Positions 1 through 64,000 of a stretch of 64,000 nucleotides of DNA are shown piece after piece (within the stretch, counting starts at the first letter, position 1; each line of letters starts with the position of its first letter). Made by a program: the position numbers and the translations under genes. The notes under the pieces are model-generated. The model did no database searches and was not told the origin of the DNA. It saw nothing but the letters and a program-made list of their open reading frames with translations. This stretch comes from Cyanidioschyzon merolae (taxonomy: Eukaryota). Where the stretch lies: assembly GCA_000091205.1 (NCBI GenBank), contig AP006494.2. The stretch is one strand, 5' to 3'.

Positions 1-1054
1 AGATCCACCGTTAAGGCGTCTCAGAAAGCTGCTTTTCTCCGCCACGCAAACGAGGGATGCAACCCATTTGGCTGCGCTGCGCCTTCATCACCCGGTTTAC
101 CTCCTGTGTCACGCGTCGACCGAAGGCGCTCGCCAACCATCGAAGTTGCGCAGGGGGCTCATGGACCAAGTACCTGCAGGACTGACCCTGTGCTCGCTGC
201 GGTTTCTCTCCGAGGAGGATAAGCTGCGCTTCCTCCTTCGTCTCATTGTGTGTGGCCCGGACATCCTCGCCACGCTGAGGGATCCGTCTGACCAATCGAG
301 TCGCCCAGATCATAACCGTATGTTGATTTTTGTGAAATCTGTTGAAACGACCCATCGACTTTGTCGATTCGTACAGCTCGCCTCGAACTGGTTATGGCTG
401 AGGCATTACCCGAGTCCAGTATCTACTCGGGACCGGGGTCCGCGGCTGCTCGCAGAAGAGATAAGCAAACAGGTCTCCGAATCAGCACGTGCGGCGACGT
501 TGGAGCGCTTCCAACGCGGCACGACGCAGTGGTTGATCTGTTCCGATGTCATGGCTCGGGGCATGGACATTGCGGAGGCATCGCATGTCGTGAATTTCGA
601 TGTACCAGCACATCCAACAACTTATCTTCATCGAGTTGGACGCGTCGCACGGGCAGGTCGACCCGGAACTGCCTTAACGTTTCTTTTGCGAAACCAAGTG
701 GGGTATTTTCAGTCTGAAATCATTGCACGGGTGCGCAACGATACCCAGAAGGACCTCGGAATCATTCGTGCAGAGCATATTGTCCCTGATTTGAGACGCG
801 AACCTTTTGGTTTCGGTGTCGAGCATATCCTTCGTGGTACCGCATTGATACTTGAGCTTGAGCAACAGGCCCTGGTGGCACCACATCAACCATTGAGTCT
901 TGTGATTAGTGCGTATGTTCGCGAGCAGGTTGTTGATGAGCCTGTGAATGAGGTGACGGAGATGCGCGCGGGAAAATCCGTGAAGCGAATGAAGCGCGCG
1001 CTGAGCATCATCGCACTTCAGAATTGGTGCGACAAGTCCGAAACCTTCGCATAG
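1..1054 (+). CDS. DEAD-box ATP-dependent RNA helicase, DDX51/Dbp6-like; 5' end truncated by window edge (frame open from nt 2)
   Basis: Frame 2 is open from the window start. It contains motif III (KLLFSATQT), a segment (LAALRLHHPVYL) resembling the DDX51 LQQLGLHQPRLF region, and the helicase-C motifs LICSDVMARGMDI and HRVGRVARAG. The ORF track start at 68 is a TTG, not a real start. Confidence 0.75.
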   Translation, partial: DPPLRRLRKLLFSATQTRDATHLAALRLHHPVYLLCHASTEGARQPSKLRRGLMDQVPAGLTLCSLRFLSEEDKLRFLLRLIVCGPDILATLRDPSDQSSRPDHNRMLIFVKSVETTHRLCRFVQLASNWLWLRHYPSPVSTRDRGPRLLAEEISKQVSESARAATLERFQRGTTQWLICSDVMARGMDIAEASHVVNFDVPAHPTTYLHRVGRVARAGRPGTALTFLLRNQVGYFQSEIIARVRNDTQKDLGIIRAEHIVPDLRREPFGFGVEHILRGTALILELEQQALVAPHQPLSLVISAYVREQVVDEPVNEVTEMRAGKSVKRMKRALSIIALQNWCDKSETFA

Positions 1055-2987
1055 GGCACACGTACTCGGCAGCGTCGTCGAATGCACAGGCTACTGCTGT
1101 GATGTCATATGGTTGGTGGTTGTTTTCTTTTTGGGGGGGAGCGTGCTCTACCGCAACTGTGGTATGTTTCCCCATGCTGCATCAATGTTGAAGCATTATT
1201 AGGTGTCTAGCTCGAGCCACGCGATGATTATCGTTTGGCGAAGCGGCGGCATCTGCTGAGTGCAATGCACATATCAGCTTTGACGTATCCATTGCAATAT
1301 TACTTTGGAATGTGAACGCATATGCAATTCGAGAAGAACTCGGCCCGGTTTCGCGACGCCTGCAGTGAAATGGCATCCGCAAGCACGTGGGCGGAGGTAT
1401 GCATCGATCCGCGCTCAGCCGTCATTCCTATGCATTGAAAGCCAACACTAGGATCGGGATCACGCAGGCACGTGAACAAGAACCCGATTCAGCCGTACCC
1501 ATTATCGCTTGCCACCGGTTCGTGCGAAGAAGTGCAAGCTACAAGTCGCTTTGCGTCGGTCTGGTAATTTGCCAGCCCAAACGACCACGAAATTCCTGGA
1601 GGAATGACTCCAGGGGCACGCAGCACATCCAGTACCTTGATGAGCGCAGCATCTCAGTTCGTGCATGTTCACGACTCGCAAGGCATGATGGGAAAAGTTC
1701 GGCCAATCGGAAATTTACTCCTAGTCCAGTATCCGTGATCGTTCATATGCTTGCGTCTAAAAGTCATCGATCTAGATGTATTTTCAATGTGTATGTAAAA
1801 TCACTGAGCATCCGCTATCATGATGCATGCTTGAGGCCTCTGCGCCTGCTTTGAGTCTTCGTGCAAAGTCCGGCGGCGTCAGGTTGCCTCATGGTACACA
1901 AACAGAATCCAGTCGGCGAACAATCGTGCGTCCCGCTGCCTGCCGATTATCGGCTCCTCTGCTAAAGCGCACGTCATGCCCAGGGATCAGCTGGGCGACT
2001 CGAGGCATCCGCGACTTTTGTGCAGGCATATCCTTGAGCGGGCGCTTCGTCCACGTCTGCGACTGCTGCTTACCTCGTACCTTGAGAATACCCGCACGTG
2101 TTCGCGAATAACGCTCTCGGGATCGATGCTTGCTTTCGGGGAATCCCCGGGCGGAACGGATTCCGGCGCATACCTGGGCACGACGTGAGCGCAATCGTCT
2201 GTTTTGTCGAGAGCCACAAAGCGAGGAGGATTCTTCTTTCGAACAGAATCGATCACTGGACATGGCAAGTTTAGTGAAAGCTCGACTTGAGCGTACGAGC
2301 ATACCGTCACGGGAACAAGTCGCGTATATTTCTCGTCCATTCAGCGGCGCTAATGACACCGCGCAGTAGTCGCCCTGAAAATGATAGATTCTTGAAGAAT
2401 GCGTGATGTGAGCATACTATATGGAACAAAAGTACGCGATTAGCGACTTGTGCATGTGAATTGGCTAAGGATATCGGTTCATAGTCGAACTCTTCTTCAG
2501 GTACTTTCGAATCATCTTCATTACGGTGACGTAACGGATTCCAGCAGCTAGAGCTGATACGAGTCATCTCGAAAAAAAACCCCCACTGAAAATCTTGAAT
2601 TACCCATGAATACGCATGCTCGTATTGCGGCACGTCGACCCTCGAACCTGAATATCTAACACTGGTTCGCGAGAAATCTCAAGACAGGAACAGAACGTAC
2701 AGACCAGCGTTCCATGTTCATGATCAACGGGTACAAGGAGCGTATCCAGCGACCTTTCCAGTGTTCAGCGAACGTTTGCCCGCACACCAGCTATACGGTA
2801 TTGTCAGTCGCTACGGAGCGTCTGCTCGGAACGGGCCGTGCGACGCCTGCTTCTGCTGCGTCAATGAAAGACCCCGCCCTGGTACGCAGACGCGTCAAGT
2901 CGTGCTTTTTCGGGGTGAACGAGCTGCCCGCGACTTGCGTTTCGAACTGAGTGGATCGGCTTGTCCGGCTTTTCTCATGCGGCTGCG

Positions 2988-3509
2988 ATGCCTGCGCGTC
3001 TAGTCTGCGCAAGCTCCATACGTTCCCGAGGCTGGCTCACTGAGCCGCTGGGGAGGCTCGCTCAGCTCGTTTTCGTCGTGTCTGGCTTCTACGTAGGATA
3101 TGCTCTCGTTCTAAACCTGTTGGACTGGTTTGTACTGGGTAACGCAGGAGACCAAGGTTCTGTATTCGAGCGCATCTTCAACGCTGCGAGTCTGGGTTTG
3201 GAGAGCGTTCCGGCTATCGCGCACGCGTTGGCACTCAGCCTGGCTTTACTTTGGAGCGGCGTTCTCACTTACTATGTTGTGGATCGAGCTCGACAGTGCG
3301 TGGACTACACGACATCGCTCCTCGCATTTCATGTCATAGCGTGTTGGGCTAGCTTCGGTTTACCAGCTGGGCTCCTATGGTGGTGTTGGGTTTTCATGAT
3401 TGGAGGTGGTGCCGGCCTAGTCGCAACGATTCTCCGACAGCGCAAGGACCTAGCACCGATTGCCATTGTTACCGCTGAGAACGGACACAACAACATGGCG
3501 CTTCCGTAA
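2988..3509 (+). CDS. SYS1: SYS1-family Golgi integral membrane protein (4 TM)
   Basis: Collinear similarity to human SYS1, e.g. DRARQCVDYTTSLLAFHVIACW vs RRGKQCLDFTVTVHFFHLLGCW and LPAGLLWW vs FPSALTWW. The track start at 2961 is TTG; the first in-frame ATG is 2988. Single exon. Confidence 0.75.
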   Translation: MPARLVCASSIRSRGWLTEPLGRLAQLVFVVSGFYVGYALVLNLLDWFVLGNAGDQGSVFERIFNAASLGLESVPAIAHALALSLALLWSGVLTYYVVDRARQCVDYTTSLLAFHVIACWASFGLPAGLLWWCWVFMIGGGAGLVATILRQRKDLAPIAIVTAENGHNNMALP

Positions 3510-4893
3510 CGAAGGCGGGTACGTGGTGCTTTTGGTACCATTTTTGGAGTCCGCCATAGCGCGGGAAACCAGTCGGTCTATTGTACATGCTTGAGCATGC
3601 ATTTCCGCATCTATTGAAATTGTTGCCACCACCTCTGCGCAGCGTCTTTCGTAGAAACACTGTGATCCATGGAATAGCTTGGAGCGCTTAACGCTCGGGC
3701 ATCAGCACCCGTGCGCACCTATGCAACGCGAAACCTCCAGTGCAGTCCAATCCGAAGATGTTGCGACGCCTTGGTGTCAGGCGGTGCGCATCCGTCGCTA
3801 GCGTGTATGCGAACGCAGGAGCTGGTAGGTCCACTCTTGGCGGGACGCTCTCGTAGCATATATTGGCAACTGTCAGGGTGTCGAATATGCACTTTGCGCA
3901 TCGTCTCTGGAAAGCATGCCCGAAAGCGTGGTACATGAGAGTAGTCAGCAGCGCTTATGCCTGCCGAAGGCGTCACTCAAAGCAGTGAACGGGGTCATCC
4001 GTGTGAGCGCCGACGTCTCTGTTCATAAGTCGACAGGAAGCGGCATCATGGCAGGTATATCTCCCGCATGCGGCGCGTACCTGCGCGTGGGGTTGTGTGC
4101 CACGGTGCCGAGCTGCATCCCTGCCATGACGCATACAGGAACAACGTCATCGAGCCGCTGATCTGACCAATGTTTTCTGCAAGCACCAAGGATAAACATG
4201 CCCGATACCTTGCGTGCCGTCATCGAAGCGCGCCTTTGATCCGAACACGGAGCGGTTGATCCAAGCTGTCGTCCGTAAAAGCGCGGAAAGGTCCCCAGAT
4301 CGACGACCTGCTCTGGGGCATTCCACGCAACACCCAAAACCATGCACATGTCACTTTCAAATGTTGTGCAATTGCGACATTGTCGTCTCGGTCTGCAGGT
4401 TCACAGAGGAAACGCTTTTGCCAGTAAGTGCTCGTCTCTATCGTGAAGCACTGCAATGCACTGCACCATCGGCTGCAGGTTCATAAGAGGCGATTTTGCG
4501 CTACGAATCTCTTGTTGGCTTCAGCACGATGCTGCATCCATCCAGTGGACGTTGAAGCAGGATGGCTATCCGATGGTGTTCTCGGCGCTCCTATTTTCCT
4601 TCGAGCAGTTCATTTGTCCAGGACTCTGCATGCAACGGATTCAACGCATGCGCTGATGTTCGTGGAGCACGTCCAACGCCTCTATCCATGCCACTACGCT
4701 CTGGTCACTCGTGACCAGCAGCAGTTCTCGTTCAAGAAAACGTTCGGAAGCAAGCGGTTGCCGTTCAGCGTCGCGCCCGCGGTCATTGGAATGTAACCAG
4801 TTTTGCTTGTACCTACCGGGATGCTCGCGCGAGCAAAACGCGCAAACGTCCTTCACATCAAGTCGAAGCGCGCAAGACGTCTAAAGATGCGCA

Positions 4894-5535
4894 TCATCCG
4901 CACCGTTCCGGAAAGCTAGCTGAAGCACACTTTTCAGCGAGACACGCCCTGCAGGCGCTAACGTAATCTGCTGCCGGTTGGCAGCGAACGCGCTCAACGA
5001 GATCTTCAGCGAATGCATCTCGCTCTAAATGAAAACATCCCCGTCGACGCAGTTCCGTGAGCACCGCCCAGCGGTGCTGCCAAGCCGAGTTGTTCAGCGG
5101 GTCACGTTCGAGTTCGCGAACAGTGGTGCTGTTCCACTCTCGCCAGAGCAGATCTTCGTTTATAAGTTGCGGATTTCGAATCAACCACTGCCGATGACTG
5201 TACAAGTGATAGTTTTTCGCGTTTTCCGGGTCCGTGAGCAGCGCATCGAGCCGATCCAGCTCCTCTGCGCCGAGCGCTGACAGGGCTGAGGCCTCAAGCG
5301 CTTCACACTCGGTGAGACGCCTGATCAAAAGCACACGCCGGTGGTGCCAAACCTGGTAGTTCTTGGGAAACCTGCGGCACCACTGATCCGCTTTGGCCAA
5401 ATCGTCCTCGCCGAGCTCCCGTGCGATCTCCCAGGCAGTATAGTCCGCGGGGTTCAGTTGGAGGACCGGTTCCAGGCCAGCGTCAGCGATCCGATCCCGA
5501 GCGCGCTGGACACGTTCCACGCCACGTATCCTCAT
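4894..5535 (-). CDS. protein prenyltransferase alpha-subunit repeat (PPTA) protein, FTase/GGTase alpha-like; possibly incomplete
   Basis: Four PPTA repeats are recognisable: NPADYTAWEIARE, KNYQVWHHRRVLL, KNYHLYSHRQWLI and NNSAWQHRWAVL. ATG at 5533-5535. At 213 aa it is short for a full alpha subunit. An adjacent ORF (5532-5927) in another frame overlaps by ATGA. Confidence 0.5.
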   Translation of the reverse strand: MRIRGVERVQRARDRIADAGLEPVLQLNPADYTAWEIARELGEDDLAKADQWCRRFPKNYQVWHHRRVLLIRRLTECEALEASALSALGAEELDRLDALLTDPENAKNYHLYSHRQWLIRNPQLINEDLLWREWNSTTVRELERDPLNNSAWQHRWAVLTELRRRGCFHLERDAFAEDLVERVRCQPAADYVSACRACLAEKCASASFPERCG

Positions 5536-6789
5536 GACAGCGCTTCTAGCGCTGCTTGATGGAAGCGTTTCAACCCAAGTGTGCGAGCCTGAAAACGAAC
5601 GAACACCGCTCTGCAGCAGATTGTCAAACTGACTATGAACCGCGGACGCTGCGGCATCGGTTTGCCTTTGTGGCCGCGCTCGCCGCCGCCAAGACTTTGT
5701 TGCAACACACGTCGTGTTACCGCTGCGACCCGCTTCGTATTCGAGCGATACTTGGCTTGGGTACGATCATCATCGACCCTGAGCTCTATGTGTTCGTGGA
5801 AATCATGGTCAGAGAAGCGAGTGTTCTGAGTTATATTGAACAGCGGAACGCGACTATCGATCCTCAGTTGCCCATGGATAGTGTTCTCGACGTATACAGA
5901 TGAAGCTCGATCCTTTCTGGGGTGCACAGCGGCACCGTGCCTGTTTCCTGCTCCAGCCGAGAATCTAATCCTCTTTTCCAGGTCAATGACTTTTTTACAT
6001 CGGGTGTCTGCAGCGTCTCACAACCAGGCGCGTACTGAGGCCGAAATGATTCCCTGCAAAGTTCATTTGACATGAATGTATTGGGGGCTCCAGAGGCACG
6101 ACATGTTGCCGGAAGTCGATTTTAGGCGGTGAATTCGAGGTGCGAAACTAGCTTTTGTGCGTTTTTGCTCATGCCATCTCAACATAGCACGTCTGTCATC
6201 TCCGATGGCTACGTCGTCTGATATTTGCTCACCCTGCCGCACACTATGCCCTGCGTTCCGATGTGTTCCGCGCATCTCTCCCGAGCCTGTACCAGCGTGA
6301 ATATAAGCCCATGAAGCGTTTGTGCTGTCCTGAGCACACTGATGGGGATCGATTCCCGCAGTTGTTGTATGCTCTCGTCGGCGGTGTACGAGTACAGCCC
6401 TTGTGCACTGCGGCGCGTCCAGCGCTATGGACTTGTACACAACGACTCGACGAATTCTGCCATATGCGTTGCGAAATCACTAAAGAACCTGGCGAATGCA
6501 TGATTCATGGGTCCGTACAACCGAAACCGGTCGCTCTCCCAGCGCTGTCTCATGTACTCAAGCAAAGAATCGTCGGCCTGAGCCATCTGGATACTCTGGT
6601 GTTCTCCCAATCGAGCGTTTACAGTACATCCAATGCTCGACACGGTACTCAGAGCGTTTAAACGAACCCTGGGGACGTCATCCCTGTTGCTCGTACGCCT
6701 CCTGGCGTCTAAAACGACCGGCGCCTGTTGGTACCGAGCCCTCGAAAAGTTCAGCAGGTTCATTCGCTTTCCCGTTTATCGGATCTGTG

Positions 6790-6845
6790 AAACGATAAAC
6801 GTTTCACGACCGTATCGTGCACACATACACCCATTCGCAGCCGCC
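6790..6845 (-). repeat. Copy D (partial) of the conserved Fanzor-unit 3' element
   Basis: Immediately follows the stop of ORF 6848-7360. gtttcacgaccgtatcgtgcacacatacac...gcagccgcc aligns with ggttccatgacagtatctacgtgcgctttacgtacactgcaccgccgc at 54665-54750. Confidence 0.4.
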
Positions 6846-6847
6846 TT

Positions 6848-7360
6848 TCAGCCTTTTATGAAAGAATGACTGCTATAGGCTTTCAGTTTCTCCTTGCACA
6901 CGTCGAGTCGGAGAGGCTGCAGCAAAAATTTGTATCTCGTCAGCTCTGCAGGTCTCTTCTGCGGCACCGCATATCTGCTGAAATTGATGGCGGCGTTGAC
7001 GTCCCGGTTCACGAACTCCATGCGTTTATTGCGTCTGGTAGATCTCATTAGTGCAATGGGGTCTCGGATTCGTGCCCGACCCCCATGAGCGACTACAGTC
7101 TCGTCAACTTCCCGCCGTGCAACCAGATTTTCTCGCCAATCAGCATTCTTCTCCTTCTTCTTTGACACTTGCGCTTCTTCGCTGGATGTTCGGCAAGCAG
7201 AGGTTTTTTCCTTTGCGTCGAACGCAGACACAGCGGGCTTCCGGGATCCTCTACTTGCATTTCGGTACCTATTCCCTGGATTTTTCCTTCTACATGAACG
7301 CACTCCTATATGCTCTTGATTGAGGACCTTCCCGGATGGAGGTGGACTCGATGCAGACAC
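6848..7360 (-). pseudogene. Fanzor/TnpB-like C-terminal fragment with intact RuvC-III motif NRDVNAAINF and QP-tail
   Basis: RIRDPIALMRSTRRNKRMEFVNRDVNAAINFSRYAVPQKRPAELTRYKFLLQPLRLDV aligns with the 54752-55000 copy (RGLLALISTTNDGKKRMEL / NRDLNAAINIRRCAML...ANFIGQPLKVEL). No upstream RuvC-I lies in the same ORF. Confidence 0.6.
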
Positions 7361-8179
7361 ACGAAATCTGTCCCGGTATCAAGGTGAGTTGAATGCTTCA
7401 GCGATTCGCCCAGTGGAGCAAGCATTCGTATTCTCGACACTAGAAACTCCTTCGATGACGTTGAAACTCGCAGAGCTTACGTAGGAAACAAAAGCAGCTC
7501 TAGTCCTCGACAGATTCAGCAAAAGCTCGAACGCGAGTGGATTGGTAAAATACCGTGTTGTCTAATGGAAGTACGTCGCCAGACGTCAGGGAAAAGTCTT
7601 CTGTGATGCGACATAGTGGTTGGTGCTGGTATATGAGACTTCGGTACAGAGGAAACTGGAGCTGCCGAATGAATCCACTGCAGCTAGGAGAGCTGCTGAT
7701 GTCATCGTTCTCTTCGAATTTGATCGTACATAAAATTGGCTCTTTCACCTCGAGTATCCAGATACGCTCCGACCGTTTCATCCGAAGCAAGTCTCATCGA
7801 CTGAAGAAACAAATCGACGTCGGTCTATTTCATACCGATCGAGACGTTCCAGGAATTCTTTCGTTGCGATACGAGTAAAAGATGGCCGTGATTGAAACTG
7901 AACTCTACGTGCGATGGTGTTCCGGTTTTTTCCGGACCATAGGCACAAGCTGTAGAGAAACAGAGACCCACATGGCGTCTCCTGTTGTCGCTTTTGGTTT
8001 CCGTTAAATTAGATCAACGGGTCATTTTCAAACATTGAACGCAAGCAGTCTCTGGAACTATCGGTTACTGGCGCGGAGCGCAAATACTGCTTCTGTTCAG
8101 TGCTCCTCAACCATCTGCCTACTGTCGTGTGACTGACCTGAACGAGGGATGCAAACTTCGCAGCACTTTTCATGAAGGA

Positions 8180-8275
8180 CTATATATATCCTACAGACGA
8201 TTTATCCACGGTCCATACGGTATACTGCATGGTGATTTCGATCTCCGGATATACACTGCTGCGGAGGAATCAAAC
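8180..8275 (-). repeat. Copy A of the conserved Fanzor-unit 3' element (starts tatatatcctacag on + strand)
   Basis: About 77% ungapped identity over 78 nt to 37664-37741 (tatatatcctacag...ggtata.tgcat.gtgat..cgatctcc.g.tatacactgc). Lies directly 3' of the tail segment FDSVPVSNIK in ORF 8202-8894. Confidence 0.6.
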
Positions 8276-9599
8276 ACATTTGATTTGAAAGAATATAATG
8301 GGCCTTGATGTTCGAAACAGGGACCGAATCGAATACAAGCTTGCAGCGTCTTGGGCGATAGGATCCTCCGAGGGATTCCTTTCCGGTCTTAAAGGTACTG
8401 TCCAGCAAAGCGCAATGGCACGAGATGTTCCTAAGGCAGACCTCATGTTTGAAGCGTCCTTTGCATACGACGTCCATCGTTCCGAGATCAAGAGCAACAC
8501 AATAAGATCCGATGATCTGAAGCGACGCTCGCTCTGGCTGCAACATCTCGTCGATGCTCGCTACCTCTTTGATCTCTTTTGGCAACAGCTCGTCATTCGC
8601 GTCCGTTGTCACGCCAAGAGTTCCTTCCTCCAGAGCCCATATATCTGGGTCAGTGTGCTGCGGGTGCAACGCCCACGAGGCGAAATTCATGATGCCCTCG
8701 ACATTGAACAATATACAGTTTAGGATTTTCAGGCGTGTTTGAACCTTTTTGACACCTGTGCTGGAGACGCTTCGACCGGCAACGTCGCACTGCGGAGCGT
8801 CAAGAATTTTCCGCGAAGCGCATATGCAAATCTCTGGTCCAACGGTCAGGCCGTGCTGCATCTTCTGTCTCGAACATGAGTTGTGTTCAAGCACGAAAGT
8901 TTGATGGATAAATTCCGTAAGAATCTGGACAGCTTGCAGAGCTGCGTCCAGAGCTCCTGCGGATATTTGCTGAGCGATCTACGTCGAGGCGAGGAATGCC
9001 AGATGAGCCTCCCTCGAGTACGAAGCTGCTCGATCATTCCTAGCGTTCTGCATATCGCCTCTTGCGAGATTCTCCCGTTGGTTTGTTTCAATCGAGAATC
9101 CTTGACAACGTTTGAAGACTGATATTCGCCCCACAGAAATTTTTCTATCCGGCCCCTCGTCGTCTTCTTTTCGCGAGGATGATTCCCTTCTTTGCTGAGC
9201 GGTACCTTCGCCTTGCCCGTTACTTTTGCGGGACGGAAAGGGTTCGGGTGCGATGCACCAGGTACGTTTTCCCAGTGACTCAGACGAACTGGATGGACGA
9301 TGGGAATCAAGTCCGCGTTTCCCATCTATGCATCTATCTACTATTCCGCGTGCATCTTTTCGTCGCCTTGCCCGACGCGCGCATGTGCATGAACCCAAAC
9401 GCACCATTCAGTGCTGTCCAACGCCCGAGCGGAGCAGCAAACAGTAGTTCTGGGCTGGTGAGGGGAGAGCGCGCGGCGTCGCAGGGAACGATTCGTCGAA
9501 TGACGTCATCAATGATTCGAACGACTCGAATGTGCGTTGTTGAGCGTAATCATGACGTTTGACAGCAGAGAAGACGCCTTCGACTCGACTGAAACGGAG

Positions 9600-9690
9600 A
9601 CCATAGGCTAGCATGAAGGGTAGCTCAGCTCTACTCTGAGTTACGTGCAGCATGCCCTTGTTCAGGTGATGGAAAGCGACGTTGTCGAAC
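9600..9690 (-). repeat. Copy E (diverged) of the conserved Fanzor-unit 3' element
   Basis: gcatgaaggg...ttacgtgcagcatgcccttgttcaggtgatggaaagcgac resembles catgaaggac...tactgcatggtgatttcgatctcc of copy A. Follows the tail-like segment MFDNVAFHHLNKG. Confidence 0.3.
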
Positions 9691-12600
9691 ATTGAGACGG
9701 AGGAATCCTCTTCGGATACAATACGAAGTGTCCTTTGTCGAAGGATGATGAGCTGGTGAGTGGCCCTGTCGGGTTCCGGATTTTTGTCCGCGACCGTACG
9801 GCTGAGGTGCCGCAGGAGCCCCCACATCGAAATGCCCGCTTGACTCTTTCGTGCGAACAGCGGTTTTTCTTACCTTGAGTGCCCATACGCGGCTCTCGCA
9901 CTCGTTCCGGAGGCAGTTTCATCGAACTTGACGAGCACCCGCACCAAGTGTCATCAGCATTTGCGTTCCTCCAGGAAACCGATATTGCGTTGTGCACCGC
10001 ATACAGGTCTCGAATAGAGGCCCGATTTTTCTTCGTAAATGCGTTTCTCTTCGACATGGCTCGTACCAACGGTATGAAAAATTCACATCTGGTACATGCT
10101 TCGTATTTCTTCGACAGCGTACAGAGTGGAATGGGTGGACCACCATCCAGTCCTGTAGATAGCGTTTGAAACGTTCTGTTCAGCGTACACGATATTCTGG
10201 ATAAGAACTGGAACACTGGTGGTTTATCCGCCTGCTGACATCTGAATGACTCGACTATAGAAATAAAATCGTTTTTCGCAATCTACCTATGACAGTATAA
10301 AGTCTGTCCACGAGACCGCTCTCCGGTTCACAGCGTACGTACCTTTTGAGGCATACCTCGGGAAAATGCACGAAAACAAAACAGGGCGTATTGTTAGTTG
10401 CACCAGAATTTACGATTCTCTGTGTAAATCTTGCAGGTGTGCTCGTGTCACGGGAACTCCCCAACAAGGGAATGCTCGTTCCGAATGTCGCCCAGACTCG
10501 CTGCCAGAGCCCAAGCGTGCATGGCATGAGATTCGGAACGAATGTTGGTGTGGAGGCTCGCCGTTTTCCACGGTGGCCGCAGCTGGTGGCCAGTCTTTTT
10601 TTGGGGTGCTGCCTTTCGCACTCGCGATATACGTGTTGCGTTTCTGCACATTTTGGCGCTTAGGAACGCAAGGGCGCTCACGGAAGCGAGTTCCCGCGCA
10701 AGGGACTGGTGCCTGAACACACGGGTTGCGTCCGCGTAAATCGATGCTGACGCTCTTGCCTAACTTACAACTATATCAGAATGAAACAGAACCGGTCTAT
10801 GGACTGTGTCGCACATGCAAACCTTGCGGCCTGTTTCCATTTCCAATACCACCAGCCTGTATGAGATTGTTATACATCTGCTGCTTTTCCTGTCTCTGTT
10901 ATCTCACGCTTTGCATACTGGGGTTTAGTTTAGCTCGAGCTCCGTTGTCAGGTGTCGAAAGATATTGGCTGTTGCGTTCAATGCCCGATTTCCTTGCAAC
11001 CGACTGTTGTGGACATATTTGCTTCACAGGCGGAAGTTGCGATCTGGGCGTCACTCGCATTTTTACGCTGCTCTGCAGGTAGGCACGGTGCATCCCTCGC
11101 AGCGGTGACACCTGCGAGCGGTTTGATGTTCCCGTGTATCCACCACATATCCCACTGCTCCGAATGCTACTCTGTGGTGCGTGGACGCTTCCATCATCGC
11201 TCTGTGCAAGCGCTTGACGGGTACAGAAGGCTCGCGTCTACGCCCAGTTCCGTTTCTGCGCTCGATGCCGTACCCTGCGAGCACGGGCTTCTTCCAGACG
11301 ATTTCGTCGACGAGTACGCTGCCGTCCGAACACGAGGGCGCGAGCGCTTCCATTCCGTAGAGGATTTGTCGATTGTGATCGTGCGCTTGATGAATCAAGT
11401 ACCGGAAAGAAAATCCATGCTAGCGATGATGCCGCAAACGACGGATCCGTCTAAGCTAGCATCGTGCCAGTCAGTGACGCACGCTTCACAGGAAGCGATC
11501 GCTGCGATGATTCAGGTACGAGTCCATGACCTCTTCCATGCAACATGAAGAGTCGGAAACCGCCAGGAGCATATCCCGTCAGATATTTATCATACTGCTG
11601 TCGAATCCCGCTTGATCGATGACCACAAAGAGATGAGAATTCATATTTCGAACAGAATCTGCAATTTGAAGCAGCAAGTTCAGTGAACCTTCGGCATAAA
11701 CAAGTGAAGATACTGTCAAGCGGCGACGGCCAGTTTCTTCCTCGTCAATCGAGCCGCGTGAATTACTGTGGCAACGAGTTGCCTCGAAACCGGCGGATCG
11801 AAAAGATATACAATACGGCATTTCAGCATGCGACATGTAAGGAAAGCAAGCGACTGGAAGCTCATTGGTAAGCATTGGCTGGCGATCTCTGGAACAATAC
11901 GAACTATGTTTCGAGTGCATCGGGAATCACGTTGATTCCGATGAAGTCATGAATTCCATCGGGAAAGCGTCCTCGGATCCACCCAGAATACTCAGCAGAA
12001 CATCCTAAAACTACCAGTGAATACGTAAGCCCATACTGCTGGACTTGGAAAGCAGAGTCTGTGCAATGAAACCTACTTCCGAATAAAATCCATGAACCGA
12101 GCGAGCAGTTCAGAATTGGATCTGACTCTGGCACGGATGTAGCACGTCAGACGTATCGAAGTAGTCTTTGCCCCCGTAACCCTTTTTTGCGGCTTTTTTC
12201 CGAGTATCCGCATAAAACCTGAGGGCGTGCTGCCGGTGCTGTAGTGCGCAAGCTGTTCCAACGATAAAAGGTTTTCGGCTACGGCAACGCCGTCTACTTT
12301 CCGTGGCACCAAGCGCTCGGCACTGTCACCCAATAGGCTCCGGGTCTTCGAACGCGCACTCGCAGCGAGACGAGCGGCTTTTCCCGCCAGGTGCTTCACT
12401 ATTCTCGGTGTTATGCGGGTAATGCACTCGACGGGCCTGGTCGAAACACATCTGGGACTCTATTGATGAGGACGGTCTTGTTTCTTAGAGGCCAGGCTGT
12501 GCGAACTTGGAGTCACGCATCTCAAAGCAGGGTCCTGAACTGGTGGAATCTCCGCATGCCAACCGACGGAAATCCAACCCTAACCACGGACGCCTGTGTG

Positions 12601-12778
12601 CCTGAACGCACGTCCCCCGACCATACCCGCAGTTGTGCACGTCGCTTCCCGTGCTTCATCTACGCTTGACAGGGACTTGAAGGTGCGATCGTCCGGTCTG
12701 TTTTTGCAGAGCACAGTGGCTCAAATTTTTACATTTTTTGGTTTGGTTTTGGTTTTTGGTTTGTCGCTCAGCCTAGGC

Positions 12779-14194
12779 TCACGCACAGTACAAAGACTCA
12801 TCAACTGCAGGTGGGATCGGAGCGATCTTGGTCCCCAGCTCGTGTTCGATTCGGTACAGGTTCAAGCGATCGTCTTGCGTTACGAGACTGATCGCCAGAC
12901 CGCGGTGTCCGTACCGTCCAGAGCGCCCGACTCGGTGCAGGTATGTTTCTGCGTTCTTCGGGAAGTCGAAGTTCACGACCACGTTCACCGCTTGTACGTC
13001 GATGCCGCGTGTGAAGAGGTCACTCGAAACGAGGTTTCGGCAGGCGCCGTTGCGAAAGTCATGAAAAACACGAGCTCGTTGATACTGCGGCATCTTGGCG
13101 TGGATATAATAACAGGAATAGCCCAGTTCGGTTATTTTCTTGGCGAGAAGTTCCACCCGCGAAACCGAGTTGCAGAATATGATGCTTTGGTTGATTCGCA
13201 GTTTGCTGAAAAGCGTGTTCAAACAGTGAATTTTGCGACCCTCATCCACGAATGCGTAATATTGCGTGATTCCCCGCAACGTCAATTCTTCCATGAGATT
13301 CAGTTCGTAGGGTTTCCGAAGGTGTCTGTCTCGGAAGCCCTTCACGGAAATCGGAAACGTTGCTGAAAACAGCATTAACTGCCGATCGGGAGGCAGTTGC
13401 TTGGTCACGATCTGTTCGATGACGGGCGTGAACTCCGGCGAGAGCAGCTTGTCGCCCTCGTCCAAAGCACACATCTTGCACTCATTTAATTTGGCTATGC
13501 CTTTCTCGGCTAGATCCAGGACTCTACCAGGCGTGCCGATCAGAATATGTACGATTTGCTCTAGCCGCAGGATGTCATCCCGCAGGGAGGTGCCCCCGGT
13601 TGTCGTCATGACCTGCAGGCCATCGAGACGTTTGCCGAGCGCTTTCGCAACTGCAGCCGTCTGAAGGGCGAGCTCACGCGTCGGCACCAAAACAAGTGCT
13701 TGTATCGCGTTCTTTTTCGTGTCCAGTCGCTCTAGGATCGGGATAAGAAAAGCTCCTGTTTTACCAGTGCCGTTTTTGGCGCGGGCGAGTACATCGCGCC
13801 CGGCCAACGCTACCGGCACCGCCGCTTCTTGGACCGGAGAAGGCCGCTCCCAGCCCATTTCAAAAAGCCCCATCAGCAACTCTCGACGTAAATAATAGTC
13901 CTCGAAACTGTTTCCTCTCGTAGCCGTCACATCCTCCGTGCGATAACGCGTGTCCTTGGGCGGAGCCTGGAGGTTACGGCGCCAGTCCTCGACCTGCGAA
14001 GGCGCCGCTGCGGGGCCAACACCACCACCAAGTCCCACAAACTGCCGAGTTTGGGGATGCATAATGCGTTGTTCACCGGGCGGGACGACCCCAACGGGAG
14101 CAGCCGCCCCGCTCGGTAGTTGCTGGGACCCCGCGCGCGTCTCAGGTCCTCTGAGTTGCTCAACTACCCAGCCTGGTGCTGCCGTACGCTGCAT
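12779..14194 (-). CDS. DDX6: DDX6/Dhh1/Me31B-family DEAD-box RNA helicase
   Basis: Full-length single exon: [64 protein letters not shown] and [10 protein letters not shown]. The track start at 14245 is TTG; the first in-frame ATG (MQRTAAP) is 14194. Confidence 0.9.
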
Positions 14195-16530
14195 GAATCG
14201 TGACTGTAAATAGTTTGTGAAACGTGCTGGCGTATCTTTTCCCAAAACTAAGACAAAAGAACGAGGCAGTAGTCCTCTATGAAGCTAGCTTTCTCAGAGG
14301 CAACTGTCCGTAAAAATGCCAAAGCGTTTCACAGAATAGCTGGACTTTGGCGAAGGCTGCGACGCGAGTGCCGGCCATTCGCCTGGTACTGCCCTGGTGC
14401 GTATGCCGGAGGAACCGGTCTCCTTGACCGCAACTTTGAAACTGGGGTACGTGTGACCAAGACAGAGTGTTTCCGGCTAGAGTCGCGTTTATAAACGAAT
14501 GATTGCGTCCGTTGGAGCGTTTTAGTGCGTGTAGCTTCCCAAATCTGCTTGAAAGTACTAGGGCTCGGTTGCAGGTCACGTGGCGCAGAGCACCGGAAAC
14601 TTCAAATGTTCACGTCCAGCACACAGAGATCATTGATTTTGCAAGGCGTGACGCAAGATACGCAGCGTTCAGGGTTTGGAATGAAAACTGACGAAGTTTT
14701 ATACGGGTGTTTAAGAACGGTGAAAGCGTCGAAACAGGCGCGAGTTCGGAGCACGAGACTGCCTGGAACTTGAAGCGCTTCCTTCACTCGACGTGGGAGG
14801 AGGACTGCGGGGTCTCTGTGCAGAGACCTTTTCTCGTTTTACCTGTATTGGTAGTCTTTGAGCTACTGCGCTTTTAATGCGAGCGCGTTTTTGCCTTGAT
14901 GCAATGGGAGCAACGTAGTGCGGCTCTGGAGGAGCCTTCTGTTATCGTGTCCGAAACGATCGTTTTTTAACACACACATATCTACATGGAACGTGTTTCC
15001 GGATTGTTGCATTTCCTACCCTAGTAACAGAAATCATCGGACCTTTCTGCAGAGGCCTTTTCTCATCTTCTTTGTACGAGTGCTTGATCACTGAACACCT
15101 ATCCAGTTTGAGCGCGATACCCGATTGGCGTAAAGTTCCGGAACCTGTTACCACTTCCGAGCAAAAATAAATGCAGGGGTTCGCGGCTCACGCGCTCTCT
15201 TTAGGGTTCCGCTACGCAACTGCCATGCTTGCGACTAGACTTTATTGGACGGTACTTCGGCTTCAAGTACCGGGGCAACGCTTGCAAATTCGAGCTGCAC
15301 GGAGGCAAAACTCCTATGGTTGCGATGAAACTTTATTCGATGAAACGTCGGCATCGAGTGCCAGGATGCTGTCTGCATCCTCAAGTTGCTGGCACACATT
15401 TTGCACGTTCGAATATGAAACCCCGAGGTACGAACCAAACTAGGCGCCGACGCGAGGAGTTCTCAACGGAAAGAGCGGGCTGGGGTACTGCTCAAGTCTA
15501 TATTGTGCAGTAGCTGCTGTGCCACGATTACCATGAGCAATACCACAACCGTGGCTGGCACTGGGAAGGATGCAAACTCGGAACGCCTGCCCGGCACTCG
15601 GTGGGCGCCTATCGCGGCCTCGCACTCTAGCCGATGTAGGAACAATAGAGTCACCAGTTCGTTCCGGGCGTCCTCGAGAGCGCATCGCAACATGCTAGCC
15701 ACATGAGATTTGTGGGGAAGATGCGACATTCCGGGTGAGCCTGGCTGTGCAAGCGCGCTTTTACTCGCCTGGAACGAAGCGCGATGCTTGCCCTGCCAAG
15801 TAAACCCTTGGTGTATTTCCGGACCACCTTAGCCACGAATACTACGTCATGTGGATTTTGCGTTTCAGGCTGGGTATCTCTCGGGCTCGCAACAAGCGAC
15901 CCAAACGCAGTCAGTCTGCCGAATTCTCTGCTCACCGGCTCATGAGCGGAAACCGCACGTCCTTTTGGATTATGAGGAATCGACGCTCGCTGCTGCAGCG
16001 AGCCTGAAGCATCCATATTTCCGTATCTTCAAAATAAAGTTCGCCGCTTGTTTTTTTCTACGACAAGCGGAACCGGAATCGATGGGTGCTTAGGTCCCAG
16101 CGTCGCAGCACATCAGCAGCAGCACCGAACGCTCTGTGATCGTCCACGTCCATAATATGTTCCCAAGTTGGATGCTATTCGGCCCGTACATTGTGCCGGA
16201 TTCCATCATGATCCATCAACGCTGTATGTAACCAAAGCGTGCACCACAATTCCTGTTCGAGCGCTAGTTCGTACCAGATAGTCTAGACTGGTCGACCTGC
16301 TCCGAGCTCGATCCACAAACACGCCGTCTGCGACACCCCTTGCAAATAGCGCACCCAGATGGAGCAGCTTCGCGATACCCCGTCAAAGCGCCAACTCCAC
16401 CGCCATCACGAATGAAAACGCATCCACGCCCGCCTGCAAGTTCTAATCTTCGAAACTGTTGAACATTAATGCATGTTCTGAAAGACGCTGTGTGAGTTCG
16501 CTGTAGCAGTGAGATGTTTATATCGCTCAC

Positions 16531-16732
16531 CAGAACGTTTCCTGTGATCATGCATCCCAGAATGTACCATGAAGACTGGCATTCGGCAGAGCGTCCATCA
16601 TGTTGTACCCTACCTACAAGGTTCCATGACTCCGACATGCTCCCCGAAATACCAAGAGACTGCCGCTTGCGCTCAGCAGAACGTTTCCTGTGATCATGCA
16701 CCCCAGAATGTACCACGAATACTGGCATTCGT
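16531..16732 (+). repeat. 56-bp direct repeat (2 copies, ~93% identical, 145 bp apart) in the divergent DDX6/VPS13 intergenic region
   Basis: cagaacgtttcctgtgatcatgca[tc]cccagaatgtacca[tc]gaa[gt]actggcattcg occurs at 16531-16586 and 16676-16732. Confidence 0.7.
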
Positions 16733-16950
16733 GAACACTGAGCTGCATTGTCGCGCTTCCGCCAACGGTCGATGCGTACGAACGATACTGACGCGCGCAG
16801 CGCCGCCTCGGCGATGCCAACGATGCGCGCTGTTCTGGGCGGCGCGCGCCACCGGCGATCGCCACTCGTAACCAGATACGGCATACACGAACGCGACGAT
16901 TGAGGTGTGTTGGCTCAGAGGTGAGGCATACCACCGGGTTATAACGTTTG

Positions 16951-19280
16951 ATGCTGGCTCACTTTGTAGCCGAGCTTCTATCTGGAACGCTGGGTCAGTA
17001 TGTAAAGATCGATGAACGCCAAATCTCTGTGGGTATATGGTCCGGTCAGCTGGAGCTTCACGAGCTCCAGCTGGTACCTGAAGCTGTACAGGTGCTCTTC
17101 GAACGGGCTTGTGGGAGCGCTCCCTTCCATGTCCGTTCTGGTTATATTGGTCGAGTATGCGTTGAAGTGCCTTGGAAAACCCTGAGTTGGTCGCAACCCC
17201 TGCGCATTCAAATTGAAGACGTGTGCGTTCAGCTTGCGGCGCTACCGCCGGATTCCTGCTCGACCGAAGCAGCTACTCGGAGCCAACGGATGCAGTTGGC
17301 AGAGCTAGCAACAGACGCATCCTTGCGGGAAGCGCAGCTCCGAGCTTGGCTCATGGTATTGCGCGAGGCAGCTTCAGAGGCTGAGAACGAAATAGCCGCT
17401 AGGTTAGCCTCGGCTGCGCGAGCGCTCGCGGTTGATCCGAAATCGAATAACACCAACATCTCCGGTTGGCGGAAAAGACTCCTTCGTCAAGTCGTTGCAA
17501 ACATGCAGGTGCAAGTTGGGAATATATGGGTTATTTTCGGTATGGACGCGTCTGAGAGCGGCTCGTGCACCTCGCGAGGCGTGCAGCGTTCTGCAACCGG
17601 TGACGCCGACAACCGCTGCACGAACGGCAGCGGTGCCTCTGCGGCAGCGGCCAGCGAGGACCCAGCGCGTTCACGATTGGGAACGGTGCTGGAACCCAGA
17701 GAGGTGGATGCAGGGACTCGGGGGGTGAACGCACCAGCACCAGAGTCGAAACAATCGAACGCTGCCGCAGAGACGGACGCACCATTTTCCGTACAGTGTA
17801 ACGAATGTGCACCAGAAATTACCCATGAGGCATCGGAAGACTCGTTCACGAACGTCCTGGATATCGAAGCCAAGGCGGGAAGCACGCCAATAGGCGGACA
17901 ACGCTCTGAAAACATCCATGTTGACAGAACAGACGGCAAGAGCGTCCGTGGTGCCGCGCGAAGACCAGACCAGCGTAGCGACGAGCTGCTGGAGCTTGCC
18001 AGCGCGCTTCTCGATGTAGAATACTCGCCAGACGCTACGACGAGAGCGGTGACTCCCGAAGCGCACAGTTCTAGCACTGAACAGGGACGGTGCGATGCCT
18101 TGCATCCTGTAGCGCGGAACCTGTCTTACGCGGTACCTCCGGAGCCGGACGCTCGTCCAGACGACTTCTTGGACGCGTTCTCAGCTGTCGCTCAGGATGC
18201 GCGAACAACACCGGCAAGTTGCCGAGCAGCTGCCGGCGCCCAGGCGGTGCACCCGCACCAGTCCCAAGAACATATCATCGCACTGCACCTGTACCTCAAA
18301 GCATTCGAAATAGCTCCGATCGTAGATGCGTCGGGAGCCCCAGACACGTCGACCGTAGACTCGGACGTTCTCGCGAAACGCGTTGCATTTTCTGGTCTTA
18401 TGCTGTTGGCTGCGTGTGGTCTGAACGAGCTGAATCGGCCGCTCTTGAGTCACGAACCGCCGACGTCATCGCAACTCTCTGACGTCTGGGGCCTCTTCGA
18501 ACAGGTTCGGACGCAGTCGCAATCGGCGGAAGCGTCTGCAATGCTGTCGCTGGTTCTGGCGCCCCTGGAGATAACCATGCACTTGCGTCTCACTGGCGGG
18601 TTGCTCTCGCTCACCAATAGCGATCCCAGATCGGTATCGCAGCTGAACATCCACATTTCCGCCGTCAAGTGGCATCTGGAGCGCGAGCTCCTTGAGCAGC
18701 TTAGCCAAGTGATCCACCGGTGGACTCGCTGCGCCCCCCTGAACAGATCCCGAGGAGCATCGAGCCCTCGTACTCGCTGGTACGATACCCTCGAAGCAAT
18801 TCGACCCGGTTTTTGGCTCCGTCAGCGATCATCTAAGATGAGAAGGCCCGAAATCGTCCGTCGACGAAGAAAAGAACGCGAACAGTACGTCACCACTCGG
18901 TATCAGTCGCTCCTGAATCGCCTTCTGAGTCCTTCAGATCCACTATGGGCACACATCGAGCGCAAAGAGACCAACCCGGAGCTGTTGACGCTCCTCGAGC
19001 ACAAACTCAATCTCGAAACGATTCTATTTTACCGCCATCTGGCTGATCTGCAGGTGCTATGGCGACTGCGCAGCGCATGGCCTGCGAGCACCGCCCCGGC
19101 GGCGGCGGCGTATCCGGGAGCGCCCCCCGATACGAGCACGCACCCGATGCGTGATCGCCGCGGAGAGGCGCTCACCCAGGTGACGTGTCCCGTTGACTCG
19201 ACACGCATGCTGGGCGACGCGCTGCATCACGTACCAGCTGCGATCGCTGCTGCGGATGCGCGCGCACAAGGCACGCGCAA

Positions 19281-19316
<36 letters not shown>

Positions 19317-22300
19317 ACCAGCAGGCCTTTCAACGGTGGCCGGCTCTGGGAGCGATGGTGCAGCTGGGGTTCATCCCAGAAGCGCGGCTAGTGATCGGCC
19401 CGATGAATCGTCTCGCTGGCCGCTTCGGCTGATGAAGCGTCTGCGCTTAGCCTGGGCTTCGACTGCACGTCCACCGGCTTCAGGGACGGTCGTCCGCGAT
19501 ACAATCCATTCGAGAATCTCCGATGTCGAGGCCAGCACTGATGCAGAGCATCGTTCGGGAGGGAATGCGGATTGCACAGCGCACTTTTCCTCGGCGACGG
19601 CAGCAAAGGCTACAGGCGCGCTGCCCAGCGATGTTGCTACGCGGGCGTGTGTCGGCATGGTGGCTGTGAATCGAAGCACCTCGACGCTCTGGATGCCGTC
19701 TGTGAGTCCGTGGCATGTTGCGCGCTGGGCGGAGCTCTGTGGATACGACTACCCGCCAGTGACGAGTGCGGACGTTTTGACGTTTGCGTGCAGCACGGCA
19801 ATGTGGCCGTTGAGCGGTTCGCATGGGATGTGCACGGACCGGAGCGACATGCCAGGGGCTTTAGCAGCAGCTCGACGCGCGTCAAACGAGTACTCGTTGC
19901 CACCGGCGACTGCAGAGGAGGGCGCCGAGCCGTCCGCAACGGAAACGGCATCGACGACTGGTCGCCTTTGGGAGCTAACCATTCGTCTAGAAATGTTTCA
20001 GGGCGAGCTCTGGGAGGCCGCTGCGAACGGAACAGGCCTCATTTTGACAGCACAGGGCCTGGAGGGCACCTTCCGGGCACCGGATACCGGCAATCTTAGA
20101 CTGCAAACCTGTCACCTGGACTTTATCCAGGGCAAGGAGCGCTGGGTGCTGCTTCAATGGCAGCAATCGACTTGCAGCACGCTGGAGAGTTTGTATTCGA
20201 ATCGATCACATGCGGCGGTAGAACCTGCTCCAAGAGGAGTCAAAGCGGCAGCGACAACAAGTGCAGCACCAGTAGGCTCACTAGGTCCAGAGCCCGAAGC
20301 TGAAACAGCATCTTCTGCAGCAGCGGAAGCGGAAGCGTTAAGCACTGCTCGCACCGACGCTGGACCGGTTCTGCAGGTGCGGATGCAACGACGCCGGTTG
20401 CCGCCTCTGGACGCATTTCGAGAGTCAGGGGTTCTTGGTGGCTCATCTGTACAGGACGGAGGTGAAAACTTCAGCTCTTCGTCGTCGTCGTCGTCTTCTG
20501 CCGAGACACCAAACGATGCAACGCCAACAACTAACGAGTCTTGGAAACGCGCTTTGCAGGTCTCACGGGGTATCTTCGCAGCGGAGCTGCTCGAGGAGCC
20601 CGACCTACGTGTCGCAGGCGGCTGGGCCGAGTCCGCGATGTTGACTCCAAAAAGTAGCTGGTTGTTCCAGGTGGTGCTCCAAGCCCCAGAACTCCGTCTC
20701 TATGGACAGGCACCGCTCGTCGAATGGATACAACGTTGGCGACTTTTGGGCAGGTCCTTGGTGTCGCTCGAGGAGACGTCCAGACGTCGTTTTAGGTGCA
20801 GGCGTGCAAGTCGAGTGCAGCCTCATGTGGAAATGAAGCCTTGGATTGACGTTACCTGCCGGATAGAGAGGCCATCGCTCTCGGTTTGGGAAGCGAAACC
20901 GCGGGCGGCGCTGCCGGAGAAACCACTGCTGCGCCTCAGCATCGAGAGCGTGACGCTTGAGAGCGGTGCATCGGCACAAGCTACATCGAAGATTGCGGCA
21001 AAGTCCATGGAAAATAGCTCTGCAGCACCACTGAATTGCCAGGAAGCAGCACTGTCCTCTGCAGCGACTGGACTGGGATCGCGGCGGCAAGAATGGCGTT
21101 GCGTTTTCGAAGCGCTTCTGTTGCAACATCGACACCAGCATCCAGACCAGTCGCTGTTGACGCTGACTCGCGTCGCAGTCAGTTGGCTTAACCGAGGTGC
21201 GCACACCGCGGCAACGCGCACGACTCACCCGTTCGGCTCGTTTTCACTGCCGATGTTTTCGTCGTCACCGTCGTCTTGGAGAGTCTCCGGTCGATCCGGT
21301 ACCGACGTCGACGGTGGCATTGTCGATACCTGCTTCCTGGTGCTGGAAACGTGGCAGATTCACTTGACACCAGCCGCTCTGGAGGCACTCGAGACCACTG
21401 CTCTGTCGCTACGTTGCGCTCAGTCAGTATCCACAAGTGGATGCGCCATGACAACGATCTCGCAAACGCCCACGAGCACTGCAGCCCGGCACGCTGCTGA
21501 GCATCCGGAGAAGCAGGCCGAGTCGCAGACGTCCCGTTCCATTCACAGCCGAGGATGGCGCGCTTCAGCACAACGGACTGGGCTCTCGTTGAACGCGCTC
21601 AGCGGCACGCAACGGAGACGTCGCCGGACGCATATAAATGCGCAGCTCGCTCGGGGCAAAGTGTACCTGCATCTTTTGGACAACCAAGCGACGACGATAT
21701 CCGCGTATGAGTGTATTCTGGAACCGGTGCGGCTTCGAGCTGACTTGGACGTTGCCATTCCCGAGTCGACCTGGCTCAGTGGCCAGCATACCGGTGCACT
21801 GAACCGGGTAGCCAGGGTCCGTGAGAGCGACCACAAGCTTCATGTGTATTGGGAACTCGACACTGCAGGATTGTGCTTCCTGGGTCCAGTTCGGAGCGGT
21901 TATTTGCGGCTCGAGGGCATGCACTGTTCAGGCGCATGGCGAGACTCGCGTGAGCATCCCGGATCGGGAGTCTTGGAGGTCGGCATCCAGCTGCGGACGC
22001 TTGCAACCAATATGAACGGCGAAGATGGGTATCGCCTCGCGGGTGCTTTCCGGCGTCGTTGCGGACTGGAGCGTTCGGATACCGTGGAAGCTTTCCCAAC
22101 GGAAGCAAACTGGAGTCAGCAGCAGCAGCAGCAGCAGCAGCAAGACCTGCAACGATCAGCGTCTGGGCAGGTGTTGGCGAACAAGCGCGCTCCGCGTCGC
22201 CAACTGGAGCGTCAGCCGATGCATGGATCCGAGGCGTCACTGACAAGTGCATCGGTTGCAGCTCTAGGTGCTACTCGTGAACTTTATTCCAGTCCACAGA

Positions 22301-25300
22301 AGGTGTCGATGGCCGCTCGTGGTGCCAGCAGCGGAGCGGCTGCCTCGATCGGTAGTTCATCGACGACACCGGGCGCGTATGCCGACACCATCCCAAGAGA
22401 AGATGAAGTAGAAGATGGAGAATATCAAGACACGGACGTTGCGGGTTCCTCTCTCTTTCGCTTTATCCAGATACGTTGTGACGTCACAGATATGGTGCGT
22501 GTTCACGGAAGCAAACAAGAGGCTCCGGTCGTGCGACTCGAGGCTCGTGGCTTCACGCGAATGCAAATGAACCTTGCGCTAGCTCCTTCAATGCCGGCAC
22601 TTGTGCGCGTAGCCGGTTGTCTACAGGGCGCAGACCTTATTTATATGGGCAAAGATGCGAACCAGACACTTGTTCTGGGGCGTTTTCAGCCCAAGGCATC
22701 ATCCGATTCATCTTGGGATGATCGCTGGCAAGCACAGGAGCTGTGGCTGGCGAACGCGCCTCTCCCGTGCGATGATGATCCCGAGGACGCAGCGGGAACG
22801 CCACCACATCCAAATGCTCCGGAAGCTGCAGCTGCTGGGGCAAGTCGCGACTTGAAAATCCCGAATTCGCCAGCTGACCGGGACTCCACCGCTCTATGGA
22901 CTAGAGCGCGCAGTATGCCGGCTCGTGACGCCGAACCCGGTTCTGCAGCTGCTTTCGCGACGGCACCTTCGCCCTGCAGCGCGACAGATGCCGAGGCCGA
23001 ATCTGTGCATCGCCTGGAGCAGACTGACCTACACCAGGGCAATGCACCTGCAACGAGCACCGGCATGCTCACAATTGCCGCTGACTTGGAGCATCAGTTC
23101 ATGGAGACGGAGCACCTGGTACCTTCCTTGTCTTGGCGCTTTGTCCAGCAGACCGGTGCTCGGACGGCATTAGTCCATTTGGGTAAGTTGGACGGTGTCT
23201 ATCTCCACGGCTATTGGAAGCGACTCATCCCCGAAGTGGATGCTTTTCTGCAATCTTTTGTACCGGACGGGCCACCGAGCATGCCCTCGATCATTGAGGT
23301 TCGCCTCCATCGACCACTGTTGCGCTTTCCTGCAGGTCTTGCGTGCAGCGCTGACGAAGCGAATGCCCTTCATCTCCGCTGCGGTGGTACGTTGACCTTC
23401 CGCCGACGCACTTGTCCGAAAGAGACGCAAGGGAACCGAGCACCAGCTGCGACCGAGGCTACTTGTTCAGCTGGCGTCGTCGAGGTTGAGCAACCGCTTG
23501 TGCACTCGTCGTCGTCGTCGTCGTCGTCTATGTTGGTCGACACTGTACAACAGCCGCTAGCGCAGCAGGAGCCGAATCAACGCGGCGCTGACGCGGGCGC
23601 TTTGGTAGCATCCGACAATATCGACAACGACGACGACAACGACGATGACAGCGTTCCGTGGCACCTGGAGTCCTTCACGGACCTGGAACTGGTCACCGTG
23701 CACCTGGGCGGAGACCTGCACCAGATCGGATCGGTGGAGCACTGCCGGCTGTGGATCACGGAAGACGAGGACACGGGCTGTTCGCGCTTCGCACTCCAGT
23801 GCACAGGCGATGTGGAAACTTGTATCTGCGAAGCAGACTATGGCCCGTTTTGGTACATCGTCTGGAATAACCTGAACAGCGACGTTCCCTGTCAGGAATG
23901 GGGCATGCGGAATCCAGCAGGAGCGGGTTTTGTTCCATCAGGCACAGCCGAACGCGGTGAGCCCTCATTATCGTCGTCGCCTGCGTCGCAGCTACCGCAT
24001 TCCACAACATCGAATGGCAACGCATTTGAGAGCACCTGGACAAACGCCGCCGAGCTTCTCGATCCGTTGCTGTATCGTTTGGAGGTTTTCCTCCCTTGTT
24101 GGCAGGGATTCTGCAGTCACGGCGATAACCCGAGTGACGAATCGACGCGTCTGGTGTGGTTCCAGCTGAATGAGGTGCACCTCAGTGCCGATCTGTGGGG
24201 CTCTGGCGCCTATGCGACGTTTTTCTCCGCAACGTCGCTACGCATCGAAGACGCGCGATCTTTGATGAAGGCTGTTTCCCCGTTGTGGCCTTTGGTACGT
24301 GATGCACCCGGTTTGATCGAAGCATCCAGAACGAGCGACAAGCACCGCCAGAGCGCCAGGCAGAGTTCGCTATCCCCGGTACCCGACATGAGCGAGGAGG
24401 CGCGTGCGCGCTGTTCGCGACTGCTCCTGCGCTATCGACGCCAGGCACCAGACCAGAGGGGTGACCAGCTCACACATATCGCCATGGATCTACGATACCT
24501 CGAGATGCTACCGGTTGCGCAGGTATTGCGATCGCTTTCGTTCCTGGCGACACCCTTCGGGAAATTCGAAGCGATGAGCAGCCCAGTGCCGACACTTGCG
24601 TCTTGTCGTCGGCGAGTCGAACGAACCCAGGCCGTCGTCACCTGTTCGGACTGTAGCGTCGTGTTTCCGGCAACACTGGCGGCACTTACCAGTCAAGAAC
24701 AGGATGTCATGGAAGCACAAGGTGATGTGATGTTGACCTGCACCTGGCAAACGAATCCCTCGCAGTTTCATTACGAAATGTTTCTGGATCACTTTCGACT
24801 CTGCATGAAGCGATACGACCCGTGTCAAAGCCGAATTCCGCCACACGACAACCGCCTCGTCTCTGGTGTCCGCACGACATCGACTCCAGGCGCTTCAGAC
24901 TCGGAGACGAACGCGGACGGTTGCGTGCTGCAGGCTGCTACACTCACCAGTACCAGTGCCAACAGCAATACAAGTGCAGTGCCGGACGCTGTCGGTGCCG
25001 AAACTGGTACTGGTGTTGGTGGCGGAACGCTTGCGCCCTCAGTGGAGCTCGTCTACCCGTGCGCCATTCGGATGATGTACATCGATACGGGTGATCCGGA
25101 AATTCCACCCCAGTTCGACCTCTCGGCGGCGATGTTGCTGATGCGCTTCAGTCAACAGGATCTCGTGCTGATTGCCCAGATTGTGGAGGCATATCGCCAG
25201 CACCCGCACGAGGTTACCGACTGGGAACGCCTTCTCTGGCACGATGAAGCGGCCGGGGCTGCAGGGGCGCGCCCTCCGAGAACAGGGAGCGCTCACGCTG

Positions 25301-28300
25301 CTGTCGAGCCAGGGGCTATCGAGCATGCGACGCCACTTCAAACTCGACTCGCGTCTAGTATGTCGCATACGGAGGGCCGGGTATTGTCGGCACTAGCGCT
25401 GGAGTCGACACCAGGTCCTGCGGTTGGAAATGAGGCCGCATCGCAGCCGCTGACTGCGCTGAATGTTGCTGCTTCTGGCACTGGCCGGCATCCAGGGCGC
25501 AACGACGACGACGACGACGACGACGACGAACATGGATCGACACCTGGTACGAGCAGGCGATCCACAGAAGCAACCGAGAATCCCTCCAAGGTGCCAGCTT
25601 CGACGTTGCCAGAGGCGACGAATCTCGAAACGGCATCTGCATGGCATCGCTGGGTCAGTGGACGGACGCGTTCATTGCCTACCATATCCCCAGAGGTGAT
25701 CGAGGCCGCACTGCGTTCCGCCGAAGCACCCAGCGGCACGGATGCTGCTAGCACCTTGCAAGCGACTTGGCGACGTCGTGCTGGACGCATGCACCGACGA
25801 CTGGAGACGATAAGCGGCGCGATGCCTGCAGCAGCAGCAACAGCAACAACAACAACAACAACAACGACCACCACTGGTGCGACTTCAGCAATACACCCTG
25901 AATCGGCTACCAAGCATACAAGCAACACCACTGACAAGTCTTCGTCGACGACGAAGACAAAGACGCGGATCGAGGCCCGCTCGTCTGCCGAACGGCTTGG
26001 CGAGGCAGCGCAGGCGTCGAGCACGCCTCGTGCCGCTGCTGGTGCTACTTCATCATCAACATCAGCACCAGCAACCAGAGTGCGTTCGCTGCGGATTACC
26101 ATTCAGGTTGATACCCTGGTTTGTATGCTGCTACACGAGGACGCTTGGAGCCAGCCACCGAGTGCATCGATGAGGCCCGGGGGCCGCTCCTGGTATCAGG
26201 CAGTGATAGCGAATGAGGTCAACGCAAGCGAGTCGCCTATGGTCAGCTACCTACCCACGGTCGTGCTCTATGGCGCATTCTCGGTACAGAGTCGGGAGCC
26301 GGCAGTTAGCGATGCACAAGGCGCTCTCTGTATCGATATCTTCAATGACTATTTGGGAGCGTGGGAGCCTCTCGTGGAACACTGTGCTGGCTGTCTGCAA
26401 TGGAATGAGCAGGAGCTGCCGCTCACCGGGGAAGTGTCAGAGCTCGGCGCTGCAGTGCGCTCGACAGGTGCCAGCGCGGACACCGGCACTGCTGCACCAA
26501 GTGCCGGTCTGCGTCCTCGACATCGACTATGGCATCTGGTTGTCGCTGACGCCCTCGAGATGAATATCAGTGAGGCCTTTCTACCGGCGCTCGATAGACT
26601 GGCAAAGGCAGTGGAACAGATCGTACACGACTGGCGTGCATTGGCGACGCAACCGAAAGCAGGTCCCGAGACGCCAACCAGCACGGTGCACTCGCCATCG
26701 ATGGCACTGCTACCAGTATCCGAAGCAGCGCTGGTGACAAGGTGCGTATCCAGCGAGATGGATCATCAGGAAGCACCTGAAGACGTTGGAATAGCAGCAG
26801 CAGCAGCAACAACAACAACAACGTCAGCAGCAGCGCCAAGGAAAATCGATGTACAGGAAGCCGGTGAATACGCTGCAGCATCCGGAAGAAACAAAACATC
26901 ACGCGACAACGGCGATGCCCCTGACAGAACGGAAGCGGCTGCCGAATCCTCATCTCACAGCGTCTGGCTGCCGGAGACCAGGCAGCAGCCGAATGCCGGA
27001 CCTGGTGTGCGTCGTCACCCGCGTCCAACGTTGGCAGCCCTGGTGATTCACAACTGTACCGGTCTACCTTTGCTGATAGAATCGAAAGCGTTGCGAACAC
27101 GTAAGCTTGCACTGAGCTCTATGGCTGTCGAGGTGCGGCTCACCGATCTCTACACGGATACGAATCTCGAGTCGTCGGAGCACTTCCAGGCCTGGCGCTC
27201 GCATTTGACAAAAATGCTCGATACATTGCGCGCTTCCGCAGCAAAGAACGTTTTGTTTCCCGGCAGCGCCAGCTCTGACGAACTAGCAAAGAGCACCGCT
27301 TCGGGCGACGGAGCACGCGCAACACGAAAGCGTTCCCCCGACATGCGCGTGAACCGGAACGCCGCTCCCGAGCCGATGGGCACTGGCCTATTTCGACCGC
27401 TTGCTGCGGGTCTTGCGGATTGTGTACTGCGGATCGCTGGCTTTCATCCGGTTCGCGTGAACACTTGTCATTTCGGCACACAGACCTACACGCTGGAACC
27501 GGACACGAGTGCATCGGGCCTCGAGTTGACCGCTGCCTCCGCAGAGTGCTTGCGCTCATGTACCCTGATATGGGAACTTGGTGTCCTGAATGGAGCCATC
27601 ACGGGGGTGGCACGTTCCCTGCTTCGTTTCACGAACCAGCTTCAGGTCCCGCTACAGATTCGCTACGAAATGGCCACGCCAGCGGCAGCGCTTATCGATT
27701 GGTCGCGGAGCCTGCATCCGGGAGCAGTTGCGGATAGTCCACGGGTGGCGCTTTTGGCACCCGGCGAGTCGTGGTCACCACCGCTGCTGGCGCGCCTGGA
27801 TCGGCTGCAGGTGCGGCCCTGGTGTCGCCGGTGGTGCTTGCCGGTACCCGCGACGCAGTCGAGCGCTTCCCAGGGGGCAGCTGACGACCCCAGAATCGAG
27901 ACCAGTGGCCACCTGTCAGCTGATCAGTCGCTCGATACCTCCATCACAAGTTCCTTTGGTGACTCGGAAGCGACCTGGTCGGCACCGTTGCCAGACGTGA
28001 GCACGCTCCGGATGCTGGTTGCCGAGTCCTACCAGCGACGCAAGCGCATGCGTACCGTCGGTGCCGCTGCCTCAGCTTCGACCGCTGGAGGTGCGGCGGA
28101 AGTGCTCATGGCGCAGCAACGCTCGAGTTTGTTGACGTTACAGGGCGCGCGGCTCGGTTCACTGCCGTTTCATGTGGACTTGATTCCCCGTATCAGCTCG
28201 TATGCACGCTTCTCGCCAATGCAGCACGACTGGGTGGATTTGTGCTTTCGAGCGCCGCTGGTGCTTGCCAATCTGTTGCCAATAGCGGTCGTGATTCGGC

Positions 28301-30628
28301 TGCATCGTGCTGGAAGCAGTACACCACTGTGGACGAGCGGGATACTCGCGGCCGGTCAGTCCGCTGCCGTCCATATAACCCGTAGTCTGAACGGACTATT
28401 TTTCTCGGTAGCTCTGGTGCATCTCATCAACACGAATAGTGCCTTGGCATCTGATTTGGCCGTACAGCGGAATGCGCCCATTTCCCGAGAATGCGACGAC
28501 GCTCCGGACGAGACAGCGGACTCACGCTATTCCACGGACTCGGAGCGAGTCGACGCTGAATGCATCTGGTCGGAGCCTATACGTTTGCCACCGAAATGGC
28601 CCTGCGAGGGCTCTTTTCTCTGCCCGCGCGTGTTCGACTGGACCATGCTAACGTTCGAGGGTACCTGGGAGACACCAGCTCTGGATCCGCATGCGGTTAC
28701 GGTGCCGGTGGCGAGCCAGCGCCTCCAGCTCTCCGCGAGCTGCTGGTTACAAAATCGCTCTGACTGTGCGCTCTGCATTGATCCGGGGTTTGTCGGGGAT
28801 CGTCTGCCCACTAGAGGTCTCACTCAGCGGCGAAAAGCAAGCGCCCTGCGTCAGCACGCCCGGGAGCGCAGTTCTGGCGCCGACTCGATCATGTCCGCCA
28901 AGGCGAGCATCGACAGCGAATCCACAGCGGCAGCGTGCGCCCCGGACGAGCGCTTCATCCTCCTCAATGCCTGGATCGAAGGCCAGGTGCCGGAGCCGTA
29001 TCTTCCGCTCGCTGTGCAGAGCTTTCGTCTTGCCGTCATTGAGCAGCAGCTGGGAACTTGGTCAGATCCGATCTTCGTTCGAGACCTGGATCAGGTACAG
29101 GTGCTGAACCTGCCGGAACGAGTTCTCGTCCTGAGTAGCCGCCCGGTGAGTGATCCTTTTGGGAACAGCCTTGTTCTGAGCATTCATAATGTGGCGCGGA
29201 TTGTGAATCGCACGCCACTTCCCTTTGAATACGTCCAGACGCTGCAGCATTTGCACGTAGAGACGCTTCTGGAAGGTCGCCCGTCCGCCACCGTTGGCCA
29301 GGTACACTCGCTAGATCCTGGTGCAAGTGCCGCACTACACTGGGAACTGGCGGATATGGAGCGGCATGGCGTATTACGCATCCGACCCGCTGGCGATGCG
29401 CTGCCTGCAGTGGCGAAGGCTGGCACGCGAGTCAGCGCTGGTGACGCAGCTGGCGGCCTGCTCCAGCGGACAAGCGCGCGCGTGAAGGCGCACACGCCGA
29501 GCGCATCTGCCGCTGCCGACGCAGCAACCTGTTCACAGCAGCAGCAGCAGCAGCAGCGTCGACGTCGCCATTCTCCAGCAGCAGCGCGCGTCCCTGAGGA
29601 TGCCGACTCGCCAGCAGCGGCATCTGGACGAGCACCCTCGCCGTGGCTATGGAGCTGCGGGATTCCCATCGGCATGACAGGGCATTACGCACTGAAACTG
29701 TACCGTCCCGATACGCTGCACCAGTACATCGCGAAGCTGAGTTTGCAACCCAGTCCTGACGGTGTTTGGATGGTGATTTTGGATCCCGAGGATCCCGAGC
29801 ACCCGCCGATGCGTCTCCAGAATATCTGCACCCGCTACGCTGTTGCATACCGTCAACTGGACGCGAGTCGGCGCTTTTGGCTGCTGCGTCCTGGTTACGC
29901 AGCACGCTACGCCTGGGATAATCCCTTCACGTTTCCCAAGTCCCGTCGACTATTACTGGAAGTCGAAGAGACGCGATTCGCCTTGGCTCTAGATGGACTC
30001 GGGGAATGCGTCGCTGTCCTACCCCTTGGGCCGCACTGTCCGTCGTTGCAGGTTGCCATATCCTTGGATGGTCCGACCAAGGTCATTACACTGTACGATG
30101 ATCGCGAGATTTTTCATCTCTTTCGTCAAGGTATCGTAGCGGATGCACTTTTGGTAGCACGCGCAGCGGCCCAAGCGACTGGACGTGCACAAGCGGCAAC
30201 AGCGCCGGTACCGGTCGCGCTGTCGCACCGCCGCCCTTGGCTGATGCGGCAACAGAGGCGCAGCTCTTTGCGTTGGTTTCGCCGCTACGGCTTTGTGCGA
30301 CCCAGTTGGCCCGAAGAGAATGAGGTTGACTCAGATGCCTTCCAGCACTTGGATTTCTTCTTTGAGCTTGAGCGGATCGGGGTGTCGTTTCTGACCATGG
30401 AACCGGCCGAATTAGCGTATTTGACCTGTCATCGCTTACGTGGCGGCTATACTACGGATTACAAAGGATGTGCGCTGGAAGTCGGCATCGAACGCATCGA
30501 ATTGGATGATCAGCGCAGCAGCTGTGTACATCCCAAGGTTTTGCGTGTGCAGCCACAGCGCCTGAGACCCTCACATGCCGCTGAATCGACAACCAGCGCG
30601 AAGGACGATAGCGCAGCGGCATCAACGA

Positions 30629-30674
<46 letters not shown>

Positions 30675-31241
30675 GACAAGAACTGCAGTGCCTAGGGAAC
30701 CAGCAGACGCGCGTCCATCGCTCTCGCGTGGCCGCGTGTCTGCTGCAGAGGAAGCTCTCTACCCAGCGCTCTATCTATCCTTCGAGCTTGGAGCGCCCTA
30801 CAGCGGCGACGTATGGAATGTTCGCTTCGGTTATGTGGCGCTTCAGACCATCGAATTATGCCTCGAGGAGGGTTTCATTCGTGCAGCCTGGCCCTTTCTC
30901 CAGTTGCTTGTCGCCAATGACGTCGACGAGCCCGAGCACGCTGTCACTAGAGACATCTCGACGGTGCCGCCAGCGTCCGCATCCGAGCCCGGCCGTCAGA
31001 TCTATTTCGAATACCTGTTGGTGAACCCGCTGACGCTGCGTGTGAGCTTCTTCATCAGCCCTATCGCATCGCAATCTGCTGAACAAGACGTCCCTCCATA
31101 TGCACGCTCCGTGCCGAGTGTGCAGTTGACGCCCTTGAACGAAATCCATGGATCACGCTTCCGCGCCGGTAACGCAACGACAGGCGCTGGGCTGGAATTC
31201 GATACCCCTGACGCAAACTCTCCAAGCACGAGAGACGCAAC

Positions 31242-31292
<51 letters not shown>

Positions 31293-34200
31293 CGCACAAC
31301 CGGCCCCGTCACATCCGGCGAGCGATGGTGCATTGGTACTGGCACCTGAGCGAAGCTCCGTAGAGACGGCTCCTGCTGGAAACCGACAGGCGTCGCCAGA
31401 GCGTTCCAGACAGCACAGTCGTGCACTCGACCGAGGACGGGACGCCAGTGACACGTTTTCGGCATCTGCCTCGGCAGCGGTGCAGCACTCGCTGAGTCGT
31501 CGAATTGGCTCTGGAACAGGTGCGCTCGCTGGGGGCCATGTCTTGCACACAGGCTCGGAGCAGAGCGTTCGCCTGGGTGGCGGCGGAAATCGTAGCGTTC
31601 GCGGGTACCGCACCATTCTACGTCCATTACTTGCAGCACTGGGAACCGTCGAAGATGCATCGCTCAGTGCGCGTGCGCTCCTCCTGGAACATTATCTGGA
31701 TTCGGTGGGTCACTGGCTAGAGTTCATCCAGGAATTCTATCTGCTGCAGTTCAGGGCGTCGCAATTGCAACTGCTAGCATCCAGTGATCTGCTGGGCAAT
31801 CCGACGCGTTTGCTTGATTCGGTAGCAGAGGGAGTTAGCGAGATCTTCGAGACACCGCGCCAAGCAACCTCCAGTTACGACCTGTTGCTGCGCCTCAGTC
31901 GCGCGAACATGGGCCTCTTCACCAACTCGGTGCGGGGTCTCTTTCGGACTGTGTCGGCGGTCTCTGCGTCGTTGTCACGCGGCCTCACTGCCATGACCGG
32001 TGACTCGCAATATATTCAGAAACGCGAGGAACGCCGACGGGATGCGCCGAGTTCTGTAGCCGGTGGTCTGCGCAAAGGACTCGTCTCTTTCGGCTATGAA
32101 ATGCGAACCGCGGTAACCGGGCTGGTACGCGAGCCGTACCGTGGCGCACAGGCGGGCTCGGTTTCGCGAGGCATTCGCCGCGCTCTCGTGCAGGCAGTAA
32201 TCCGCCCTGCGAATGGTTTCCTGGACCTCATCATGCATCCAGCAGCGAGCCTTGGTGCTCGTCCACATTACCAGCGTCTGCCGGCCGGGAGACGGGTCCG
32301 GCCGCCGCGCTGCTTTGGACCTGGCCTTCGACTTGTGCCCTACTGCTTCGAGGATGCACAAGGCAACGATCTATTGTGGCGTCTGTTGGTGCGCAAAGCG
32401 ACCTCATCGGCGAGCGACCCGTACCCGAACCTCGAGTTCTACGTGGGTATGGTCCGCGTAAGCGCGTCAGCGATCTACGAAGCAGCACCTCCGCAGAGCT
32501 CGACTGCAGCAGCCACTCGCGCCTTTGCACTGGAGCGGCTCCCATTGGGGCCGCGTTACGGTGTGGTGCTCGTATCCACCGAGTCCATTTACGGTCTCGT
32601 GGTTCATTCCGAGCGTCCGAGCAAATTTCAGTCCATCTGGCAGGTTCCCTGGTCGGAAGTGGTGCAGGTTGTCGAGAGCCTGCCCGCGAGTCCCGCCGTG
32701 GTCAAGGTACTTCATTCAGCAGCACCATCATACCATCGTTTTTGGCAGCGCATTCGCAATCGTTATGCGATGGAGCGGGTTCAGCGGCTCAGCGAAGAGC
32801 TCGAAAAACGCCAGGAACGCGTCAAAGCTACAAAAGCTGCCGCGACGCCAGCCACTCCACGGACAGCGGCTCTGGCGCGCAGTCAGCGCAGTGCAGCGGT
32901 GCAGCAACTGCGCATCGAGTGCGCGTCCATTGCTCAGCGGGATGAATTGCTTCAGATGTTGCGGCAAGTGTTCTGTACGGTTGCCCGTGGCCGACTGTTG
33001 ACGAGTCAGGCGTCAATGGCGCCACCGTCGCCCGGTTGCACGTTCCGTCTGGACGCTGCCGGAAAGCGCGAAACCGAATCGCGTCCTTCTACGGACGCTC
33101 TATCGATAGCAACCGTAGCTGATCAGCATGAACGGAGCACGCTCTACTCCAGCGGATCGGCAAAGCCTCGTGCCGCGAATACGAATGTATCCAATTTTAA
33201 GAGCGGGCTGCCGCCGGTGGCCAGTACATCGGCACCGCCACTGGTGCGCTCAGGCCGGGTAGAGTCAGAGCCAGATGCACCGGAACCGGGCTCGATTTCT
33301 GCCGGCATTGCCGACGTTATGAGCTCGGAAAACGCCCACGGACTGTCCGCGAGCAGTGGCAGGTCGGATGGTGAGAGCCTCAGTCCAGTGGTGCGCGTGT
33401 CAGCGTGCGCTACTGCTTCCGTTGCGGGGCCAGAGCGGGGCGTTGCAGCCGAATGCTCCGCACAGCCGCCAATTGAGACACCAACCTGGTACGCGCTGGA
33501 CAGCTCCCAGCCGCCGCTTCCATTAGCGGAATCGACTGGCGGGACGGGGGTCGCTTCTGGTGTTGTTGGAGTCCCCGTCGCGAACACAATGGGATGCGTG
33601 ATTGAGAACCGGTCCGACACAACCTTTGTTCTGGTTTGGCAGTATCTTGATGGAGGATTCTTCCTGCAGGAAGCGCCGCCAACGATCTATGCGCAATCAC
33701 GAGCGAAATTTGTGATCTACCGCGCGGCACAACCGCCCAAAAGACGGTCACCGTTGCGGCGGCAGCGGCAACGTCAGCTGGAGCAACATCTGCCAGCAAC
33801 GTCGTTCGAGTCCGCTGCCATTGCCACTGGAGCGTTCGCAGCGCCCGGTGCAGTGCGCGGTTCCAGCGACGTAGCGCCGGACATGCCTCGAAGCTCAGAT
33901 ACGGCGCTCGTTCCTGAGCAGCATTTGCGTGCTCGTCAGGTGCAGCGGCAGCGGCGTCGCGACCAGCTGGGCCTGCGAAAGCTCTCTGGCATTATCCTGT
34001 ACGCATTGGCAGATCCCGATGACCAGCAAGCGATCTACGATGAGCGTCGCTGGATAACGCTCGAGTTTGGCGTTTCGCGTCGTGCGGTGCCGCGCGCGCA
34101 TGTGCGCTGTCCACCGCCCATGGTCTCGACGCTGCTATTCCAGCGAGCGGCGAGTGCGCTGCAAATGCTGTGCGTGCTTGAGGCAATGGAGACGCCAACG

Positions 34201-35013
34201 AAAACGGATCGCTCGACAGCGTCATTGCCGACGTCAGGGGCGCTGAGCTCATCAGCTGCTGACGCCGCAGGACGTGCTTCAACGAGCTCGGAACGGAGTC
34301 TCCGTTGGCGAAAACGCAGCCCTGCGGCTCGGAGAGAGAGGCTGCAAAATGCCCGAATAGTTGCATCGGAGGCGGCGGTTCAGAGCCATCACGACGCTGC
34401 TTCAGTCTTGTCGTCGACTTCGTCTGATTCCGACGACATTGATGTGGAGAGGAGTGTCCTCGAGAGCTATGAACCCAGCACGATTATGGGGCCGCCCGAG
34501 TCGCACAGCATGGCCACTCGAGTGGCCGCGTCTGACGACCCGGTGTTGCCCGCGCCTGCAAGTCGCGAGCCCGAGGCGTCAAGGCCGCGTTCGCGCAGCC
34601 ACTCGCGCCCCGGAGAGCGCCTCCGATCATGGCTGAGACGGCGCGGCGCTGCTGGAGCCTCAGCCACTGTCCCTAGCCGGTTGGATAAGCTCGCAAATAC
34701 CCAATCGGCTCGTGAGGGGACTGCGACCGCCGGCCTTTCGCTGACGGCGTCACAGGCGTTGACCACAGCAGCATCCCCGGACTGCACGGCACTGAATTAC
34801 GAAAAGGGTGTCGGCGAGCGTGAGCCAGACCTCCAGCGACAGTGTGACCGCGCACTACAAGCGACAGCAGCTGTAGAAGAAACAGAAGCAGATGAAGCAA
34901 ACGCGCGGGCTCCGGAGGGTTGCACCATCCGCGTTGCTGCCGAGGTTCACAGTGACTCTGAGGACGGCTATTTAGACGCACCACTGGCACTCGAAGATGC
35001 CGACCCCATGTAA
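16951..35013 (+). CDS. VPS13: VPS13-family bridge-like lipid-transfer protein, 6021 aa, single exon
   Basis: The N-terminus is a clear Chorein-N domain (MLAHFVAELLSGTLGQYVKIDERQISVGIWSGQLELHELQLVPEAV...VEVPWKTLSWSQPLRIQIEDVCVQLAALPP). The ORF is continuous. The track start at 16948 is TTG; ATG at 16951. It is interrupted by many in-frame low-complexity runs (polyA, polyQ, polyT, polyD, polyS). Confidence 0.85.
31243..31290 (+). repeat. (CAG)16 encoding polyQ inside VPS13; representative of several in-frame trinucleotide microsatellites
   Basis: Others in the same CDS: (GCC)n 19281-19316 (polyA), (TCG)n 20477-20497 and 23506-23528 (polyS), (CAG)n 22117-22143, 29534-29557 and 30632-30673, (GAC)n 25504-25529 (polyD), (GCA/ACA)n 25831-25870 and 26790-26823. 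All preserve the reading frame. Confidence 0.9.
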
Positions 35014-35143
35014 GGAATCCTGTATATGTTCGATAAACGCATCACTGGTGTGAATTTTTTTCATTGGCGATTGCGAATGACATGAAAAACAGGAAAGCTG
35101 TTTACCAAGTAACAAGCTCGGACGCTGATATTATTGCGTAGAG

Positions 35144-35345
35144 ACACGCATGCAATGATGCTGTGCTGTCCCGAATGCATGCAGCTACACGCATGCAATG
35201 ATGCTGTGCTGTCCCGAATGCATGCAGCTACACGCATGTGATGATGCTGTGCTGTCCCGAATGCATGCAGCAACACGCATGTGATGATGCTGTGCTGTCC
35301 CGAATGCATGCAGCAACACGCATGCAATGATGCTGTGCTGTCTCT
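35144..35345. repeat. 43-bp minisatellite, ~4.7 copies, unit acacgcatgcaatgatgctgtgctgtcccgaatgcatgcagct
   Basis: Perfect or near-perfect tandem copies start at 35144, 35187, 35230, 35273 and 35316. Units contain the palindromes gcatgc and atgcat. It lies between the convergent VPS13 stop (35013) and the GT31 stop (35824). Confidence 0.9.
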
Positions 35346-35823
35346 CGATCCATTGTTGCCTTAAACTGAACGTGCACGTGCAGACGAAATGACGCTGAAG
35401 TGGCGGGGCTCGGCACGGGATGTTCGCTACCGCTGCCGTTGCCACTGTTGCTGGGCTTGGAGCCTCTCCCCGGAGGCATGCCGAATAGCATCGCTGACAT
35501 GAACAGCGCCGTCCTTCGATTTCGGGTCGTGCATCGTGATGTCGATGGGTCCCACTTCATTGTTCTCGATGCCACACTCGATCACATGGCGGACGCCCAC
35601 CGCACCAAAAGCCGGTATAAAATCATCTTCTGGAATCATCAGCTCATGAATTGAGTGCGGCAGACAAGAGCATCGATCCGCAGCGTCGAAGACATCGAAC
35701 GGCTATGCAGACCCAATCGTCGACGGCCTCGTTGCCCGCCTTGTAGTCGCCAGCGCATGCTTTCCGCGAATCATGCAGCAACGATGCTCGGCAACCATCA
35801 TGACAACAGCAGAGCAAGCAAGC

Positions 35824-36858
35824 TCACACAAAATCGCCTCCAGAGTCCACTCGAGCGCAATTCGCATGCATACCGAAACTTTTGTGAATACGCACCATAT
35901 CCGCTGCGCGGTTCAATTTGTGAAACGAGATCATAGAGTCGCGCTGTTGTGGTGGAGCTGTCTCCGGCGGGCCGTACCAAAAACCCGCCACATTCAGTAT
36001 TTCCGCGTCAGGGCAAGCCCGCACACACGCAGCCAAGTCCTTGTCCTCACCATTATACAGACGACATGACTGGAATCGGGATACGAGCGTGGCTACGAGC
36101 GCCCGGCTGAGCACGTAACCAGCACCGCCCATGGCATACTCAAGGATGCTCGGTGCAGCGCGGCGATCTTGCGAGGCATTCGCCGCTTCAGCGTGGACAG
36201 GATCGAGCGCTCCCCAGAACGTTCGTACACTTCCCAAATAGAGCGGCCGCGCTGGATCCAAGTGCTGAAGCAGTGGAAAGATCCGATGAGGCCGCAAGTA
36301 CGCATCATCGTCGATTTTCAAGAAGAACTGTATAGTCGACGGCAGTTCCTTCCAGGCATAGCCGAGCACCTGTCGCGTGCGATTCGACTCGGGTCGAAAG
36401 ACACCCTCACGTGGTCGACCCCGTTCGAATCCAAGCCGAAGACAGCTGGGTTTCGGCACCGAAAACCATTGGTAGTCCACACTGGCTGGGAGCGGCGTCG
36501 CCCATGCTGGCCACGGTGCGTCGCTAGCGATGAGAACGTTCGCTCCAAAGCGAAGCGCGTCCGCCGCCCACGTGCGAAGTTGACTTTCAACGAGCGCGAC
36601 GTGGCGCTTAGGATCATCGCAATAGTGACGATTGTCTGAAGTACAGGTCACGATGCAGATTGCCAAGTTTGCAAAAGCGTAAGGCTCCAGTAAGACCGAC
36701 GGCCTGTGATGACAAAGCGCGTCCCAGTGCTCGGCTTTGGGCCAGGGCCAAAGTAACCTACCGCACAGACCAGCACATGCGACAGCCAGAAGCAGCAGCA
36801 GACCACGAAAGCGTCGCGTACGTGAGCTATGCTTGCCTAGACGCGGCTTTTGAGGCAT
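35824..36858 (-). CDS. GT31-family (Fringe / beta-1,3-glycosyltransferase-like) type II membrane glycosyltransferase
   Basis: Signal anchor RFRGLLLLLAVACAGL. DDDAY motif and GGAGYVLSR motif are typical of Fringe/GT31. The track start at 36900 is GTG; the first ATG (MPQKPRL) is 36858. Confidence 0.65.
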   Translation of the reverse strand: MPQKPRLGKHSSRTRRFRGLLLLLAVACAGLCGRLLWPWPKAEHWDALCHHRPSVLLEPYAFANLAICIVTCTSDNRHYCDDPKRHVALVESQLRTWAADALRFGANVLIASDAPWPAWATPLPASVDYQWFSVPKPSCLRLGFERGRPREGVFRPESNRTRQVLGYAWKELPSTIQFFLKIDDDAYLRPHRIFPLLQHLDPARPLYLGSVRTFWGALDPVHAEAANASQDRRAAPSILEYAMGGAGYVLSRALVATLVSRFQSCRLYNGEDKDLAACVRACPDAEILNVAGFWYGPPETAPPQQRDSMISFHKLNRAADMVRIHKSFGMHANCARVDSGGDFV

Positions 36859-37654
36859 CCGAGCGCCACGCTGAGGCGAAGCGGTGCAGACGCGAAGCAC
36901 GACCCTGCCCCTAGGCGCACCGTGGAGCGGATCGCGGGGCGCCGCCGCTACGATGCGCCAGTTTCGCGTGCACCTGTTCTGCGCTCCTCATTAAGAGGTT
37001 TCGAAACATCCAGCGGATTGTCTGTGTTTCCAGGTCCACGAGAAGCCACCTGTGATAGACAACGCTGCCCGGTAGACGAGCAAACGACGGCATCCGTGAG
37101 GATGATAGCGCAACGTATCTACTCCGTCTGGATACTGCAACCTTACTCGGCTGAAGAATTCACTCGCGGTGCCATGCAACTATCGTCGCCTGGAGCAGAG
37201 CAGCTATCTGAAAAATCGTCCTCGCTTTCAGATCCTGATACCCAGCATCGACTGACCAGTGCTACTCGTTTAGCAGCATCGAATATCAATGAGTTGACCT
37301 CGGGGGTGTCGAGCTCACGGCGGGTATCCATCGCAGCGCCAGGCATGCCACCGCATGCCCCATCTGCTGGCAGGACATCTTTCCGCTGTTTTGAGACAGT
37401 TCCCCAGTGTTTTCAGGCCCAGACGGAAAAACTGGTGCGTAACAGAGACGCCTGTGGTGGCTATTATCGTCGCTTTTGCTCTTGGTGCGGTGATCAAAGA
37501 CCTGCTTTTGCACCATCGAGCGCAAGCAGTCTTCGAGAATCCCAGAGTATGGCGCGCGGGGCACATGTATTGCTTTGTTTTGGTGCTCCCGAACCATCAG
37601 AGTATCGTGGTATGAGTGACTTGAGTGTCGAACGCAGTGCTCCTTGCACTGTTC

Positions 37655-37760
37655 AGTAAAGCATATATATCCTACAGGCAGTTCGTCTTCGATCTAGATG
37701 GTATATTGCATCGTGATGGCGATCTCCTGCTATACACTGCAAAGAAGCATTCAATTCCAC
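37655..37760 (-). repeat. Copy B of the conserved Fanzor-unit 3' element (solo)
   Basis: tatatatcctacaggcagttcgtcttcgatctagatggtatattgcatcgtgatggcgatctcctgctatacactgc is ~77% identical to copy A. It directly follows the stop of the degenerate tail ORF 37751-37945. Confidence 0.6.
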
Positions 37761-37945
37761 AAAGCAGAGAGTGAAACGAAATGGAGTTGAAAGGCTTCAA
37801 TCTGAGGCTGTTGCGAGAACGATTTCGTCCAGAAGCCCGCAGATGTGCGGTCGCGAGCGCGTCTGATCATCGTGTGATTTTCGCGGGCTCGGTTCACGAG
37901 GGCTTCGCAGCGTCCAACCCATACGTAATCGGTTTCGCTTGTCAT
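37751..37945 (-). pseudogene. Solo Fanzor/TnpB-like tail remnant with degenerate RuvC-III (VNRARENHTMIRR, catalytic D lost) and QP-tail (KSFSQQPQIEAFQL)
   Basis: Aligns with FVNRDVNAAINFSRYAV...YKFLLQPLRLDV (6848-7360) and LNRDLNAAINIRRCAM...ANFIGQPLKVEL (54752-55000). Confidence 0.4.
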
Positions 37946-37981
37946 CTTATTTTATACTTGCATTCAGAAAGGTACGAAACC

Positions 37982-38935
37982 ATGTTTGTAGCACTCTCTG
38001 CGAGTATTTTTTCTGCTCGAACAAGAGAAAATTGTCGTTCGTTTGCTACGCATCAATATCGCTACCGTCTTCGCCGTTTCTCTACCAGCCATTCGTCACT
38101 TGGAGTCGTCTGTGCGCGACTGGCGACTGACTGGGAGCGTGCGTTGCCACCGCGTCGTCTTGTTGGCGACTGGGAGCTTAAGCGGGAGCTGGGGCGCCCA
38201 GATATGGACTTACGTGTACTGGTCGGTCTGCGTCAAGAGTCGCGAAACGAATCGATTTTCGGTGTGCTCATTGGCGTCGTTACTCTCGCTGCATTTGCCC
38301 CGGCTCTGGCACAAGCCAGTTCCGTGCAGGGCGCCCAACAGCTCCAGAACGTCGCCGCTGTGGTTTCTCTAGGCGGTATGGGTGCCTGGGCATTCGACAC
38401 GCTCGCGCTCCAAGGGCGAGTTGCCGCCTGGCTGCAGAAGCGCTGGCTCACTGACCCAAAACGAATCGCCGTGCACGAGGCTGGACACGTGCTATTGTCA
38501 CACGTTCTCGGATACGAGTTAGAAAACTATTCACTGGGGCAAGACCGCACGAATCTGCTGGCTGGAAAGACGGGTGTTGTACTTACCGAAGGCCTACGAG
38601 CGCCGACGTCAGGCCCGGTGTCAGCGAGTGAGTCGTTTGCGCTTCTGTCAGTAGCAGGCATTGCTGCTGAGGCAATTTTCTTCGGGGATGCCGAGGGTGG
38701 CATGGAAGATCTGGCCACCTTGTCTCGATATTTTCGTCGTACAGAGCCCTTTTTGAACGCAGATACGCAAGCGTCTGTGCGATGGGCCATGTTGGCCGCA
38801 CTTCGTATCTGTAACATGCATCGCGCGGAGTTAGAGCAGATCGCCGAGGCGCTACTCCTGGGCAAATCAGTGAAGGAATGTGCAGAAATAATTTTTAGGG
38901 AATGCCCGAAGCCACTCGCGGAGCTTGCGCAGTAG
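37982..38935 (+). CDS. Peptidase M41 (FtsH protease-domain-like) membrane protein lacking an AAA ATPase module; probable organellar presequence
   Basis: HEXXH zinc motif in IAVHEAGHVLLSHVL and an FtsH-like C-terminal protease block (LSVAGIAAEAIFFGDAEGGMEDLATLSRYF), with one TM (IFGVLIGVVTLAAFAPALAQ). There is no Walker A/B. The ATG at 37982 gives an MFVALSASIFSARTR...RRFSTS transit-peptide-like N-terminus. An alternative ATG at 37781 would overlap the antisense Fanzor remnant. Confidence 0.6.
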   Translation: MFVALSASIFSARTRENCRSFATHQYRYRLRRFSTSHSSLGVVCARLATDWERALPPRRLVGDWELKRELGRPDMDLRVLVGLRQESRNESIFGVLIGVVTLAAFAPALAQASSVQGAQQLQNVAAVVSLGGMGAWAFDTLALQGRVAAWLQKRWLTDPKRIAVHEAGHVLLSHVLGYELENYSLGQDRTNLLAGKTGVVLTEGLRAPTSGPVSASESFALLSVAGIAAEAIFFGDAEGGMEDLATLSRYFRRTEPFLNADTQASVRWAMLAALRICNMHRAELEQIAEALLLGKSVKECAEIIFRECPKPLAELAQ

Positions 38936-40344
38936 TGCCGCAAGTAGCAGCAACAAAATCCTGCAGTAAATCCCTGTCGAATTTCTCGTTGACGATGATA
39001 GCATTCGTATCAAACCCGCGCTCCAAGGCTGGAACGCGCGCTTGCAGATCCCTCTCCGGAATACGACAGTGCAAAACAGTGAAACTGAATATTTTGACGG
39101 ATGCAGTTGAAGCGACATCTTTCACAATCCCCAAGTCCTTGTCCGGATGCTGCTGGGTGTTCGAGCTTAACGGCACGCGCTGAATGCCACCTGAAACCTC
39201 AGTGGAATCGAGCTCCGAGGAATACCGGCATTTTACTCAAGTTTATATACGAGGCCCTATATAGAGCGCATCATCGCAGAGTTCTCTCTATGTCGCGCGG
39301 TCCCCTGGGCGGCAAAACCAGATACAGCTGAGTGCATTGCTGGGTACCTTCGCCGTGGAAAGCGCTTGCATCACGCATGAACCTGCGAGCCGTAACACCA
39401 GGCCCCCAATGACAAGCGCCGCTCCGCAGTCGCACTTGTTGGCATAGAAGCGCATCAGTGGATACTAAACTGTATTCTCGCACCGCCAAAAGAACACGGC
39501 TAGGAGGAAAACTGGGGAAGATTTTTCACAAATGCGTTTGCATGACCGCGAGGCTGATTTGAACGACACGACTGGCGCTCGGAGGCGTGCTCGAAGCACA
39601 GCGCACCTACGCAGTCGCTATCGCAACGTCTTGAAGGCGAGATCCGTACAGTGGGCCAGACATCAGCAGCAAAACGCACTGGTTGTTCAGCTGCGACAAC
39701 AGCGATGTAGCCGCTCCGTGTGCACAGTATTCCGGTGCCAATAGAACCCAGTCGTGTTGTGCATAAGCACTTTGCAATCAAAGTCCTGCTGTTCACGGAA
39801 ATCACCGACCAAAAGCGCTGCCAGCGGAGCGATATCGCATTCGCAGCGGAACTTACGCCACAAAGTCACTTGATTCGCCTCGCTTTTTGATGCTCGCGTG
39901 AAAGCCGATGACAGAGGCGTCCCGAGGCACATTCCATCAACTATTTGAACCGAGTCACGCCTCTGAGCAAAACCGCATACCTCCAACAGCATCACAGTGC
40001 ACGATGATGCATGATCCTCACGATGAGGTTTTCAAGAGCCCGCCAGGAATGCTCTCGGAAAAACGAACGCACACCACATCGCAGCAGCGATACGCAGCGA
40101 GTAACCGATCCAGCCTATGATTCACAGGTCTCAGTCGAGGGTCGCTATCACCTTGGGCGATTCATGTACGCGGCGTTTCCACCGAAACAGCCCCTGACTG
40201 AAGAGGCTCTCAGCAGCCCATATGTTTCAAAACAGCAAGTGCCTGTGTAGCTGAAAACCGCATTGACGAGTACATCCGTGGCATCGCCGCCCACGCGTCG
40301 AAGAAAAAGAGCTGGGGATCGATACACGTGAAACCTCACAGCAG

Positions 40345-41424
40345 TCACATCACGATGCGAGGTTCCAAAATATGTTCCGTAACGGATTTGTGAGGAAGGA
40401 TAACACCTCCGTTCACACAAACCTCATCCTTCACAGCGACGTCTTCCCCCAGGACACTCGTGTTCTCTATCCTGACCCAGGAACCAATCGTTGATCCCCA
40501 ACCAATAATAGAATTCGCTATCCAGGTGTGTGACTTGACCCGCGAACCCGGTAAGAGAGTGCTCGACTTGATGCGAACGCCCTCCTCGATGATGCAGCCA
40601 GCGCCGATCACTACATCCGGTCCGATACGACAATCCTTTCCTATTTGCGCTGTGGTATCTACCAGCACATTTCCGATGAACATGGGGCCCGCGGCAAGCT
40701 CCGGTGAGCCTCGCAAACGAAGTGACTGCAGATGCAACGACATGCCTCGGAGATAGTCTTTCGGCTGACCGATATCGGCCCAGTAGCCGGATAGCTCGTG
40801 CGCGTACAGAGCGCCATCCGCTGCCAAAGCCGGAAATACCTCCCGTTCAATGCTCATTGGCCGCAGCTCTATATATTCGAGAACAGATGGCGATAGGAGG
40901 TAAACGCCGGCATTTGCCATATTGCCGACCCATTCCGTCGGTTTTTCCCGAAACGCTTTAACCTGCATCGTTTCTGCGTCGTACAGTACGATGCCGAACT
41001 TACTGGGCTCGTCTACTTTGGTCAACAAAATAGTGGCTTTTCCACCGTGTCTTTGATGTGCAGCAATCATCGCGGCAAGCGGGTAGTCACACGTTACGTC
41101 AGAGTTGAACACAAAGAACGGCTCGCTATCGCCGAGCAGCGGTTGTGCGAGCTTGAGTGGACCAGCGGTGCCCATAGGCTCCGTTTCCCGCGATACAGTT
41201 ATTTTTATGCCAAGCTTCTTTTGTTCTCTTTGTAGAAAATCGTCCATCACGTGTGGCTGGTAGCTCACTGCGAGTATAACTTCCGTTACGGAGACCTTGG
41301 CAAGTGCCTCAATTTGGTGCATCACCATCGCTTTATTACAGAACTCTACGAGCGGCTTGGGATGCGAAAGCGTTAGCGGGCGCAGCCTTGTGCCATAACC
41401 CCCTACCAGTATGAGTGCTTTCAT
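40345..41424 (-). CDS. Mannose-1-phosphate guanylyltransferase (GDP-mannose pyrophosphorylase)
   Basis: MKALILVGGYGTRLRPLT...PKPLVEF nucleotidyltransferase N-terminus plus a C-terminal left-handed beta-helix (hexapeptide repeats). 359 aa. ATG confirmed at 41422-41424. Confidence 0.9.
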   Translation of the reverse strand: MKALILVGGYGTRLRPLTLSHPKPLVEFCNKAMVMHQIEALAKVSVTEVILAVSYQPHVMDDFLQREQKKLGIKITVSRETEPMGTAGPLKLAQPLLGDSEPFFVFNSDVTCDYPLAAMIAAHQRHGGKATILLTKVDEPSKFGIVLYDAETMQVKAFREKPTEWVGNMANAGVYLLSPSVLEYIELRPMSIEREVFPALAADGALYAHELSGYWADIGQPKDYLRGMSLHLQSLRLRGSPELAAGPMFIGNVLVDTTAQIGKDCRIGPDVVIGAGCIIEEGVRIKSSTLLPGSRVKSHTWIANSIIGWGSTIGSWVRIENTSVLGEDVAVKDEVCVNGGVILPHKSVTEHILEPRIVM

Positions 41425-42961
41425 ATGGGTCGCCAGAAACTTTGAAAAACTTCCTGTCTGGCGTGGCTGGCTTCCAAAGCCTCAAAGGCGATTTCGCAGG
41501 CGAGTCGAATGCGCACTGCGCTGCAGGGGGTCTGCGTGGATGAGGGGCTCTAGTGGCAACCCCGGAAGGTTTCCAAATCGAACCTCGTTGTCCGACGGTA
41601 AGAGTGATCAAGAACTCAAGGCATACGTAAATATCTGTGGAATAGTGGTGGTCAGCTTCGTGAATAACGACACCGCCCAGGCATCCTAGGAAAGCTGGGT
41701 AGCTTCATCCATTCGATCCTGTCATATAAAAAGCTACTGCGAAAGTCGCTTCTGCGTTACAGCGTCAGATGAGCAGCCGATTTTCTAGCTGAGCATGCAC
41801 CACATTATGCGTCGTGCATGCCGCCTCGAAGCAGCAGCTGCAGCAGCGGCAAGCTTGACGTCTACAGTCGGCTCGCGAACCGACAGGGGTGCCATGAGGC
41901 CAGGCAAACGCCGCTTCCTTGGTCTCTTCGGGGGTTTGCATCGATCACGTCGCTAGCGATACTTAGCAGCTGTATGCCGACAGGAAAACTCATTCGCGTG
42001 CATGACGACATAGCTGATACGATGATCGCTTGGCATCCAAGTTCTTCGACACATTTGCGCACAGGGAAATGGAGCTCAGCCCGAATATCTCTCCAGACCC
42101 GTCGCACTCGACGCTGTCGCATCAGCAGCTGTTCATTTGTACTGCTATGCGACGCCACTGTTTTGGCGACATGCCTCGCGCGAAAATGGTTCGTACCTCA
42201 AAAGCTCGACGGATCGCGAAACGTTCACTGGAACAGCCCAGATGTCTGTTTATGTCGCAAAATATTGAAGACCCTGTTTCCGTTAGAAACCATGGCATAT
42301 TCCTCACCATTAGTAGACACGAATCATGCTCTGCACTTCCATGCCAATCATCGCCGATATGCACCCAAACAAGTCTTCACGGTCAGCGACTTGCTCGATT
42401 TCTTTGGCTGGTATCGGGTCCAGCCACAACTGTCCCAGACATCCGCAATATGCGCCCCAACACGCCTTCGCGATCAGCAGTGTCTTCGTTCCAGAGGAAT
42501 AGCATCGAGTGCAGCGCATCCGTCCACGAATACAGTAGCCTCTAGGCGGCAGGTGACATGCTTGATATGACACCGCAGTGACGTCATCGGGACTCTTGTT
42601 GACAACTGCAAGCATATTAGACACCAGAACAACGAACAGACACAGGCTGCACGAACTGAACGCGATCTCTGGTCCAATGTCCCGCACGCTCCGTCCTGTG
42701 CTAACTGCGGGCGACAGGCCCGAGCAGCTGGAGCACTCTCCCTCTGTAGTCGTGCGTCTACTACGCAGCGAGATGCCCTGTGCCCCAGCTTCGCTACAGC
42801 TGCTCAGTTCCGCAAGTGCAACATTCTACGTTCTCTACTTCTTGTTCACGCAAAAGAGTGGGGTACTCTGCGTCCTGGCTTAGCCCGAGTCGCTCAGTTG
42901 CTCGAGCGCTTCGTTCCACAGCGGCTGCAGGCCTACCCGCATTGCCTGCCGGAACACAGAC

Positions 42962-42991
<30 letters not shown>
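42962..42991. repeat. (GAC)10 microsatellite in apparently non-coding DNA upstream of the BCKDH-E2 gene
   Basis: ccgacgacgacgacgacgacgacgacgacgag. Confidence 0.8.
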
Positions 42992-42992
<1 letters not shown>

Positions 42993-43402
42993 TCTTGGGT
43001 TTAAGTGCATATTCCCCCAAAGCAATGCGAAACGTATGGTCATGGCCAGGCGGCCGTAAATGACACGATACCGTTCGAGTTGCTGGCTGAGTGAACCCTC
43101 CATTTCCTCGAAGAATCCTAGAATTAAGTTGTCAGAAATGGGAGCTTCCCGTCAACTCGCAGCTTCTATACTCTAGTTACAAGCAGCGTTCACACATTCG
43201 TCAAGAAAGGGGCGTGTCAACTACACCGTGTACTCGACGGTAAAGTACTTCAAGCAAGCGTAGGCTGCGCTCCGCCTGCCCGCCGGGCGGTCAGAACGCA
43301 GCAGCAATCTCCCGGCCGTGCTTTCGCGCCTTTACGAAAGCATTCTCGTGGAAACGCCCTCCGATATCCGTAACAGACAACGGAACCGACTGCTCACTGG
43401 CA

Positions 43403-45196
43403 ATGACGACGTTCTGGCGCTGCGGAACGTTCAGAAGACCTGTGAATGCGTTGTGGAACGTATCCGTGCGTGCAAAGTCGCCCCGCCAGCGTCAGCTGTT
43501 CCCAGTAGACGAACTGCAGGGCGCGCTCCGAGGACGCAGCGTCGCACCACGGGCACTCGAACCCGCTTACCTAGCCGCTCTGAGGGTATTCAGAAGTATG
43601 GGCCCGCTCCCAGTGTCGATCTTATTGCCTTCATCCGTGGCTACCACTCCAAAGTCAGTACTCGACAAAGATAGGATTCTTTCCCGATACTGTTCGTGTC
43701 CTGCTGGAGAGCGAGATAGAGGAGTTTCCATAGACCCCAGATGGACACCTTTCGTGCTCACAGATATCGGTGAAGGGATCGTCGAAGTCGAGATTCTACG
43801 TTGGCACGTCCAAGAGGGCGACTACGTGCGACCATTCGACGCCCTTGTCGACGTTCAGTCCGATAAAGCGACCGTTGAAATTACCAGCAGATTCCAAGGC
43901 GTCGTGCGTCATATTCCTCATCGAGTAGGTGAACTGGCCAAAGTTGGGGAAGCGTTGTGCTTCATCGAAGTTTCGGACGATGCACCGTCGGCAGAGACGC
44001 TCACACAGGCGCCCGACAAGCTGGCCAACACTGGCGTTGAAAGTGTGACTACTGCTGGCACCAATGCTGGCGCGTCTGCGGAGCCTGCTGTCCGTACACC
44101 TGGCGAGCTGAATCACGATGAGGTCTCTAGCTCACAAACACCATATCGAAAGCGAGTTCGGACCACACCGGCGCTACGAGGCCTCGCACGCGAGCGCGGC
44201 ATTGACCTCGCGAAGGTTACCCCGTCAGGCCCCGGGCGACGAATCCTACCAAGTGACATAGAGTTGTTTCTCGGGGCTCAGCAGGAACGAGGCGCTCCGG
44301 CGCTCTCCGAACAAAATACTCCGGCAGCGCTAGGCCTCTCGAATGCAACCACGAAACCTGAGGTTGGCGGTACAGCGGTCGGTTCTGGGTCAGCGGGGTG
44401 GCGAAAGGCCCTCATGCAGCGGGATCGACCTACCCTGGGTGAACATGTTACTGCAGTGCCTATTCGCGGACTGCGTAGAGCAATGGCAAAGTCCTTGGCC
44501 GCTGCGGCTGTCGTTCCGCATCTCGTGTACGGCGAGGAGGCCACGGTGGATCGACTCATTGATCTACGACGAGAGTTAACATCATTCGGAGAGCATCGAC
44601 TTGGAGGCAAACTCACGTACATGCCATTCTTTATCAAGGCAACGTCGGTGGCCCTGGAGGGCTTCCCCATCCTCAACGCAACCTTGGATAATGTTCAAGA
44701 CCCAAAGAACATCCTCTACCAACGTGACCATAATATCAGTATTGCGATTGATACGCCCGATGGTCTGATTGTTCCGAATATCAAGAAAGTGCAGCAGTTG
44801 AGTGTCTTTGATATCGCTCAAGAGCTGCGCCGTCTGCAGGAACTCGCCCACGCAGGCAAACTCAACCAAGACGACCTCTCGGGGGGCACATTCGCCCTCA
44901 GCAACATCGGAAGTATCGGTGGTATACATGCCAGTCCCGTCATTATGGTTCCCCAGGTGGCCATCAGCGCCCTTGGACGGATTCGACGGGTTCCTCGTTT
45001 TGCGAGCGACCAGCCAACGGCAATGAATGAGCGCTACACCCCTGGGTCTTTGGTGGTCTACCCGGCTCATGTAATGACCATCGTCGTTGCGGCTGATCAC
45101 CGTATCATCGACGGTGCGACTGTGGCCAATTTTTGCGCTCGCTGGAAGCTGGCAATCGAGTCGCCCACAGCTTTACTTCTCGGAAACGGCCCATAA
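43403..45196 (+). CDS. DBT: Lipoamide acyltransferase (E2) of the branched-chain 2-oxoacid dehydrogenase complex; start ambiguous
   Basis: Lipoyl domain DIGEGIVEVEILRWHVQEGDYVRPFDALVDVQSDKATVEITSRFQGVV (the ITSR motif is typical of BCKDH-E2), an E3-binding domain (PALRGLARERGIDLAKVTPSGPGRRI), and a catalytic domain with DHRIIDGA. The ~110-aa N-terminal extension may be a long transit peptide; alternatively the real start is Met66 (MGPLPV). Confidence 0.85.
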   Translation: MTTFWRCGTFRRPVNALWNVSVRAKSPRQRQLFPVDELQGALRGRSVAPRALEPAYLAALRVFRSMGPLPVSILLPSSVATTPKSVLDKDRILSRYCSCPAGERDRGVSIDPRWTPFVLTDIGEGIVEVEILRWHVQEGDYVRPFDALVDVQSDKATVEITSRFQGVVRHIPHRVGELAKVGEALCFIEVSDDAPSAETLTQAPDKLANTGVESVTTAGTNAGASAEPAVRTPGELNHDEVSSSQTPYRKRVRTTPALRGLARERGIDLAKVTPSGPGRRILPSDIELFLGAQQERGAPALSEQNTPAALGLSNATTKPEVGGTAVGSGSAGWRKALMQRDRPTLGEHVTAVPIRGLRRAMAKSLAAAAVVPHLVYGEEATVDRLIDLRRELTSFGEHRLGGKLTYMPFFIKATSVALEGFPILNATLDNVQDPKNILYQRDHNISIAIDTPDGLIVPNIKKVQQLSVFDIAQELRRLQELAHAGKLNQDDLSGGTFALSNIGSIGGIHASPVIMVPQVAISALGRIRRVPRFASDQPTAMNERYTPGSLVVYPAHVMTIVVAADHRIIDGATVANFCARWKLAIESPTALLLGNGP

Positions 45197-45322
45197 TCGT
45201 ATTCGGAGATATGCGGGCTCAGCAGCCGCGACGGGGTCCAGCTGCCGTCCCAGGCCGCGCACACGGAAGCGCTGCGACACGAAAGCGGTAAACCGAAGAA
45301 AGCCACAAATCCTCGGGCTACT

Positions 45323-45733
45323 TCATGAAAACGAATACGGAGCGTCTCCTTGACCGTTAGAGTCCGTTATCGCCTTCGATGGTGGACCTGCCTGAGCAGC
45401 GGTATCCGTAGAGGCCTGTGGGGAGCGTGCTGGTTCCACGGGCTCCTCAAAGCTGCTAGTTTCGGCTAGTACGCGTTCCACTACAGCTGGTTGCGAATGA
45501 GCTCCTGTGATCGCTGCAAGCTCTCCCTCTAACCGGATGATATCTCTGCGAACACGATCAATCTCTTGTTGGTACCAGGCGTGACTCCACTTGAACTTGA
45601 GAATACCACCACCAAGAATGGTTAGCCAGAAAAGGGCCAGGCCGCGGCGACTCTGGAAAGCCTCTACAAGTCGTAGCGACCATCTTCGACCCCACTGCAT
45701 ATGCTCGCAGCGCTGCTGCAACTTGCTCGCCAC
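45323..45733 (-). CDS. Hypothetical small TM / coiled-coil protein (136 aa)
   Basis: ORF with one predicted TM (LALFWLTILGGGIL) followed by a coiled-coil-like segment (IDRVRRDIIRLEGELAAITG). No family recognised. Confidence 0.25.
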   Translation of the reverse strand: MASKLQQRCEHMQWGRRWSLRLVEAFQSRRGLALFWLTILGGGILKFKWSHAWYQQEIDRVRRDIIRLEGELAAITGAHSQPAVVERVLAETSSFEEPVEPARSPQASTDTAAQAGPPSKAITDSNGQGDAPYSFS

Positions 45734-47808
45734 AGCAATACCAGAAACAAACTTGCAACCCCGTTACTGTACGCGGAGAAACTGTGACCAAGTCGTTGAG
45801 GCGTGCGGGCCTTGTCTAGAACCGGTACCTACTTAGTGCACATGTGTCCGCGTAATTGCTGAACGAGTCCCGTTCCACCCAGAACACAGGGTACTCCAGA
45901 CGCTCGGGATTCGGGATGCATACTTATGTATCGAGATCGACTGCACCAGGATACCAGCTTTCATGTGTTCGATTGTCGGACTCCTTCCAGTGGAAAAACA
46001 ACTGAAATGCACATTCCTCCTGTACTGGCTATCTCGTAAAGCCATTCTCCTTCGGACGTGAATGCAACCTTCACAAGTGCAGACGGATTACACGTGGAGG
46101 AGTACATCGTGGAATTTCTGCGATAGCTCATCCTTTATATTTCTGTTCATTTTTCTCGCAGATATCCAACGAAAGGAATGCATCCCACAATGACAGGAAA
46201 AGTTGCGGGCAGACCTCATGCTGTCACAGGTAGCTGGCGAAGAACGACTGTAATAGTCCAAGACAGTCATTCTGCGGACAGCAAGTGAATGACACAGTCT
46301 TCTGGGGGATCATGTCTCGAACATCATGCATACAGAACAGATCTTCTCAAATTATATCTACATGACGGTCTCTTCGTCAATCACTTCAACTCCATACAAT
46401 AGCTAAAAATTACGGCCAAAGAAGGTACCTGATATGAGGTTTTCGCGCTACTAATACGAGCGCTGAGAACGGGACACATCTGGGTAAAAAAGGAACGATG
46501 CTATGGGAGAGCGTCGCGCTTTGAACAACATACTTTCGATTTAGCACTGGAACACGAACGCTCTTTACAGGAAACCCGAGTCTTCGTCTCACTCGGTACA
46601 GCTTTTTATGGAGAAATTGGCAGATCTGTCTGCGGGTGCGCAATCAGAGGCAAACCGCTGTTCGTAGAGAATCGGCAAGGGTACATCCTCACAACACCCG
46701 TCCTAGCGATAATCTAACCGACTGAGCGCCCACAGACAATCAAGCGGAGGGGATCCTTGAACACACCATGCTTCGTAGAAGCCCTGCGCGTGGCTTCTCT
46801 TCTCACATTCTTCGGTCATGCTTGTGGACGATGTCGTTTTCCATCACTCAAAACCGGTCGAAGAGAATGCTGTTGAGATTGGTGCAGAGCTGCAGCTCAT
46901 GCCTGCGTATTCTACCGAGTTGGACCGTGTCAATGCGTCCGCTCTGCTGTCGAACGGCATTCCTACGCTAACGAATCCTTAGACGGATCGTTGGTAGCCA
47001 TGTCGCTGTTCTGAAACAGCTATTCTCTGACTTTACCAGCGCTCGACAGCTCCGCTGGTTTAATGCTCGTGCGTTGGAGCGAGTGGAAAAGCGTACCTTC
47101 GCCCGTGGCCGTTCTCGCAACGGAGACGGTGACGAAAAGCATTTGGAAAATAGTAGAAGCATTCATAGATAAGGCGGGTATCCGTCCAGCGTTCACGCAG
47201 GGCGCATGAATCCCGACGAAGATGTACGGATACGGAGTAGGGCAACAACATCAATGCCGTTCCTCTTGGTGAAGCTGAAGGCGAAGGGGCTGGTCATCGC
47301 GAGCAAGTTCGAATCATTTGAACAAGTTCGCGAAGAGCAATGACGGAGCGCGTCCAAGACTTGTGTTCTCCAGTAAGGGTACGGGACGCATTTTTCGCGG
47401 ACGATGAAAACCGAAGGATTATCGATATATGTGCACTTCATAAAGCCTATGGCTTACTCGTGCAGAGAGACTTATTTTCATCCGATCAAGCTAGTTGGAG
47501 AAAAAACAGTCCGAGGTTATCGAGGGCCCTGGGTTCATGGCTTCACGGAGTTCGCTGTACCTCCAAATCTAGAAGAGAGAAGAATAGGGAGCTGTCGCTG
47601 AAAAATCCCCGAAAGGCTGGAGCTGATTCCACTAGGCAAAATACCAAACTTTATTAGGTACGTCCGAGTTAGCGGACCCTCTTGATTCCACTCTGACACA
47701 GGCGTAAGCATTGACTATAGCTAAGCTTCTTGGCACGGCGCCGTGAGGTAGCCCCCAGCGGTCTCGCAGACCTGGACGAGGAGTGCGACGATTCAGCGTC
47801 CGCCTTAT

Positions 47809-49302
47809 TTAGGTTTCACTTATATATTCCGATAGGTTCATATCAAACTTGCGGGCAACGTGTTCCGCGAGTTCGCGGCTCACGTAGCATCGGAGTCGCT
47901 GGCGCTCCGCTGAACGTGCCTGCGTTACGGAAGAAAAGAAACCCTGACCAATAAGACCCGCGAGTACAGCACCGGTCGGCGGTGTTGTACTCCATCGAAT
48001 AAGGCTGTCGGATTCTCTGAGCTCGGCATCCATGCTGCGTTCTGATATGGCCTCCAGGAGGCGTTGCAGACGCTCTAATGAGAATGACCTGGTCTTGCGG
48101 CCGGTTTCCTCATGGACGCGTGGGCCGCGCCGCCTTTTACGCCCCGCAACGCCACCTGCTGCTTTTTCAAACAGTTTTCGATCATGACTTGGCGGGATAT
48201 GAGCAGCAAGGTATCCGGCGAGCACTAAAGCATTCGAGAGGCGGGACTCTGTAGCAAGCATTTCCCGCCAAGTACGCTGTCCATGAAGAGCGTTCATCTT
48301 CTCGATACATTCTTTCGATTGCTTTGTCGAACGTGCATAGACTCCTGCGACCGCTTGTCGAAAATATGGTAAGCAAGCCGAGTACGCACCTGCGAGCGAA
48401 GCGGCGTGTCCGGGACGTGGGCGCCAGGCTTTTGCGTATTTTGGATACAAGACATCGCTCCAGTAGGACAACTCATTCAAATCGTTTGTGAGGTCGTGAC
48501 AAACATCCAGTAGTGTATCCACGAAAGCATCTGCACACAAATCTCGACCAGAGCTCTCGGGTGTCTGCGGCCGTTCCGCTTCACGAGGCTGGACGGCATT
48601 TGCAAAGGCACAATGTTGCAGCAAGATATCCCGCAATGCCGCTCGATCATAGGGCGGGAAGTAAAGCGTCCAATCTGGTGCATAGGAAGACTCAACAGGA
48701 TCGAATAGACGTGAGGGTGGAAGGCGAGACTCTACGAGCACGCTCCAGCGTAACAATGCGCCAGTGGTTGTGGCACCACGGCACCGATCCGCGAAAAATG
48801 ACAAGCGTCTGAGTGATGCCAGAATGCGGGAAAAGTCGTCCAAACCACGAAGCCACTCTATACCTTCCAGGTGCAAAACGAGGAAAACATCTCGCTCTTC
48901 GAGCCGCTCCAGCAGTTCTAATAAAGTATGCATGAAAAGTGGCAGGTTCCACCTCGCTGGTGGCTCCGGAACAGACAGCTCCCGGGCACCTGCGATCGCG
49001 TAAACCTCACGAGCAACTGCAGCCATGAACTGCTCGCCGCTCACAAGTGTTCGGCAGTCTACGTGAAGCCAGCCTACGGACGGCTCAGAACGCTCTAGCA
49101 TCGCACGCACAGCGGCCAAAGTCTTGGTCTTCCCGGTGCACGCCCTACCGTGCAGGTGGATCCAGGTACACGTGGGGAAGAGCTGGACCGTGGGGCACTC
49201 CGGCCCCTCATGGTTCGCAATAACCAGCCCCAGGGCAGCACAGATGTTTTGAAACTGCTCAGCACGGTGCTTTGGAACCTGCTCCCAGCAGTCCCATTCC
49301 AT
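47809..49302 (-). CDS. ORC5: Origin recognition complex subunit 5 (ORC5), AAA+
   Basis: Collinear with human ORC5: [36 protein letters not shown] vs [49 protein letters not shown] vs [26 protein letters not shown] vs PLDRLLAILYS. The track start at 49308 is GTG; ATG at 49302. Confidence 0.75.
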   Translation of the reverse strand: [497 protein letters not shown]

Positions 49303-50479
49303 CAGCACCTGGTAAAGATTTCAAATTGTCTACCAGTCCCGGAAACAGCCTTGAATCGCTCGGTCAACCGTGAAACGCTTACGTTGCCGATCGCCAGCAA
49401 CGCAACGTTCTCAAGTGCCTGCGATTAGAAACCGGATATGCCGGTGTACGAGCGTTGAGCAACCAGGCAGCCGTGTTAGAGCAGGTTTGTAATGTGTAAT
49501 ATAGTATAGGACAAAGGCGTCAACACGCAGACCTTTCCGGGCGCGCGGGAGCCCAACACGTGTTCGGCCCAGCGTCCTTCGTGCCCCGAGCAGACACTTA
49601 TATATTTGCACTCGACGATCGATACGCCTTAACAGAACCTTCGAGTCGTGTAGAAGCTCCACAGGTATCCCGTAGAGAGCCCTGGGTGCACCTTGTAAAA
49701 AGCGACAGCACGCAGTCAACCCAGCACAGCAGAAAAGTTTGCCGCTCATTTCCCGCCAGCATCGACGCGCAACATCGCCGCACTTTCGATACGAGAGCGC
49801 TTCGCTGAAGGCGTTCAGGCAAGTCACGAAACACCTGCAGAAGCGCTCCTTTTATTTCACTGCTGCAACCGAATCCGGAGCAAGATTGCGAGAAAGTTGA
49901 TTTGGACTGCGCTAACCGTCGCGAGCAGCTGTTGTAGGTTCGTACTGTACCAGAATTCTGAAGCTCTCGTCGCCTACGCAACTGCGGGCTGAAGAACACC
50001 GCGAGAAAGTTGCATCACCGTCGGACTTCACGTGAAACATAGGGGACACGTACCACTGCATCTTTGAGTTGTTTGCCTAGGTTTTAAGTTAGGTTCAAAG
50101 GGATTTCGGGGCTCGATTCTGCACAGTGAGTACTTGCTGGGATTTCACCTGCGTCTAGAGTGCAGGCGTGCTGCATCCGAAACTCAACCGTAGTTACTTG
50201 CGCGCGTCGCTCCTTTTAGAATTGAGGTAACGCACCGCATATTTCGTTGAACGCGAAAATTTGGTGTCTCTGTGGATACCCGGCGGCGGGAAGCTACCTG
50301 CGCAAGAGCGCATATACTAGCCCGGAACGCGGTGCGGCTTGCTGCCCTTCGATCGTCGCGGTATTCGCGGGTTGATTGCGCTCCTGGGCACTCGACAGGA
50401 ACCCGTACATCACTAGAACGGCCTTCGTTTGGAGTACTTCGTGGCCTTCGTGAAAAACCTTTTATTCTCAGAGGATTTC

Positions 50480-50737
50480 ATGCGCAGTCTACCTGATACG
50501 AAGCTGCTCGTAACGTTGCGTAGGTCGCTGCGAGGCGTCCCAGAGCGACAACGTCGTATTTTGGAGGCGCTCGGTCTTCGACGAATCAACCAGACGGTAT
50601 TGCATGAGGACGGCCCCGTTACATGGGGAGCGGTTCGCAAACTCATCCATTTGGTGGAACTCGAACGCGTCGCCGCTGCGGAGGCAGCTCAACGCCGTCG
50701 TCAGAAAAATGGCGTTCCGCCGTCGCCTCATCTCTAG
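50480..50737 (+). CDS. Mitochondrial ribosomal protein uL30 (bacterial-type L30)
   Basis: KLLVTLRRSLRGVPERQRRILEALGLRRINQTVLHEDGPVTWGAVRKLIHLVELE matches the uL30 ferredoxin-like fold consensus. The track start at 50429 is TTG; the first ATG is 50480 (86 aa). Confidence 0.6.
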   Translation: MRSLPDTKLLVTLRRSLRGVPERQRRILEALGLRRINQTVLHEDGPVTWGAVRKLIHLVELERVAAAEAAQRRRQKNGVPPSPHL

Positions 50738-50894
50738 AACACACGGCTCGGTTGTGGTGTTTAATTTTCGAGCAGGAAGCAGCTTGGCATGCCGAAACGC
50801 TCTTTACGTGCTCACTATGATTTACGTCGGATACGCGTTGTTCCATATCGACGTTAGTCGCGCGCGAGATTCAGCGTCGTACCAGTTGGGGACC

Positions 50895-53800
50895 TCACAA
50901 AACGCCAAACATTTTCTTCAGTTTCAAGACGAGCTGCCAGTCATCTTTCGTAAGCTCGTCTCTGTAGAGCTCTTTCAGCAAATCAATCGCTTTCCGTGTG
51001 ATTCGGCTATATAGTTTGAAGGTGTGATCGAATTGTCGGCCGTACATCACATGGCTTGTTTGGCGACTGCTTACTTTGATGGCCACCAGATCTCCCCGGC
51101 GAGCTTGCGTAACGGATTTCTTGTTGGATTCGATGCTCAGCACCCGTCCAATGTCAACCATGCGACTCGTTTCCTCGTGCACAGCAACGAGACTCGAGCC
51201 ACAGCGAAGGATGCCCTCGTCGATGCGCACACCCAGAATCAGTGGATCCCGTTTGTTGAATATGCTGTCTGGCAGGATCGTTGCACAAACGGGAAAGACA
51301 ATATCCACCTCTGCATCTCGTTTCTTCCGCTCTTTCACTTGCTCCATATACTTTCGGAAGTGATCGAACAAGTGATAGATGATGTCCGCGGTGAAAATCT
51401 GGACTCCGAGGTTCTCCGCCTCCTCGCGCGCTTCCCGTTCCACTTTCACATCAAAAGCTAAAATAACGGCATACTCAGGTCTGTGTTCCAGCATGGTTGA
51501 GGCTCGAACTACATCACGTTTGTGGACTGGACCGATATTCACACCGCTGACAGGAATCTTTGCATCCTTGCGGAGAAACTCCAGTAGTGCCTCTAGCGAA
51601 CCGAGCGTGCTCGCCTGCACATACACGCCCACGCCCGAGGTGTCCACGGCAGCAAGGGTTGTGCTCAAATCAGCCATTACTTCTTCTTTGAGATACTCAA
51701 TTTCATCAGGGTTCCGAGCCACAAACATCTGCGTCCCAGCGACGGCTTTCTCGAGGCCCTCGGCACTGATCTTGACGCCCTGTGCTGCCTCAATGCGCTT
51801 ATGGTGGATATATTGCCCCTTGACTCGCAATTCCTTCATTGGATGCGGCGTCAGTAAAGCTCGAATGGTTGTGACGATGGGTCCATCCAGCCCGCACACC
51901 ACAATCGTGTCGGCCTCGTGGAGAGCGCCCCCAGTGAGCACCACATCGATTGTCGTTCCGAGGCCGTCAATGACTTTCACCTCCAGAACCGTGCAGTACA
52001 CAAAGTCTATGAACTTGAGACGCTCTACAAGCAGCCGCTGTGGAAGCTGAACAAGCAGCATCAGCAAATCGGGAATGCCCTCGCCGCTGATTGCCGAAGT
52101 GGGCACCAGGGATAAATTCCGCCGATAGTCAGTGTTCTCCCAGTATAGCTCCGCATTAAAGCCGATTTCCGCGAAGGCGGTCTTCGTTTCCCTTACCCGG
52201 CGCTCAAACTCAGCAGCAGTCGACGGATTCTCTTCCAAAGCCTGCCGAATGGGGGCCATCGGGCAAGGCTTCCAACCGTATAAGCGATCCACCTTGTTCA
52301 ATGCCACGATAAAAGGAGTCTTCCGCATCTTCAAGAGCTCAATCGATTCAAGCGTCTGCTGTTCGAGCCCATGCATGATGTCCACAACGAGGATGGCGAT
52401 ATCGCACAACGACGAGCCCCGAGAGCGCAAATTCGTGAACGACTCATGCCCGGGGGTGTCGATGATCAGCAACGACGGAATTCGGTACGTCAGCTCGGGG
52501 TTCACTTTCGCTGCTTCCTGACGAACCGCTTCAATAGGGAAATAGGTAGCACCAATTTGCTGCGTAATGCCGCCAGCCTCACCCTCTTGAACATGGGTGT
52601 GCCTTATTTTGTCCAGTAACTTGGTTTTCCCAGTATCCACGTGTCCCAGGATGCAAATAATTGGTGAGCGCAGTCGATCAGCGGACGCAGCTGTCCGTGC
52701 AGCAGCCTCATCAGCAAGGCGTTGACGCACAGCGAGCTGTCGGCGCTCTTCTGCGCTAAGGGCAGGGCCTGAGGGCTGCACCCGAGCTGGCTCACTGAAG
52801 CGCACCTTGCCCGAAATGGCTTCTTTCTGCTCAGCGTCGTCGTCGACACCGCTTTCTGAAGCAAGCGATAGCACGTGCTCGTCTTCTCCAGAACCCGAAT
52901 CACTGAATGCATCCGTCAAGTGCGCTTCGAAGCTATCAGGCACAGCCGCCACTCGGGCATCGCTGGCAGCTGCGACTGTTTTAGTCGAGTCGGAGGCCGT
53001 TGCAGCAACCTGCGCTGCCGCCTTGACACCTGTAGAGGTCGTCTGCTCCGAGTCCGTGCCAGTCGGGTCCTTGGGCCTGGGTTTCTTCTTGCGGTCGTCA
53101 TAGACTCTTTTTGATCGTTTGGTCGCTTCTTGCGGGAGCGTCGCTGCAGCGATTGCACCGCTTGCCATGCTCAGTTGAATGAATGCTTCTACGCGTTGCT
53201 TTCGTTGACGTTCACTCTTCGACAAGAGCTTACCCTCGCGACGGAGCTGCTCGCGACGGGCTCGTTCGGCCTCCTTCTTCTGACGTCGTTCCTCTTCTCG
53301 TTGTCGCGCCTCTTCCTCTTCCCGTTGCTGACGCTCGCGCTCGCGGGCCAGGCGGTCCTCCTCTTCTTGACGGCGCCGTTCCTCTTCCTCTGCTCGTCGC
53401 TGCTGCTCTGCCAAGATACGACGAACGATCGCCTTACTCGCATTGGAAGGAGCACTGGATGGCAGCTCACTGGATTCGGCTACTGCCTCAGCTTTTTTTG
53501 AAGCTTCCTTCTGCTTCTTCTTCAGCCGCTTCTTTTGTGCAGCCGTCAGTTGCTGACTCTGTGCCTCTCCGACATGATTCCGGTCCTCTATCTGCGCTTC
53601 CGCAATACGCTCCTCAGCTGCTGATTGATCCGACAAAGACTGAGTTTGATCTACAACTGTGCCAGCTTGCGACGTATGCCGATTTTTCGGATCCGAGACG
53701 GGAGACGCCCCGGGTGATTCTTGCGCAGCAGGTCTCTCTTGCACCCGAGGTGCATCGCCACCTGCAGATACCACCTGCTCCCCGTGCTGGGCTTCATCAG

Positions 53801-54692
53801 CCTGGCGACTGGCAAGGTCTGACGCATCGTGCCTTTCTGCAGCTTCTGCTGCAAGCAGCTCTTCGAACGATGCGTCTTGATCGTCGATTTCCTTCTGAGT
53901 AGCTTTTTTGGCCTTCCGTTTCTGTTTCTTGCTCGATTTCGTCTTTGTGGATTCCTCCTCAACTGCTTCGAGCTCCGCGAGAATGGCCTCAATTTCGGCA
54001 TCTTCCTCGTGCGACACCCCCGTATTCCCTTTCTTAGCGGAGGAGGAACGTTTGGTTGTCGTGTTGCGGAGAGCATCTGTGGGTGTCCAGGTACTGGGCA
54101 CCGCACCGGCCCGCGCATAATTCTTCTCTTTCGAAGTTGTCCCTGAAATCTCTGTTCCCGAACTAGTGCCGATCGCGTTACGAAAATCTTGCGGAACCGC
54201 AAGTGCCCCCGAGGCAGGGCTTCGTGAACCGTTCAACGAGGTATTATCACCGGTCCTACCACTTCGCCTGTGACTCGACCGGGTCGAATCGCTGCTCTGG
54301 GCGTCATCAGCGTCGGAGTTACCCTCGTCCGAGAGGCCAAGTGCTGAGAAAGCTGCAAATATGGAATTTCCTGGAGCGCTTTCGCCTATCCCAAGGTCTT
54401 CGTCGACGTCGGCGGGTCTCGGAAGCTCCCGCGAGACCCCGCGTCGACCGCGTTCCGGACGGTGAACTGTCTCCGTCTTAAGGTCTGACAAGCTTTCCTT
54501 ATTTCGTTTCCCCCTAGAGGCGTCAAGAGAAAGAGTAGTGACTCCCTCGTTCCCTAAAGATTGTCGGTGATCAGTTACGTTAAAAGTGGAGTCCTCTCCG
54601 TCTAGTGCTGGTAAAGCGGGCGCTCCAGACTTCTTCTTCTTCGCCTTTTTACCGCCCTTGACGGCCACAGGCATCTCTATATCCGGTTCCAT
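50895..54692 (-). CDS. EIF5B: Translation initiation factor eIF5B (IF2 homologue)
   Basis: K/E-rich N-terminal region, then a GTPase domain (IICILGHVDTGKTKLLDKIRHT, DTPGHESF, NKVDR) and the C-terminal beta-barrel domains. 1265 aa. ATG confirmed at 54690-54692. Confidence 0.9.
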   Translation of the reverse strand: MEPDIEMPVAVKGGKKAKKKKSGAPALPALDGEDSTFNVTDHRQSLGNEGVTTLSLDASRGKRNKESLSDLKTETVHRPERGRRGVSRELPRPADVDEDLGIGESAPGNSIFAAFSALGLSDEGNSDADDAQSSDSTRSSHRRSGRTGDNTSLNGSRSPASGALAVPQDFRNAIGTSSGTEISGTTSKEKNYARAGAVPSTWTPTDALRNTTTKRSSSAKKGNTGVSHEEDAEIEAILAELEAVEEESTKTKSSKKQKRKAKKATQKEIDDQDASFEELLAAEAAERHDASDLASRQADEAQHGEQVVSAGGDAPRVQERPAAQESPGASPVSDPKNRHTSQAGTVVDQTQSLSDQSAAEERIAEAQIEDRNHVGEAQSQQLTAAQKKRLKKKQKEASKKAEAVAESSELPSSAPSNASKAIVRRILAEQQRRAEEEERRRQEEEDRLARERERQQREEEEARQREEERRQKKEAERARREQLRREGKLLSKSERQRKQRVEAFIQLSMASGAIAAATLPQEATKRSKRVYDDRKKKPRPKDPTGTDSEQTTSTGVKAAAQVAATASDSTKTVAAASDARVAAVPDSFEAHLTDAFSDSGSGEDEHVLSLASESGVDDDAEQKEAISGKVRFSEPARVQPSGPALSAEERRQLAVRQRLADEAAARTAASADRLRSPIICILGHVDTGKTKLLDKIRHTHVQEGEAGGITQQIGATYFPIEAVRQEAAKVNPELTYRIPSLLIIDTPGHESFTNLRSRGSSLCDIAILVVDIMHGLEQQTLESIELLKMRKTPFIVALNKVDRLYGWKPCPMAPIRQALEENPSTAAEFERRVRETKTAFAEIGFNAELYWENTDYRRNLSLVPTSAISGEGIPDLLMLLVQLPQRLLVERLKFIDFVYCTVLEVKVIDGLGTTIDVVLTGGALHEADTIVVCGLDGPIVTTIRALLTPHPMKELRVKGQYIHHKRIEAAQGVKISAEGLEKAVAGTQMFVARNPDEIEYLKEEVMADLSTTLAAVDTSGVGVYVQASTLGSLEALLEFLRKDAKIPVSGVNIGPVHKRDVVRASTMLEHRPEYAVILAFDVKVEREAREEAENLGVQIFTADIIYHLFDHFRKYMEQVKERKKRDAEVDIVFPVCATILPDSIFNKRDPLILGVRIDEGILRCGSSLVAVHEETSRMVDIGRVLSIESNKKSVTQARRGDLVAIKVSSRQTSHVMYGRQFDHTFKLYSRITRKAIDLLKELYRDELTKDDWQLVLKLKKMFGVL

Positions 54693-54750
54693 GACAGTAT
54701 CTACGTGCGCTTTACGTACACTGCACCGCCGCGGACACCATCAACGCCGT
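54665..54750 (-). repeat. Copy C of the conserved Fanzor-unit 3' element; overlaps the eIF5B start codon and 5' region
   Basis: ctctatatccggttccatgacagtatctacgtgcgctttacgtacactgcaccgccgcggacaccatcaa shares the blocks tatatcc, ggt.cat, gtat.tgc and tacactgc with copies A and B. It lies directly 3' of the RuvC-III ORF (stop at 54752). Confidence 0.5.
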
Positions 54751-55724
54751 TCTAGGTCGAGCGACGCCAACCGTGCACAGTAGTGGCGAGAAAGCCGTCC
54801 CAGACGGGGCGTCGCCAACCGACGTGCAGACGCCCCCCAGTATTTTTGGACCGGCCACCTACGGCTGCTTCCAACTTCTTCTCATATAGTTCCACTTTGA
54901 GAGGTTGTCCAATAAAGTTCGCTCTTGGCAAGTACGGAGGTCTGTTCTCCAGCATCGCACATCTCCTTATATTGATAGCGGCGTTTAAGTCACGGTTCAC
55001 AACTCCATCCGTTTCTTGCCATCATTAGTTGTGCTAATCAATGCGAGTAGTCCACGAACTTTCGCCCTCCTTTCCATTTGCTCCTCCGTCAGCGGTCCGT
55101 ACTTTTTTATATCCTCAGGGCTCCTCTGGCACTTTTCCATCTCCACTCCCTGAAGTGTACGACCCAGCTCATGGTGTGTATAGGACGTTCGGAACTCATC
55201 TACAGGTATCGTAACGAAACGCCGTGCACACTCTTTGTACGTTCTTGTCGTTGGAGCTGGCGTTGTTCCTTTTTGGGTCTTCCAGCGCCCTGCTCCATAA
55301 GCCACTACGAGCCTCTGATTTTCATCCTCCTTGAGGGCACTCAACTGATTGAAAAAATTCGCGAACGCGCGCTGCCTCCCACCGTGTAGATTCATTCGCA
55401 GACGAGCCCACCGGGGCTTTGTATACTCCTCCCACAGAGCATCCCAATGCGCAACACGAACTTCCATGAATTTCCGAAAAACTTCAAAGTCCGCTCCGCG
55501 GCTCGTCACCTCGCTCATAGCTTCCAGGTGATCCTTCATTCCTGAATTCCAAGTCTCGATTTTCTTCCTCGCATTCATTATACCAGATTCTCGATAGCAT
55601 CTCGCTCTCGAGAACCTCAAAAGACGCATGTCTTTCTGACGTACGTTACCATCAGTACCATCTTCCGCAAGCTTGGGTATTGCGATGGTGATGATATTCG
55701 TGTTCCCAGGGTCCGCGCCAACGA

Positions 55725-56013
55725 CAAAGTCGTCATCGTGCACTTTCTGCATCGCAGGATCCGCCTCCTTCTTTTCTTCGTGCTTCACCGCGCCAACGAC
55801 AAGGTCGTCATCCTCCACCTCCTGAATCGCAGGTTCGGCCTCATTCTCATCTTCATGGTTCGCCGCGCCAACGACAAGGTCGTTATCCTCCACCTCCTGC
55901 GTCGCAGGACCCGCCTCCTTCTCATCTTCATCCTTCGTCACGTCAACGACAAAGTCGTTATCCTCCACCTCCTGCGTCGCAAGATCCGCCTCCTTCTCAT
56001 CTTCATGGTTCGC
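55725..56013 (-). repeat. 78-bp tandem repeat (~3.7 copies) inside the Fanzor-like ORF, encoding acidic 26-aa repeats ([26 protein letters not shown])
   Basis: Each repeat ends in DD[FL]VVG[AD], i.e. a reiteration of the segment immediately N-terminal to the RuvC-I motif. It shows on the + strand as ORF 55738-56259 with repeated KVVILHLL. Confidence 0.8.
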
Positions 56014-56149
56014 CGAGGGCGGAACTGGCCGATCTTTCTTCAACCGCCGATAGTGTACACACAAGGCTACTCCATCGATTTCGATCATCCCAGTGAACAA
56101 CTTTTGCTTGTTCACTCTCAGACGTTTGAAATTGGAGACGTTCTTCAAG

Positions 56150-56260
56150 TACGTCTCCCGGTTTTCGCCGGTGAAGTTCTCCCTGCTGACACTGAACTCC
56201 GGACTGATGTCCCTCATGATGCCGTAGAGGACGCCGGAGTCGATAGTCACAAAACGTGAC
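56150..56260 (-). repeat. Internal copy of the unit tail plus 3' element at the junction of two head-to-tail Fanzor-like units
   Basis: + strand tcccggttttcgccggtgaagttctccctgctgacactgaactccgg aligns with copy C (tatccggttccatgacagtatctacgtgcgctttacgtacactgcaccgccgcgg). The adjacent coding [13 protein letters not shown] aligns with FDSVPVSNIKAHY next to copy A. Confidence 0.4.
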
Positions 56261-56345
56261 TTGATGTTGCACATTGGAACCACGTCGAAGCGCTTCCCCA
56301 TTAGGAAAGCCTTCCGTCTCTCCCACTCTTCATTTTTTTTCTCAC

Positions 56346-57148
56346 TCACCTTCGTTTCTGCCTTGCGTTCGAGCTCTCGGTCCAGAAACACGAAATATCG
56401 CAGGATGAGGCGATAGTATCTTTCCTTATCTTTTTCAACGCTGATATCTTGTCTGTTGGATACGCCAGCCCCAGTACCGCACGATGCTCTTTTATAGCCG
56501 CACGGATCGCAGAAGCTGCATCCGTGTTCTCGTTTGGCGCCTTCTTGTCGACAAATTCGACCTCATCTTCATGCTTGCGATCGCTCGTGATGCCGTTGAT
56601 CATCGCCCATTTTCCATTGCGAGAGATGTCCGGAGACAACGCAAACACGGCGCGTACCATGAAACGTTCGAAGTTCTCTGTCAAATGGTTCTTCAGGTTC
56701 GTGGGGTACTTCATCGCCCCGTACGTGTAAATATCCCGGTCACCCTTGTATCGAGTACCATTGAAGCTGTAAAGGGGATATTTTTCGTGGAGGGCGCGCA
56801 CCCGCTCATTTTCCCTCCGCACTTCCCCTGTGCCGAGCATCAGCTGACGAATAAAGGTTTGTCGAAAAACTTGTCTGGAATCTCGACCGTTTCCATGTTC
56901 GCGACGTCTTCGTACATCTCCCTTGCTAAATGCATCAGTCCTGACGACGCCTTTATAATATTCTTGGAGTATGACGCAACACGTTTTTCGATAGCGTCTC
57001 GCAACTTTTCCCTGTACGGATCCTTGATATGTCCAAGAAGAAAGGTTTTCACCACCACCTCGTCGCACAGTTGTCTCTCGTGCCGCCTTCGACGTAGGAG
57101 CTCCGCCTTTCGGTCCTTCTTCTCTTCCTTTTCTTCTGGACTCGGCAC
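56346..57148 (-). pseudogene. Upstream partial Fanzor-like unit (degenerate RuvC-III-like ENTDAASAIRAAI and tail AYPTDKISALKKIRKD), split into two overlapping ORFs
   Basis: ORFs 56840-57148 and 56346-57068 on the minus strand run straight into the 54997-56391 ORF. Weak similarity to NRDLNAAINIRR / YLPRANFIGQPLKVELYEKK. Confidence 0.3.
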
Positions 57149-57189
57149 TATTTTTTTCTGGCAGCCGGCGAACCTGGGCCTCCAGGATC

Positions 57190-57400
57190 GTGCAATTGCT
57201 TTTTCATAGCGTTCCTTTTTTCGTTTTTTTATTTTTGTATTTCTTGAACGCTCTTTAAACCCTTCTGTTATATACTGCGAAAAAACATTTGACTAGACTT
57301 GTTAAAAGTTTGAAACAAAAACGAACTGAAAACTATATTTTTGTTCGACTCCAACGCGAATACAACTTTTACAGCTGAACAACACACCAGAGATCAGGAT
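57190..57400. other. AT-rich island (~35% GC) in otherwise GC-rich DNA, at the 5' boundary of the Fanzor-like array
   Basis: ttttttcgtttttttatttttgtatttcttgaacgctctttaaaccc...gaaacaaaaacgaactgaaaactatatttttgttcg. Composition departs sharply from the flanks. Confidence 0.6.
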
Positions 57401-58921
57401 CGCGTTTCCCTTCAGCGGCGGCACGCGCGTCGTGTCGTATGCCTGCCTGATCTCCCAGGAACGCTCACTTAGCGCACTGCGTGCACCGCGCGAGACGCCT
57501 CACCGATCGATGAAGGACACGTGTCCGACACCCCGCCTTGGCACGTGCGTGTTCGCATCGCGCTGGAGCGAAAATCAGGTGTCGTAGCTCGGAAACTCAC
57601 GTAGAGTAATCTCTTGCTATAGGCTCTGTCGCTGGTGCGCGTCGCGGTGCCGCCCTTGACATACAAGGTAATATTGGGGCCTGGCACGATACCTCGCGAT
57701 GATTCCAGCTGGCACGCTCCGCCATGATCGATCATCTGGAGCACGGCGAGGCGCCCGGGCGAACGCAGGCGCAACCCAGCAAGAGGAAGACGTCATGGTA
57801 GAGCATTGTTGAATCTAACGAAGAATCCCCGAGTGTCGGATGGTTACCAAGTGCTCAGGACCGCGAGTGTGATTCCTAATGGTGTAGGATTTTGGAATCT
57901 AACCTCTGATCCCCAATGATGTGATGGTTATCGGCATCCGGGAAGCAAGCCTACATGGCGCACCGAATCCTCCCAGTCCTCTTTACCGTTATCCAAGCAT
58001 TGATTCGGGGATAGCGGTCCGTCCACACGATCCTCCGTTCCAGCGACAGCATGGCGTCGCAGTGTCGCTGCGGATTCCCAGGCCGAACGTTGGCGAACGC
58101 AGCGGCTGGTCCGAGACTGCGATTCGCCTCTTGTAGTGAACACTCTCGAACTGGGCCAACCGAGCCCTACGAACGGATACGTTGATTCGCCAGCGCACGA
58201 CGGCGTCAAGGCGCTCGCACGCTCCATGACACGCGCTTTGTCCATGGACTGTATGTACGGACAAAATTGTACCCGCAGGTTCAGCACCGCGCAGTCCGAC
58301 TGTCGATTCCAGTAGGGATGCTGCACCAGGTTCTCCGTCTGCGAGCAGTGATTCGCATGCGAACAATAGACACACTGCTCTGGTCGAAGGTTGGGCGCAG
58401 TAGCAGGCGAATGGCGTGCGGCTGTGTATCGATTCCGCGCGGAGCGCTGCTGCAGGAACATTTGCCGGGTTCAGCGCGCTGGTCAGTACTCTATGCAAAG
58501 TTTTAGATGCTGTGCCTGCAGGAAGCAACTTGGCACTTTGTAGCCGACCGCAACGTTCAAGCTATTTTTCATCCTTGCAGAGCAGCAGAAACTGAGGCTT
58601 GATCGCAGCGATCAAGCCCCAGTTTCGCCATGTTCGGTTGGTAGGAATGCATCGCTTGCGCGGACGGAAGCTGAGATCTGCGATCCTTTTCCCATCGCCT
58701 TCTTCTTTGCATGGTACCCTCGGTGTGTCCTGCGCAGCAGTGACACTCGGTGGAGGTCAAGTGCCCAAATGTATCCGCAATACTTTCTCTACCAACGGCC
58801 GTTCTCTGGCACATGAGCGCATGTTTCACTGCACGGTACGTGCCCTGGACGGGTAGAGAAGGTTTCCCTACATGCTTTACTCCGTTTCCGCGCTCGGTGC
58901 TGTACCCCAGGATCACAAGCT

Positions 58922-59581
58922 CTATCTGCGAGATACCCTCGGCGAGTCTTCCGTCAGCTGCGCACGCAAGCGCACGCTGTTCCATTCCATGGAGGATTGT
59001 CGGAACGCGATGTTGTTCATGATGAAACAATGAACGGGACGAAAATTCGGGATGGAAATCAAGTCGAGAAACTCCGATCCGACAGCGCTGCCTTCACGCA
59101 AAGCGCTGACGCATTCTCCGCCAGAAGCGATCGCCCCGATGACGCAAGCGCGAGTCCAGGGCGCTTTTTCGTGCAAAGAGAAGTGACAGAAGCCGCTGCG
59201 AGCAGATCCCGCGACTGGTATCCTACTGCTATAGAATGCAGTTTCGTGGGTATTCAGAAAGACTGGAGAATTTGTTTTTCGACAGCATCGATTATTCGAC
59301 CCGCCAAGTTCCATCAACTTTCGGGATAGGCTTGAACAGCGGTCGTCAATGCAAGACTGTACGATTTGATCCGCGGTAATCCGGAGCGACGCGCGAGCAG
59401 CTGCACCCGCGAGTTGCCGTCGACCAGGAAGACCGTAAAAAACTTGAAGAATGCGTGATTTGAACATGCTACACGTACGAAGGAAAGCCTCATAGAGACC
59501 CTTATTGATGAATCCATTAATTTTGTCGCTCATTTTACGAACCATTCTTTGCGAGCTTCCGCGAATCACCACGATTCGCAT
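58922..59581 (-). CDS. Flavodoxin-like fold NAD(P)H-dependent FMN reductase family protein (SsuE/Lot6/ArsH-like)
   Basis: MRIVVIRGSSQRMVRKMSDKIN N-terminus. Further matches: PVFLNTHETAFYSS (cf. VIIATPEYNGSYSG), W.(G)KP...IASGGECVSALREG (cf. WAGKPVAIVSAGSGMLGGARAQYHLRQ) and RPVHCFIMNNIAF (cf. KPEVMISSAQNAF). ATG confirmed at 59579-59581. Confidence 0.55.
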   Translation of the reverse strand: MRIVVIRGSSQRMVRKMSDKINGFINKGLYEAFLRTCSMFKSRILQVFYGLPGRRQLAGAAARASLRITADQIVQSCIDDRCSSLSRKLMELGGSNNRCCRKTNSPVFLNTHETAFYSSRIPVAGSARSGFCHFSLHEKAPWTRACVIGAIASGGECVSALREGSAVGSEFLDLISIPNFRPVHCFIMNNIAFRQSSMEWNSVRLRAQLTEDSPRVSRR

Positions 59582-60030
59582 GACGTAACCGATTCCAGTG
59601 ATCGAGGGTCATCTGTGCCATTCTGGAAAACAAATGCAACCACGAATCCTAGAACGACGTATGCATCCCTAACCTCTCATTGCCACGCTTTGAATGCCAA
59701 GGCTGTACAACTAAAACAAGAGCTGAAAAATACAAAATCGGAAACAGAACGAACAGTTCAATGATCTCCTCGAATCTGAGACACATGGAGGAGCTGGATT
59801 TTGGCTTCATTCCATGGCAGTGGCGCCAAACGTGGCTACGCTCCGCCACGCCCCGACCCGCTAAGGCGTACGTCGGCCTCGCGGGAATCCCTTCTATCCT
59901 TGGCTTTTCGAATATCGACTCGGCAGATCCCTGCGGTGCCTTTGCAGCGTCCTGATCAACGAGACGCTCTCCAGAGTAGCGGTTTGTGTATACGTATTCG
60001 TGGGTTGCTTCATGCTCGGGGGCCCACCTG

Positions 60031-63000
60031 ATGCTGGGGCGCAAAACGTCAACCCCGACTGACGCTGCCGTAGCGCTTCCAGTTTGGCTGAAGCGAGGTC
60101 GCTGCGTCGAGGTACGCACCGCAGAAGGACTCTGGGAGAGCGGCACCGTCCAATCCATTCGAGAACGTGACGGTGAGACCTGGATTAAGCTGCGGCTTTT
60201 TGGGAAAGAAGCAAGTTATCCGCTTCGTAACGTTCACTTGCGCTGTGGTTCCCAGGAGTTTCCCACACCTATCGAGGACGAACGGAAAAAGACTGAAACC
60301 CTAGGGTGCAAAAACGGCACGGTTTCGGTAACCAATGCTCACGCTCCAGAGTGTACGGGCTCGGTGTCGAGTTCGCCACAGAAACCGACACGTCCTTGTT
60401 TTGCAGCTGAACTTTTGTCCCAGAGGCGCTCTCCTGGCCCTAACGCTGAAAGCATCCCCGTGCTGGCACCGAATACCCAAAGCCTCGACGAGGTGCTGCT
60501 GCAGCGCTCGGACTGGCAAGAAGCTGCAAAAAAACTAGTGGAGTTGTTCGCGCTCAATGACTTCACGCTCTATGCCTCACTGCTGAAGATCGACTTGACA
60601 ACAGATGCGGTCTGCTTTCAAGTATCACCGTGTCTCGACCGCGTTGACGTGCTGGAACTCATTGTCCACGAGTGTCGGGCGCAGCGCTCACAGCGCCTCA
60701 ACGCGATATCATTGCCGTCCGCTGGGGTAACTGTGCAACAGCCCGCATTGCCAGAAGCTGTATTCGCAGAGCTGCTCTCGACAGTCACTTTTCTCTGTGA
60801 TGGCGAGCACCCAGAGACAAAGCACTTGCTTGCCTGCCTGCAGAGGCGCGGAGAACTGCTTGCGACGCTGCAGGCATACATCTGCGAGCGCTTGCATGAC
60901 TTGGTTGGTGCTGACCGAAAAGCCGCACGCGCACCGCAAGAGGAACGGATGACGAGCCCAGAGAAATCGTCGAGGCTGGTAACCGATGCATCCAGTGGCG
61001 CTGCGGAGCATCTGAAAGTACCGCAGACCCTGGGCGATCCCTCTTTCATCGCTTTGAATTTGTTCATTACTGCATCAAATCTTCTCGATACTGCAATCCG
61101 TGACCTGGCGAAGGAGCAACGAGCGCTTCCACCTGCGACCTCTGGGCAAGAGCGGAACGCGTCCCTGGCTCGTGGCGTTCTGGAGGCGCTCCTCCCGTCG
61201 CCTGCGTTCATGCAAAAGCATCTCGTGACCGTACTCGATTGGGTTGACCTGCTCCAGCAGGAGTCCTCCACGAGTCCGAAAAGCGTCATGGGAGAGCGAC
61301 TCGCGGAGGAACTCGACGAGCATCTGCGGCTATTGCTGGGTGGCTGGATGCTCATGACCGACTCCGACCTGGCGGCGCTTTCGGTTGTGGTCTCGGATCT
61401 GCGGATTGCGCAACACTTCTTCCGTCTCTACTCAGTGGAGAGATTACTTGACTCGCTGAGCCGCAGCGATCAAGAACGACTCCGAGGTGAGACAGATGAG
61501 GTCGATCCGGCGCTCTGGGCGATGGTGCGCATCTGGCCTGATCTTGTAGCTGCCCAGGAGCTGTGTTGGTTGCCAAACAGCGGGTACACGCTGCTTCTGC
61601 ACTGCCAGAAGATCTGCAAGGAGGCCTGGGGCACCAGTTCGGCCCGGCAGCTGGAGCGCTACGGCGCAAGCACCCTCAGGCATCAACTTTTGGAGACCTT
61701 CACCCGTCTGTGTTGTGCGGATTCCAAGCTCGTGCTTCGAGCGCTCAGCGAAGCGAGTGCAGTATCGACCTGGGCAGACCTGCTGAGGCGTCTCTGGGAA
61801 CTGCTGACAGAGGGCCTGCGCGAAGACGACATCGAGGATTCGTCCAGCGACGAGACTCTCACCGAAGACGCCCTTGCACAACAGACGATGCGCGTTGTTC
61901 GAGATGCCTTCTTCCCAGCGGTGATGCGCTTTCTGGCCAGCTGCCACATAGCCTGTTTGCGCGAATCGTCCGAGCTGTTTCTGCAACGAGTCTGCAATGC
62001 CTTGGGCTTCTCCAGTCGCCGCGGACTCGATCGACTACTGGCGGTTCTCCGGCGACTGCCGCTTGTCGCTGGACGCCTGACCAATACCGACGATCGCGCT
62101 GCCTACATGGTGCTCCTCCACGGATTGGAGAATCGGCGACGGGAGGCGTCGGTTGCAGCGGGCTTGCACCCTCTCCACACCAGTGTAGAAGCAGTGGACG
62201 TGTCGCAGGAAAGGCCGTCGACAGCACCTGACGCCGCTGAGCCTTCCACTTGTCTCCGACTGCCAGACTGGGACTGGTCCCGTTTGTCCGCTGGAGACTT
62301 TGGCGAGCGTAGCTGGTATACGCTGCTCTCCTACCGACTGGCCATTCTCGAGGACAGGAAGCAGCGGATGCTGGATACGGATAACGGGAAACCGTCACCG
62401 TTTATCCATTTAACGGCGAACGAGTATCTGGTTCCACCGTCGGTTGCACCAGCACATGCCGATGTGTGTCAGTGCATTGGAGCATGTGTACCCGGTGTCT
62501 GCCTGAACAGCACTGTGTGCGTGGAATGCAATCCGGCGACATGCCCAGTTGCTCGGTCGCGGAGCAGTACGGATCCGCAATGTGGCAACATGCGATTCCA
62601 GCGACAAGCCTATGCTCCTGTGGAGCTCTTCTTCAGTCCAAACGGCCGAGGTTGTGGTATCCGCAGCCGAGCGCCGCTCAAGAAAGTGACTTTATCGTGG
62701 AGTACATGGGTGAAGTGATTGGCCCGACGGAACTTGCTCGCCGGAAGCGCGATCACGCCCTCGAACGACATGTCTATTTCATGACGCTTGACCAGAGCAC
62801 GTTTCTCGATGCAAGTCGCAAAGGAACCTGGGGTCGGTTTCTGAACCACTCGTGCGAGCCGAACTGCCACACGCAGAAATGGCTCGTGCTTGGCAAAGTT
62901 CGCGTCGGTATCTTTGCCAGTCGTGATATCGCGGCTGGCGAGGAGCTCACCTTCGACTACCGAATGGAGAGACGCGCTGCTGCTGCTGCCGCCCCCGAGG

Positions 63001-64000
63001 AGACGTCGCTGCTGCAGCGGGTATCACCGCGTCGCGACCTGGATCTTAATGAGAGCGACGCTTCTGTTCCGATTCGGTGCCTCTGTCAAGCAGCCTCGTG
63101 CAGCGGTTGGATCAGCGGGGGACCCTACGCCAGCGCGCTCGACGAACAACAGGCGATGGATGCGGTTGAGCATCGCCGTGCTGCCTCGTTGCAACGCATT
63201 ACCGAGCAGATTGCGGGGATCAGAAAAGCCCTAGGGCCTCGGCAGGCAGCACAGACGGCCAAGTGGGTTACCGCGAGTGCTGCAGACAGAATTCACACAC
63301 TGGCGGTGGCAACGCTCAGTCGAGCACAGGAGACTGCCAAGTGCTTCGACACGTTTGCAGCGAAACGGAGGAACTGGACACGTTGGGACGCCGAACTGCT
63401 CTGGGAGGTTTCCGTGCCCTGGCAGAGTCAACAGCAGGGCGACATTGACGACAAATACGCTGAAGCGTATCGTACTCATCGCAAGGAGCCCGAGAACTGT
63501 CCACATTTTGCGGAGCTCTATGCAAGGGCCCAAAAGTTCTGGGAAGCTCGAGACTCGGCAAGTGTATCCGCAGCGTCGCCCGCGAACCACTGGGTCGTGA
63601 TCGCGCTTCAACAGAGTATTCGCGCTTTGTTGAACACTGCTATTGGCCAGCCAGGTTCGTACCATCGCATATGGAGGATCGTGAACGCGGGTTTCACGCT
63701 CTTAGATCAGCAGAGGCGTGTACACGTCGTGAACGGACCCGCGAGCATTGCACACGTTCCCGATGATCGCTTCCTGGAACTCTATTGCGAGTCGGAGCAG
63801 ACACTGCGTGTGGAGCGTGGTGAGAGAGGTCAGCTCCAGGTGTATGGTCCAGTAGCCACGTTGCAGGAGTATCTCGCGAAAAATGTCCCAGAAATACAAG
63901 CGCAAAGGTTTTTATGGCATCCAGGCGGTCGGAGCTGTTTCCGGATTTCCGCTGGAATGCAATCTCAAGCTTCTGGTGCGGTCTGGTATCATAACATTGA
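60031..64000 (+). CDS. SET2/ASH1/NSD-type histone-lysine methyltransferase (AWS-SET-postSET); 1-nt frameshift near 62686; 3' end beyond window
   Basis: Frame-1 ORF 59986-62718 (GTG track start, first ATG 60031) carries the AWS/pre-SET domain (CQCIGACVPGVCLNSTVCVECNPATCP) and the SET start (GRGCGIRSRAPLKK). The SET core (DFIVEYMGEVIG...NHSCEPNCHTQKW...GEELTFDY) and post-SET (CLCQAASCSGW) continue in frame 0 from ~62686 to the window end with no stop. The junction aaagtgac is consistent with loss of one G from aaaggtgac (KKGDFIVEY). Confidence 0.75.

Follow-up and report, generated by a model that had tools for sequence, protein, structure and literature searches.

Probable remnants of one Fanzor1-bearing DNA-transposon family in Cyanidioschyzon merolae

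Fanzor1 and transposase pseudogenes in the window

The window, the whole 64,000-nucleotide stretch that was analysed, is by its sequence nuclear DNA of Cyanidioschyzon merolae 10D; its GMPPB and eIF5B are identical to BAM80751 and BAM80756 of that strain. Pieces of Fanzor1 and DDE_3 transposase genes lie in it at two main loci and at several smaller ones (Table 1). The ORFs, the family HMM and the tblastn alignments agree that all of the copies are degenerate pseudogenes, as the original prediction had proposed, and judging from these alignments nothing in the window would be functional now. One supposed sign of this decay, the loss of zinc-finger cysteines, is a trait of the whole clade that is seen in intact ORFs too (TYTHHE..C ... 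GLLWC).

Table 1. Features of the Fanzor1/DDE_3 family in the window
Feature	Position	Strand	Found by
Locus 1, element 1, 5' part: remnant of the DDE_3 (Tc1/IS630-like) transposase gene in an old composite	9411..10309	-	
Locus 1, element 1: highly diverged Fanzor1 pseudogene, N-terminal half (~P0044 residues 29-335)	8272..9254	-	
Locus 1, element 2: derivative of ~1.48 kb with an internal deletion	6785..8260 (ends to about +/-10 bp)	-	
Locus 1, element 3: C-terminal RuvC half of an old Fanzor1 pseudogene (P0040 residues 421-676)	6013..6784	-	
Another DDE_3 element: its 5' end with the first ~100 codons	37384..37760	-	
Third locus: DDE_3 remnant (46207-46979), then short Fanzor1 fragment (47287-47445)	46207..47445	+	
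Locus 2: single 2.97 kb CMe-1A-type Fanzor1 element	54743..57709 (57709->54743)	-	
75-bp x 4 tandem repeat within the locus 2 Fanzor gene	55713..56015	-	TRF and self-blastn

The assignment of these genes to the Fanzor/TnpB-type RuvC nucleases was borne out by both profile and structure comparison. The family profile matches SpuFz1 (8GKH) significantly (E=1.3e-8, 347 positions), and the RuvC-I D, the DE(F/Y) motif and the RuvC-III D all line up in this alignment. An AF2 model of the intact relative P0044, itself of low confidence (pLDDT 59), matches Fanzor1 structures only: the top 7 Foldseek matches are all Fanzor1 (SpuFz, GtFz, PpFz; E 1.5e-8 to 7e-6), and the next structure below them has E>0.8.

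Locus 2 contains one full-length copy rather than the one fuller and one partial unit previously described, since positions 4-684 of the family HMM are covered once, in consecutive pieces. Its gene (57148->54752) consists of four reading-frame segments separated by three frameshifts (~56870, ~56430 and ~55002) and is 70-79% identical in amino acids to P0001. The RuvC D/E/D motifs are intact, with GADPG (RuvC-I) at 55719-55705(-), VDEF at 55203-55192(-) and NRDLNAAINI at ~54997-54968(-). The G.DPG motif that had been taken as RuvC-I-like is this GADPG and holds, while the other candidate, AGIDPH, is no RuvC-I motif but an out-of-frame reading of a stretch homologous to IPVDEFRT. The RuvC-III-like motif is also genuine, being NRDLNAAINI here and NRDVNAAINF at 7009-6980(-) in element 2 of locus 1. 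In blastn against metagenome loci, locus 2 aligns across its full extent with dozens of copies (70-87% identity), and the boundary at 54743 is sharp in 12 matches. The element closes with a 3' terminal hairpin followed by GGCG/TT, ~50 bp upstream of the start codon of eIF5B (ATG at 54692). The 75-bp repeat in its gene (TRF period 75, 4.0 copies, 85% matches) lies shortly upstream of RuvC-I and encodes an acidic repeat of 25 aa; its copy number varies in relatives, where HMM positions 378-403 are present 1-4 times.

In locus 1, the transposase part of element 1 matches positions 204-284 of the family DDE HMM at 9728->9486 (E=2.7e-12), and the piece 9869->9411 has a weak Pfam DDE_3 match (E=0.023). 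The N-terminal two thirds (10309->9730) are tentatively assigned by weak similarity; 10076-10309 shares 66% identity with 46207-46444, where the DDE remnant of the third locus has its 5' part (self-blastn). The Fanzor1 part of the same element matches P0044 residues 29-328 at 9254->8292 (tblastn, E=7e-12) and family HMM positions 80-296 at 8939->8292 (E=1.4e-8), and its alignment stops at ...VSNIKAHYILSNQMCL, which is P0040 residue 314, at ~8271. Element 3, which probably continues element 1, matches HMM positions 430-527 at 6769->6473 (E=1e-18) and 532-568 at 6459->6349. It lacks the RuvC-I region, has at least one frameshift and has ruined catalytic motifs, with VDEF turned into ISVL and NRD into SHL (tblastn alignment).

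Element 2 has the order DDE_3 transposase pseudogene (~8231->7385, with tblastn and DDE HMM matches at 8176->7385), K/E-rich linker, Fanzor start-end fusion and 3' terminal hairpin. The fusion joins the first ~70 codons of the Fanzor gene to its last ~60-90 codons, and the hairpin (6807-6787) folds at -11.3 kcal/mol. The same arrangement occurs elsewhere as one contiguous unit in L024:2065-3407 (67%) and in L040 and L079:8279-9282 (70%), and in part in L051/58, L072 and L023; the L024 copy matches PF13358 DDE_3 above the cut-off (E=7.7e-10, 39.2 bits). Because the same deletion junction recurs at several unrelated loci, this 1.48 kb derivative appears to be a mobile family in its own right.

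Absence of a ~1.4 kb period

The original prediction had described both loci as head-to-tail arrays of ~1.4 kb units. This periodicity is not real. Sensitive self-blastn of the whole window gave no match between any two parts of 5930-10216, and within locus 2 it returned only the 75-bp repeat. A repeat search yielded only three two-copy families of 21-25 nt (spacings 76, 1587 and 2337), all-versus-all BLASTP of stop-to-stop pieces found no pair within locus 1, and a 7-mer offset scan of both loci at offsets of 1375-1500 gave z values of only -1.3 to +1.9. When the six sites claimed as a recurring 3' element were aligned locally in all 15 pairs, 14 pairs were not above chance, those among the three sites of locus 1 scoring at the null mean; the sole pair above chance was 8180-8275 with 37655-37945 (score 46 vs null 10.2 +/- 1.8). 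Behind the apparent spacing is a single ~1.48 kb element, whose 3' end is the landmark at ~6790 and whose 5' end is the landmark at ~8260. The third landmark, 9600-9690, is inside the transposase remnant. By the family HMM, the pieces of locus 1 are different gene parts and not copies of one unit. The C-terminal fragment 7105->6890 is far closer to locus 2 (82% nt) than to its neighbour 6772->6013, and a local duplication is therefore excluded.

Family architecture and the 3' end

At least 20 metagenome loci carry an intact ~295-aa DDE_3 ORF that precedes the Fanzor1 HMM match by ~120-530 bp and shares its strand; in most of them the Fanzor1 match is one uninterrupted piece. Intact composites are 3.64 kb long (L006-L008). 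Young copies that are 99% identical end TA/TACTC...GAGTA/TA, and short TIRs with TA duplications are found in the young relatives L006-8, L025/26 and L035/36. The upstream DDE_3 ORF, together with the TIRs and TA duplications, indicates that the family is of Tc1/mariner type, with a full form in which a DDE_3 transposase gene is followed by a Fanzor1 gene on the same strand. Nothing about this partner enzyme and these ends points to the IS200/IS605-style self-targeting or rolling-circle mechanisms suggested earlier. A Helitron-type end was rejected, as the family 3' end is ...GGCG(TT) and not CTRR. No mariner-like TIR or TA was found at the CMe-1A ends; its proposed descent from the composite is based on homology of the protein and on a 3' end common to both.

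The 3' boundary of the element is sharp across copies, and the last 34 nt fold into an 8-11 bp terminal hairpin in most of 36 copies (median z -2.0). There are two sequence variants of this end, and the hairpin is kept in both. RNAalifold found little at the 3' end, a hand-drawn structure of it covaried no more than its shuffles did (85.0% vs 84.2% paired, 59/500) and an Rfam search gave no match.

Arrangement of locus 1

With good confidence in the explanation as a whole, we regard the window copies as old, broken members of one eukaryotic DNA-transposon family. Locus 1 is probably a nest, in which an old [DDE_3][Fanzor1] composite (~10309->~6013) was interrupted by its ~1.48 kb co-oriented relative. 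The interruption falls at Fanzor residue ~314/421, where ~320 bp of the old copy, RuvC-I included, is missing, so that nesting requires this loss at the insertion site. The two old Fanzor halves, each only ~24% identical to intact relatives, would then derive from one copy. A less likely but still credible alternative is that three (or four) separate insertions came to lie next to one another in a gap that tolerates transposons, each truncated separately and none nested. This would account for the ~106 Fanzor codons missing between the old halves and for the lack of any recognisable target-site duplication or clear TIR around element 2, and family debris is common here (11883->11066; 37.4, 46.2-47.4 and 58.6-59.5 kb). 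However, the two old halves are co-stranded, in the correct order and similarly diverged from P0040, their breaks at 314 and 421 coincide exactly with the ends of element 2, and halves and gap come to ~3.2 kb, slightly under the intact composite.

Genuine ~1.4 kb Fanzor arrays, made by IS200/IS605-style self-targeting or by rolling-circle or satellite-like amplification, are very improbable. All family pieces of locus 1 do follow one another on one strand, a 3' fragment lies ahead of a co-oriented full copy in L023/24/40, L071/72 and L005/L006, and the element ends in a hairpin without obvious TIRs. Against arrays stand the lack of ~1.4 kb self-similarity in DNA or protein, the composition of locus 1 from different gene parts, the closeness of 7105->6890 to locus 2, the DDE_3 transposase, the TA duplications of young relatives and a 3' end that is not CTRR. 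Neighbouring family members in related loci are co-oriented in 5 cases and opposed in 5, and thus there is no orientation rule. Numerous copies at ~80% identity, as in this family (PMC3627910), are a classic source of misassembly, but a collapse, expansion or chimera in the assembly is least probable of all and scarcely worth entertaining, since independent metagenome contigs cover locus 1 four times (L088-L091, collinear at 99.3-99.5%) and locus 2 once (L085, 99.7%), with at most 4 gaps and the same broken ORFs.

A possible mechanism for the once-active family

While the family was active, its DDE transposase would have cut and pasted the element at TA sites. RNA from the conserved 3' end, which overlaps the C-terminal codons and ends in the terminal hairpin, may have guided Fanzor1 to cleave target sites without a copy, and repair of the cleaved site could then have brought the element back. 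In bacterial TnpB, to which this last step is analogous, cutting of copy-less sites followed by repair that restores the element has been demonstrated. The 1.48 kb derivative, which retains the transposase gene and both ends of the Fanzor gene, may itself have been mobilised, and its keeping of the Fanzor 3' end fits a need for that end in cis. Locus 2 is by its sequence a copy of the published Fanzor1-only derivative CMe-1A, dead through its three frameshifts.

Comparison with known elements

A Fanzor1 element of C. merolae has been on record since 2013 (Bao & Jurka, Mob DNA 4:12; PMC3627910), so this red-alga jumping gene is already known. Lacking a regular 1.4 kb array, the locus is ordinary transposon debris. 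CMe-1A was reported as ~150 copies of ~3 kb, ~80% identical to their consensus, with TIRs not found and the superfamily not assigned (PMC3627910). Locus 2 comes from the same organism and resembles it in being ~3 kb, with Fanzor1 only, many copies that are ~80% identical among themselves, no recognisable TIRs or TSDs and mosaic 5' ends; compared with the published description, it fits CMe-1A in every respect tested. The locus 1 copies and many intact relatives differ from CMe-1A in having a DDE_3 transposase gene upstream, which points to a Tc1/mariner origin. Mariner/Tc1 elements that carry Fanzor1 include PGv-1 and PUl-1 (Bao & Jurka 2013, PMC3627910), and Fanzor1c has been associated with Mariner/Tc1 (Jiang et al. 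2023, PMC10530073). The present family shares with them a 5' transposase and 3' Fanzor1 on one strand, short TIRs and TA in young relatives, and the existence of internally deleted and Fanzor-only derivatives. Unlike them, the window copies are too decayed for a TIR or TA, and the transposase is classed by its Pfam DDE_3 (IS630/Tc1-like) match.

Similarity to IS200/IS605 TnpB elements and Helitron arrays extends to a TnpB-type gene on the 3' side, a 3' terminal hairpin and, in CMe-1A copies, the absence of long TIRs. The family differs from them in having a DDE_3 partner with no Y1 transposase or RepHel gene, and in its TA duplications (young relatives), its ...GGCG(TT) end and the absence of a periodic array. 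From SpuFz1 (PDB 8GKH) it is distant, with only ~14% sequence identity and the zinc-ribbon CxxC pairs replaced (TYTHHE..C ... LLWC) even in intact members, and it is known here from sequence alone, all window copies being pseudogenes. The RuvC domains of the two are nevertheless homologous, their D / DE(F/Y)..T / RD motifs lining up, and the P0044 model suggests a shared overall fold (TM 0.50/0.58). The guide of SpuFz1 (omega RNA) is encoded at the element 3' end, and the gene of the present family likewise reaches the 3' end of its element.

Other remnants of the family

The stretch at 37655-37945, previously taken for a solo remnant with the same tail-plus-element layout, belongs to the 5' end of a DDE transposase element and has no Fanzor tail. 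Here 37668->37384 matches DDE HMM positions 13-107, in agreement with tblastn, 37404-37740 is 66% identical to 7922-8259 (self-blastn), and the Fanzor HMM has no match at 37384..37760. The third locus matches DDE HMM positions 93-180 (E=3e-10) and 209-247 (E=5.5e-7), its Fanzor1 fragment corresponds to P0040 residues 322-373 (tblastn, E=1.1e-5), and it was also found by self-blastn and by BLASTP of pieces. The DDE HMM picks out more remnants of the family in the window, among them 11883->11066 and one at 58.6-59.5 kb.

Identity of the gene family

On its minus strand, locus 2 (54743-57709) gives a protein of ~700-800 aa once four reading-frame segments are joined. A database search with this joined protein yielded 50 relatives, which come almost entirely from JGI metagenomes and have DUF8286 as their sole annotation. 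Pfam gives nothing significant for the translated window fragments or for the frameshift-corrected locus 2 protein, and within the family only P0049 matched a profile, Cas12f1-like_TNB (E=6.7e-5). Because Pfam is nearly blind to these proteins and their only label is DUF8286, homology was shown through a family profile against PDB sequences and through a fold search. A profile of 11 family members matches SpuFz1 of Spizellomyces punctatus (8GKH) with E=1.3e-8 and 36.8 bits over positions 288-634 (347 positions), in an alignment that pairs the RuvC-I D, the DE(F/Y)xT motif and the RD of RuvC-III. When the AlphaFold model of P0044, an intact relative, was compared with the PDB by Foldseek, ranks 1-7 were all Fanzor1 structures (SpuFz, GtFz, PpFz; E 1.5e-8 to 7e-6, probability 1.00), and rank 8 had E=0.85. 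This model is of low confidence (pLDDT 59, pTM 0.49) and displays the Fanzor/TnpB fold, a REC-like helical lobe and a RuvC domain with an inserted TNB domain. The profile match to 8GKH and the Fanzor1-only structure matches indicate that the family is Fanzor1, TnpB-like, as the original prediction had it.

The RuvC D...E...D residues (motifs DPG, DE(F/Y)xT(S/T) and NRD) occur both in intact relatives and at locus 2, where GADPG lies at 55719-55705, VDEF at 55203-55192 and NRD at 54997-54989. At locus 1 (5930-10216), only the NRD of a ~1.48 kb unit, element 2, is left; in element 3, a Fanzor1 C-terminal half, VDEF has become ISVL and NRD has become SHL, and RuvC-I is gone. Among the motifs read by eye beforehand, NRDVNAAINF at 7009-6980 and GADPG, VDEF and NRDLNAAINI in locus 2 are real, and AGIDPH was discarded as an out-of-frame reading of a stretch that aligns with IPVDEFRT.

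The C4 zinc finger described by Bao and Jurka between RuvC-II and RuvC-III (CxxC...CxxC) is missing in intact family members, whose zinc ribbon, DEFRTTYTHHE.GC ... RGLLWC.ST, has a single Cys on either side instead of a CxxC pair. Loss of these cysteines had been taken for decay; with the pairs missing in intact members too, their absence is a trait of the clade instead. In P0040, P0044, P0049 and P0001 the pairs are replaced by THHE..C and LLWC, and this holds across the whole clade. The remark that the family is decaying is nevertheless apt for the window copies, which carry frameshifts, stops and large deletions. The window has no intact Fanzor1 ORF: locus 2 needs three frame changes (frameshifts at ~56870, ~56430 and ~55002), and locus 1 contains stops, frameshifts and large deletions. 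Identical broken ORFs are found in independent assemblies.

Absence of a 1.4 kb periodicity

Head-to-tail Fanzor arrays with a period of ~1.4 kb had been proposed for both loci, but self-blastn, repeat search, BLASTP and a k-mer scan find no similarity at such an offset. Sensitive self-blastn of the whole window gives no match between any two parts of 5930-10216, and inside locus 2 it recovers only a 75-bp repeat. A repeat search returns three short two-copy families with spacings of 76, 2337 and 1587, all-against-all BLASTP of every stop-to-stop piece gives no pair inside locus 1, and shared 7-mers at offsets of 1375-1500 are not enriched at either locus (z -1.3 to +1.9). TRF, with a longest period of 500, reports the 75-bp repeat only, and periods above 500 are covered by the self-BLAST and the k-mer offset scan.

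The recurring "3' element" on which the arrays were built dissolves as well, since its six claimed sites fail to align with one another: 1 of the 15 pairwise local alignments, 8180-8275 against 37655-37945, scores above the null (46 vs 10.2 +/- 1.8). The sites at ~6790 and ~8180-8275 were rejected as repeats because they are the two ends of the single element 2, hence the "1.4 kb" spacing, and the site at 9600-9690 was rejected because it falls within the transposase remnant upstream. Element 2 has a C-terminal fragment with 82% DNA identity to locus 2 and no detectable DNA similarity to the adjacent old C-terminal half. This resemblance to locus 2 rather than to its neighbour excludes local tandem duplication in locus 1. 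The observation of tandem arrays is incorrect, and so are the mechanisms derived from it.

Locus 2 as a CMe-1A element

In locus 2, consecutive pieces from 57127 to 54848 account a single time for positions 4-684 of the 687-position family HMM, and the extra small HMM matches there are due to an acidic repeat. By blastn with the fetched metagenome loci, the element starts at 57709 (in one 5' sub-family) or ~57450-57480 (the common core) and stops very sharply at 54743 on the 3' side; the 5' ends group into sub-families. The span is 2,967 bp, 70-87% identical to dozens of copies. Single HMM coverage together with the blastn bounds indicates that locus 2 is one 2.97 kb CMe-1A element, and not one fuller plus one partial unit.

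CMe-1A is one Fanzor1 family listed for C. merolae, with a ~3 kb consensus to which its ~150 copies are each ~80% identical; it is described as having no TIRs, undetermined TSDs, an unknown superfamily and a 5' 635 bp in common with TE-N2_CMe (Bao and Jurka 2013, PMC3627910). Locus 2 matches this published description in being ~3 kb long, Fanzor1-only, represented by many ~80% copies, without recognisable TIRs and variable in its 5' part. The elements in the window belong to, or are close relatives of, the family described in 2013.

Within the Fanzor1 gene, a 75-bp unit is repeated four times in tandem at 55713-56015 and encodes the acidic 25-aa repeat, which closely precedes RuvC-I. Related copies differ in having from 1 to 4 units, and the repeat therefore behaves as an internal minisatellite of the element.

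Family architecture and superfamily

At least 20 metagenome loci carry an intact transposase ORF of ~295 aa (MYPVDRR..SLRKTA.LLQVSHSTV.RW...) ~120-530 bp upstream of the Fanzor1 HMM match and on the same strand, and in most of these loci Fanzor1 is one uninterrupted HMM piece. The ORF encodes a DDE_3-type transposase with an N-terminal HTH, as in Tc1/mariner-IS630. Three 3.64 kb copies (L006-8) that are 99% identical and have different flanks end in TACTC...GAGTA bordered by TA on either side, as do two further pairs with different flanks (L025/26 and L035/36). No TIR or TA is recognisable at the window copies or at CMe-1A ends. Mariner/Tc1-Fanzor1 composites are known in other organisms (PMC3627910; PMC10530073). 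The Fanzor1 family of C. merolae appears to have its origin in a Tc1/mariner-type composite of DDE_3 transposase and Fanzor1 that is still intact, and apparently active, in other metagenome-sampled organisms.

The three 3.64 kb copies (L006:440-4055, L007:851-4493 and L008:752-4340) come from one metagenome and have the DDE_3-Fanzor1 order, intact ORFs, short TIRs and TA duplications; since intact copies that are 99% identical occupy different flanks, the transposon appears to be active in that metagenome. An overlap between contigs L005 and L006 (L005:3515-3897 equals L006:36-417) puts another intact composite, different from this one, immediately upstream in head-to-tail order.

An IS200/IS605 or Helitron type was considered and rejected: these types would have a Y1 or RepHel transposase, and DDE_3 is the only transposase seen with the family in the fetched loci. 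The 3' end of the family is ...GAACGGCG(TT) and lacks a Helitron-type 5'-TC...CTRR-3' end. IS200/IS605 elements and Helitrons insert without duplication and beside a fixed motif, whereas relatives of this family make TA duplications. The self-targeted IS200/IS605-style or rolling-circle origin proposed for the arrays thus fails on the missing array itself, on the DDE_3 partner and on the TA duplications of the relatives.

Composition of locus 1 and element 2

Fanzor1 and transposase pieces of locus 1 and of the rest of the window
Feature	Position	Strand	Basis or remark
DDE transposase remnant	~10309 to 9411	-	family DDE HMM positions 204-284 at 9728 to 9486, E=2.7e-12
N-terminal half of a very diverged Fanzor1	9254 to 8272	-	tblastn, family HMM alignments
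Contiguous ~1.48 kb unit (element 2)	~8260 to ~6785	-	matches at unrelated loci
Fanzor1 C-terminal half (element 3)	6784 to ~6013	-	P0040 residues 421-676
5' end of a DDE element	37760 to 37384	-	no Fanzor part
DDE remnant	46207-46979	+	followed by Fanzor fragment
Fanzor fragment	47287-47445	+	after DDE remnant
More diverged DDE-like repeat	11883 to 11066 and 59482 to 58572	-	self-matches, DDE HMM
Small piece related to the DDE-like repeat	near 1990-2416 (~1890-2420)	-	

Element 2 begins with a DDE transposase pseudogene (297-position family DDE HMM at 8176 to 7385), continues with a K/E-rich linker and closes with fused Fanzor ends, in which the first ~70 Fanzor codons (...VDETVV...) are joined to the last ~60-90 codons (...RMEFVNRDVNAAINF...). 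A hairpin lies at its 3' end at 6807-6787. The unit is matched end to end at unrelated loci (L024 and L040 at 67-68% over 1.34-1.38 kb, L079 at 70%) and in part at L051/58, L072 and L023, and it is itself a repeat family. The L024 copy, which is better preserved and has 67% DNA identity to element 2 over 1.38 kb, matches PF13358 (DDE_3) with E=7.7e-10 and 39.2 bits (cut-off 28.6); the window transposase pieces alone stay below Pfam significance. A CAGTG...CACTG Tc1-like end considered for element 2 was dropped, having 5 nt of support in one copy only.

Short TIRs with a TA duplication, as in the young relatives, are a hallmark of Tc1/mariner, so that the simplest reading of locus 1 would be an old composite of DDE_3 transposase and Fanzor1. 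On balance we favor, from the order of the pieces, such a composite split by a co-oriented, internally deleted relative. The old composite would extend from ~10309 to ~6013 and would measure ~3.2 kb after element 2 is removed and the gap added; its Fanzor gene would be broken at residue 314/421, with element 2 lying co-oriented inside. Three independent neighboring insertions, none of them nested, are a less probable account that we nevertheless keep in view, because the junction lacks ~106 codons and no TIR or TSD can be recognized at element 2. A TIR search around element 2 and its relatives gave chance-level pairs only, inconsistent between copies. Far more doubtful is a role for guided insertion or homing in the same-strand packing seen at locus 1, L005/L006, L024, L072 and L079, in which Fanzor1 and its 3'-end RNA would direct breaks beside or within relatives, followed by repair-mediated copying or new insertions, and internally deleted elements left with just a transposase and a Fanzor 3' end would be selected as guide-RNA carriers. 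Neighboring members in related loci have the same orientation in five cases (L024, L072 twice, L079, L005/L006) and are opposed in five others (L004, L032, L051, L052, L056). An orientation bias was accordingly rejected as a family rule, the co-orientation in locus 1 follows no such rule, and self-targeted head-to-tail insertion is left without support.

Whether split composite or adjacent insertions, the claimed array is ordinary nested or adjacent transposon debris, and the finding matters little in itself, C. merolae Fanzor1 elements having been catalogued in 2013. The sole additions to what is known are the link to a Tc1/mariner-type DDE_3 transposase, and with it Tc1/mariner descent, and the mobilized deletion derivative that combines a transposase with Fanzor ends; these are two modest by-products of possible interest to transposon specialists. 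That this derivative retains the transposase gene and both Fanzor gene ends is circumstantial evidence that the 3' (guide-RNA) region acts in cis.

The 3' end and a candidate guide RNA

The uniform end of CMe-1A copies is ...GAAC(A)GGCG; next come TT(T/C)G and unrelated flank. In most of 36 copies the last 34 nt form a terminal hairpin of 8-11 bp (median z -2.0), which is kept by two sequence variants, UUCGA../..UCGAA and UUUUUC/GAAAGG, and within which the locus 2 stop codon (54754-54752) lies. At the scale of the whole 130-nt 3' end, the gain in folding over shuffles is modest (mean z -1.6). The RNAalifold consensus of the 3' end is weak (-6.7 kcal/mol), covariation in a hand-specified three-helix model is not above shuffles (59/500), and Rfam has no match to the 3' end, all of which is expected if the majority of copies descend from a few masters and decay neutrally. 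TnpB and characterized Fanzors take their guide RNA from the 3' end, where its sequence overlaps the ORF (PMC10530073; 8GKH). By analogy with these systems, the CMe-1A 3' region is likely a guide-RNA scaffold, here a predicted one.

Other debris, assembly and genomic setting

The "solo remnant" at 37655-37945, which had been given the same tail-plus-element layout, turns out to be the 5' end of a DDE element. Identity is 64-70% between the two copies of the DDE-like repeat and likewise with many metagenome loci, where neither position nor orientation is constant. Because the family DDE HMM matches this repeat weakly (positions 57-106 with E=5e-4, 135-230 with E=0.016), it is probably a more diverged Tc1-like remnant.

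The arrangement of the loci is not an assembly artefact. Metagenome locus L085 is collinear with the window over locus 2 (99.7% over 8.49 kb, 1 gap), and over locus 1 the same is true of L088 (99.3% over 13.5 kb) and L089-91 (99.3-99.5%), with 4 gaps each. The G+C content is ~50-62% in 2-kb windows, and the ORFs are long and intron-free. Since the encoded GMPPB and eIF5B are identical to the C. merolae 10D entries BAM80751 and BAM80756, the window is eukaryotic, nuclear DNA of this red alga.

The CMe-1A copy ends at 54743, ~50 bp upstream of the start codon (54692) of eIF5B, an essential gene, on the same strand, and the element therefore sits in the expected promoter or 5' UTR region. This arrangement is kept at 99.7% in an independent environmental assembly. 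On the plus strand, 16948-35013 is one ORF of 6,021 codons with several trinucleotide-repeat tracts that cross-match one another (22117-22151, 30612-30687, 31241-31299, 25502-25529 and 26793-26840). Two further repeats are unrelated to the Fanzor finding: an ~86-bp unit present ~3 times at 35144-35342 (93% identical), and a 62-bp duplicate at 16524 and 16670 (within 16524-16731), 146 bp apart and 94% identical.

Follow-up and report, generated by a model that had tools for sequence, protein, structure and literature searches.

VPS13R, the Rhodophyte class of VPS13 proteins, is defined by a beta-sandwich that follows the PH domain, with or without a UBA, the latter being optional in the definition (Leterme et al. 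2023, PMC10683392). In the same paper, the sequence length of VPS13 proteins was reported not to follow the number of their RBG units. Giant VPS13s have been described in Chlamydomonas (7192 aa), Plasmodium (9307 aa) and Toxoplasma (13455 aa), and length variation in a sister family has been ascribed to disordered loops (Levine 2022, PMC7613979). In Plasmodium, the PH domain of PfVPS13L1 binds the HEPN-like domain of PfAegerolysin, which is a separate protein (Guillen-Samander et al. 2026, PMC13036008).

The window analysed here, a stretch of 64,000 nucleotides from contig AP006494.2 of the red alga Cyanidioschyzon merolae, was found to carry a reading frame for an exceptionally long protein of the VPS13 family. 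In all likelihood this is one intact, intron-less gene of C. merolae 10D, encoding a 6020-aa lipid-transfer bridge with the VPS13R architecture that has been lengthened by linkers.

Results

The reading frame, its strains and its orthologues

The frame runs on the + strand from an ATG at 16951 to 35013 and comprises 6020 codons and a stop. With a TTG as first codon it would begin at 16948. The ATG was assigned as the start codon because residues 1-128 of the protein can be aligned to the N-terminal end of Chaetomium Vps13 (PDB 6cbc, E=2e-10), the alignment beginning at residue 1. From the local base composition, ln P for a stop-free run of 6020 codons is about -197.

16951..35013, + strand: complete single-exon coding sequence of a giant VPS13, 6020 aa plus stop (open reading frame, frame in two metagenome contigs, colinear orthologues of 5604-5613 aa)

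The same ATG opens one frame in the metagenome contig L001, where it continues for 5952 codons to the end of the locus, and in L002, from a separate metagenome assembly, where it continues for 5947 codons to the locus end. The indels of L001 and L002 with respect to the window were all in frame, and 15 of the 16 fell inside homopolymer tracts. Comparison of the environmental strains with the window gave dN/dS values of 0.23 and 0.28 for the conserved blocks of the protein, and of 0.68 and 0.70 for its linkers, the linker values being derived from few substitutions (~35-42 non-synonymous and 18-22 synonymous). From this conservation of the frame we infer that the full 18 kb is expressed. A scan of the window with Rfam and for tRNAs gave no matches. 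The neighbouring open reading frames match the proteins BAM80750 and BAM80752 of C. merolae 10D exactly, and the genes of the window lie on both strands; on these two grounds a kinetoplastid origin, the initial guess, was rejected.

Orthologues were found in Cyanidiococcus yangmingshanensis (KAF6003551, 5609 aa, and KAK4531217, 5613 aa) and in a third cyanidialean (5604 aa). All three align colinearly over the whole length of the C. merolae protein, with 38% identity. In Galdieria, the closest relative is 3666 aa long, and the expansion in the Cyanidioschyzon/Cyanidiococcus clade is therefore independent. The first-pass annotation of this DNA, made from the sequence alone, had described a very long single-exon VPS13-family frame of 1.5-2 times the usual VPS13 length; both statements hold.

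Module organization

From the N- to the C-terminus, the protein consists of Chorein-N, a region of blocks and linkers, a six-repeat VAB, VPS13_C/ATG_C, a PH-like region, an aegerolysin-fold beta-sandwich and a long tail with an FFAT-like motif. The entire arrangement is kept colinearly in the orthologues of 5604-5613 aa.

16951..17583, + strand: Chorein-N and first RBG unit, aa 1-211 (Pfam VPS13_N, PDB 6cbc, three-sequence profile)
17584..27012, + strand: pre-VAB region, aa 212-3354 (block map)
27013..29985, + strand: VAB (adaptor-binding) domain with six repeats, aa 3355-4345 (repeats in both orthologues, profile blocks)
29986..31554, + strand: post-VAB region, conserved blocks plus the linkers that hold A13 and Q16, aa 4346-4868 (block map)
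31555..32376, + strand: VPS13_C/ATG_C-homology region, aa 4869-5142 (matches to human VPS13A and VPS13C)
32377..33006, + strand: PH-like region assigned by its position, aa 5143-5352 (orthologue conservation)

The Chorein-N domain named in the first-pass annotation was recovered by Pfam VPS13_N over aa 1-193 (E=1.9e-18) as well as by the 6cbc alignment. The Pfam score of 66 bits lies below the 80-bit whole-model cut-off because just 162 of the 1317 profile positions match. A three-sequence profile matched the N-termini of VPS13s of normal length with E=1e-26 to 1e-35. The pre-VAB region is a succession of conserved hydrophobic blocks, presumed to be RBG strands, and of long variable linkers between them, and it exceeds that of relatives of normal length by ~1100-1250 aa; one colinear block, aa 534-790, aligns with residues ~260-490 of the relatives.

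The VAB domain was recognized by its invariant asparagines, one in each repeat (N3368, N3562, N3774, N3935, N4086 and N4291). The six Asn-centred repeats are spaced by 151-212 aa and are kept in both orthologues compared. The profile blocks fall inside the Pfam-defined VAB of the relatives P0036 and P0035 (iE=3e-13, 2e-24 and 1e-26). The direct Pfam VAB match of the C. merolae protein is weak (E=0.0018, below the Pfam threshold), the three-sequence VAB profile found no match in PDB, and phmmer with aa 3201-4820 against PDB returned a polyQ/low-complexity artefact only.

No part of the protein is more conserved than the ATG_C region. Residues 4876-5143 match human VPS13A (E=1.5e-20) and residues 3364-3622 of human VPS13C (E=1.3e-18), and an exhaustive search disclosed 1457 proteins that match the VPS13_C/ATG_C stretch; the best non-orthologous matches are proteins that have the same domain after the PH position. 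The PH-like region is 59-74% conserved in the orthologues and gave no sequence match in PDB or Pfam. An AF2 model of aa 5101-5760, made from a three-sequence alignment and with a mean pLDDT of 39.9, shows strands and a terminal helix in this region with pLDDT < 50, and is a hint at most. A three-sequence profile of the PH-like region and the beta-sandwich found no relevant match in PDB.

The domain scan suggested in the first-pass annotation thus places VPS13 modules (Chorein-N, six-repeat VAB, ATG_C) along the whole frame. That annotation had missed the C-terminal 870 aa past ATG_C, a lineage-typical extension made up of the PH-like region, the aegerolysin-fold domain and the tail.

Aegerolysin-fold domain and C-terminal tail

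33586..34185, + strand: aegerolysin-fold (Cry34Ab1-like) beta-sandwich, aa 5546-5745 (AF2 and profiles)
33751..33966, + strand: clade-specific basic loop that splits the beta-sandwich, aa 5601-5672 (about 75 aa)
34423..34473, + strand: conserved acidic motif SDSDDIDVERSVLESYE, aa 5825-5841 (alignment with P0032 and P0033)
34948..34986, + strand: FFAT-like motif HSDSED-GYLDAPL, aa 6000-6012 (three-orthologue alignment)

The AF2 model of the beta-sandwich domain had a mean pLDDT of 78.6, and the beta-sandwich fold of aegerolysins was found. The domain recurs in Galdieria phlegrea P0035 (E=1e-17 against the profile of the relatives) and in Porphyridium P0054 and P0039. The aegerolysin link required this wider domain family because the C. 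merolae domain alone matched nothing relevant in PDB or Pfam. A profile of 17 sequences of the domain had a sole match in PDB, 4jox (Cry34Ab1, E=1.3e-11), and was linked to the domain of the Cyanidioschyzon clade by hhalign (93.9%, E=1.5e-7). Pfam Aegerolysin (PF06355) did not match the domains of the C. merolae clade, and reached E=0.048 in the relative P0036 with 14.2 bits, below the cut-off of 22. The domain is best described as a distant member of the aegerolysin superfamily, and the published beta-sandwich of VPS13R can be given a more precise name, that of an aegerolysin (Cry34Ab1-like) domain.

In the tail, the sequence around the acidic motif is otherwise variable. The FFAT-like motif lies 14 aa from the C-terminus, at an equal distance in all three orthologues of the alignment; its core in the other two is SFFDVAE and NFFDVTE, next to a flank that is acidic or rich in Ser. 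FFAT motifs of VAP ligands consist of an EFFDAxE-like core behind an acidic tract and bind the MSP domain of VAP; a comparable pattern of core and flank is kept in all three proteins.

Trinucleotide repeats and source of the extra length

The in-frame trinucleotide arrays reported in the first-pass annotation are present and preserve the frame, with one count to be corrected from (GAC)9 to (GAC)8. The array (GCA)13 was absent from its list.

19282..19317, + strand: (GCC)11GCA = A12, length-polymorphic (A11 and A6 in environmental strains)
20473..20499, + strand: TCG-type microsatellite = S9 (sequence)
22117..22143, + strand: (CAG)8CAA = Q9, length-polymorphic (HQQ insertion in L001, seven additional Q in L002)
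23506..23529, + strand: (TCG)7TCT = S8, length-polymorphic (strain comparison)
25504..25527, + strand: (GAC)8 = D8 (sequence)
25846..25875, + strand: ACA-type array = T10, length-polymorphic (strain comparison)
26794..26823, + strand: (GCA)5(ACA)4ACG = A5T5, length-polymorphic (strain comparison)
29536..29556, + strand: (CAG)7 = Q7, length-polymorphic (strain comparison)
30634..30672, + strand: (GCA)13 = A13, length-polymorphic (6, 8 or 9 in other strains)
31243..31290, + strand: (CAG)16 = Q16, length-polymorphic (9, 10, 11 or 15 in other strains)

The strain comparison thus disclosed the variation in repeat length that had been proposed as a check. All homopolymer runs of at least 5 residues (12 of 12) are located in variable linkers. 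The runs cannot explain the extra length, which the first-pass annotation had attributed to its polyA, polyQ, polyD, polyT and polyS tracts, because they total just 107 aa, or 1.8% of the protein; strictly low-entropy sequence amounts to about 10%. The protein is made up of conserved sequence (~3040 aa, 35% hydrophobic) and variable sequence (~2980 aa, 20% hydrophobic and 17% Ala), the variable linkers being fast-evolving, poor in hydrophobic residues and rich in A, S, T, R, G and P. The extra ~2000 aa were shown to be spread over ~35 weakly constrained, A/S/T-rich linkers between the conserved blocks.

Discussion

Alternative explanations

Gene fusion or mis-assembly could have linked a normal VPS13, without loss of frame, to sequence downstream that has nothing to do with it; ~870 aa do lie past the point at which human VPS13A and VPS13C are near their ends, and Pfam is blank over the stretch after ATG_C. 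Against such a junction, the frame is continuous in two independent metagenome assemblies and is found also in two Cyanidiococcus assemblies and in a third lineage, the C-terminal extension is conserved to the last 14 residues, the folded domain of this extension follows ATG_C in the normal-length VPS13s of Galdieria and Porphyridium too, and the architecture agrees with the published VPS13R (PMC10683392). This explanation, which the first-pass annotation had offered beside a genuinely giant VPS13 of the lineage, was rejected in view of the colinear orthologues, the metagenome frames and the domain in normal-length relatives, and we give it hardly any weight; the giant VPS13 stands. An equally small weight is given to the linkers being unrecognised introns or untranslated spacers, in which case the true protein would have ~3000-4000 aa. 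The linkers are indeed weakly constrained (dN/dS ~0.7) and differ in composition from the conserved blocks, but their ~2980 codons are free of stops (ln P ~ -98 from composition), all 16 strain indels are multiples of three, and the orthologues (38% identity) keep the linkers in frame. In addition, C. merolae is well established as an intron-poor organism, with very few introns. The linkers were accordingly rejected as introns on the grounds of stop-free sequence, in-frame indels and the frame of the orthologues.

A different question is whether the extra length makes the bridge physically longer, by added RBG repeats, as has been proposed for the 13,455-aa VPS13 of Toxoplasma. There are ~1100-1250 extra residues between Chorein-N and VAB, and several variable segments of the pre-VAB region are 25-35% hydrophobic and could be fast-evolving strands. 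The excess is found mostly, however, in segments with 3-25% hydrophobic residues, which are poorly conserved, gap-rich between orthologues and evolve with dN/dS ~0.7. The number of amphipathic beta-like segments before VAB, 34, is the same as in relatives ~1100-1450 aa shorter (31-37), although this crude count is noisy, composition shuffles giving ~21-25 against the ~34 observed, and lends weak support at most. The uncoupling of length from RBG number (PMC10683392) and the loops of the sister family (PMC7613979) point in the same direction, and a longer bridge is considered unlikely. A little less probable still is the identification of the post-PH beta-sandwich as a displaced seventh VAB-type module or as a discoidin-like sandwich of the VPS13B type; the seventh VAB module was tried and rejected.

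Proposed mechanism and significance

For an intact VPS13 bridge lengthened by its linkers, the reading favoured here, VPS13 biology suggests that the conserved hydrophobic blocks would form a repeating-beta-groove rod, a track on which lipids slide from one apposed membrane to the other. Chorein-N would mark the end turned towards the donor membrane, usually the ER, and the opposite end would be anchored on the acceptor membrane by VAB, by the ATG_C helices and the PH-like region, and by the aegerolysin-type domain, the last of these possibly acting as a direct binder of membrane or lipid. The linkers would be disordered loops emerging from the rod, so that the polypeptide is longer and the length of the bridge unchanged.

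The gene itself is real and ordinary. It comes from a finished genome that has been published, and far longer members of its family are known. The C. merolae genome is among the most compact of eukaryotic genomes, and the locus offers a clean natural case of a VPS13 that has grown by ~2000 aa through presumably disordered linkers, without added domains, and in which microsatellite slippage in the linkers is still visible between strains.

Since the red-algal fusion stands beside the binding of PH domain and aegerolysin protein in Plasmodium (PMC13036008), the VPS13-aegerolysin fusion is an independent piece of evidence, of the 'Rosetta-stone' kind, for cooperation between the C-termini of VPS13s and membrane binders of the aegerolysin type. 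It is tentatively suggested, as the less probable view, that this partnership is ancient and general, in cis in red algae (VPS13R) and in trans in Apicomplexa (PMC13036008). If so, the fused domain would recognise or locally perturb the acceptor bilayer and let lipids exit from the bridge. With a single copy of every organelle type and with gene targeting available, C. merolae would then be a simple test system.

Comparison with known systems

By its architecture, the C. merolae protein is a probable member of the VPS13R class, and its best matches outside the orthologues are proteins with the same post-PH domain. It is red-algal, it has Chorein-N, VAB and ATG_C followed by a beta-sandwich past the PH position, and the same domain occurs in the same place in the VPS13s of Galdieria phlegrea, with a UBA after it, and of Porphyridium purpureum. 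It differs in being ~1.5 times longer (6020 vs 3666-4996 aa), in the basic loop of about 75 aa that interrupts its beta-sandwich, and in having an FFAT-like motif instead of a UBA at the C-terminus; a UBA was found in Galdieria P0035 and P0036, and not in aa 4001-6020 of the C. merolae protein (Pfam, E<=0.1).

With the canonical VPS13s, namely yeast Vps13 and human VPS13A and VPS13C, the protein shares the N-terminus, ATG_C, the six-Asn VAB and the order of the modules. It is ~2000-2900 aa longer, nearly all of this being linker, and adds the aegerolysin-fold domain and a tail of ~275 aa past the PH position. Like the other giant VPS13s, it is a polypeptide greatly lengthened in a protist lineage; in Toxoplasma the length has been explained by additional RBG units that extend the groove (PMC7613979), whereas the evidence from C. 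merolae favours loops.

Among aegerolysins, the domain is compared foremost with Cry34Ab1 (PDB 4jox), and also with OlyA6, PlyA and RahU. These are small stand-alone proteins, whereas the C. merolae version is a domain within a cytosolic protein of 6020 aa, falls below the Pfam threshold and carries the 75-aa insertion. The functional FFAT of Plasmodium VPS13L1 is N-terminal (PMC13036008), while the FFAT-like motif of C. merolae is at the extreme C-terminus. Only by analogy do we infer that the C. merolae domain may be functionally equivalent to PfAegerolysin: in both systems the C-terminal end of a VPS13 is paired with an aegerolysin-domain protein at the acceptor membrane, the partners being two proteins in Plasmodium and parts of one chain in C. 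merolae, where the aegerolysin-type domain follows the PH position in cis.

Open reading frame and gene integrity

The VPS13 reading frame lies on the plus strand, opens at 16948 (TTG) or 16951 (ATG) and ends with the stop at 35013, giving 6020 codons counted from the ATG; given the base composition of the stretch, the chance of so many codons without a stop has a natural logarithm of about -197. The ATG was taken as the start, since the alignment with the N-terminus of Vps13 from Chaetomium thermophilum (6cbc, E=2e-10) begins at residue 1 and covers residues 1-128.

When aa 4821-6020 served as the query of an exhaustive phmmer search, one protein of 5609 aa and another of 5604 aa were matched at 51% identity, both as far as query residue 1085, that is aa 5905 of the reading frame. 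The former is KAF6003551 of Cyanidiococcus yangmingshanensis (5613 aa in a second assembly), and the latter is a cyanidialean protein present in NCBI, JGI and Logan data. Aligned over their full length, the orthologues share 38% identity and are colinear from the first residue to the last, with conserved blocks throughout. A metagenome scan found the same gene on two long contigs from different assemblies, in each case as a single unbroken frame that starts at the same ATG and continues as far as the retrieved DNA extends (5952 and 5947 codons). Each of the 16 indels that separate these contigs from the window has a length divisible by three, and 15 fall in homopolymer tracts. The colinear orthologues, the intact metagenome frames and the in-frame indels rule out a gene fusion, a mis-assembly and hidden introns, and with them the fusion or mis-join of VPS13 with downstream sequence that the first-pass annotation had offered as an alternative; it was right that this is a genuine VPS13-family gene of great length.

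The sole indel outside homopolymers is the loss of SDKHRQ in one of the two contigs (L002), at window positions 24334-24351 (aa 2462-2467), in an otherwise conserved block. Other metagenome fragments, of approximately 99% identity, differ from the window solely in polyA (13 residues in the window, 6 or 9 in the fragments), polyQ (16, against 9, 10 or 11) and A5 (against A3), so that the length polymorphism of the repeats, proposed earlier as a check, is confirmed.

Domain architecture

Two of the recognised segments (plus strand) are:
aa 1-211, Chorein-N
aa 5546-5745, conserved segment downstream of the PH-like region, assigned below as an aegerolysin-type domain

A profile built from the three giant orthologues gave colinear matches to VPS13s of normal length at aa 1-211, 534-790, 3490-3785, 4224-4340 and 4869-5142. 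In the relatives, the blocks corresponding to aa 3490-3785 and 4224-4340 are located within Pfam-significant VAB domains. The C. merolae protein contains six conserved Asn-centred repeats (N3368, N3562, N3774, N3935, N4086 and N4291), the hallmark of a six-module VAB (PMC10683392); its direct Pfam match to VAB is weaker (E=0.0018), and searching the PDB with a profile gave no match for VAB. The segment aa 4876-5143 matched the ATG_C-homology region in two human proteins, VPS13A at E=1.5e-20 and VPS13C, over residues 3364-3622 of 3777, at E=1.3e-18. Directly after it, aa 5143-5352 form a conserved region at the position expected for the PH domain, a fold confirmed neither by sequence searches nor by a low-confidence model.

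The tail, namely the last ~275 aa, is mostly variable and holds two conserved features. An acidic motif, SDSDDIDVERSVLESYE (aa 5825-5841, window 34423-34473), which appears as SSESEIDLETSVIESYE and SESGADIEVSVIESYE in the orthologues, is a candidate short linear interaction motif. A FFAT-like motif, a putative VAP ligand judged by its sequence pattern, occupies aa 6000-6012 (window 34948-34986); its distance to the C-terminus is exactly 14 residues in each of the three orthologues, with the cores GYLDAPL, SFFDVAE and NFFDVTE, each preceded by an acidic or Ser-rich flank. Its C-terminal position is unusual, since in Plasmodium VPS13L1 the functional FFAT motif is described as N-terminal (PMC13036008).

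Source of the extra length

The nearest relative from Galdieria is 3666 aa long, and the lengths of further close relatives range from 3700 to 4400 aa. Compared with a 4032-aa relative, the excess amounts to ~1100-1250 aa before VAB, ~200-350 aa inside it, ~180 aa between VAB and ATG_C and ~370 aa past ATG_C. The first-pass annotation had ascribed the excess to low-complexity insertions encoded by trinucleotide arrays. Every array it listed is present and in frame, with (GAC)9 corrected to 8 units, and a (GCA)13 array can be added; however, homopolymer runs of at least 5 residues contribute just 107 aa (1.8%) to the protein and do not explain its length.

About 35 conserved blocks, totalling ~3040 aa with 35% hydrophobic residues, alternate with variable segments totalling ~2980 aa (20% hydrophobic, 17% Ala), which are rich in S, T, R, G and P, are frequently gapped between orthologues and contain 12 of the 12 homopolymer runs. 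Between strains, dN/dS was 0.23 and 0.28 in the blocks versus 0.68 and 0.70 in the linkers, from small counts. The excess is best read as weakly constrained, probably disordered loops, and the microsatellites as young passengers within them. The loop reading agrees with reports that VPS13 length does not track the number of repeating-beta-groove (RBG) units (PMC10683392) and that length variation in a sister family is driven by disordered loops (PMC7613979). That the extra residues instead build additional RBG units, and hence a physically longer bridge, seems improbable: a crude count, with a high shuffle background, gave 34 amphipathic beta-like segments before VAB versus 31-37 in relatives ~1100-1450 aa shorter.

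The C-terminal aegerolysin-type domain

A first model used just three sequences and had low overall quality (pLDDT 39.9), but placed a predicted all-beta domain at aa 5546-5745 and indicated Cry34Ab1. The closest relatives carry a compact version of ~120 aa in the corresponding place; at least 20 of them have it, including Galdieria phlegrea, where it is followed by a UBA, and both VPS13s of Porphyridium purpureum. A second model of the domain, from an eight-sequence alignment, reached a mean pLDDT of 78.6, with 90-97 in the core. A profile of 17 domain sequences from the relatives was compared with the PDB and matched one sequence, Cry34Ab1, along the entire length (E=1.3e-11). By hhalign, the same profile was linked to the domain of the Cyanidioschyzon clade with a probability of 93.9% (E=1.5e-7), the alignment bridging a basic insertion of ~75 aa that is specific to this clade. 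The threshold of the Pfam Aegerolysin model was not reached by the domain. Cry34Ab1 is classed among the aegerolysins, which are components that bind membranes and bring in partner proteins (PMC9505663).

The insertion (33751-33966, aa 5601-5672) is Arg/Gln-rich, lies between two strands of the domain and is confined to the Cyanidioschyzon/Cyanidiococcus clade, the relatives keeping the compact form; two helices are predicted in it with moderate to low confidence.

Genomic surroundings

The reading frames at 37781-38935 and 43403-45196 are exactly the C. merolae strain 10D proteins BAM80750 and BAM80752. Genes without introns are normal in this species. The genes flanking VPS13 are on both strands and of ordinary eukaryotic housekeeping type:
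DEAD-box helicase
Fringe-like glycosyltransferase
GDP-mannose pyrophosphorylase
branched-chain 2-oxoacid dehydrogenase E2
ORC5
eIF5B
SYS1
prenyltransferase alpha subunit

No RNA families or tRNAs were found across the window, and four reading frames had no Pfam match at E<=0.001:
59986-62718, plus strand, 910 aa
54997-56391, minus strand, 464 aa
41818-42570, plus strand, 250 aa
16264-16884, minus strand, 206 aa

The last of these, which is on the strand opposite to VPS13, ends 67 nt upstream of that gene's start. At 35144-35342, ~130 nt 3' of the VPS13 stop and ahead of the opposite-strand Fringe-like gene, this intergenic or 3' region holds 4.6 copies (96% match) of a 43-bp tandem repeat with the unit ACACGCATGCAATGATGCTGTGCTGTCCCGAATGCATGCAGCA. 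Strongly negative GC skew (down to -0.17) and AT skew (down to -0.18) mark 52000-58000, a stretch spanning eIF5B (50895-54692, minus strand) and the uncharacterised 464-aa frame.

Proposed mechanism and comparison with known VPS13 proteins

By analogy with VPS13 biology, the conserved hydrophobic blocks would form the RBG groove that carries lipids from membrane to membrane, with the Chorein-N end towards the donor. Docking at the acceptor end would involve VAB, the ATG_C helices, the PH-like region and the aegerolysin-type domain, the last as a direct membrane binder, while the loops and their microsatellites would be largely neutral.

The genome is published, giant VPS13s are known and the red-algal class VPS13R has been described, so that this gene adds one more to a known type. 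The published VPS13R signature is exactly a beta-sandwich after PH, followed in some by a UBA (PMC10683392), and the C. merolae protein carries such a sandwich after its PH-like region. In that work the domain was named just "beta-sandwich" and likened to that of VPS13B; a lysin-like topology has been described for VAB modules (PMC8978259). The one detail worth passing on is the aegerolysin identity of the VPS13R beta-sandwich together with its parallel in Plasmodium, where the PH domain of PfVPS13L1 is paired with a separate PfAegerolysin (PMC13036008), and of which the red-algal fusion is an in-cis counterpart.

Follow-up and report, generated by a model that had tools for sequence, protein, structure and literature searches.

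What occupies the intergenic DNA upstream of a HEAGH metalloprotease-like gene of Cyanidioschyzon merolae, and at which ATG does this gene start? The window analysed here is a 64,000-nt stretch of contig AP006494.2. A preliminary description, made from its letters alone, had placed a solo Fanzor tail and a Fanzor 3' element in the promoter and 5' region of the gene. We consider it likely that region 37390-37815 was left behind by a DNA transposon, is now inert and contains neither a Fanzor tail nor a guide RNA region, and that the M41-like gene starts at ATG 37982 (Table 1). The value of this reading is mainly corrective. A false Fanzor remnant is removed, and the repeat is re-assigned to a composite family that combines transposase and Fanzor sequences.

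Table 1 Features of the window discussed in the text
Feature	Position	Strand	Description
Composite copy A	6825-8307	-	Leader, module, DDE_3 remnant, CMe-1A start region and RuvC-III tail; fuller paralogue of copy B
Fringe-like glycosyltransferase gene	35824-36858	-	Pfam Fringe E=1.2e-11; syntenic orthologue in L005
Repeat copy B	37390-37815	-	3'-truncated degenerate fragment (~425 nt) of a composite transposon family; nhmmer, four-copy alignment
Copy B module	37390-37745	-	Probably the decayed N-terminal (helix-turn-helix) part of the parent DDE_3 transposase
Copy B leader	37730-37815	-	Probable homologue of the CMe-1A 5' untranslated leader, consensus about 785-870; multiple alignments
64-aa ORF	37751-37945	-	Partly in the end of copy B, partly in unique intergenic DNA; apparently a chance ORF
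Upstream in-frame ATG	37781-37783	+	Inside copy B; start in reference annotation BAM80750.1 (384 aa)
12-mer TCGTGAACCGAG, identical to the FVNRD codons of the CMe-1A consensus	37888-37899	-	Only basis for the tail reading
HEAGH metalloprotease-like gene	37982-38935	+	317 aa, transit-peptide-like N-terminus opening MFV; M41-like, below Pfam threshold
Near-full-length, frameshifted CMe-1A Fanzor element	54741-57470	-	Upstream of eIF5B (ATG 54692); consensus 671-3145, 82-90% identity

Extent and family of the repeat

An element copy had been placed at 37655-37760. A real repeat is found there, which matches window positions 8071-8259 (blastn E=2e-16, 69% identity), but it is larger than described and represents the 5' portion, not the 3' one, of the parent. 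An nhmmer profile of two paralogues, copies A and C, aligns through its positions 24-434 to 37818->37389 (E=2.9e-57). In a four-copy alignment, the repeat, hereafter copy B, is mostly 55-81% identical to copies A, C and D down to about 37390. Beyond this point its identity to them drops to 32-49%, whereas A, C and D still resemble one another. The four copies have a common 5' boundary, and only B breaks off near 37390. Significant colinear DNA similarity, together with this shared boundary, places B in the composite family. B ends at about 37390, before the DDE region, and so has neither the remnant of the DDE_3 catalytic domain nor the Fanzor tail. It thus belongs to the family only as a fragment.

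Fuller copies of the composite repeat are located at window positions 6825-8307 (copy A) and at loci L019 and L028. Copy C (L019) was found by a pattern scan and copy D via its transposase remnant (E=1e-264). At least four paralogous copies are present in C. merolae-type genomes, a lower bound since the metagenome pattern scan needed two exact motifs and missed the diverged copy D. Copy A is colinear with L019 4088-5529 (68.5% identity over 1473 nt, E=5e-142), and its tail, containing VNRDVNAAINF, is recognized by the tail HMM (E=8.3e-23). In copies A, C and D the module runs straight into the DDE_3 remnant. Pfam PF13358 (DDE_3) matches L019:4640-5089(-) with E=1e-7 and 32.4 bits, above the cutoff of 28.6; in the window copies the match is weaker (E=0.069). 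Judging from copy C, the parent element carries a Tc1/mariner/IS630-type DDE_3 transposase domain. Copy C also matches the CMe-1A element profile at positions 268-468 and 2233-2479 (consensus about 909-1100 and 2840-3085), and copy A does so at positions 268-353 and 2238-2487. The 3' ends of the composite copies are CMe-1A-like. No clear TIRs or TA duplication were seen at the 5' boundaries of the four copies, and none that are convincing at the ends of B.

CMe-1A is the Fanzor1 element of C. merolae, with about 150 copies and a 3169-bp consensus (PMC3627910; consensus taken from Additional file 2). No TIRs or TSDs were found by its describers, who left its superfamily unclassified (Bao & Jurka 2013, PMC3627910). 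The Fanzor copies of the window and of loci L006-L010 and L029-L032 are CMe-1A, with 82-90% identity to the consensus. The first ~85 nt of B resemble the CMe-1A 5' leader at about consensus 785-870. The Smith-Waterman score of the B leader against consensus 700-1000 is 25, compared with 15.6+-2.3 for shuffled sequences, 2 of 500 of which reach 25. In copy C, the leader/module junction matches the CMe-1A profile (E=1e-4). Within 37390-37990, blastn gave no match to the consensus at E<=0.01. With moderate confidence, we regard the two leaders as homologous. The canonical form of CMe-1A lacks the module that follows the leader in B, whereas B lacks the CMe-1A coding sequence and 3' end. The module of B contains stop codons in every frame, and Pfam detects no HTH domain in modules of this type. 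Translated comparisons indicate that it is probably former transposase coding sequence.

Two-gene transposons that combine Mariner/Tc1 and Fanzor1 have been described, such as PUl-1 and PGv-1 (Bao & Jurka 2013, PMC3627910). PUl-1 shares its gene order with copies A, C and D, in which the DDE_3 remnant is upstream of the Fanzor sequence and co-oriented with it. A tblastn search of the composite with the PUl-1 transposase gave no significant match. Compared with PUl-1 and PGv-1, the composite copies are all decayed and their Fanzor part is internally deleted; B is a front end only. On its sense strand, the parent composite begins with a leader of ~85 nt, probably shared with the 5' leader of CMe-1A. 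A degenerate Tc1/mariner/IS630-type (DDE_3) transposase gene follows, then the start region of the Fanzor gene and, past an internal deletion, its RuvC-III tail. Besides the leader, copy B retains no more than what is probably the beginning of the decayed transposase gene, equivalent to some 118 codons, and has lost everything downstream, every Fanzor-derived part included. The composite copies suggest that CMe-1A descends from a two-gene element with a DDE transposase and a Fanzor1 gene.

Position of the relic relative to its neighbours

Copy B is located in a divergent intergenic region, with the Fringe-like gene on one side and the HEAGH gene on the other. As had been noted, it is antisense to the latter; the two are head-to-head, with the 5' end of B towards the gene. 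The Fringe-like gene is co-oriented with the sense strand of B and starts about 530 nt past its truncated end. All eight strain contigs contain B, among them L004, which diverges most (97.5% identity over an aligned 7 kb). The syntenic locus L005 of a related species lacks it; there the orthologous flanking genes are intact.

The locus had been presented as a second instance of the arrangement found at eIF5B, and an insertion preference for promoters had been envisaged. The first idea does not hold, since the element is different and the geometry opposite. The near-full-length CMe-1A at eIF5B has its 3' end next to a gene of its own orientation. What is found at the M41-like locus is a 5' fragment of another element, a composite one, and it points away from the gene. 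The second idea receives some support from other loci, but not from B and the M41-like gene. In eight of nine copies, the CMe-1A 3' end is located 21-289 nt upstream of a co-oriented host ATG, the distance being 21-49 nt in three of them. There is thus some support for a CMe-1A family that prefers gene 5' ends or is retained there. This geometry is not shared by B relative to the M41-like gene; if it applied, B would relate to the Fringe-like gene instead.

Promoter-proximal insertion of a transposon in a compact genome is known from Tf1 in fission yeast. CMe-1A is likewise found just upstream of host genes, at eight of nine loci, but differs from Tf1 by a strong orientation bias and by the very short distance between its 3' end and the ATG in three cases. 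The placement of CMe-1A 3' ends is a testable lead on how Fanzor elements choose their sites, or survive, in a very compact genome. A wider scenario can be proposed as a tentative one, which is considerably less probable than not. CMe-1A 3' ends would sit or survive just upstream of co-oriented host starts, and the family would either provide genes with a mobile promoter or 5' leader or target TSS regions. B would be the eroded front end of such an insertion at the Fringe-like gene, and the composites would represent the ancestral two-gene form, making CMe-1A a Tc1/mariner-type derivative. If this is true, several host genes, including that of eIF5B, would need transcription from within or through the element.

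For B itself, a cis-regulatory role is unlikely. Its leader could act as a minus-strand promoter towards the Fringe-like gene, or B could separate the divergent pair as a spacer or drive both genes from a bidirectional promoter. Such a role would fit the co-orientation of the sense strand with the Fringe-like gene, the homology between the leader and the sequence that directly precedes the Fanzor ATG, and the CMe-1A 3' ends near co-oriented host starts at eight of nine other loci, which suggest that the elements supply or tolerate promoter function. B is also fixed in the eight strain contigs, which is compatible with a retained function but is not evidence for one. Against this role, B has 18.6 variable sites per kb (8 sites, small counts) versus 16.4 in the adjacent intergenic DNA. 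The related species does without it, its orthologous genes being intact. The DNA of about 530 nt between B and the Fringe-like ATG is unrelated, and B lacks the 3' end that abuts genes at other loci. The promoter or regulatory co-option suggested for the M41-like gene gains no positive evidence, as B is absent in the related species, shows no reduced polymorphism and points away from that gene. Any insert in a divergent intergenic region of a compact genome is "in a promoter" by default. We infer that B has no regulatory role.

Start codon and product of the HEAGH gene

The ORF ending at 38935, which carries HEAGH, is BAM80750.1 of C. merolae 10D; the GMPP protein is BAM80751.1. As listed in the preliminary description, ATG 37781 and ATG 37982 are both present and both open this ORF in-frame. 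The description had favoured the second and proposed to examine N-terminal conservation in orthologues. This comparison, natural ATG to ATT variants and the pattern of polymorphism all bear out its preference.

The MFV start at ATG 37982 is kept in orthologues, as MFL in P0002 and as MFVPAL in P0145/L005. The distance from the start to the first conserved Trp is 51 residues, equal across these proteins. ATG 37781 is conserved in none of the orthologues compared. The N-terminal extension that it would add is missing from them, as well as from the 150 homologues listed among 425, which align from about residue 26-60 onward only. In strains L020 and L026, ATG 37781 is replaced by ATT (G37783T). 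Across the strain contigs, region 37781-37981 has 49.8 variable sites per kb versus 16.8 in the coding sequence, a threefold difference. These sites are distributed 2/4/4 over codon positions in 37781-37981, versus 6/1/9 in the coding sequence, so that the region shows no codon (third-position) bias. Close strains differ by 3 amino acids inside five codons of the extension.

From these comparisons, the protease-like gene appears to be translated from ATG 37982 into a protein of 317 aa whose N-terminal targeting peptide opens with MFV. ATG 37781 would then be a chance in-frame codon within the relic, not a functional start. Because of the orthologue starts, the ATG to ATT variants and the polymorphism without codon bias in 37781-37981, the 384-aa reference model BAM80750.1 appears to be over-extended, starting 67 codons too early within transposon-derived DNA. 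This early start of the reference model, inside the relic, is the sole practical effect of the relic. Such an error would mislead protein-targeting predictions.

It is very improbable that the 384-aa model is right in 10D, which would mean that transposon sequence was exonised to lengthen the N-terminus, for instance to allow alternative targeting. In favour of this model, no stop codon interrupts the frame between 37781 and 37982, and the longer form is that of UniProt and of the reference annotation. This form is contradicted by the loss of its start codon in two strains, by the rapid and unbiased variation of the extension and by its absence from orthologues and listed homologues. A conserved N-terminal MF motif of the targeting peptide is linked to plastid import in red algae, and the extension would bury this motif.

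The assignment of the gene to peptidase family M41 stands in part. The HEXXH zinc motif is present, and HEAGH is invariant in orthologue alignments. With Pfam M41 (PF01434), the protein scores 11.7 bits, under the gathering cutoff of 29.9. Among ten more distant homologues, six match at 16-24 bits and the other four give no match; none of the members scanned reaches the gathering score. A sub-threshold TIGR01241 match (positions 419-503) accompanies that of Pfam M41 in the protein, its orthologues and six of the ten homologues. The protein thus shares with FtsH and peptidase family M41 the HEAGH zinc-binding motif and sub-threshold profile matches. In FtsH an AAA+ ATPase module precedes the protease; by contrast, neither Pfam nor NCBIfam detects such a module in the 317-aa protein, which is conserved only from about residue 50. 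A sequence search of the PDB gave no match among solved structures. UniProt names the 384-aa product "Peptidase M41 domain-containing".

The short ORF and the guide RNA question

A 64-aa ORF does exist at 37751-37945. Its description as a degenerate RuvC-III tail fails in BLASTP, tail HMM, DNA profile and shuffle tests. BLASTP against a real tail (6848-7360) returned nothing at E<=100. An HMM of the tails of 63 family members scores the ORF at E=87 (0.1 bit), among 2079 six-frame fragments, compared with E=1.9e-30 and 8.3e-23 for two real tails. With a whole-element profile, nhmmer found no match in the ORF region at E<=10, whether in the window or in 37700-38000 searched alone. The Smith-Waterman score of the ORF against the tail is reached by 714 of 2000 protein shuffles, and tblastx was likewise negative. 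We identify a RuvC-III tail by the catalytic RD within (F/L)VNRD(F/V)NAA(I/L)N(I/M). The real tails at 54866-55000 and 6878-7012 have this RD motif. At the corresponding site the ORF reads LVNRARENHTMIRR, in which the Asp is replaced and NAA.N is lacking. The only point in favour of the tail is thus one 12-mer, and the ORF would be a chance one.

The Fanzor/TnpB guide RNA (omega RNA) region is reportedly located at the 3' end of the nuclease gene, a finding attributed to Saito et al. in 2023. The identification of B as a Fanzor 3' element conflicts with the position of the repeat in its family. Copies A, C and D all have the module on the 5' side, ahead of the DDE_3 remnant and the Fanzor pieces. 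The repeat is not found downstream of the Fanzor ORF in the full CMe-1A copies checked, namely the eIF5B copy, that of L006, two in L007 and that of L009. Outside the window, the Fanzor-bearing loci L006, L007/L008 and L009/L010 do not contain it. An omega RNA region is 3' of the nuclease ORF and has a conserved fold, whereas B derives from the 5' part of its parent and lacks such a fold. Rfam gave no match for the B repeat in gathering and E-value modes, and no tRNA or SINE signal was found.

The model in which a solo RuvC-III tail and an adjoining guide-RNA-like 3' region serve the M41-like gene as a co-opted promoter or regulator is therefore hardly tenable, since the tail HMM, BLASTP, nhmmer and protein shuffles are negative, the repeat belongs upstream of the DDE_3 remnant on the 5' side of the parent and is absent 3' of the Fanzor ORF in full copies, and neither a conserved RNA fold nor an Rfam match is found. 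Its appeal came from the exact 12-nt identity to FVNRD codons, from the real repeat that adjoins this site, and from the Fanzor tail carried by fuller copies of the repeat elsewhere along their length.

A structured non-coding RNA encoded by copy B and the related copies is extremely improbable: RNAalifold on A and B only gave promising helices with 7-8 apparently compensatory pairs, but copies C and D break them, the four-copy consensus having weak energies (-14.6 and -16.3 kcal/mol over 338 columns), covariation terms that are positive (+1.69 and +0.19) and only 3 and 6 compensated pairs out of about 35, and no Rfam family matches.

The 12-mer TCGTGAACCGAG has one exact match in the window. 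With <=1 mismatch it has 2, versus a shuffle mean of 0.44, and 9 of 100 shuffles reach 2. A direct count gives an identity of about 29% between its flanks and the consensus, no more than expected at random. The local DNA score is reached by 71 of 500 shuffles against the whole consensus and by 9 of 500 against its 3' 470 nt. The exact identity to the 3' end is thus unlikely on its own, and the site is only about 75 nt from a Fanzor-associated relic. There is a small probability that the 12-mer is a vestige of a second, almost erased element.

Repeat B and the supposed Fanzor tail

The preliminary description had read the DNA upstream of the HEAGH protease-like gene as a solo Fanzor RuvC-III tail plus 3' element, with possible co-option at the promoter. 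The observation was sound in part, since the ORF, the two ATGs and a real repeat are all there; the central reading is not supported. The 64-residue ORF is present at 37751-37945 (minus strand). A protein search gave 282 relatives, the family being CMe-1A, a Fanzor1 element family of C. merolae. A tail HMM built from 63 family members and searched against 2079 six-frame fragments retrieved the two real window tails (E=1.9e-30 and 8.3e-23), whereas fragment 37951-37754 received 0.1 bit (E=87). BLASTP found no tail match for the ORF, and region 37400-38100 did not match a five-copy whole-element profile with nhmmer, even with a search space of 300 nt. The observed protein Smith-Waterman score was equalled or beaten in 714 of 2000 shuffles. 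These tests were negative, and the tail reading was rejected. An exact 12-mer, TCGTGAACCGAG, at 37888-37899 (minus strand) is identical to the CMe-1A consensus codons for FVNRD and is what was first noticed. Its flanks, counted directly from the sequences, show ~29% identity to the consensus, the pattern of a chance island, not of a decayed homologue.

The repeat overlapping 37655-37760 matches window 8071-8259 in the same orientation (blastn, 69% identity, E=2e-16). It has stop codons in all reading frames and is absent 3' of the Fanzor ORF in contigs L006, L007 (both copies) and L009. The third paralogue, copy C, came from a metagenome pattern scan and is present on L019, L021 and L011. Its L019 segment, 4088-5529, aligns colinearly with window 6825-8274 at 68.5% identity for 1473 nt (E=5e-142), so copy C and the fuller window paralogue, copy A, belong to one larger repeated unit. 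A fourth copy, D (L028), was reached via the transposase remnant (E=1e-264 against the A+C profile); the same profile detects B with E=2.9e-57. In the four-way alignment, the 5' boundary is common to all copies, and similarity to B stops abruptly at ~37390 while A, C and D run on into the DDE region. Thus, B corresponds to the first ~425 nt of a composite element, its 5' part, and not to a Fanzor 3' element. The protease-like gene is faced by the 5' end of B, not by its 3' end. No Fanzor-derived coding sequence is found in B. B consists of the leader followed by what translated comparisons suggest is probably a decayed N-terminal (HTH) transposase coding part; Pfam detects no HTH domain in the module. 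B is missing from the syntenic intergenic region of a related species (L005). We conclude that B is a truncated, unremarkable relic of a transposon; its composite family is related to CMe-1A, a known element.

An RNA gene in the repeat was also considered and rejected. Two-copy RNAalifold proposed compensated helices, but with four copies (338 columns) the long-range helix seen earlier was broken, consensus energies were -14.6 and -16.3 kcal/mol, and covariation terms were positive. Rfam gave no match at gathering thresholds over the whole window and no meaningful match in E-value mode over 37300-38050.

Positions of genes and element parts (window coordinates unless a contig is named)
Feature	Position	Strand	Remark
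Protease-like ORF, 384 aa	37781-38935	+	identical to BAM80750.1/XP_005536786.1, "hypothetical protein, conserved"
GDP-mannose pyrophosphorylase	40345-41424	-	identical to BAM80751.1
Fringe-like gene	ATG 36858		co-oriented with B, downstream neighbour ~530 nt from B
VPS13-like ORF	16948-35013		6021 aa
Copy B	37818->37389	-	A+C profile
Composite copies	6825-8307; L019 4088-5567; L028 4527-5990	-; -; +	
Part 1, leader	~85 nt	- in window	resembles CMe-1A consensus ~785-870
Part 2, module	~250-350 nt		after leader, sense strand
Part 3, DDE_3 transposase remnant	L019 4640-5089	-	PF13358, E=1e-7, above cutoff
Part 4, Fanzor start region	CMe-1A profile 268-468		~consensus 909-1100, E=4e-11
Part 5, Fanzor tail			E=3e-34
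Genuine Fanzor tail	6829-7076	-	carries VNRDVNAAINF
Near-full-length Fanzor element	~57470->54741	-	genuine, frameshifted; just upstream of eIF5B
CMe-1A 3' end intervals	54692-54765; L006 7135-7264; L007 1705-1767, 7410-7577; L029 3118-3386; L030 1737-1758; L031 2708-3014; L032 1542-1646; L009 6472-7306		

The protease-like gene and its start codon

The window belongs to C. merolae strain 10D, whose genome is compact and intron-poor, as illustrated by the VPS13-like ORF. The locus is found in several strains on hot-spring metagenome contigs (L001-L004, L018, L020, L026; 97.5-99.7% identity), and L005, also a metagenome contig, carries the syntenic locus of the related species with the same gene order and 67% amino acid identity for the target gene. 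A short tandem repeat directly 3' of the VPS13-like gene (35144-35342; blastn self-match offsets of 43 and 86 nt) varies in copy number among strains.

Both in-frame ATGs, 37781 and 37982, are present, and the earlier preference for the second is well supported. N-terminal conservation in orthologues, the check that had been suggested, gives starts coinciding with ATG 37982 (MFVALSAS...) in P0002 (MFLVSF...) and P0145/L005 (...MFVPALNS...); 51 residues separate the start from the first conserved Trp in all three proteins. An exhaustive HMMER search gave 425 homologues, of which 150 were listed. Almost all of these 150 have their best match starting around residue 44-60 of the 317-aa form or later (earliest, 26), and none of them reaches the extreme N-terminus. 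Among eight strain sequences, G37783T changes the upstream ATG to ATT in L020 and L026. Region 37781-37981 has 10 variable sites (49.8 per kb; codon positions 2/4/4) and coding sequence 37982-38935 has 16 (16.8 per kb; 6/1/9). Together, these observations indicate that the 384-aa reference model is over-extended into the relic. The evidence favours a 317-aa product from 37982, whereas the ATG of the database entry lies within DNA derived from a transposon. The predicted N-terminus begins with MFV..., has a high content of Ser, Arg and Thr, and resembles an organellar targeting peptide. An early Phe is linked to plastid import in red algae.

The peptidase-M41 label, also used by UniProt ("Peptidase M41 domain-containing"), holds only loosely. 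HEAGH is invariant, but the Pfam M41 score is 11.7 bits for a cutoff of 29.9 and the protein has no AAA+ module. Orthologues match TIGR01241 positions 419-503 (E=0.003-0.016). Ten more distant homologues were scanned with Pfam M41: six score 16.6-24 bits, and the other four give no match. A PDB sequence search with the protein gave no match. "FtsH-protease-domain-like" is the defensible description.

Placement of CMe-1A copies relative to genes

Regulatory co-option of B, as had been proposed, shows no positive sign: B has 18.6 variable sites per kb, at the level of adjacent intergenic DNA (16.4), and is lineage-specific. The intergenic region is divergent and 1.1 kb long, so that any insert there lies upstream of two genes. 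Nor is this a second case of the eIF5B association. The eIF5B ATG is co-oriented with a CMe-1A copy whose 3' end is ~49 nt away, whereas the M41-like gene stands head-to-head with a fragment from the 5' part of another element.

The idea of an insertion preference for gene 5' ends draws tentative support from CMe-1A copies elsewhere, not from B. Past the 3' end, the downstream gene is co-oriented in eight of nine copies examined (one-sided binomial p = 0.02), the exception being the convergent L009 copy, facing SURF6. The co-oriented neighbours are POT1-like, an unnamed ORF, eIF5B, an LRR protein, a PI3/PI4-kinase, a VHL-domain protein, RPS4e and RPL34e; 3' end to ATG distances are ~21, 38, 49, 82, 129, 143, 250 and 289 nt. 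As only 21-49 nt are left in three cases, host gene transcription would come from within or through the element. By this geometry, the neighbour of B that matches is the Fringe-like gene, not the M41-like gene. This promoter-proximal, co-oriented placement, seen in eight of the nine copies examined, is a side lead of moderate interest.

Composite architecture and other repeats

CMe-1A (~150 copies, consensus 3169 bp) was left unclassified at the superfamily level (Bao & Jurka 2013, PMC3627910). The resemblance of the composite leader to CMe-1A has moderate support: the CMe-1A profile matches copy C (E=1e-4), the score of B against the consensus is reached by 2 of 500 shuffles, and the similarity is visible in alignments. 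The DDE_3 remnant of the composites is placed precisely where the CMe-1A leader (consensus ~870) gives way to the Fanzor start (~909). Such an arrangement recalls PUl-1 and PGv-1, elements with two genes (Mariner + Fanzor1), and may classify CMe-1A. The architecture is a side lead, a possible clue to CMe-1A origin, of moderate interest, unlike the finding on B itself, whose interest is low.

Another fragment from the middle part of Fanzor (LLNFSRARYQ..., ...AFARFF) occurs at 6334-6769 (minus strand), downstream of the tail at 6848-7078, so 6.3-10.3 kb is a pile-up of decayed elements; a second DDE_3-like remnant is seen at 9408-9827 (minus strand). At 16531-16630 (plus strand), ~320 nt upstream of the VPS13-like ORF, 100 nt are 77% identical to CMe-1A consensus 7-104, a part common to TE-N2_CMe. 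Head-to-head CMe-1A copies or 5' 618-nt parts occur at L006 3979-4622 and L007 1767-7410, such that ~24 nt separate consensus position 1 in one from position 660 in its partner. The first 635 nt of CMe-1A (TE-N2_CMe) may form an invertible unit of their own. Right after the CMe-1A 3' terminus (...GAAC(A/G)GCG), TTGATGG or TTGTTGG is found at window 54741-54750 and the equivalent L007 and L030 ends; it is either still element sequence or a target-site motif. The Fanzor ORF contains a 75-nt (25-aa, acidic) tandem repeat (55788-55942, minus strand) whose copy number differs between copies. Another dispersed repeat family, without relation to CMe-1A, was detected by tblastx and blastn at window 11159-12077, 58791-59280 and 2199-2503 and at L019 3094-3993.

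Follow-up and report, generated by a model that had tools for sequence, protein, structure and literature searches.

The minus-strand segment from 57452 to 54745 of a 64,000-nucleotide stretch of Cyanidioschyzon merolae 10D nuclear DNA (the whole stretch is called the window here) is a single copy of CMe-1A, a C. merolae transposon published by Bao and Jurka (2013, Mobile DNA 4:12, PMC3627910). The element is already known and belongs to the Fanzor1 family; what remains of it in the window is an ordinary transposon fossil rather than a new gene. We conclude with high confidence that the window copy is an old, fixed, inactivated CMe-1A copy, i.e., a Fanzor1 pseudogene. The first-pass annotation had also called this a nonfunctional Fanzor-like copy; that call holds on account of four deletions, though the reasons partly differ from those given then.

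The window copy is 86.5% identical to the 3,169-bp CMe-1A consensus over 2,477 aligned nucleotides (consensus positions 671 to 3169; blastn and global alignment). It is 5′ truncated and lacks the first ~670 bp, a TE-N2_CMe-like module. The consensus, which is of Repbase type, represents the same element in the same organism. The window copy also matches the published CMe-1 protein, with which it has motifs such as VDEFRTSYTHHELGC and NRDFNAAINIRRC in common; relative to the consensus, it adds the four frame-breaking deletions and a Cys-to-Arg change and has four acidic repeat units instead of one. Some 150 genomic copies with ~80% identity to the consensus and no terminal inverted repeats (TIRs) have been reported (Bao and Jurka 2013, PMC3627910). 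We found 360 related stretches in metagenome contigs and retrieved 80 of them as paralogs for comparison. CMe-1A is thus a multicopy transposable element, as expected of Fanzor1. A DNA self-search revealed no second close copy within the window. Similarity to the 80 paralogs begins at ~57450 to 57480 in most and at ~57709 in a subset, and it ends at 54731 to 54743. The many copies without the 5′ module and the GT-rich tails prompted us to consider LINE-like retroposition, which was rejected because the 5′ ends are not scattered but cluster at a single position, ~57450 to 57480. Proteins flanking the copy match C. merolae 10D entries exactly, and the start codon of eIF5B, which has the same orientation, follows 52 nt after it. 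Features of the copy are listed in Table 1.

Table 1. Coordinates of the CMe-1A copy and its features in the window
Feature	Coordinates	Strand	Basis
CMe-1A copy	54745..57452	-	alignment to the published consensus (blastn, global)
Fanzor1 ORF start, reads MKKQLHDPGGPGSPAARKK, followed by premature TAG (57150-57148)	57148..57207	-	direct sequence reading
Frame piece 2: N-terminal basic region and first helices; ends at 1-nt deletion at ~56858	56840..57148	-	tblastn
Frame piece 3: REC-like helices; ends at 1-nt deletion at ~56435 in A6 run	56430..56867	-	tblastn
Frame piece 4: 464-aa ORF with WED/REC part, acidic repeats, RuvC-I, RuvC-II Gly, alternative Glu, and degenerate zinc-ribbon region	54997..56391	-	
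Tandem repeat, 75 bp x 4.0, 25-aa acidic unit	55713..56015	-	Tandem Repeats Finder
D-E-F-R-T-S-Y-T-H-H-E-L-G-R: alternative RuvC-II Glu, then zinc-ribbon remnant	55159..55200	-	paralog alignment
1-nt deletion cutting off RuvC-III; window GAGTT-GTGAAC, consensus GAGTT[C/T]GTGAAC	54998..55003	-	paralogs and consensus
Frame piece 5: RuvC-III and C-terminal tail, 82-aa ORF	54752..55000	-	
Candidate omega-RNA (guide RNA scaffold) region, overlaps ORF 3′ end	54742..54960	-	inferred from paralog folding

The gene had been taken to span 54752 to 56391 and to be broken by a single frameshift. In fact, it starts at an ATG at 57207-57205 and now consists of five frame pieces instead of two. These are separated by four frame-breaking deletions recognized from the paralogs and the published consensus: one of 7 nt at ~57155 and three of 1 nt at ~56858, ~56435, and ~55000. 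The 7-nt deletion corresponds to consensus positions 958 to 964 and causes the stop after 19 codons; the published CMe-1 protein begins with MEKEVEDPGGPVSPAAGKKRKTVPSPEE. When the intact paralog P0003, encoded on L007, was used as a tblastn query, its match to the window copy was split over frames -1/-3/-2/-1, with residues 1 to 97 in frame -1 (piece 2) and residues 95 to 240 in frame -3 (piece 3). The G deleted at ~56858 is retained by 86% of 73 paralogs and by the ortholog L038. At ~56435, the run is A6 in 92% of 78 paralogs, and A5 or A7 arose independently in others. The base lost at ~55000 is published consensus position 2909. Comparison with other genomic copies, which the first-pass annotation had suggested, showed a continuous frame there in 97% of 74 paralogs as well as in the consensus. 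With the deletions repaired, the frame is open end to end, with no internal stop over ~800 codons. In place of the family's stop (TAG in GTCTAGGGCG), the window copy has TGG.

As it stands, the window copy has no uninterrupted ATG-to-stop frame, owing to the stop after 19 codons and three more frameshifts. The 464-aa and 82-aa ORFs, both on the minus strand, do occupy different frames, as previously described, with RuvC-I (GADPGNTN) in the former and RuvC-III (NRDLNAAINI) in the latter; their 4-nt overlap is also real but reads GTGA (a GTG prokaryote-style "start" plus a TGA stop), not ATGA. RuvC-III is out of frame with RuvC-I/II because the three single-base deletions split the remainder of the gene into four frames. 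The ~55000 deletion is common to independently assembled orthologous loci (L001 to L006 and L038) in at least seven metagenome assemblies with 98.4 to 99.7% identity. The ~56858 deletion is absent from L038, the most divergent ortholog, which indicates stepwise decay. The frame breaks, together with the insertion itself, are not peculiar to strain 10D but common to related environmental strains.

Assignment of the family to Fanzor1 is based on a profile match and on fold, the latter from a model of P0003 and not of the window's broken ORF. With a profile built only from 20 close copies (A1), no relative turned up in the PDB and the AF2 model had a pLDDT of just 31.7; the PDB search and AF2 worked only after distant relatives were added. 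The resulting 63-sequence profile (A2) matched PDB Fanzor1 chains (9cf0, E = 3.2e-20; 8gkh, E = 2.3e-12; 9cer, E = 1.4e-5), with the DPG, DEFRT, and NRD..NAA motifs aligned. The AF2 model of P0003 (pLDDT, 81.5; pTM, 0.80) retrieved Fanzor1 structures as all of its top seven Foldseek PDB hits (E = 2.8e-17 to 4.8e-14; probability, 1.00; target-normalized TM, 0.51 to 0.73). Pfam scans of the window ORFs and intact paralogs gave nothing significant; the only match was PF07282 on NRD..NAA (E = 0.47), and a weak precomputed PF26935 DUF8286 label was not reproduced.

The catalytic residues follow the Fanzor1 pattern. RuvC-I carries the DPG motif described for Fanzor1 by Yoon et al. (2023), with its Asp codon at 55713-55711; in the 63-sequence clade alignment, D484 and G486 are present in 63/63 and P485 in 59/63. 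The canonical RuvC-II Glu site holds Gly (VVAYGAG; G623 is invariant). Profile alignment, which had been proposed as the way to find the RuvC-II glutamate, placed it in VDEFRTS (codon 55197-55195; E656 in 63/63 relatives); VDEFRTSYT-H aligns to DEFRTSSFC of PpFz1 (HMM alignment), the relocated position typical of Fanzor1. The RuvC-III Asp codon is at 54991-54989 (D725 in 62/63 sequences). In intact paralogs such as P0003, RuvC-III is in the same polypeptide as RuvC-I/II, unlike in the window copy. Across the RuvC half of the family, third codon positions are two to three times more diverged than first and second positions, so the family protein was under purifying selection.

The peptide TSYTHHELG(R), at 55188-55159, does occupy the place of the zinc ribbon, as reported earlier, but it is no sign of decay: the family consensus is TSYTHHELGC, and the sole copy-specific change in it is CGT (Arg) at 55161-55159 in place of the family Cys. 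In 61 paralog proteins, the region reads VDEFRTSYTHHELGC, and the CMe-1 family consensus is HHELGC...EKC...LLALV. The first CxxC of PpFz1 falls opposite H..L (HMM alignment). A C4 zinc ribbon (CxxC...CxxC) is absent from all CMe-1 copies and from the wider algal clade; the consensus copy with intact zinc-finger cysteines that the first-pass annotation had envisaged does not occur in the CMe-1 family. At the homologous ribbon positions, Cys is found in 7/63, 0/63, and 43/63 sequences of the clade; the CMe-1 residues there are H, L, and L. These alignments argue that the missing cysteines are an inherited family character, not damage to the window copy. Since loss of the ribbon is a lineage trait, it weakens an assignment by strict motif criteria but leaves the homology unaffected.

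A similar conclusion applies to the acidic repeat before RuvC-I, which had also been read as a mark of decay. The tandem array is real, but the unit first given as 78 bp and 26 aa in 3.7 copies was sized by Tandem Repeats Finder at 75 bp (25 aa) in 4.0 copies (85% matches; score, 424). The units follow the pattern ..HE[DE].KEA.PA.QEV.D[ND]D[FL]VV[GD][AV]; the last enters the beta-strand with the RuvC-I Asp. The array directly precedes RuvC-I, as had been noted, and the unit endings, earlier given as DDFVVG[AD], read ND/DD-[FL]VV[GD][AV]. Among paralogs, the array has 1 to 7 units, its length always being a multiple of 75 bp, and in the AF2 model of P0003 the corresponding residues (373 to 469) have pLDDT values of <50 and are predicted to be disordered. 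The array is a length-polymorphic family character and not decay of the window copy.

Paralog folding suggests a putative omega-RNA at the 3′ end of CMe-1A. Upon folding, most of the 34 distinct paralogs show an 8- to 12-bp terminal hairpin, in two sequence classes; in the window copy, the hairpin (~54766-54745) is weakened (-10.2 kcal/mol; z = -0.6). Helices besides this hairpin are conserved too. Hand-drawn helices were paired in 83.8% of cells versus 32 to 57% with partners slid. Covariation was modest (16 double-change cells versus 9.5 expected; 7/500 shuffles reached the observed number), and for this reason the omega-RNA stays a proposal. RNAalifold returned only sparse long-range structure for the 3′ 220 nt, and Rfam had no family match for the candidate region.

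Could the gene nonetheless be functional, such that a full protein is made and the break at 54998-55000 reflects either an error in sequencing or assembly or programmed ribosomal frameshifting, as the first-pass annotation allowed? The ~800 open codons obtained upon repair and the retention of all three catalytic residues fit this reading, but it requires four separate frame-breaking deletions to be explained, one of them with a stop 19 codons past the ATG. Paralogs and consensus keep the ~55000 base, the independently assembled orthologs share its loss, and three more deletions lie upstream; both error and programmed frameshifting are thereby argued against. The published consensus and 86 to 97% of paralogs run through each deletion site without a break, so there is no conserved recoding signal. 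A programmed -1 frameshift at the A-run at ~56435 was rejected because A5, A6, and A7 all occur among paralogs, most of which are in frame; such +1 and -1 variants are typical of mutational slippage. A functional gene is accordingly extremely improbable. We likewise give almost no credence to expression of the 464-aa ORF alone as a truncated, nuclease-dead Fanzor fragment (REC/WED and RuvC-I/II, lacking RuvC-III) that binds RNA or DNA. This is the longest open frame, with 464 codons without a stop and an internal ATG (M31), but it sits 0.8 kb downstream of the element ATG, behind several out-of-frame ATGs, and there is no sign of copy-specific selection on it. Its 5′ end is not conserved, because an additional G at ~56342 in L001 to L006 and L038 shortens the ORF to 449 aa and changes its start.

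The copy might instead be dead as a gene but co-opted, either as eIF5B promoter or 5′-UTR sequence or as a source of omega-RNA in trans for intact Fanzor1 copies. The insertion beside eIF5B is kept in every orthologous strain assembly seen, and hairpin potential persists at the 3′ end. Retention across 0.3 to 1.6% divergence is, however, expected of any fixed neutral insertion, and the terminal hairpin is weaker than in most paralogs, so that we consider co-option unlikely. An inactivated, fixed pseudogene remains the reading we prefer.

The single gene of CMe-1A encodes a Fanzor1 protein, Fanzor1 being a eukaryotic class of TnpB/Cas12-like, omega-RNA-guided RuvC endonucleases. In intact members, the product would have ~730 to 800 aa. 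Its catalytic set would be the DPG RuvC-I Asp, the relocated RuvC-II Glu (VDEFRTS), and the RuvC-III Asp (NRDFNAAINI). By analogy with characterized Fanzor1 enzymes, the protein would bind RNA from the element's 3′ end and cut matching DNA. The window copy, with a stop after 19 codons and the remainder in four frames, cannot make such a protein.

SpuFz1 (8GKH), PpFz1 (9CF0), and GtFz1 (9CER) have the fold of CMe-1 (Foldseek E down to 2.8e-17, P0003 model), together with DPG at RuvC-I, Gly at canonical RuvC-II, RD..NAA at RuvC-III, and an alternative Glu six residues ahead of the zinc-ribbon position, at only ~12 to 15% sequence identity. Unlike them, CMe-1 has His/Leu/Leu at the homologous positions in place of a CxxC...CxxC ribbon, a ~50-residue insert between the Glu and RuvC-III, and the variable disordered acidic repeat. 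Those enzymes are structurally and biochemically characterized nucleases; the CMe-1 proteins are putative nucleases. Prokaryotic TnpB (IS200/IS605, IS607) and Cas12f have in common with CMe-1 the RuvC D-E-D core and, putatively, the logic of an element-end guide RNA, and Pfam PF07282 (Cas12f1-like TNB/OrfB_Zn_ribbon) matches weakly (E = 0.002 to 0.5). In TnpB, RuvC-I reads D-hydrophobic-G and the canonical Glu precedes the zinc finger by ~50 residues; at these sites, CMe-1 has DPG and Gly. CMe-1 also differs in its relocated glutamate, the lack of a TnpA partner, and its being a eukaryotic nuclear element. Cas12 structures matched the P0003 model only at E ≥ 1.5e-3. Green-algal Fanzor1-like proteins, such as those of Tetrabaena socialis (PNH08370.1) and Haematococcus lacustris (KAJ9522957.1), fall into one clade with CMe-1; the CMe-1 profile recovered them at E values of 1e-46 to 1e-64, and they likewise have the N-terminal architecture and no C4 ribbon. 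They are 24 to 39% identical to CMe-1; most retain the "LLWC" Cys lost in CMe-1, and a 25-aa repeat array is absent from the members read.

In genome annotation, the segment 54745-57452 is best masked as a remnant of the CMe-1A (Fanzor1) transposon, and the 464-aa and 82-aa ORFs should be left out of the gene calls. The CMe-1 family makes clear that neither missing zinc-ribbon cysteines nor a longer acidic linker is in itself evidence of decay in a Fanzor gene. The algal clade around CMe-1 comprises 1,433 representatives (50% identity clustering; E ≤ 1e-3). Because the invariant D-E-D is under purifying selection, intact members could be active without a zinc ribbon. We tentatively raise the possibility, which we hold to be somewhat short of even, that the CMe-1 family and this large clade are zinc-ribbon-less Fanzor1 proteins, with the acidic array in CMe-1, whose intact members may be active RNA-guided nucleases. 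Even if so, the window copy would still be a pseudogene; a zinc-ribbon-less Fanzor1 from a thermoacidophilic alga could be tested with one of a small number of intact paralogs, e.g., P0003 on L007.

The eIF5B-adjacent element at 54745-57452 is what remains of a published Fanzor1 transposon, a fixed and frameshifted copy that is ordinary and non-functional; the first-pass annotation had correctly recognized it as Fanzor-like and as non-functional. Three large window ORFs, one of them the eIF5B gene, match C. merolae strain 10D proteins exactly, so the window is nuclear DNA of C. merolae. Since the DNA is nuclear and C. merolae is an intron-poor red alga, prokaryote-style ORF calls (GTG starts, stop/start overlaps) are biologically meaningless here. 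The two ORFs originally described, with RuvC-I and RuvC-III in different frames, are both present, but the 4 nt in which they overlap read GTGA, not ATGA.

The family was already described by Bao and Jurka (2013; PMC3627910) as CMe-1A, encoding the protein CMe-1. About 150 C. merolae copies share ~80% identity with a ~3.2-kb consensus and lack TIRs, the first 635 bp (5′) of that consensus are a separate element, TE-N2_CMe, and intact ORFs persist in a few copies (PMC3627910). The published consensus from position 671 to its end aligns to window 57452-54745 with 86.5% identity, and the published protein has the same VDEFRTSYTHHELGCTLQRVEMEKC...KRMEFVNRDFNAAINIRRC. Since the alignment begins at position 671, the window copy is without the TE-N2-like 5′ module; in most fetched paralogs, similarity to the window likewise begins near 57450-57480. 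A stretch resembling this module occurs elsewhere in the window, just upstream of a 6021-aa ORF (16948-35013). Two further diverged Fanzor1-like fragments at 6248-7378 (minus strand) are in the wrong order for one gene and are thus a rearranged or composite remnant.

Features of the window and lesions of the CMe-1A copy relative to the published 734-aa ORF
Feature	Window position	Strand	Detail
Fanzor1-like fragment	6428-6775	minus	clade HMM positions 389-488, E=5e-16
Fanzor1-like fragment	6851-7378	minus	clade HMM positions 564-611, E=5e-11; ~76% identical to CMe-1A consensus 2863-3019
TE-N2_CMe-like stretch	16531-16630	plus	100 bp, 77% identical to CMe-1A consensus 7-104
eIF5B gene	50895-54692	minus	BAM80756.1, record of 859,119 bp
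82-aa ORF	54752-55000	minus	contains NRDLNAAINI (RuvC-III)
464-aa ORF	54997-56391	minus	contains GADPGNTN (RuvC-I)
Fanzor1 ORF start (ATG)	57207-57205	minus	
7-nt deletion	~57155	minus	creates TAG 57150-57148 after 19 codons
1-nt deletion	~56858	minus	base kept in 86% of 73 paralogs
1-nt deletion in A6 run	~56435	minus	base kept in 92% of 78 paralogs
1-nt deletion	~55000	minus	base kept in 97% of 74 paralogs
In-frame +213 nt	repeat region	minus	three additional 75-bp units less 12 nt

With close-copy sequences, a Pfam search and a profile search of the PDB found nothing. An exhaustive HMM search defined a clade of 1433 representatives at E<=1e-3 (259 at E<=1e-30), which takes in green-algal proteins of Tetrabaena and Haematococcus. 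A 63-sequence profile of this clade matched PpFz1 (PDB 9cf0; E 3.2e-20), SpuFz1 (8gkh; E 2.3e-12), and GtFz1 (9cer; E 1.4e-5) in the PDB, and the motifs DPG, DEFRT, and NRD..NAA lined up with these solved Fanzor1 chains. The same alignment gave an AlphaFold2 model of P0003, an intact metagenomic paralog, with pLDDT 81.5 and pTM 0.80. Its best seven Foldseek matches in the PDB were all Fanzor1 proteins (E 2.8e-17 to 4.8e-14), while Cas12 proteins followed only at E>=1.5e-3. Two signatures set Fanzors apart from most TnpBs in the literature, a RuvC-I DPG and a relocated RuvC-II glutamate, and both were found. Glycine (G623) occupies the canonical RuvC-II site and the relocated glutamate (E656) lies six residues before the zinc-ribbon position; both residues are invariant (63/63 sequences). 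In the window, profile alignment located this glutamate as the E of VDEFRTS (codon 55197-55195), which is intact.

Hot-spring metagenomes contain hundreds of relatives of the 464-aa ORF. P0003 (752 aa), the longest, is unbroken at the window's frame break, reading ...KRMEFVNRDFNAAINIR..., and aligned to the window by tblastn in four pieces (frames -1, -3, -2, -1) covering 57148-54908. We fetched and aligned 80 paralogous loci, derived a majority consensus, and checked the window against both this and the published consensus. The single frameshift first reported before RuvC-III was confirmed at ~55000, but the gene is larger and carries four frame-breaking deletions. Repairing the single-base deletions left the frame open end to end, so the damage amounts to a few small deletions and is not extensive decay.

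That the frameshift is a sequencing error is contradicted by the orthologous locus, which carries the ~55000 deletion in independent assemblies from metagenomes. Six of these (L001-L006, from several samples) are 99.3 to 99.7% identical to the window and differ by one indel only, an extra G at ~56342; every deletion in the part each contig covers is common to both. A seventh, L038 (98.4% identical), has the ~56435 and ~55000 deletions in common with the window, retains G at ~56858, and bears a deletion of its own at ~56772. Since the ~55000 deletion is common to the orthologs and other lesions differ, the frameshift is old and later lesions were added lineage by lineage, the pattern expected of a neutral pseudogene. 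Programmed frameshifting fared no better: a recoding signal at the A run was rejected, because A5, A6, and A7 alleles among paralogs mark a slippage hotspot with no conserved recoding signal.

The A6 run itself (TTGAAAAAAGA, ~56430-56440) is an indel hotspot hit repeatedly, with A5 or A7 in independent paralogs, so many copies lose frame at one and the same codon. The extra G at ~56342 (GTGAGTGAGGAAAAAAA) is present in all seven environmental orthologs and absent from 10D; because the paralog majority also lacks it, it is an additional frameshift gained in the environmental lineage. Differences from the window are strongly clustered in L038 (42/50 listed differences inside the element fall in 56416-57237), and L003 has 8 in 80 bp (56464-56541), which suggests either that another copy converted these segments or that the metagenome assembly is chimeric across repeats.

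Only 52 nt separate the element's 3′ end from the start codon of eIF5B (ATG 54692-54690), which lies on the same strand, an arrangement kept in all orthologous assemblies; the promoter or 5′ UTR of eIF5B may thus sit inside or immediately after the CMe-1A copy. Past the published end (...GGCG), most paralogous loci carry a tail that is GT-rich and variable, TT(T/G)(TTG)n..GGTG, of ~10 to 20 nt followed by unrelated flank (window equivalent, 54735-54744), so the true terminus or a target-site motif may extend beyond the published consensus. By homology, an intact CMe-1 protein would bind RNA from the element's 3′ end and cut complementary DNA. The last ~220 nt (54960-54742) are conserved and, in most of 34 distinct paralogs, end in an 8- to 12-bp hairpin of two sequence classes (GCGUCGUUCGA...UCGAACGGCGU and ACGUUUUU...AAAGACGU), with modest statistical support for covariation; the window's hairpin is weakened. 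No Rfam family matched this candidate omega-RNA region.

In the RuvC half, divergence from consensus at third codon positions is 2- to 3-fold that at first and second ones, with ratios of ~1.5 mid-protein and ~1.0 over the N-terminal ~160 codons. This excess shows that the family diversified with its protein under purifying selection, in agreement with the long-lasting coding capacity remarked on by Bao and Jurka (PMC3627910). Most present copies are broken; among fetched loci, a full-length protein with all three motifs was found only at the L007/L009 locus. P0003, the one intact paralog, comes from this locus; its 3′ end (L007 8204-8260) reads ...ENFIG* through a CAA-to-TAA change that removes a ~45-aa basic tail (GQPLKVELYEKK...RRFV) found in the published consensus. 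The tail, which overlaps the putative omega-RNA, may be dispensable for the protein.

The tandem repeat at 55713-56015, first given a 78-bp (26-aa) unit, has a measured period of 75 bp (25 aa; 4.0 copies, 85% matches, score 424). Units do duplicate the lead-in to RuvC-I, as proposed: each ends in (N/D)D(F/L)VV(G/D)(A/V), and the last continues into ...GADPG. Slippage, previously read as a sign of decay, did make the array, but spacing between an 11-residue motif and DPGNTN changes by 75-bp steps among paralogs, with 1, 2, 3, 4, 5, 6, and 7 units at 4, 26, 20, 18 (including the window), 9, 3, and 2 loci, respectively; the published consensus has one. The array is thus a polymorphic family feature and does not mark this copy as dead. 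In the P0003 model it is disordered (residues 373-469), flanked by a WED-like strand on one side and by the first strand of RuvC on the other.

The zinc-finger cysteines are indeed missing, but this is family-wide and not damage to this copy. All 61 paralog proteins covering the region read ...TSYTHHELGC...EKC...RGLLALVSTT..., and none has a CxxC...CxxC ribbon; the only copy-specific change there is Cys to Arg in HHELGC (CGT, 55161-55159). When PpFz1 is aligned by HMM, its first CxxC pairs with H and L of CMe-1 and its later Cys with L; of the 63 clade sequences, 7, 0, and 43 have Cys at the three ligand positions that can be aligned. Judged from these alignments, the absence is an old lineage trait, found alongside an invariant triad of RuvC-I Asp, RuvC-II Glu, and RuvC-III Asp. 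That the zinc ribbon is absent across the clade and that the acidic array varies is of mild interest, but these are properties of the family and not of this locus.
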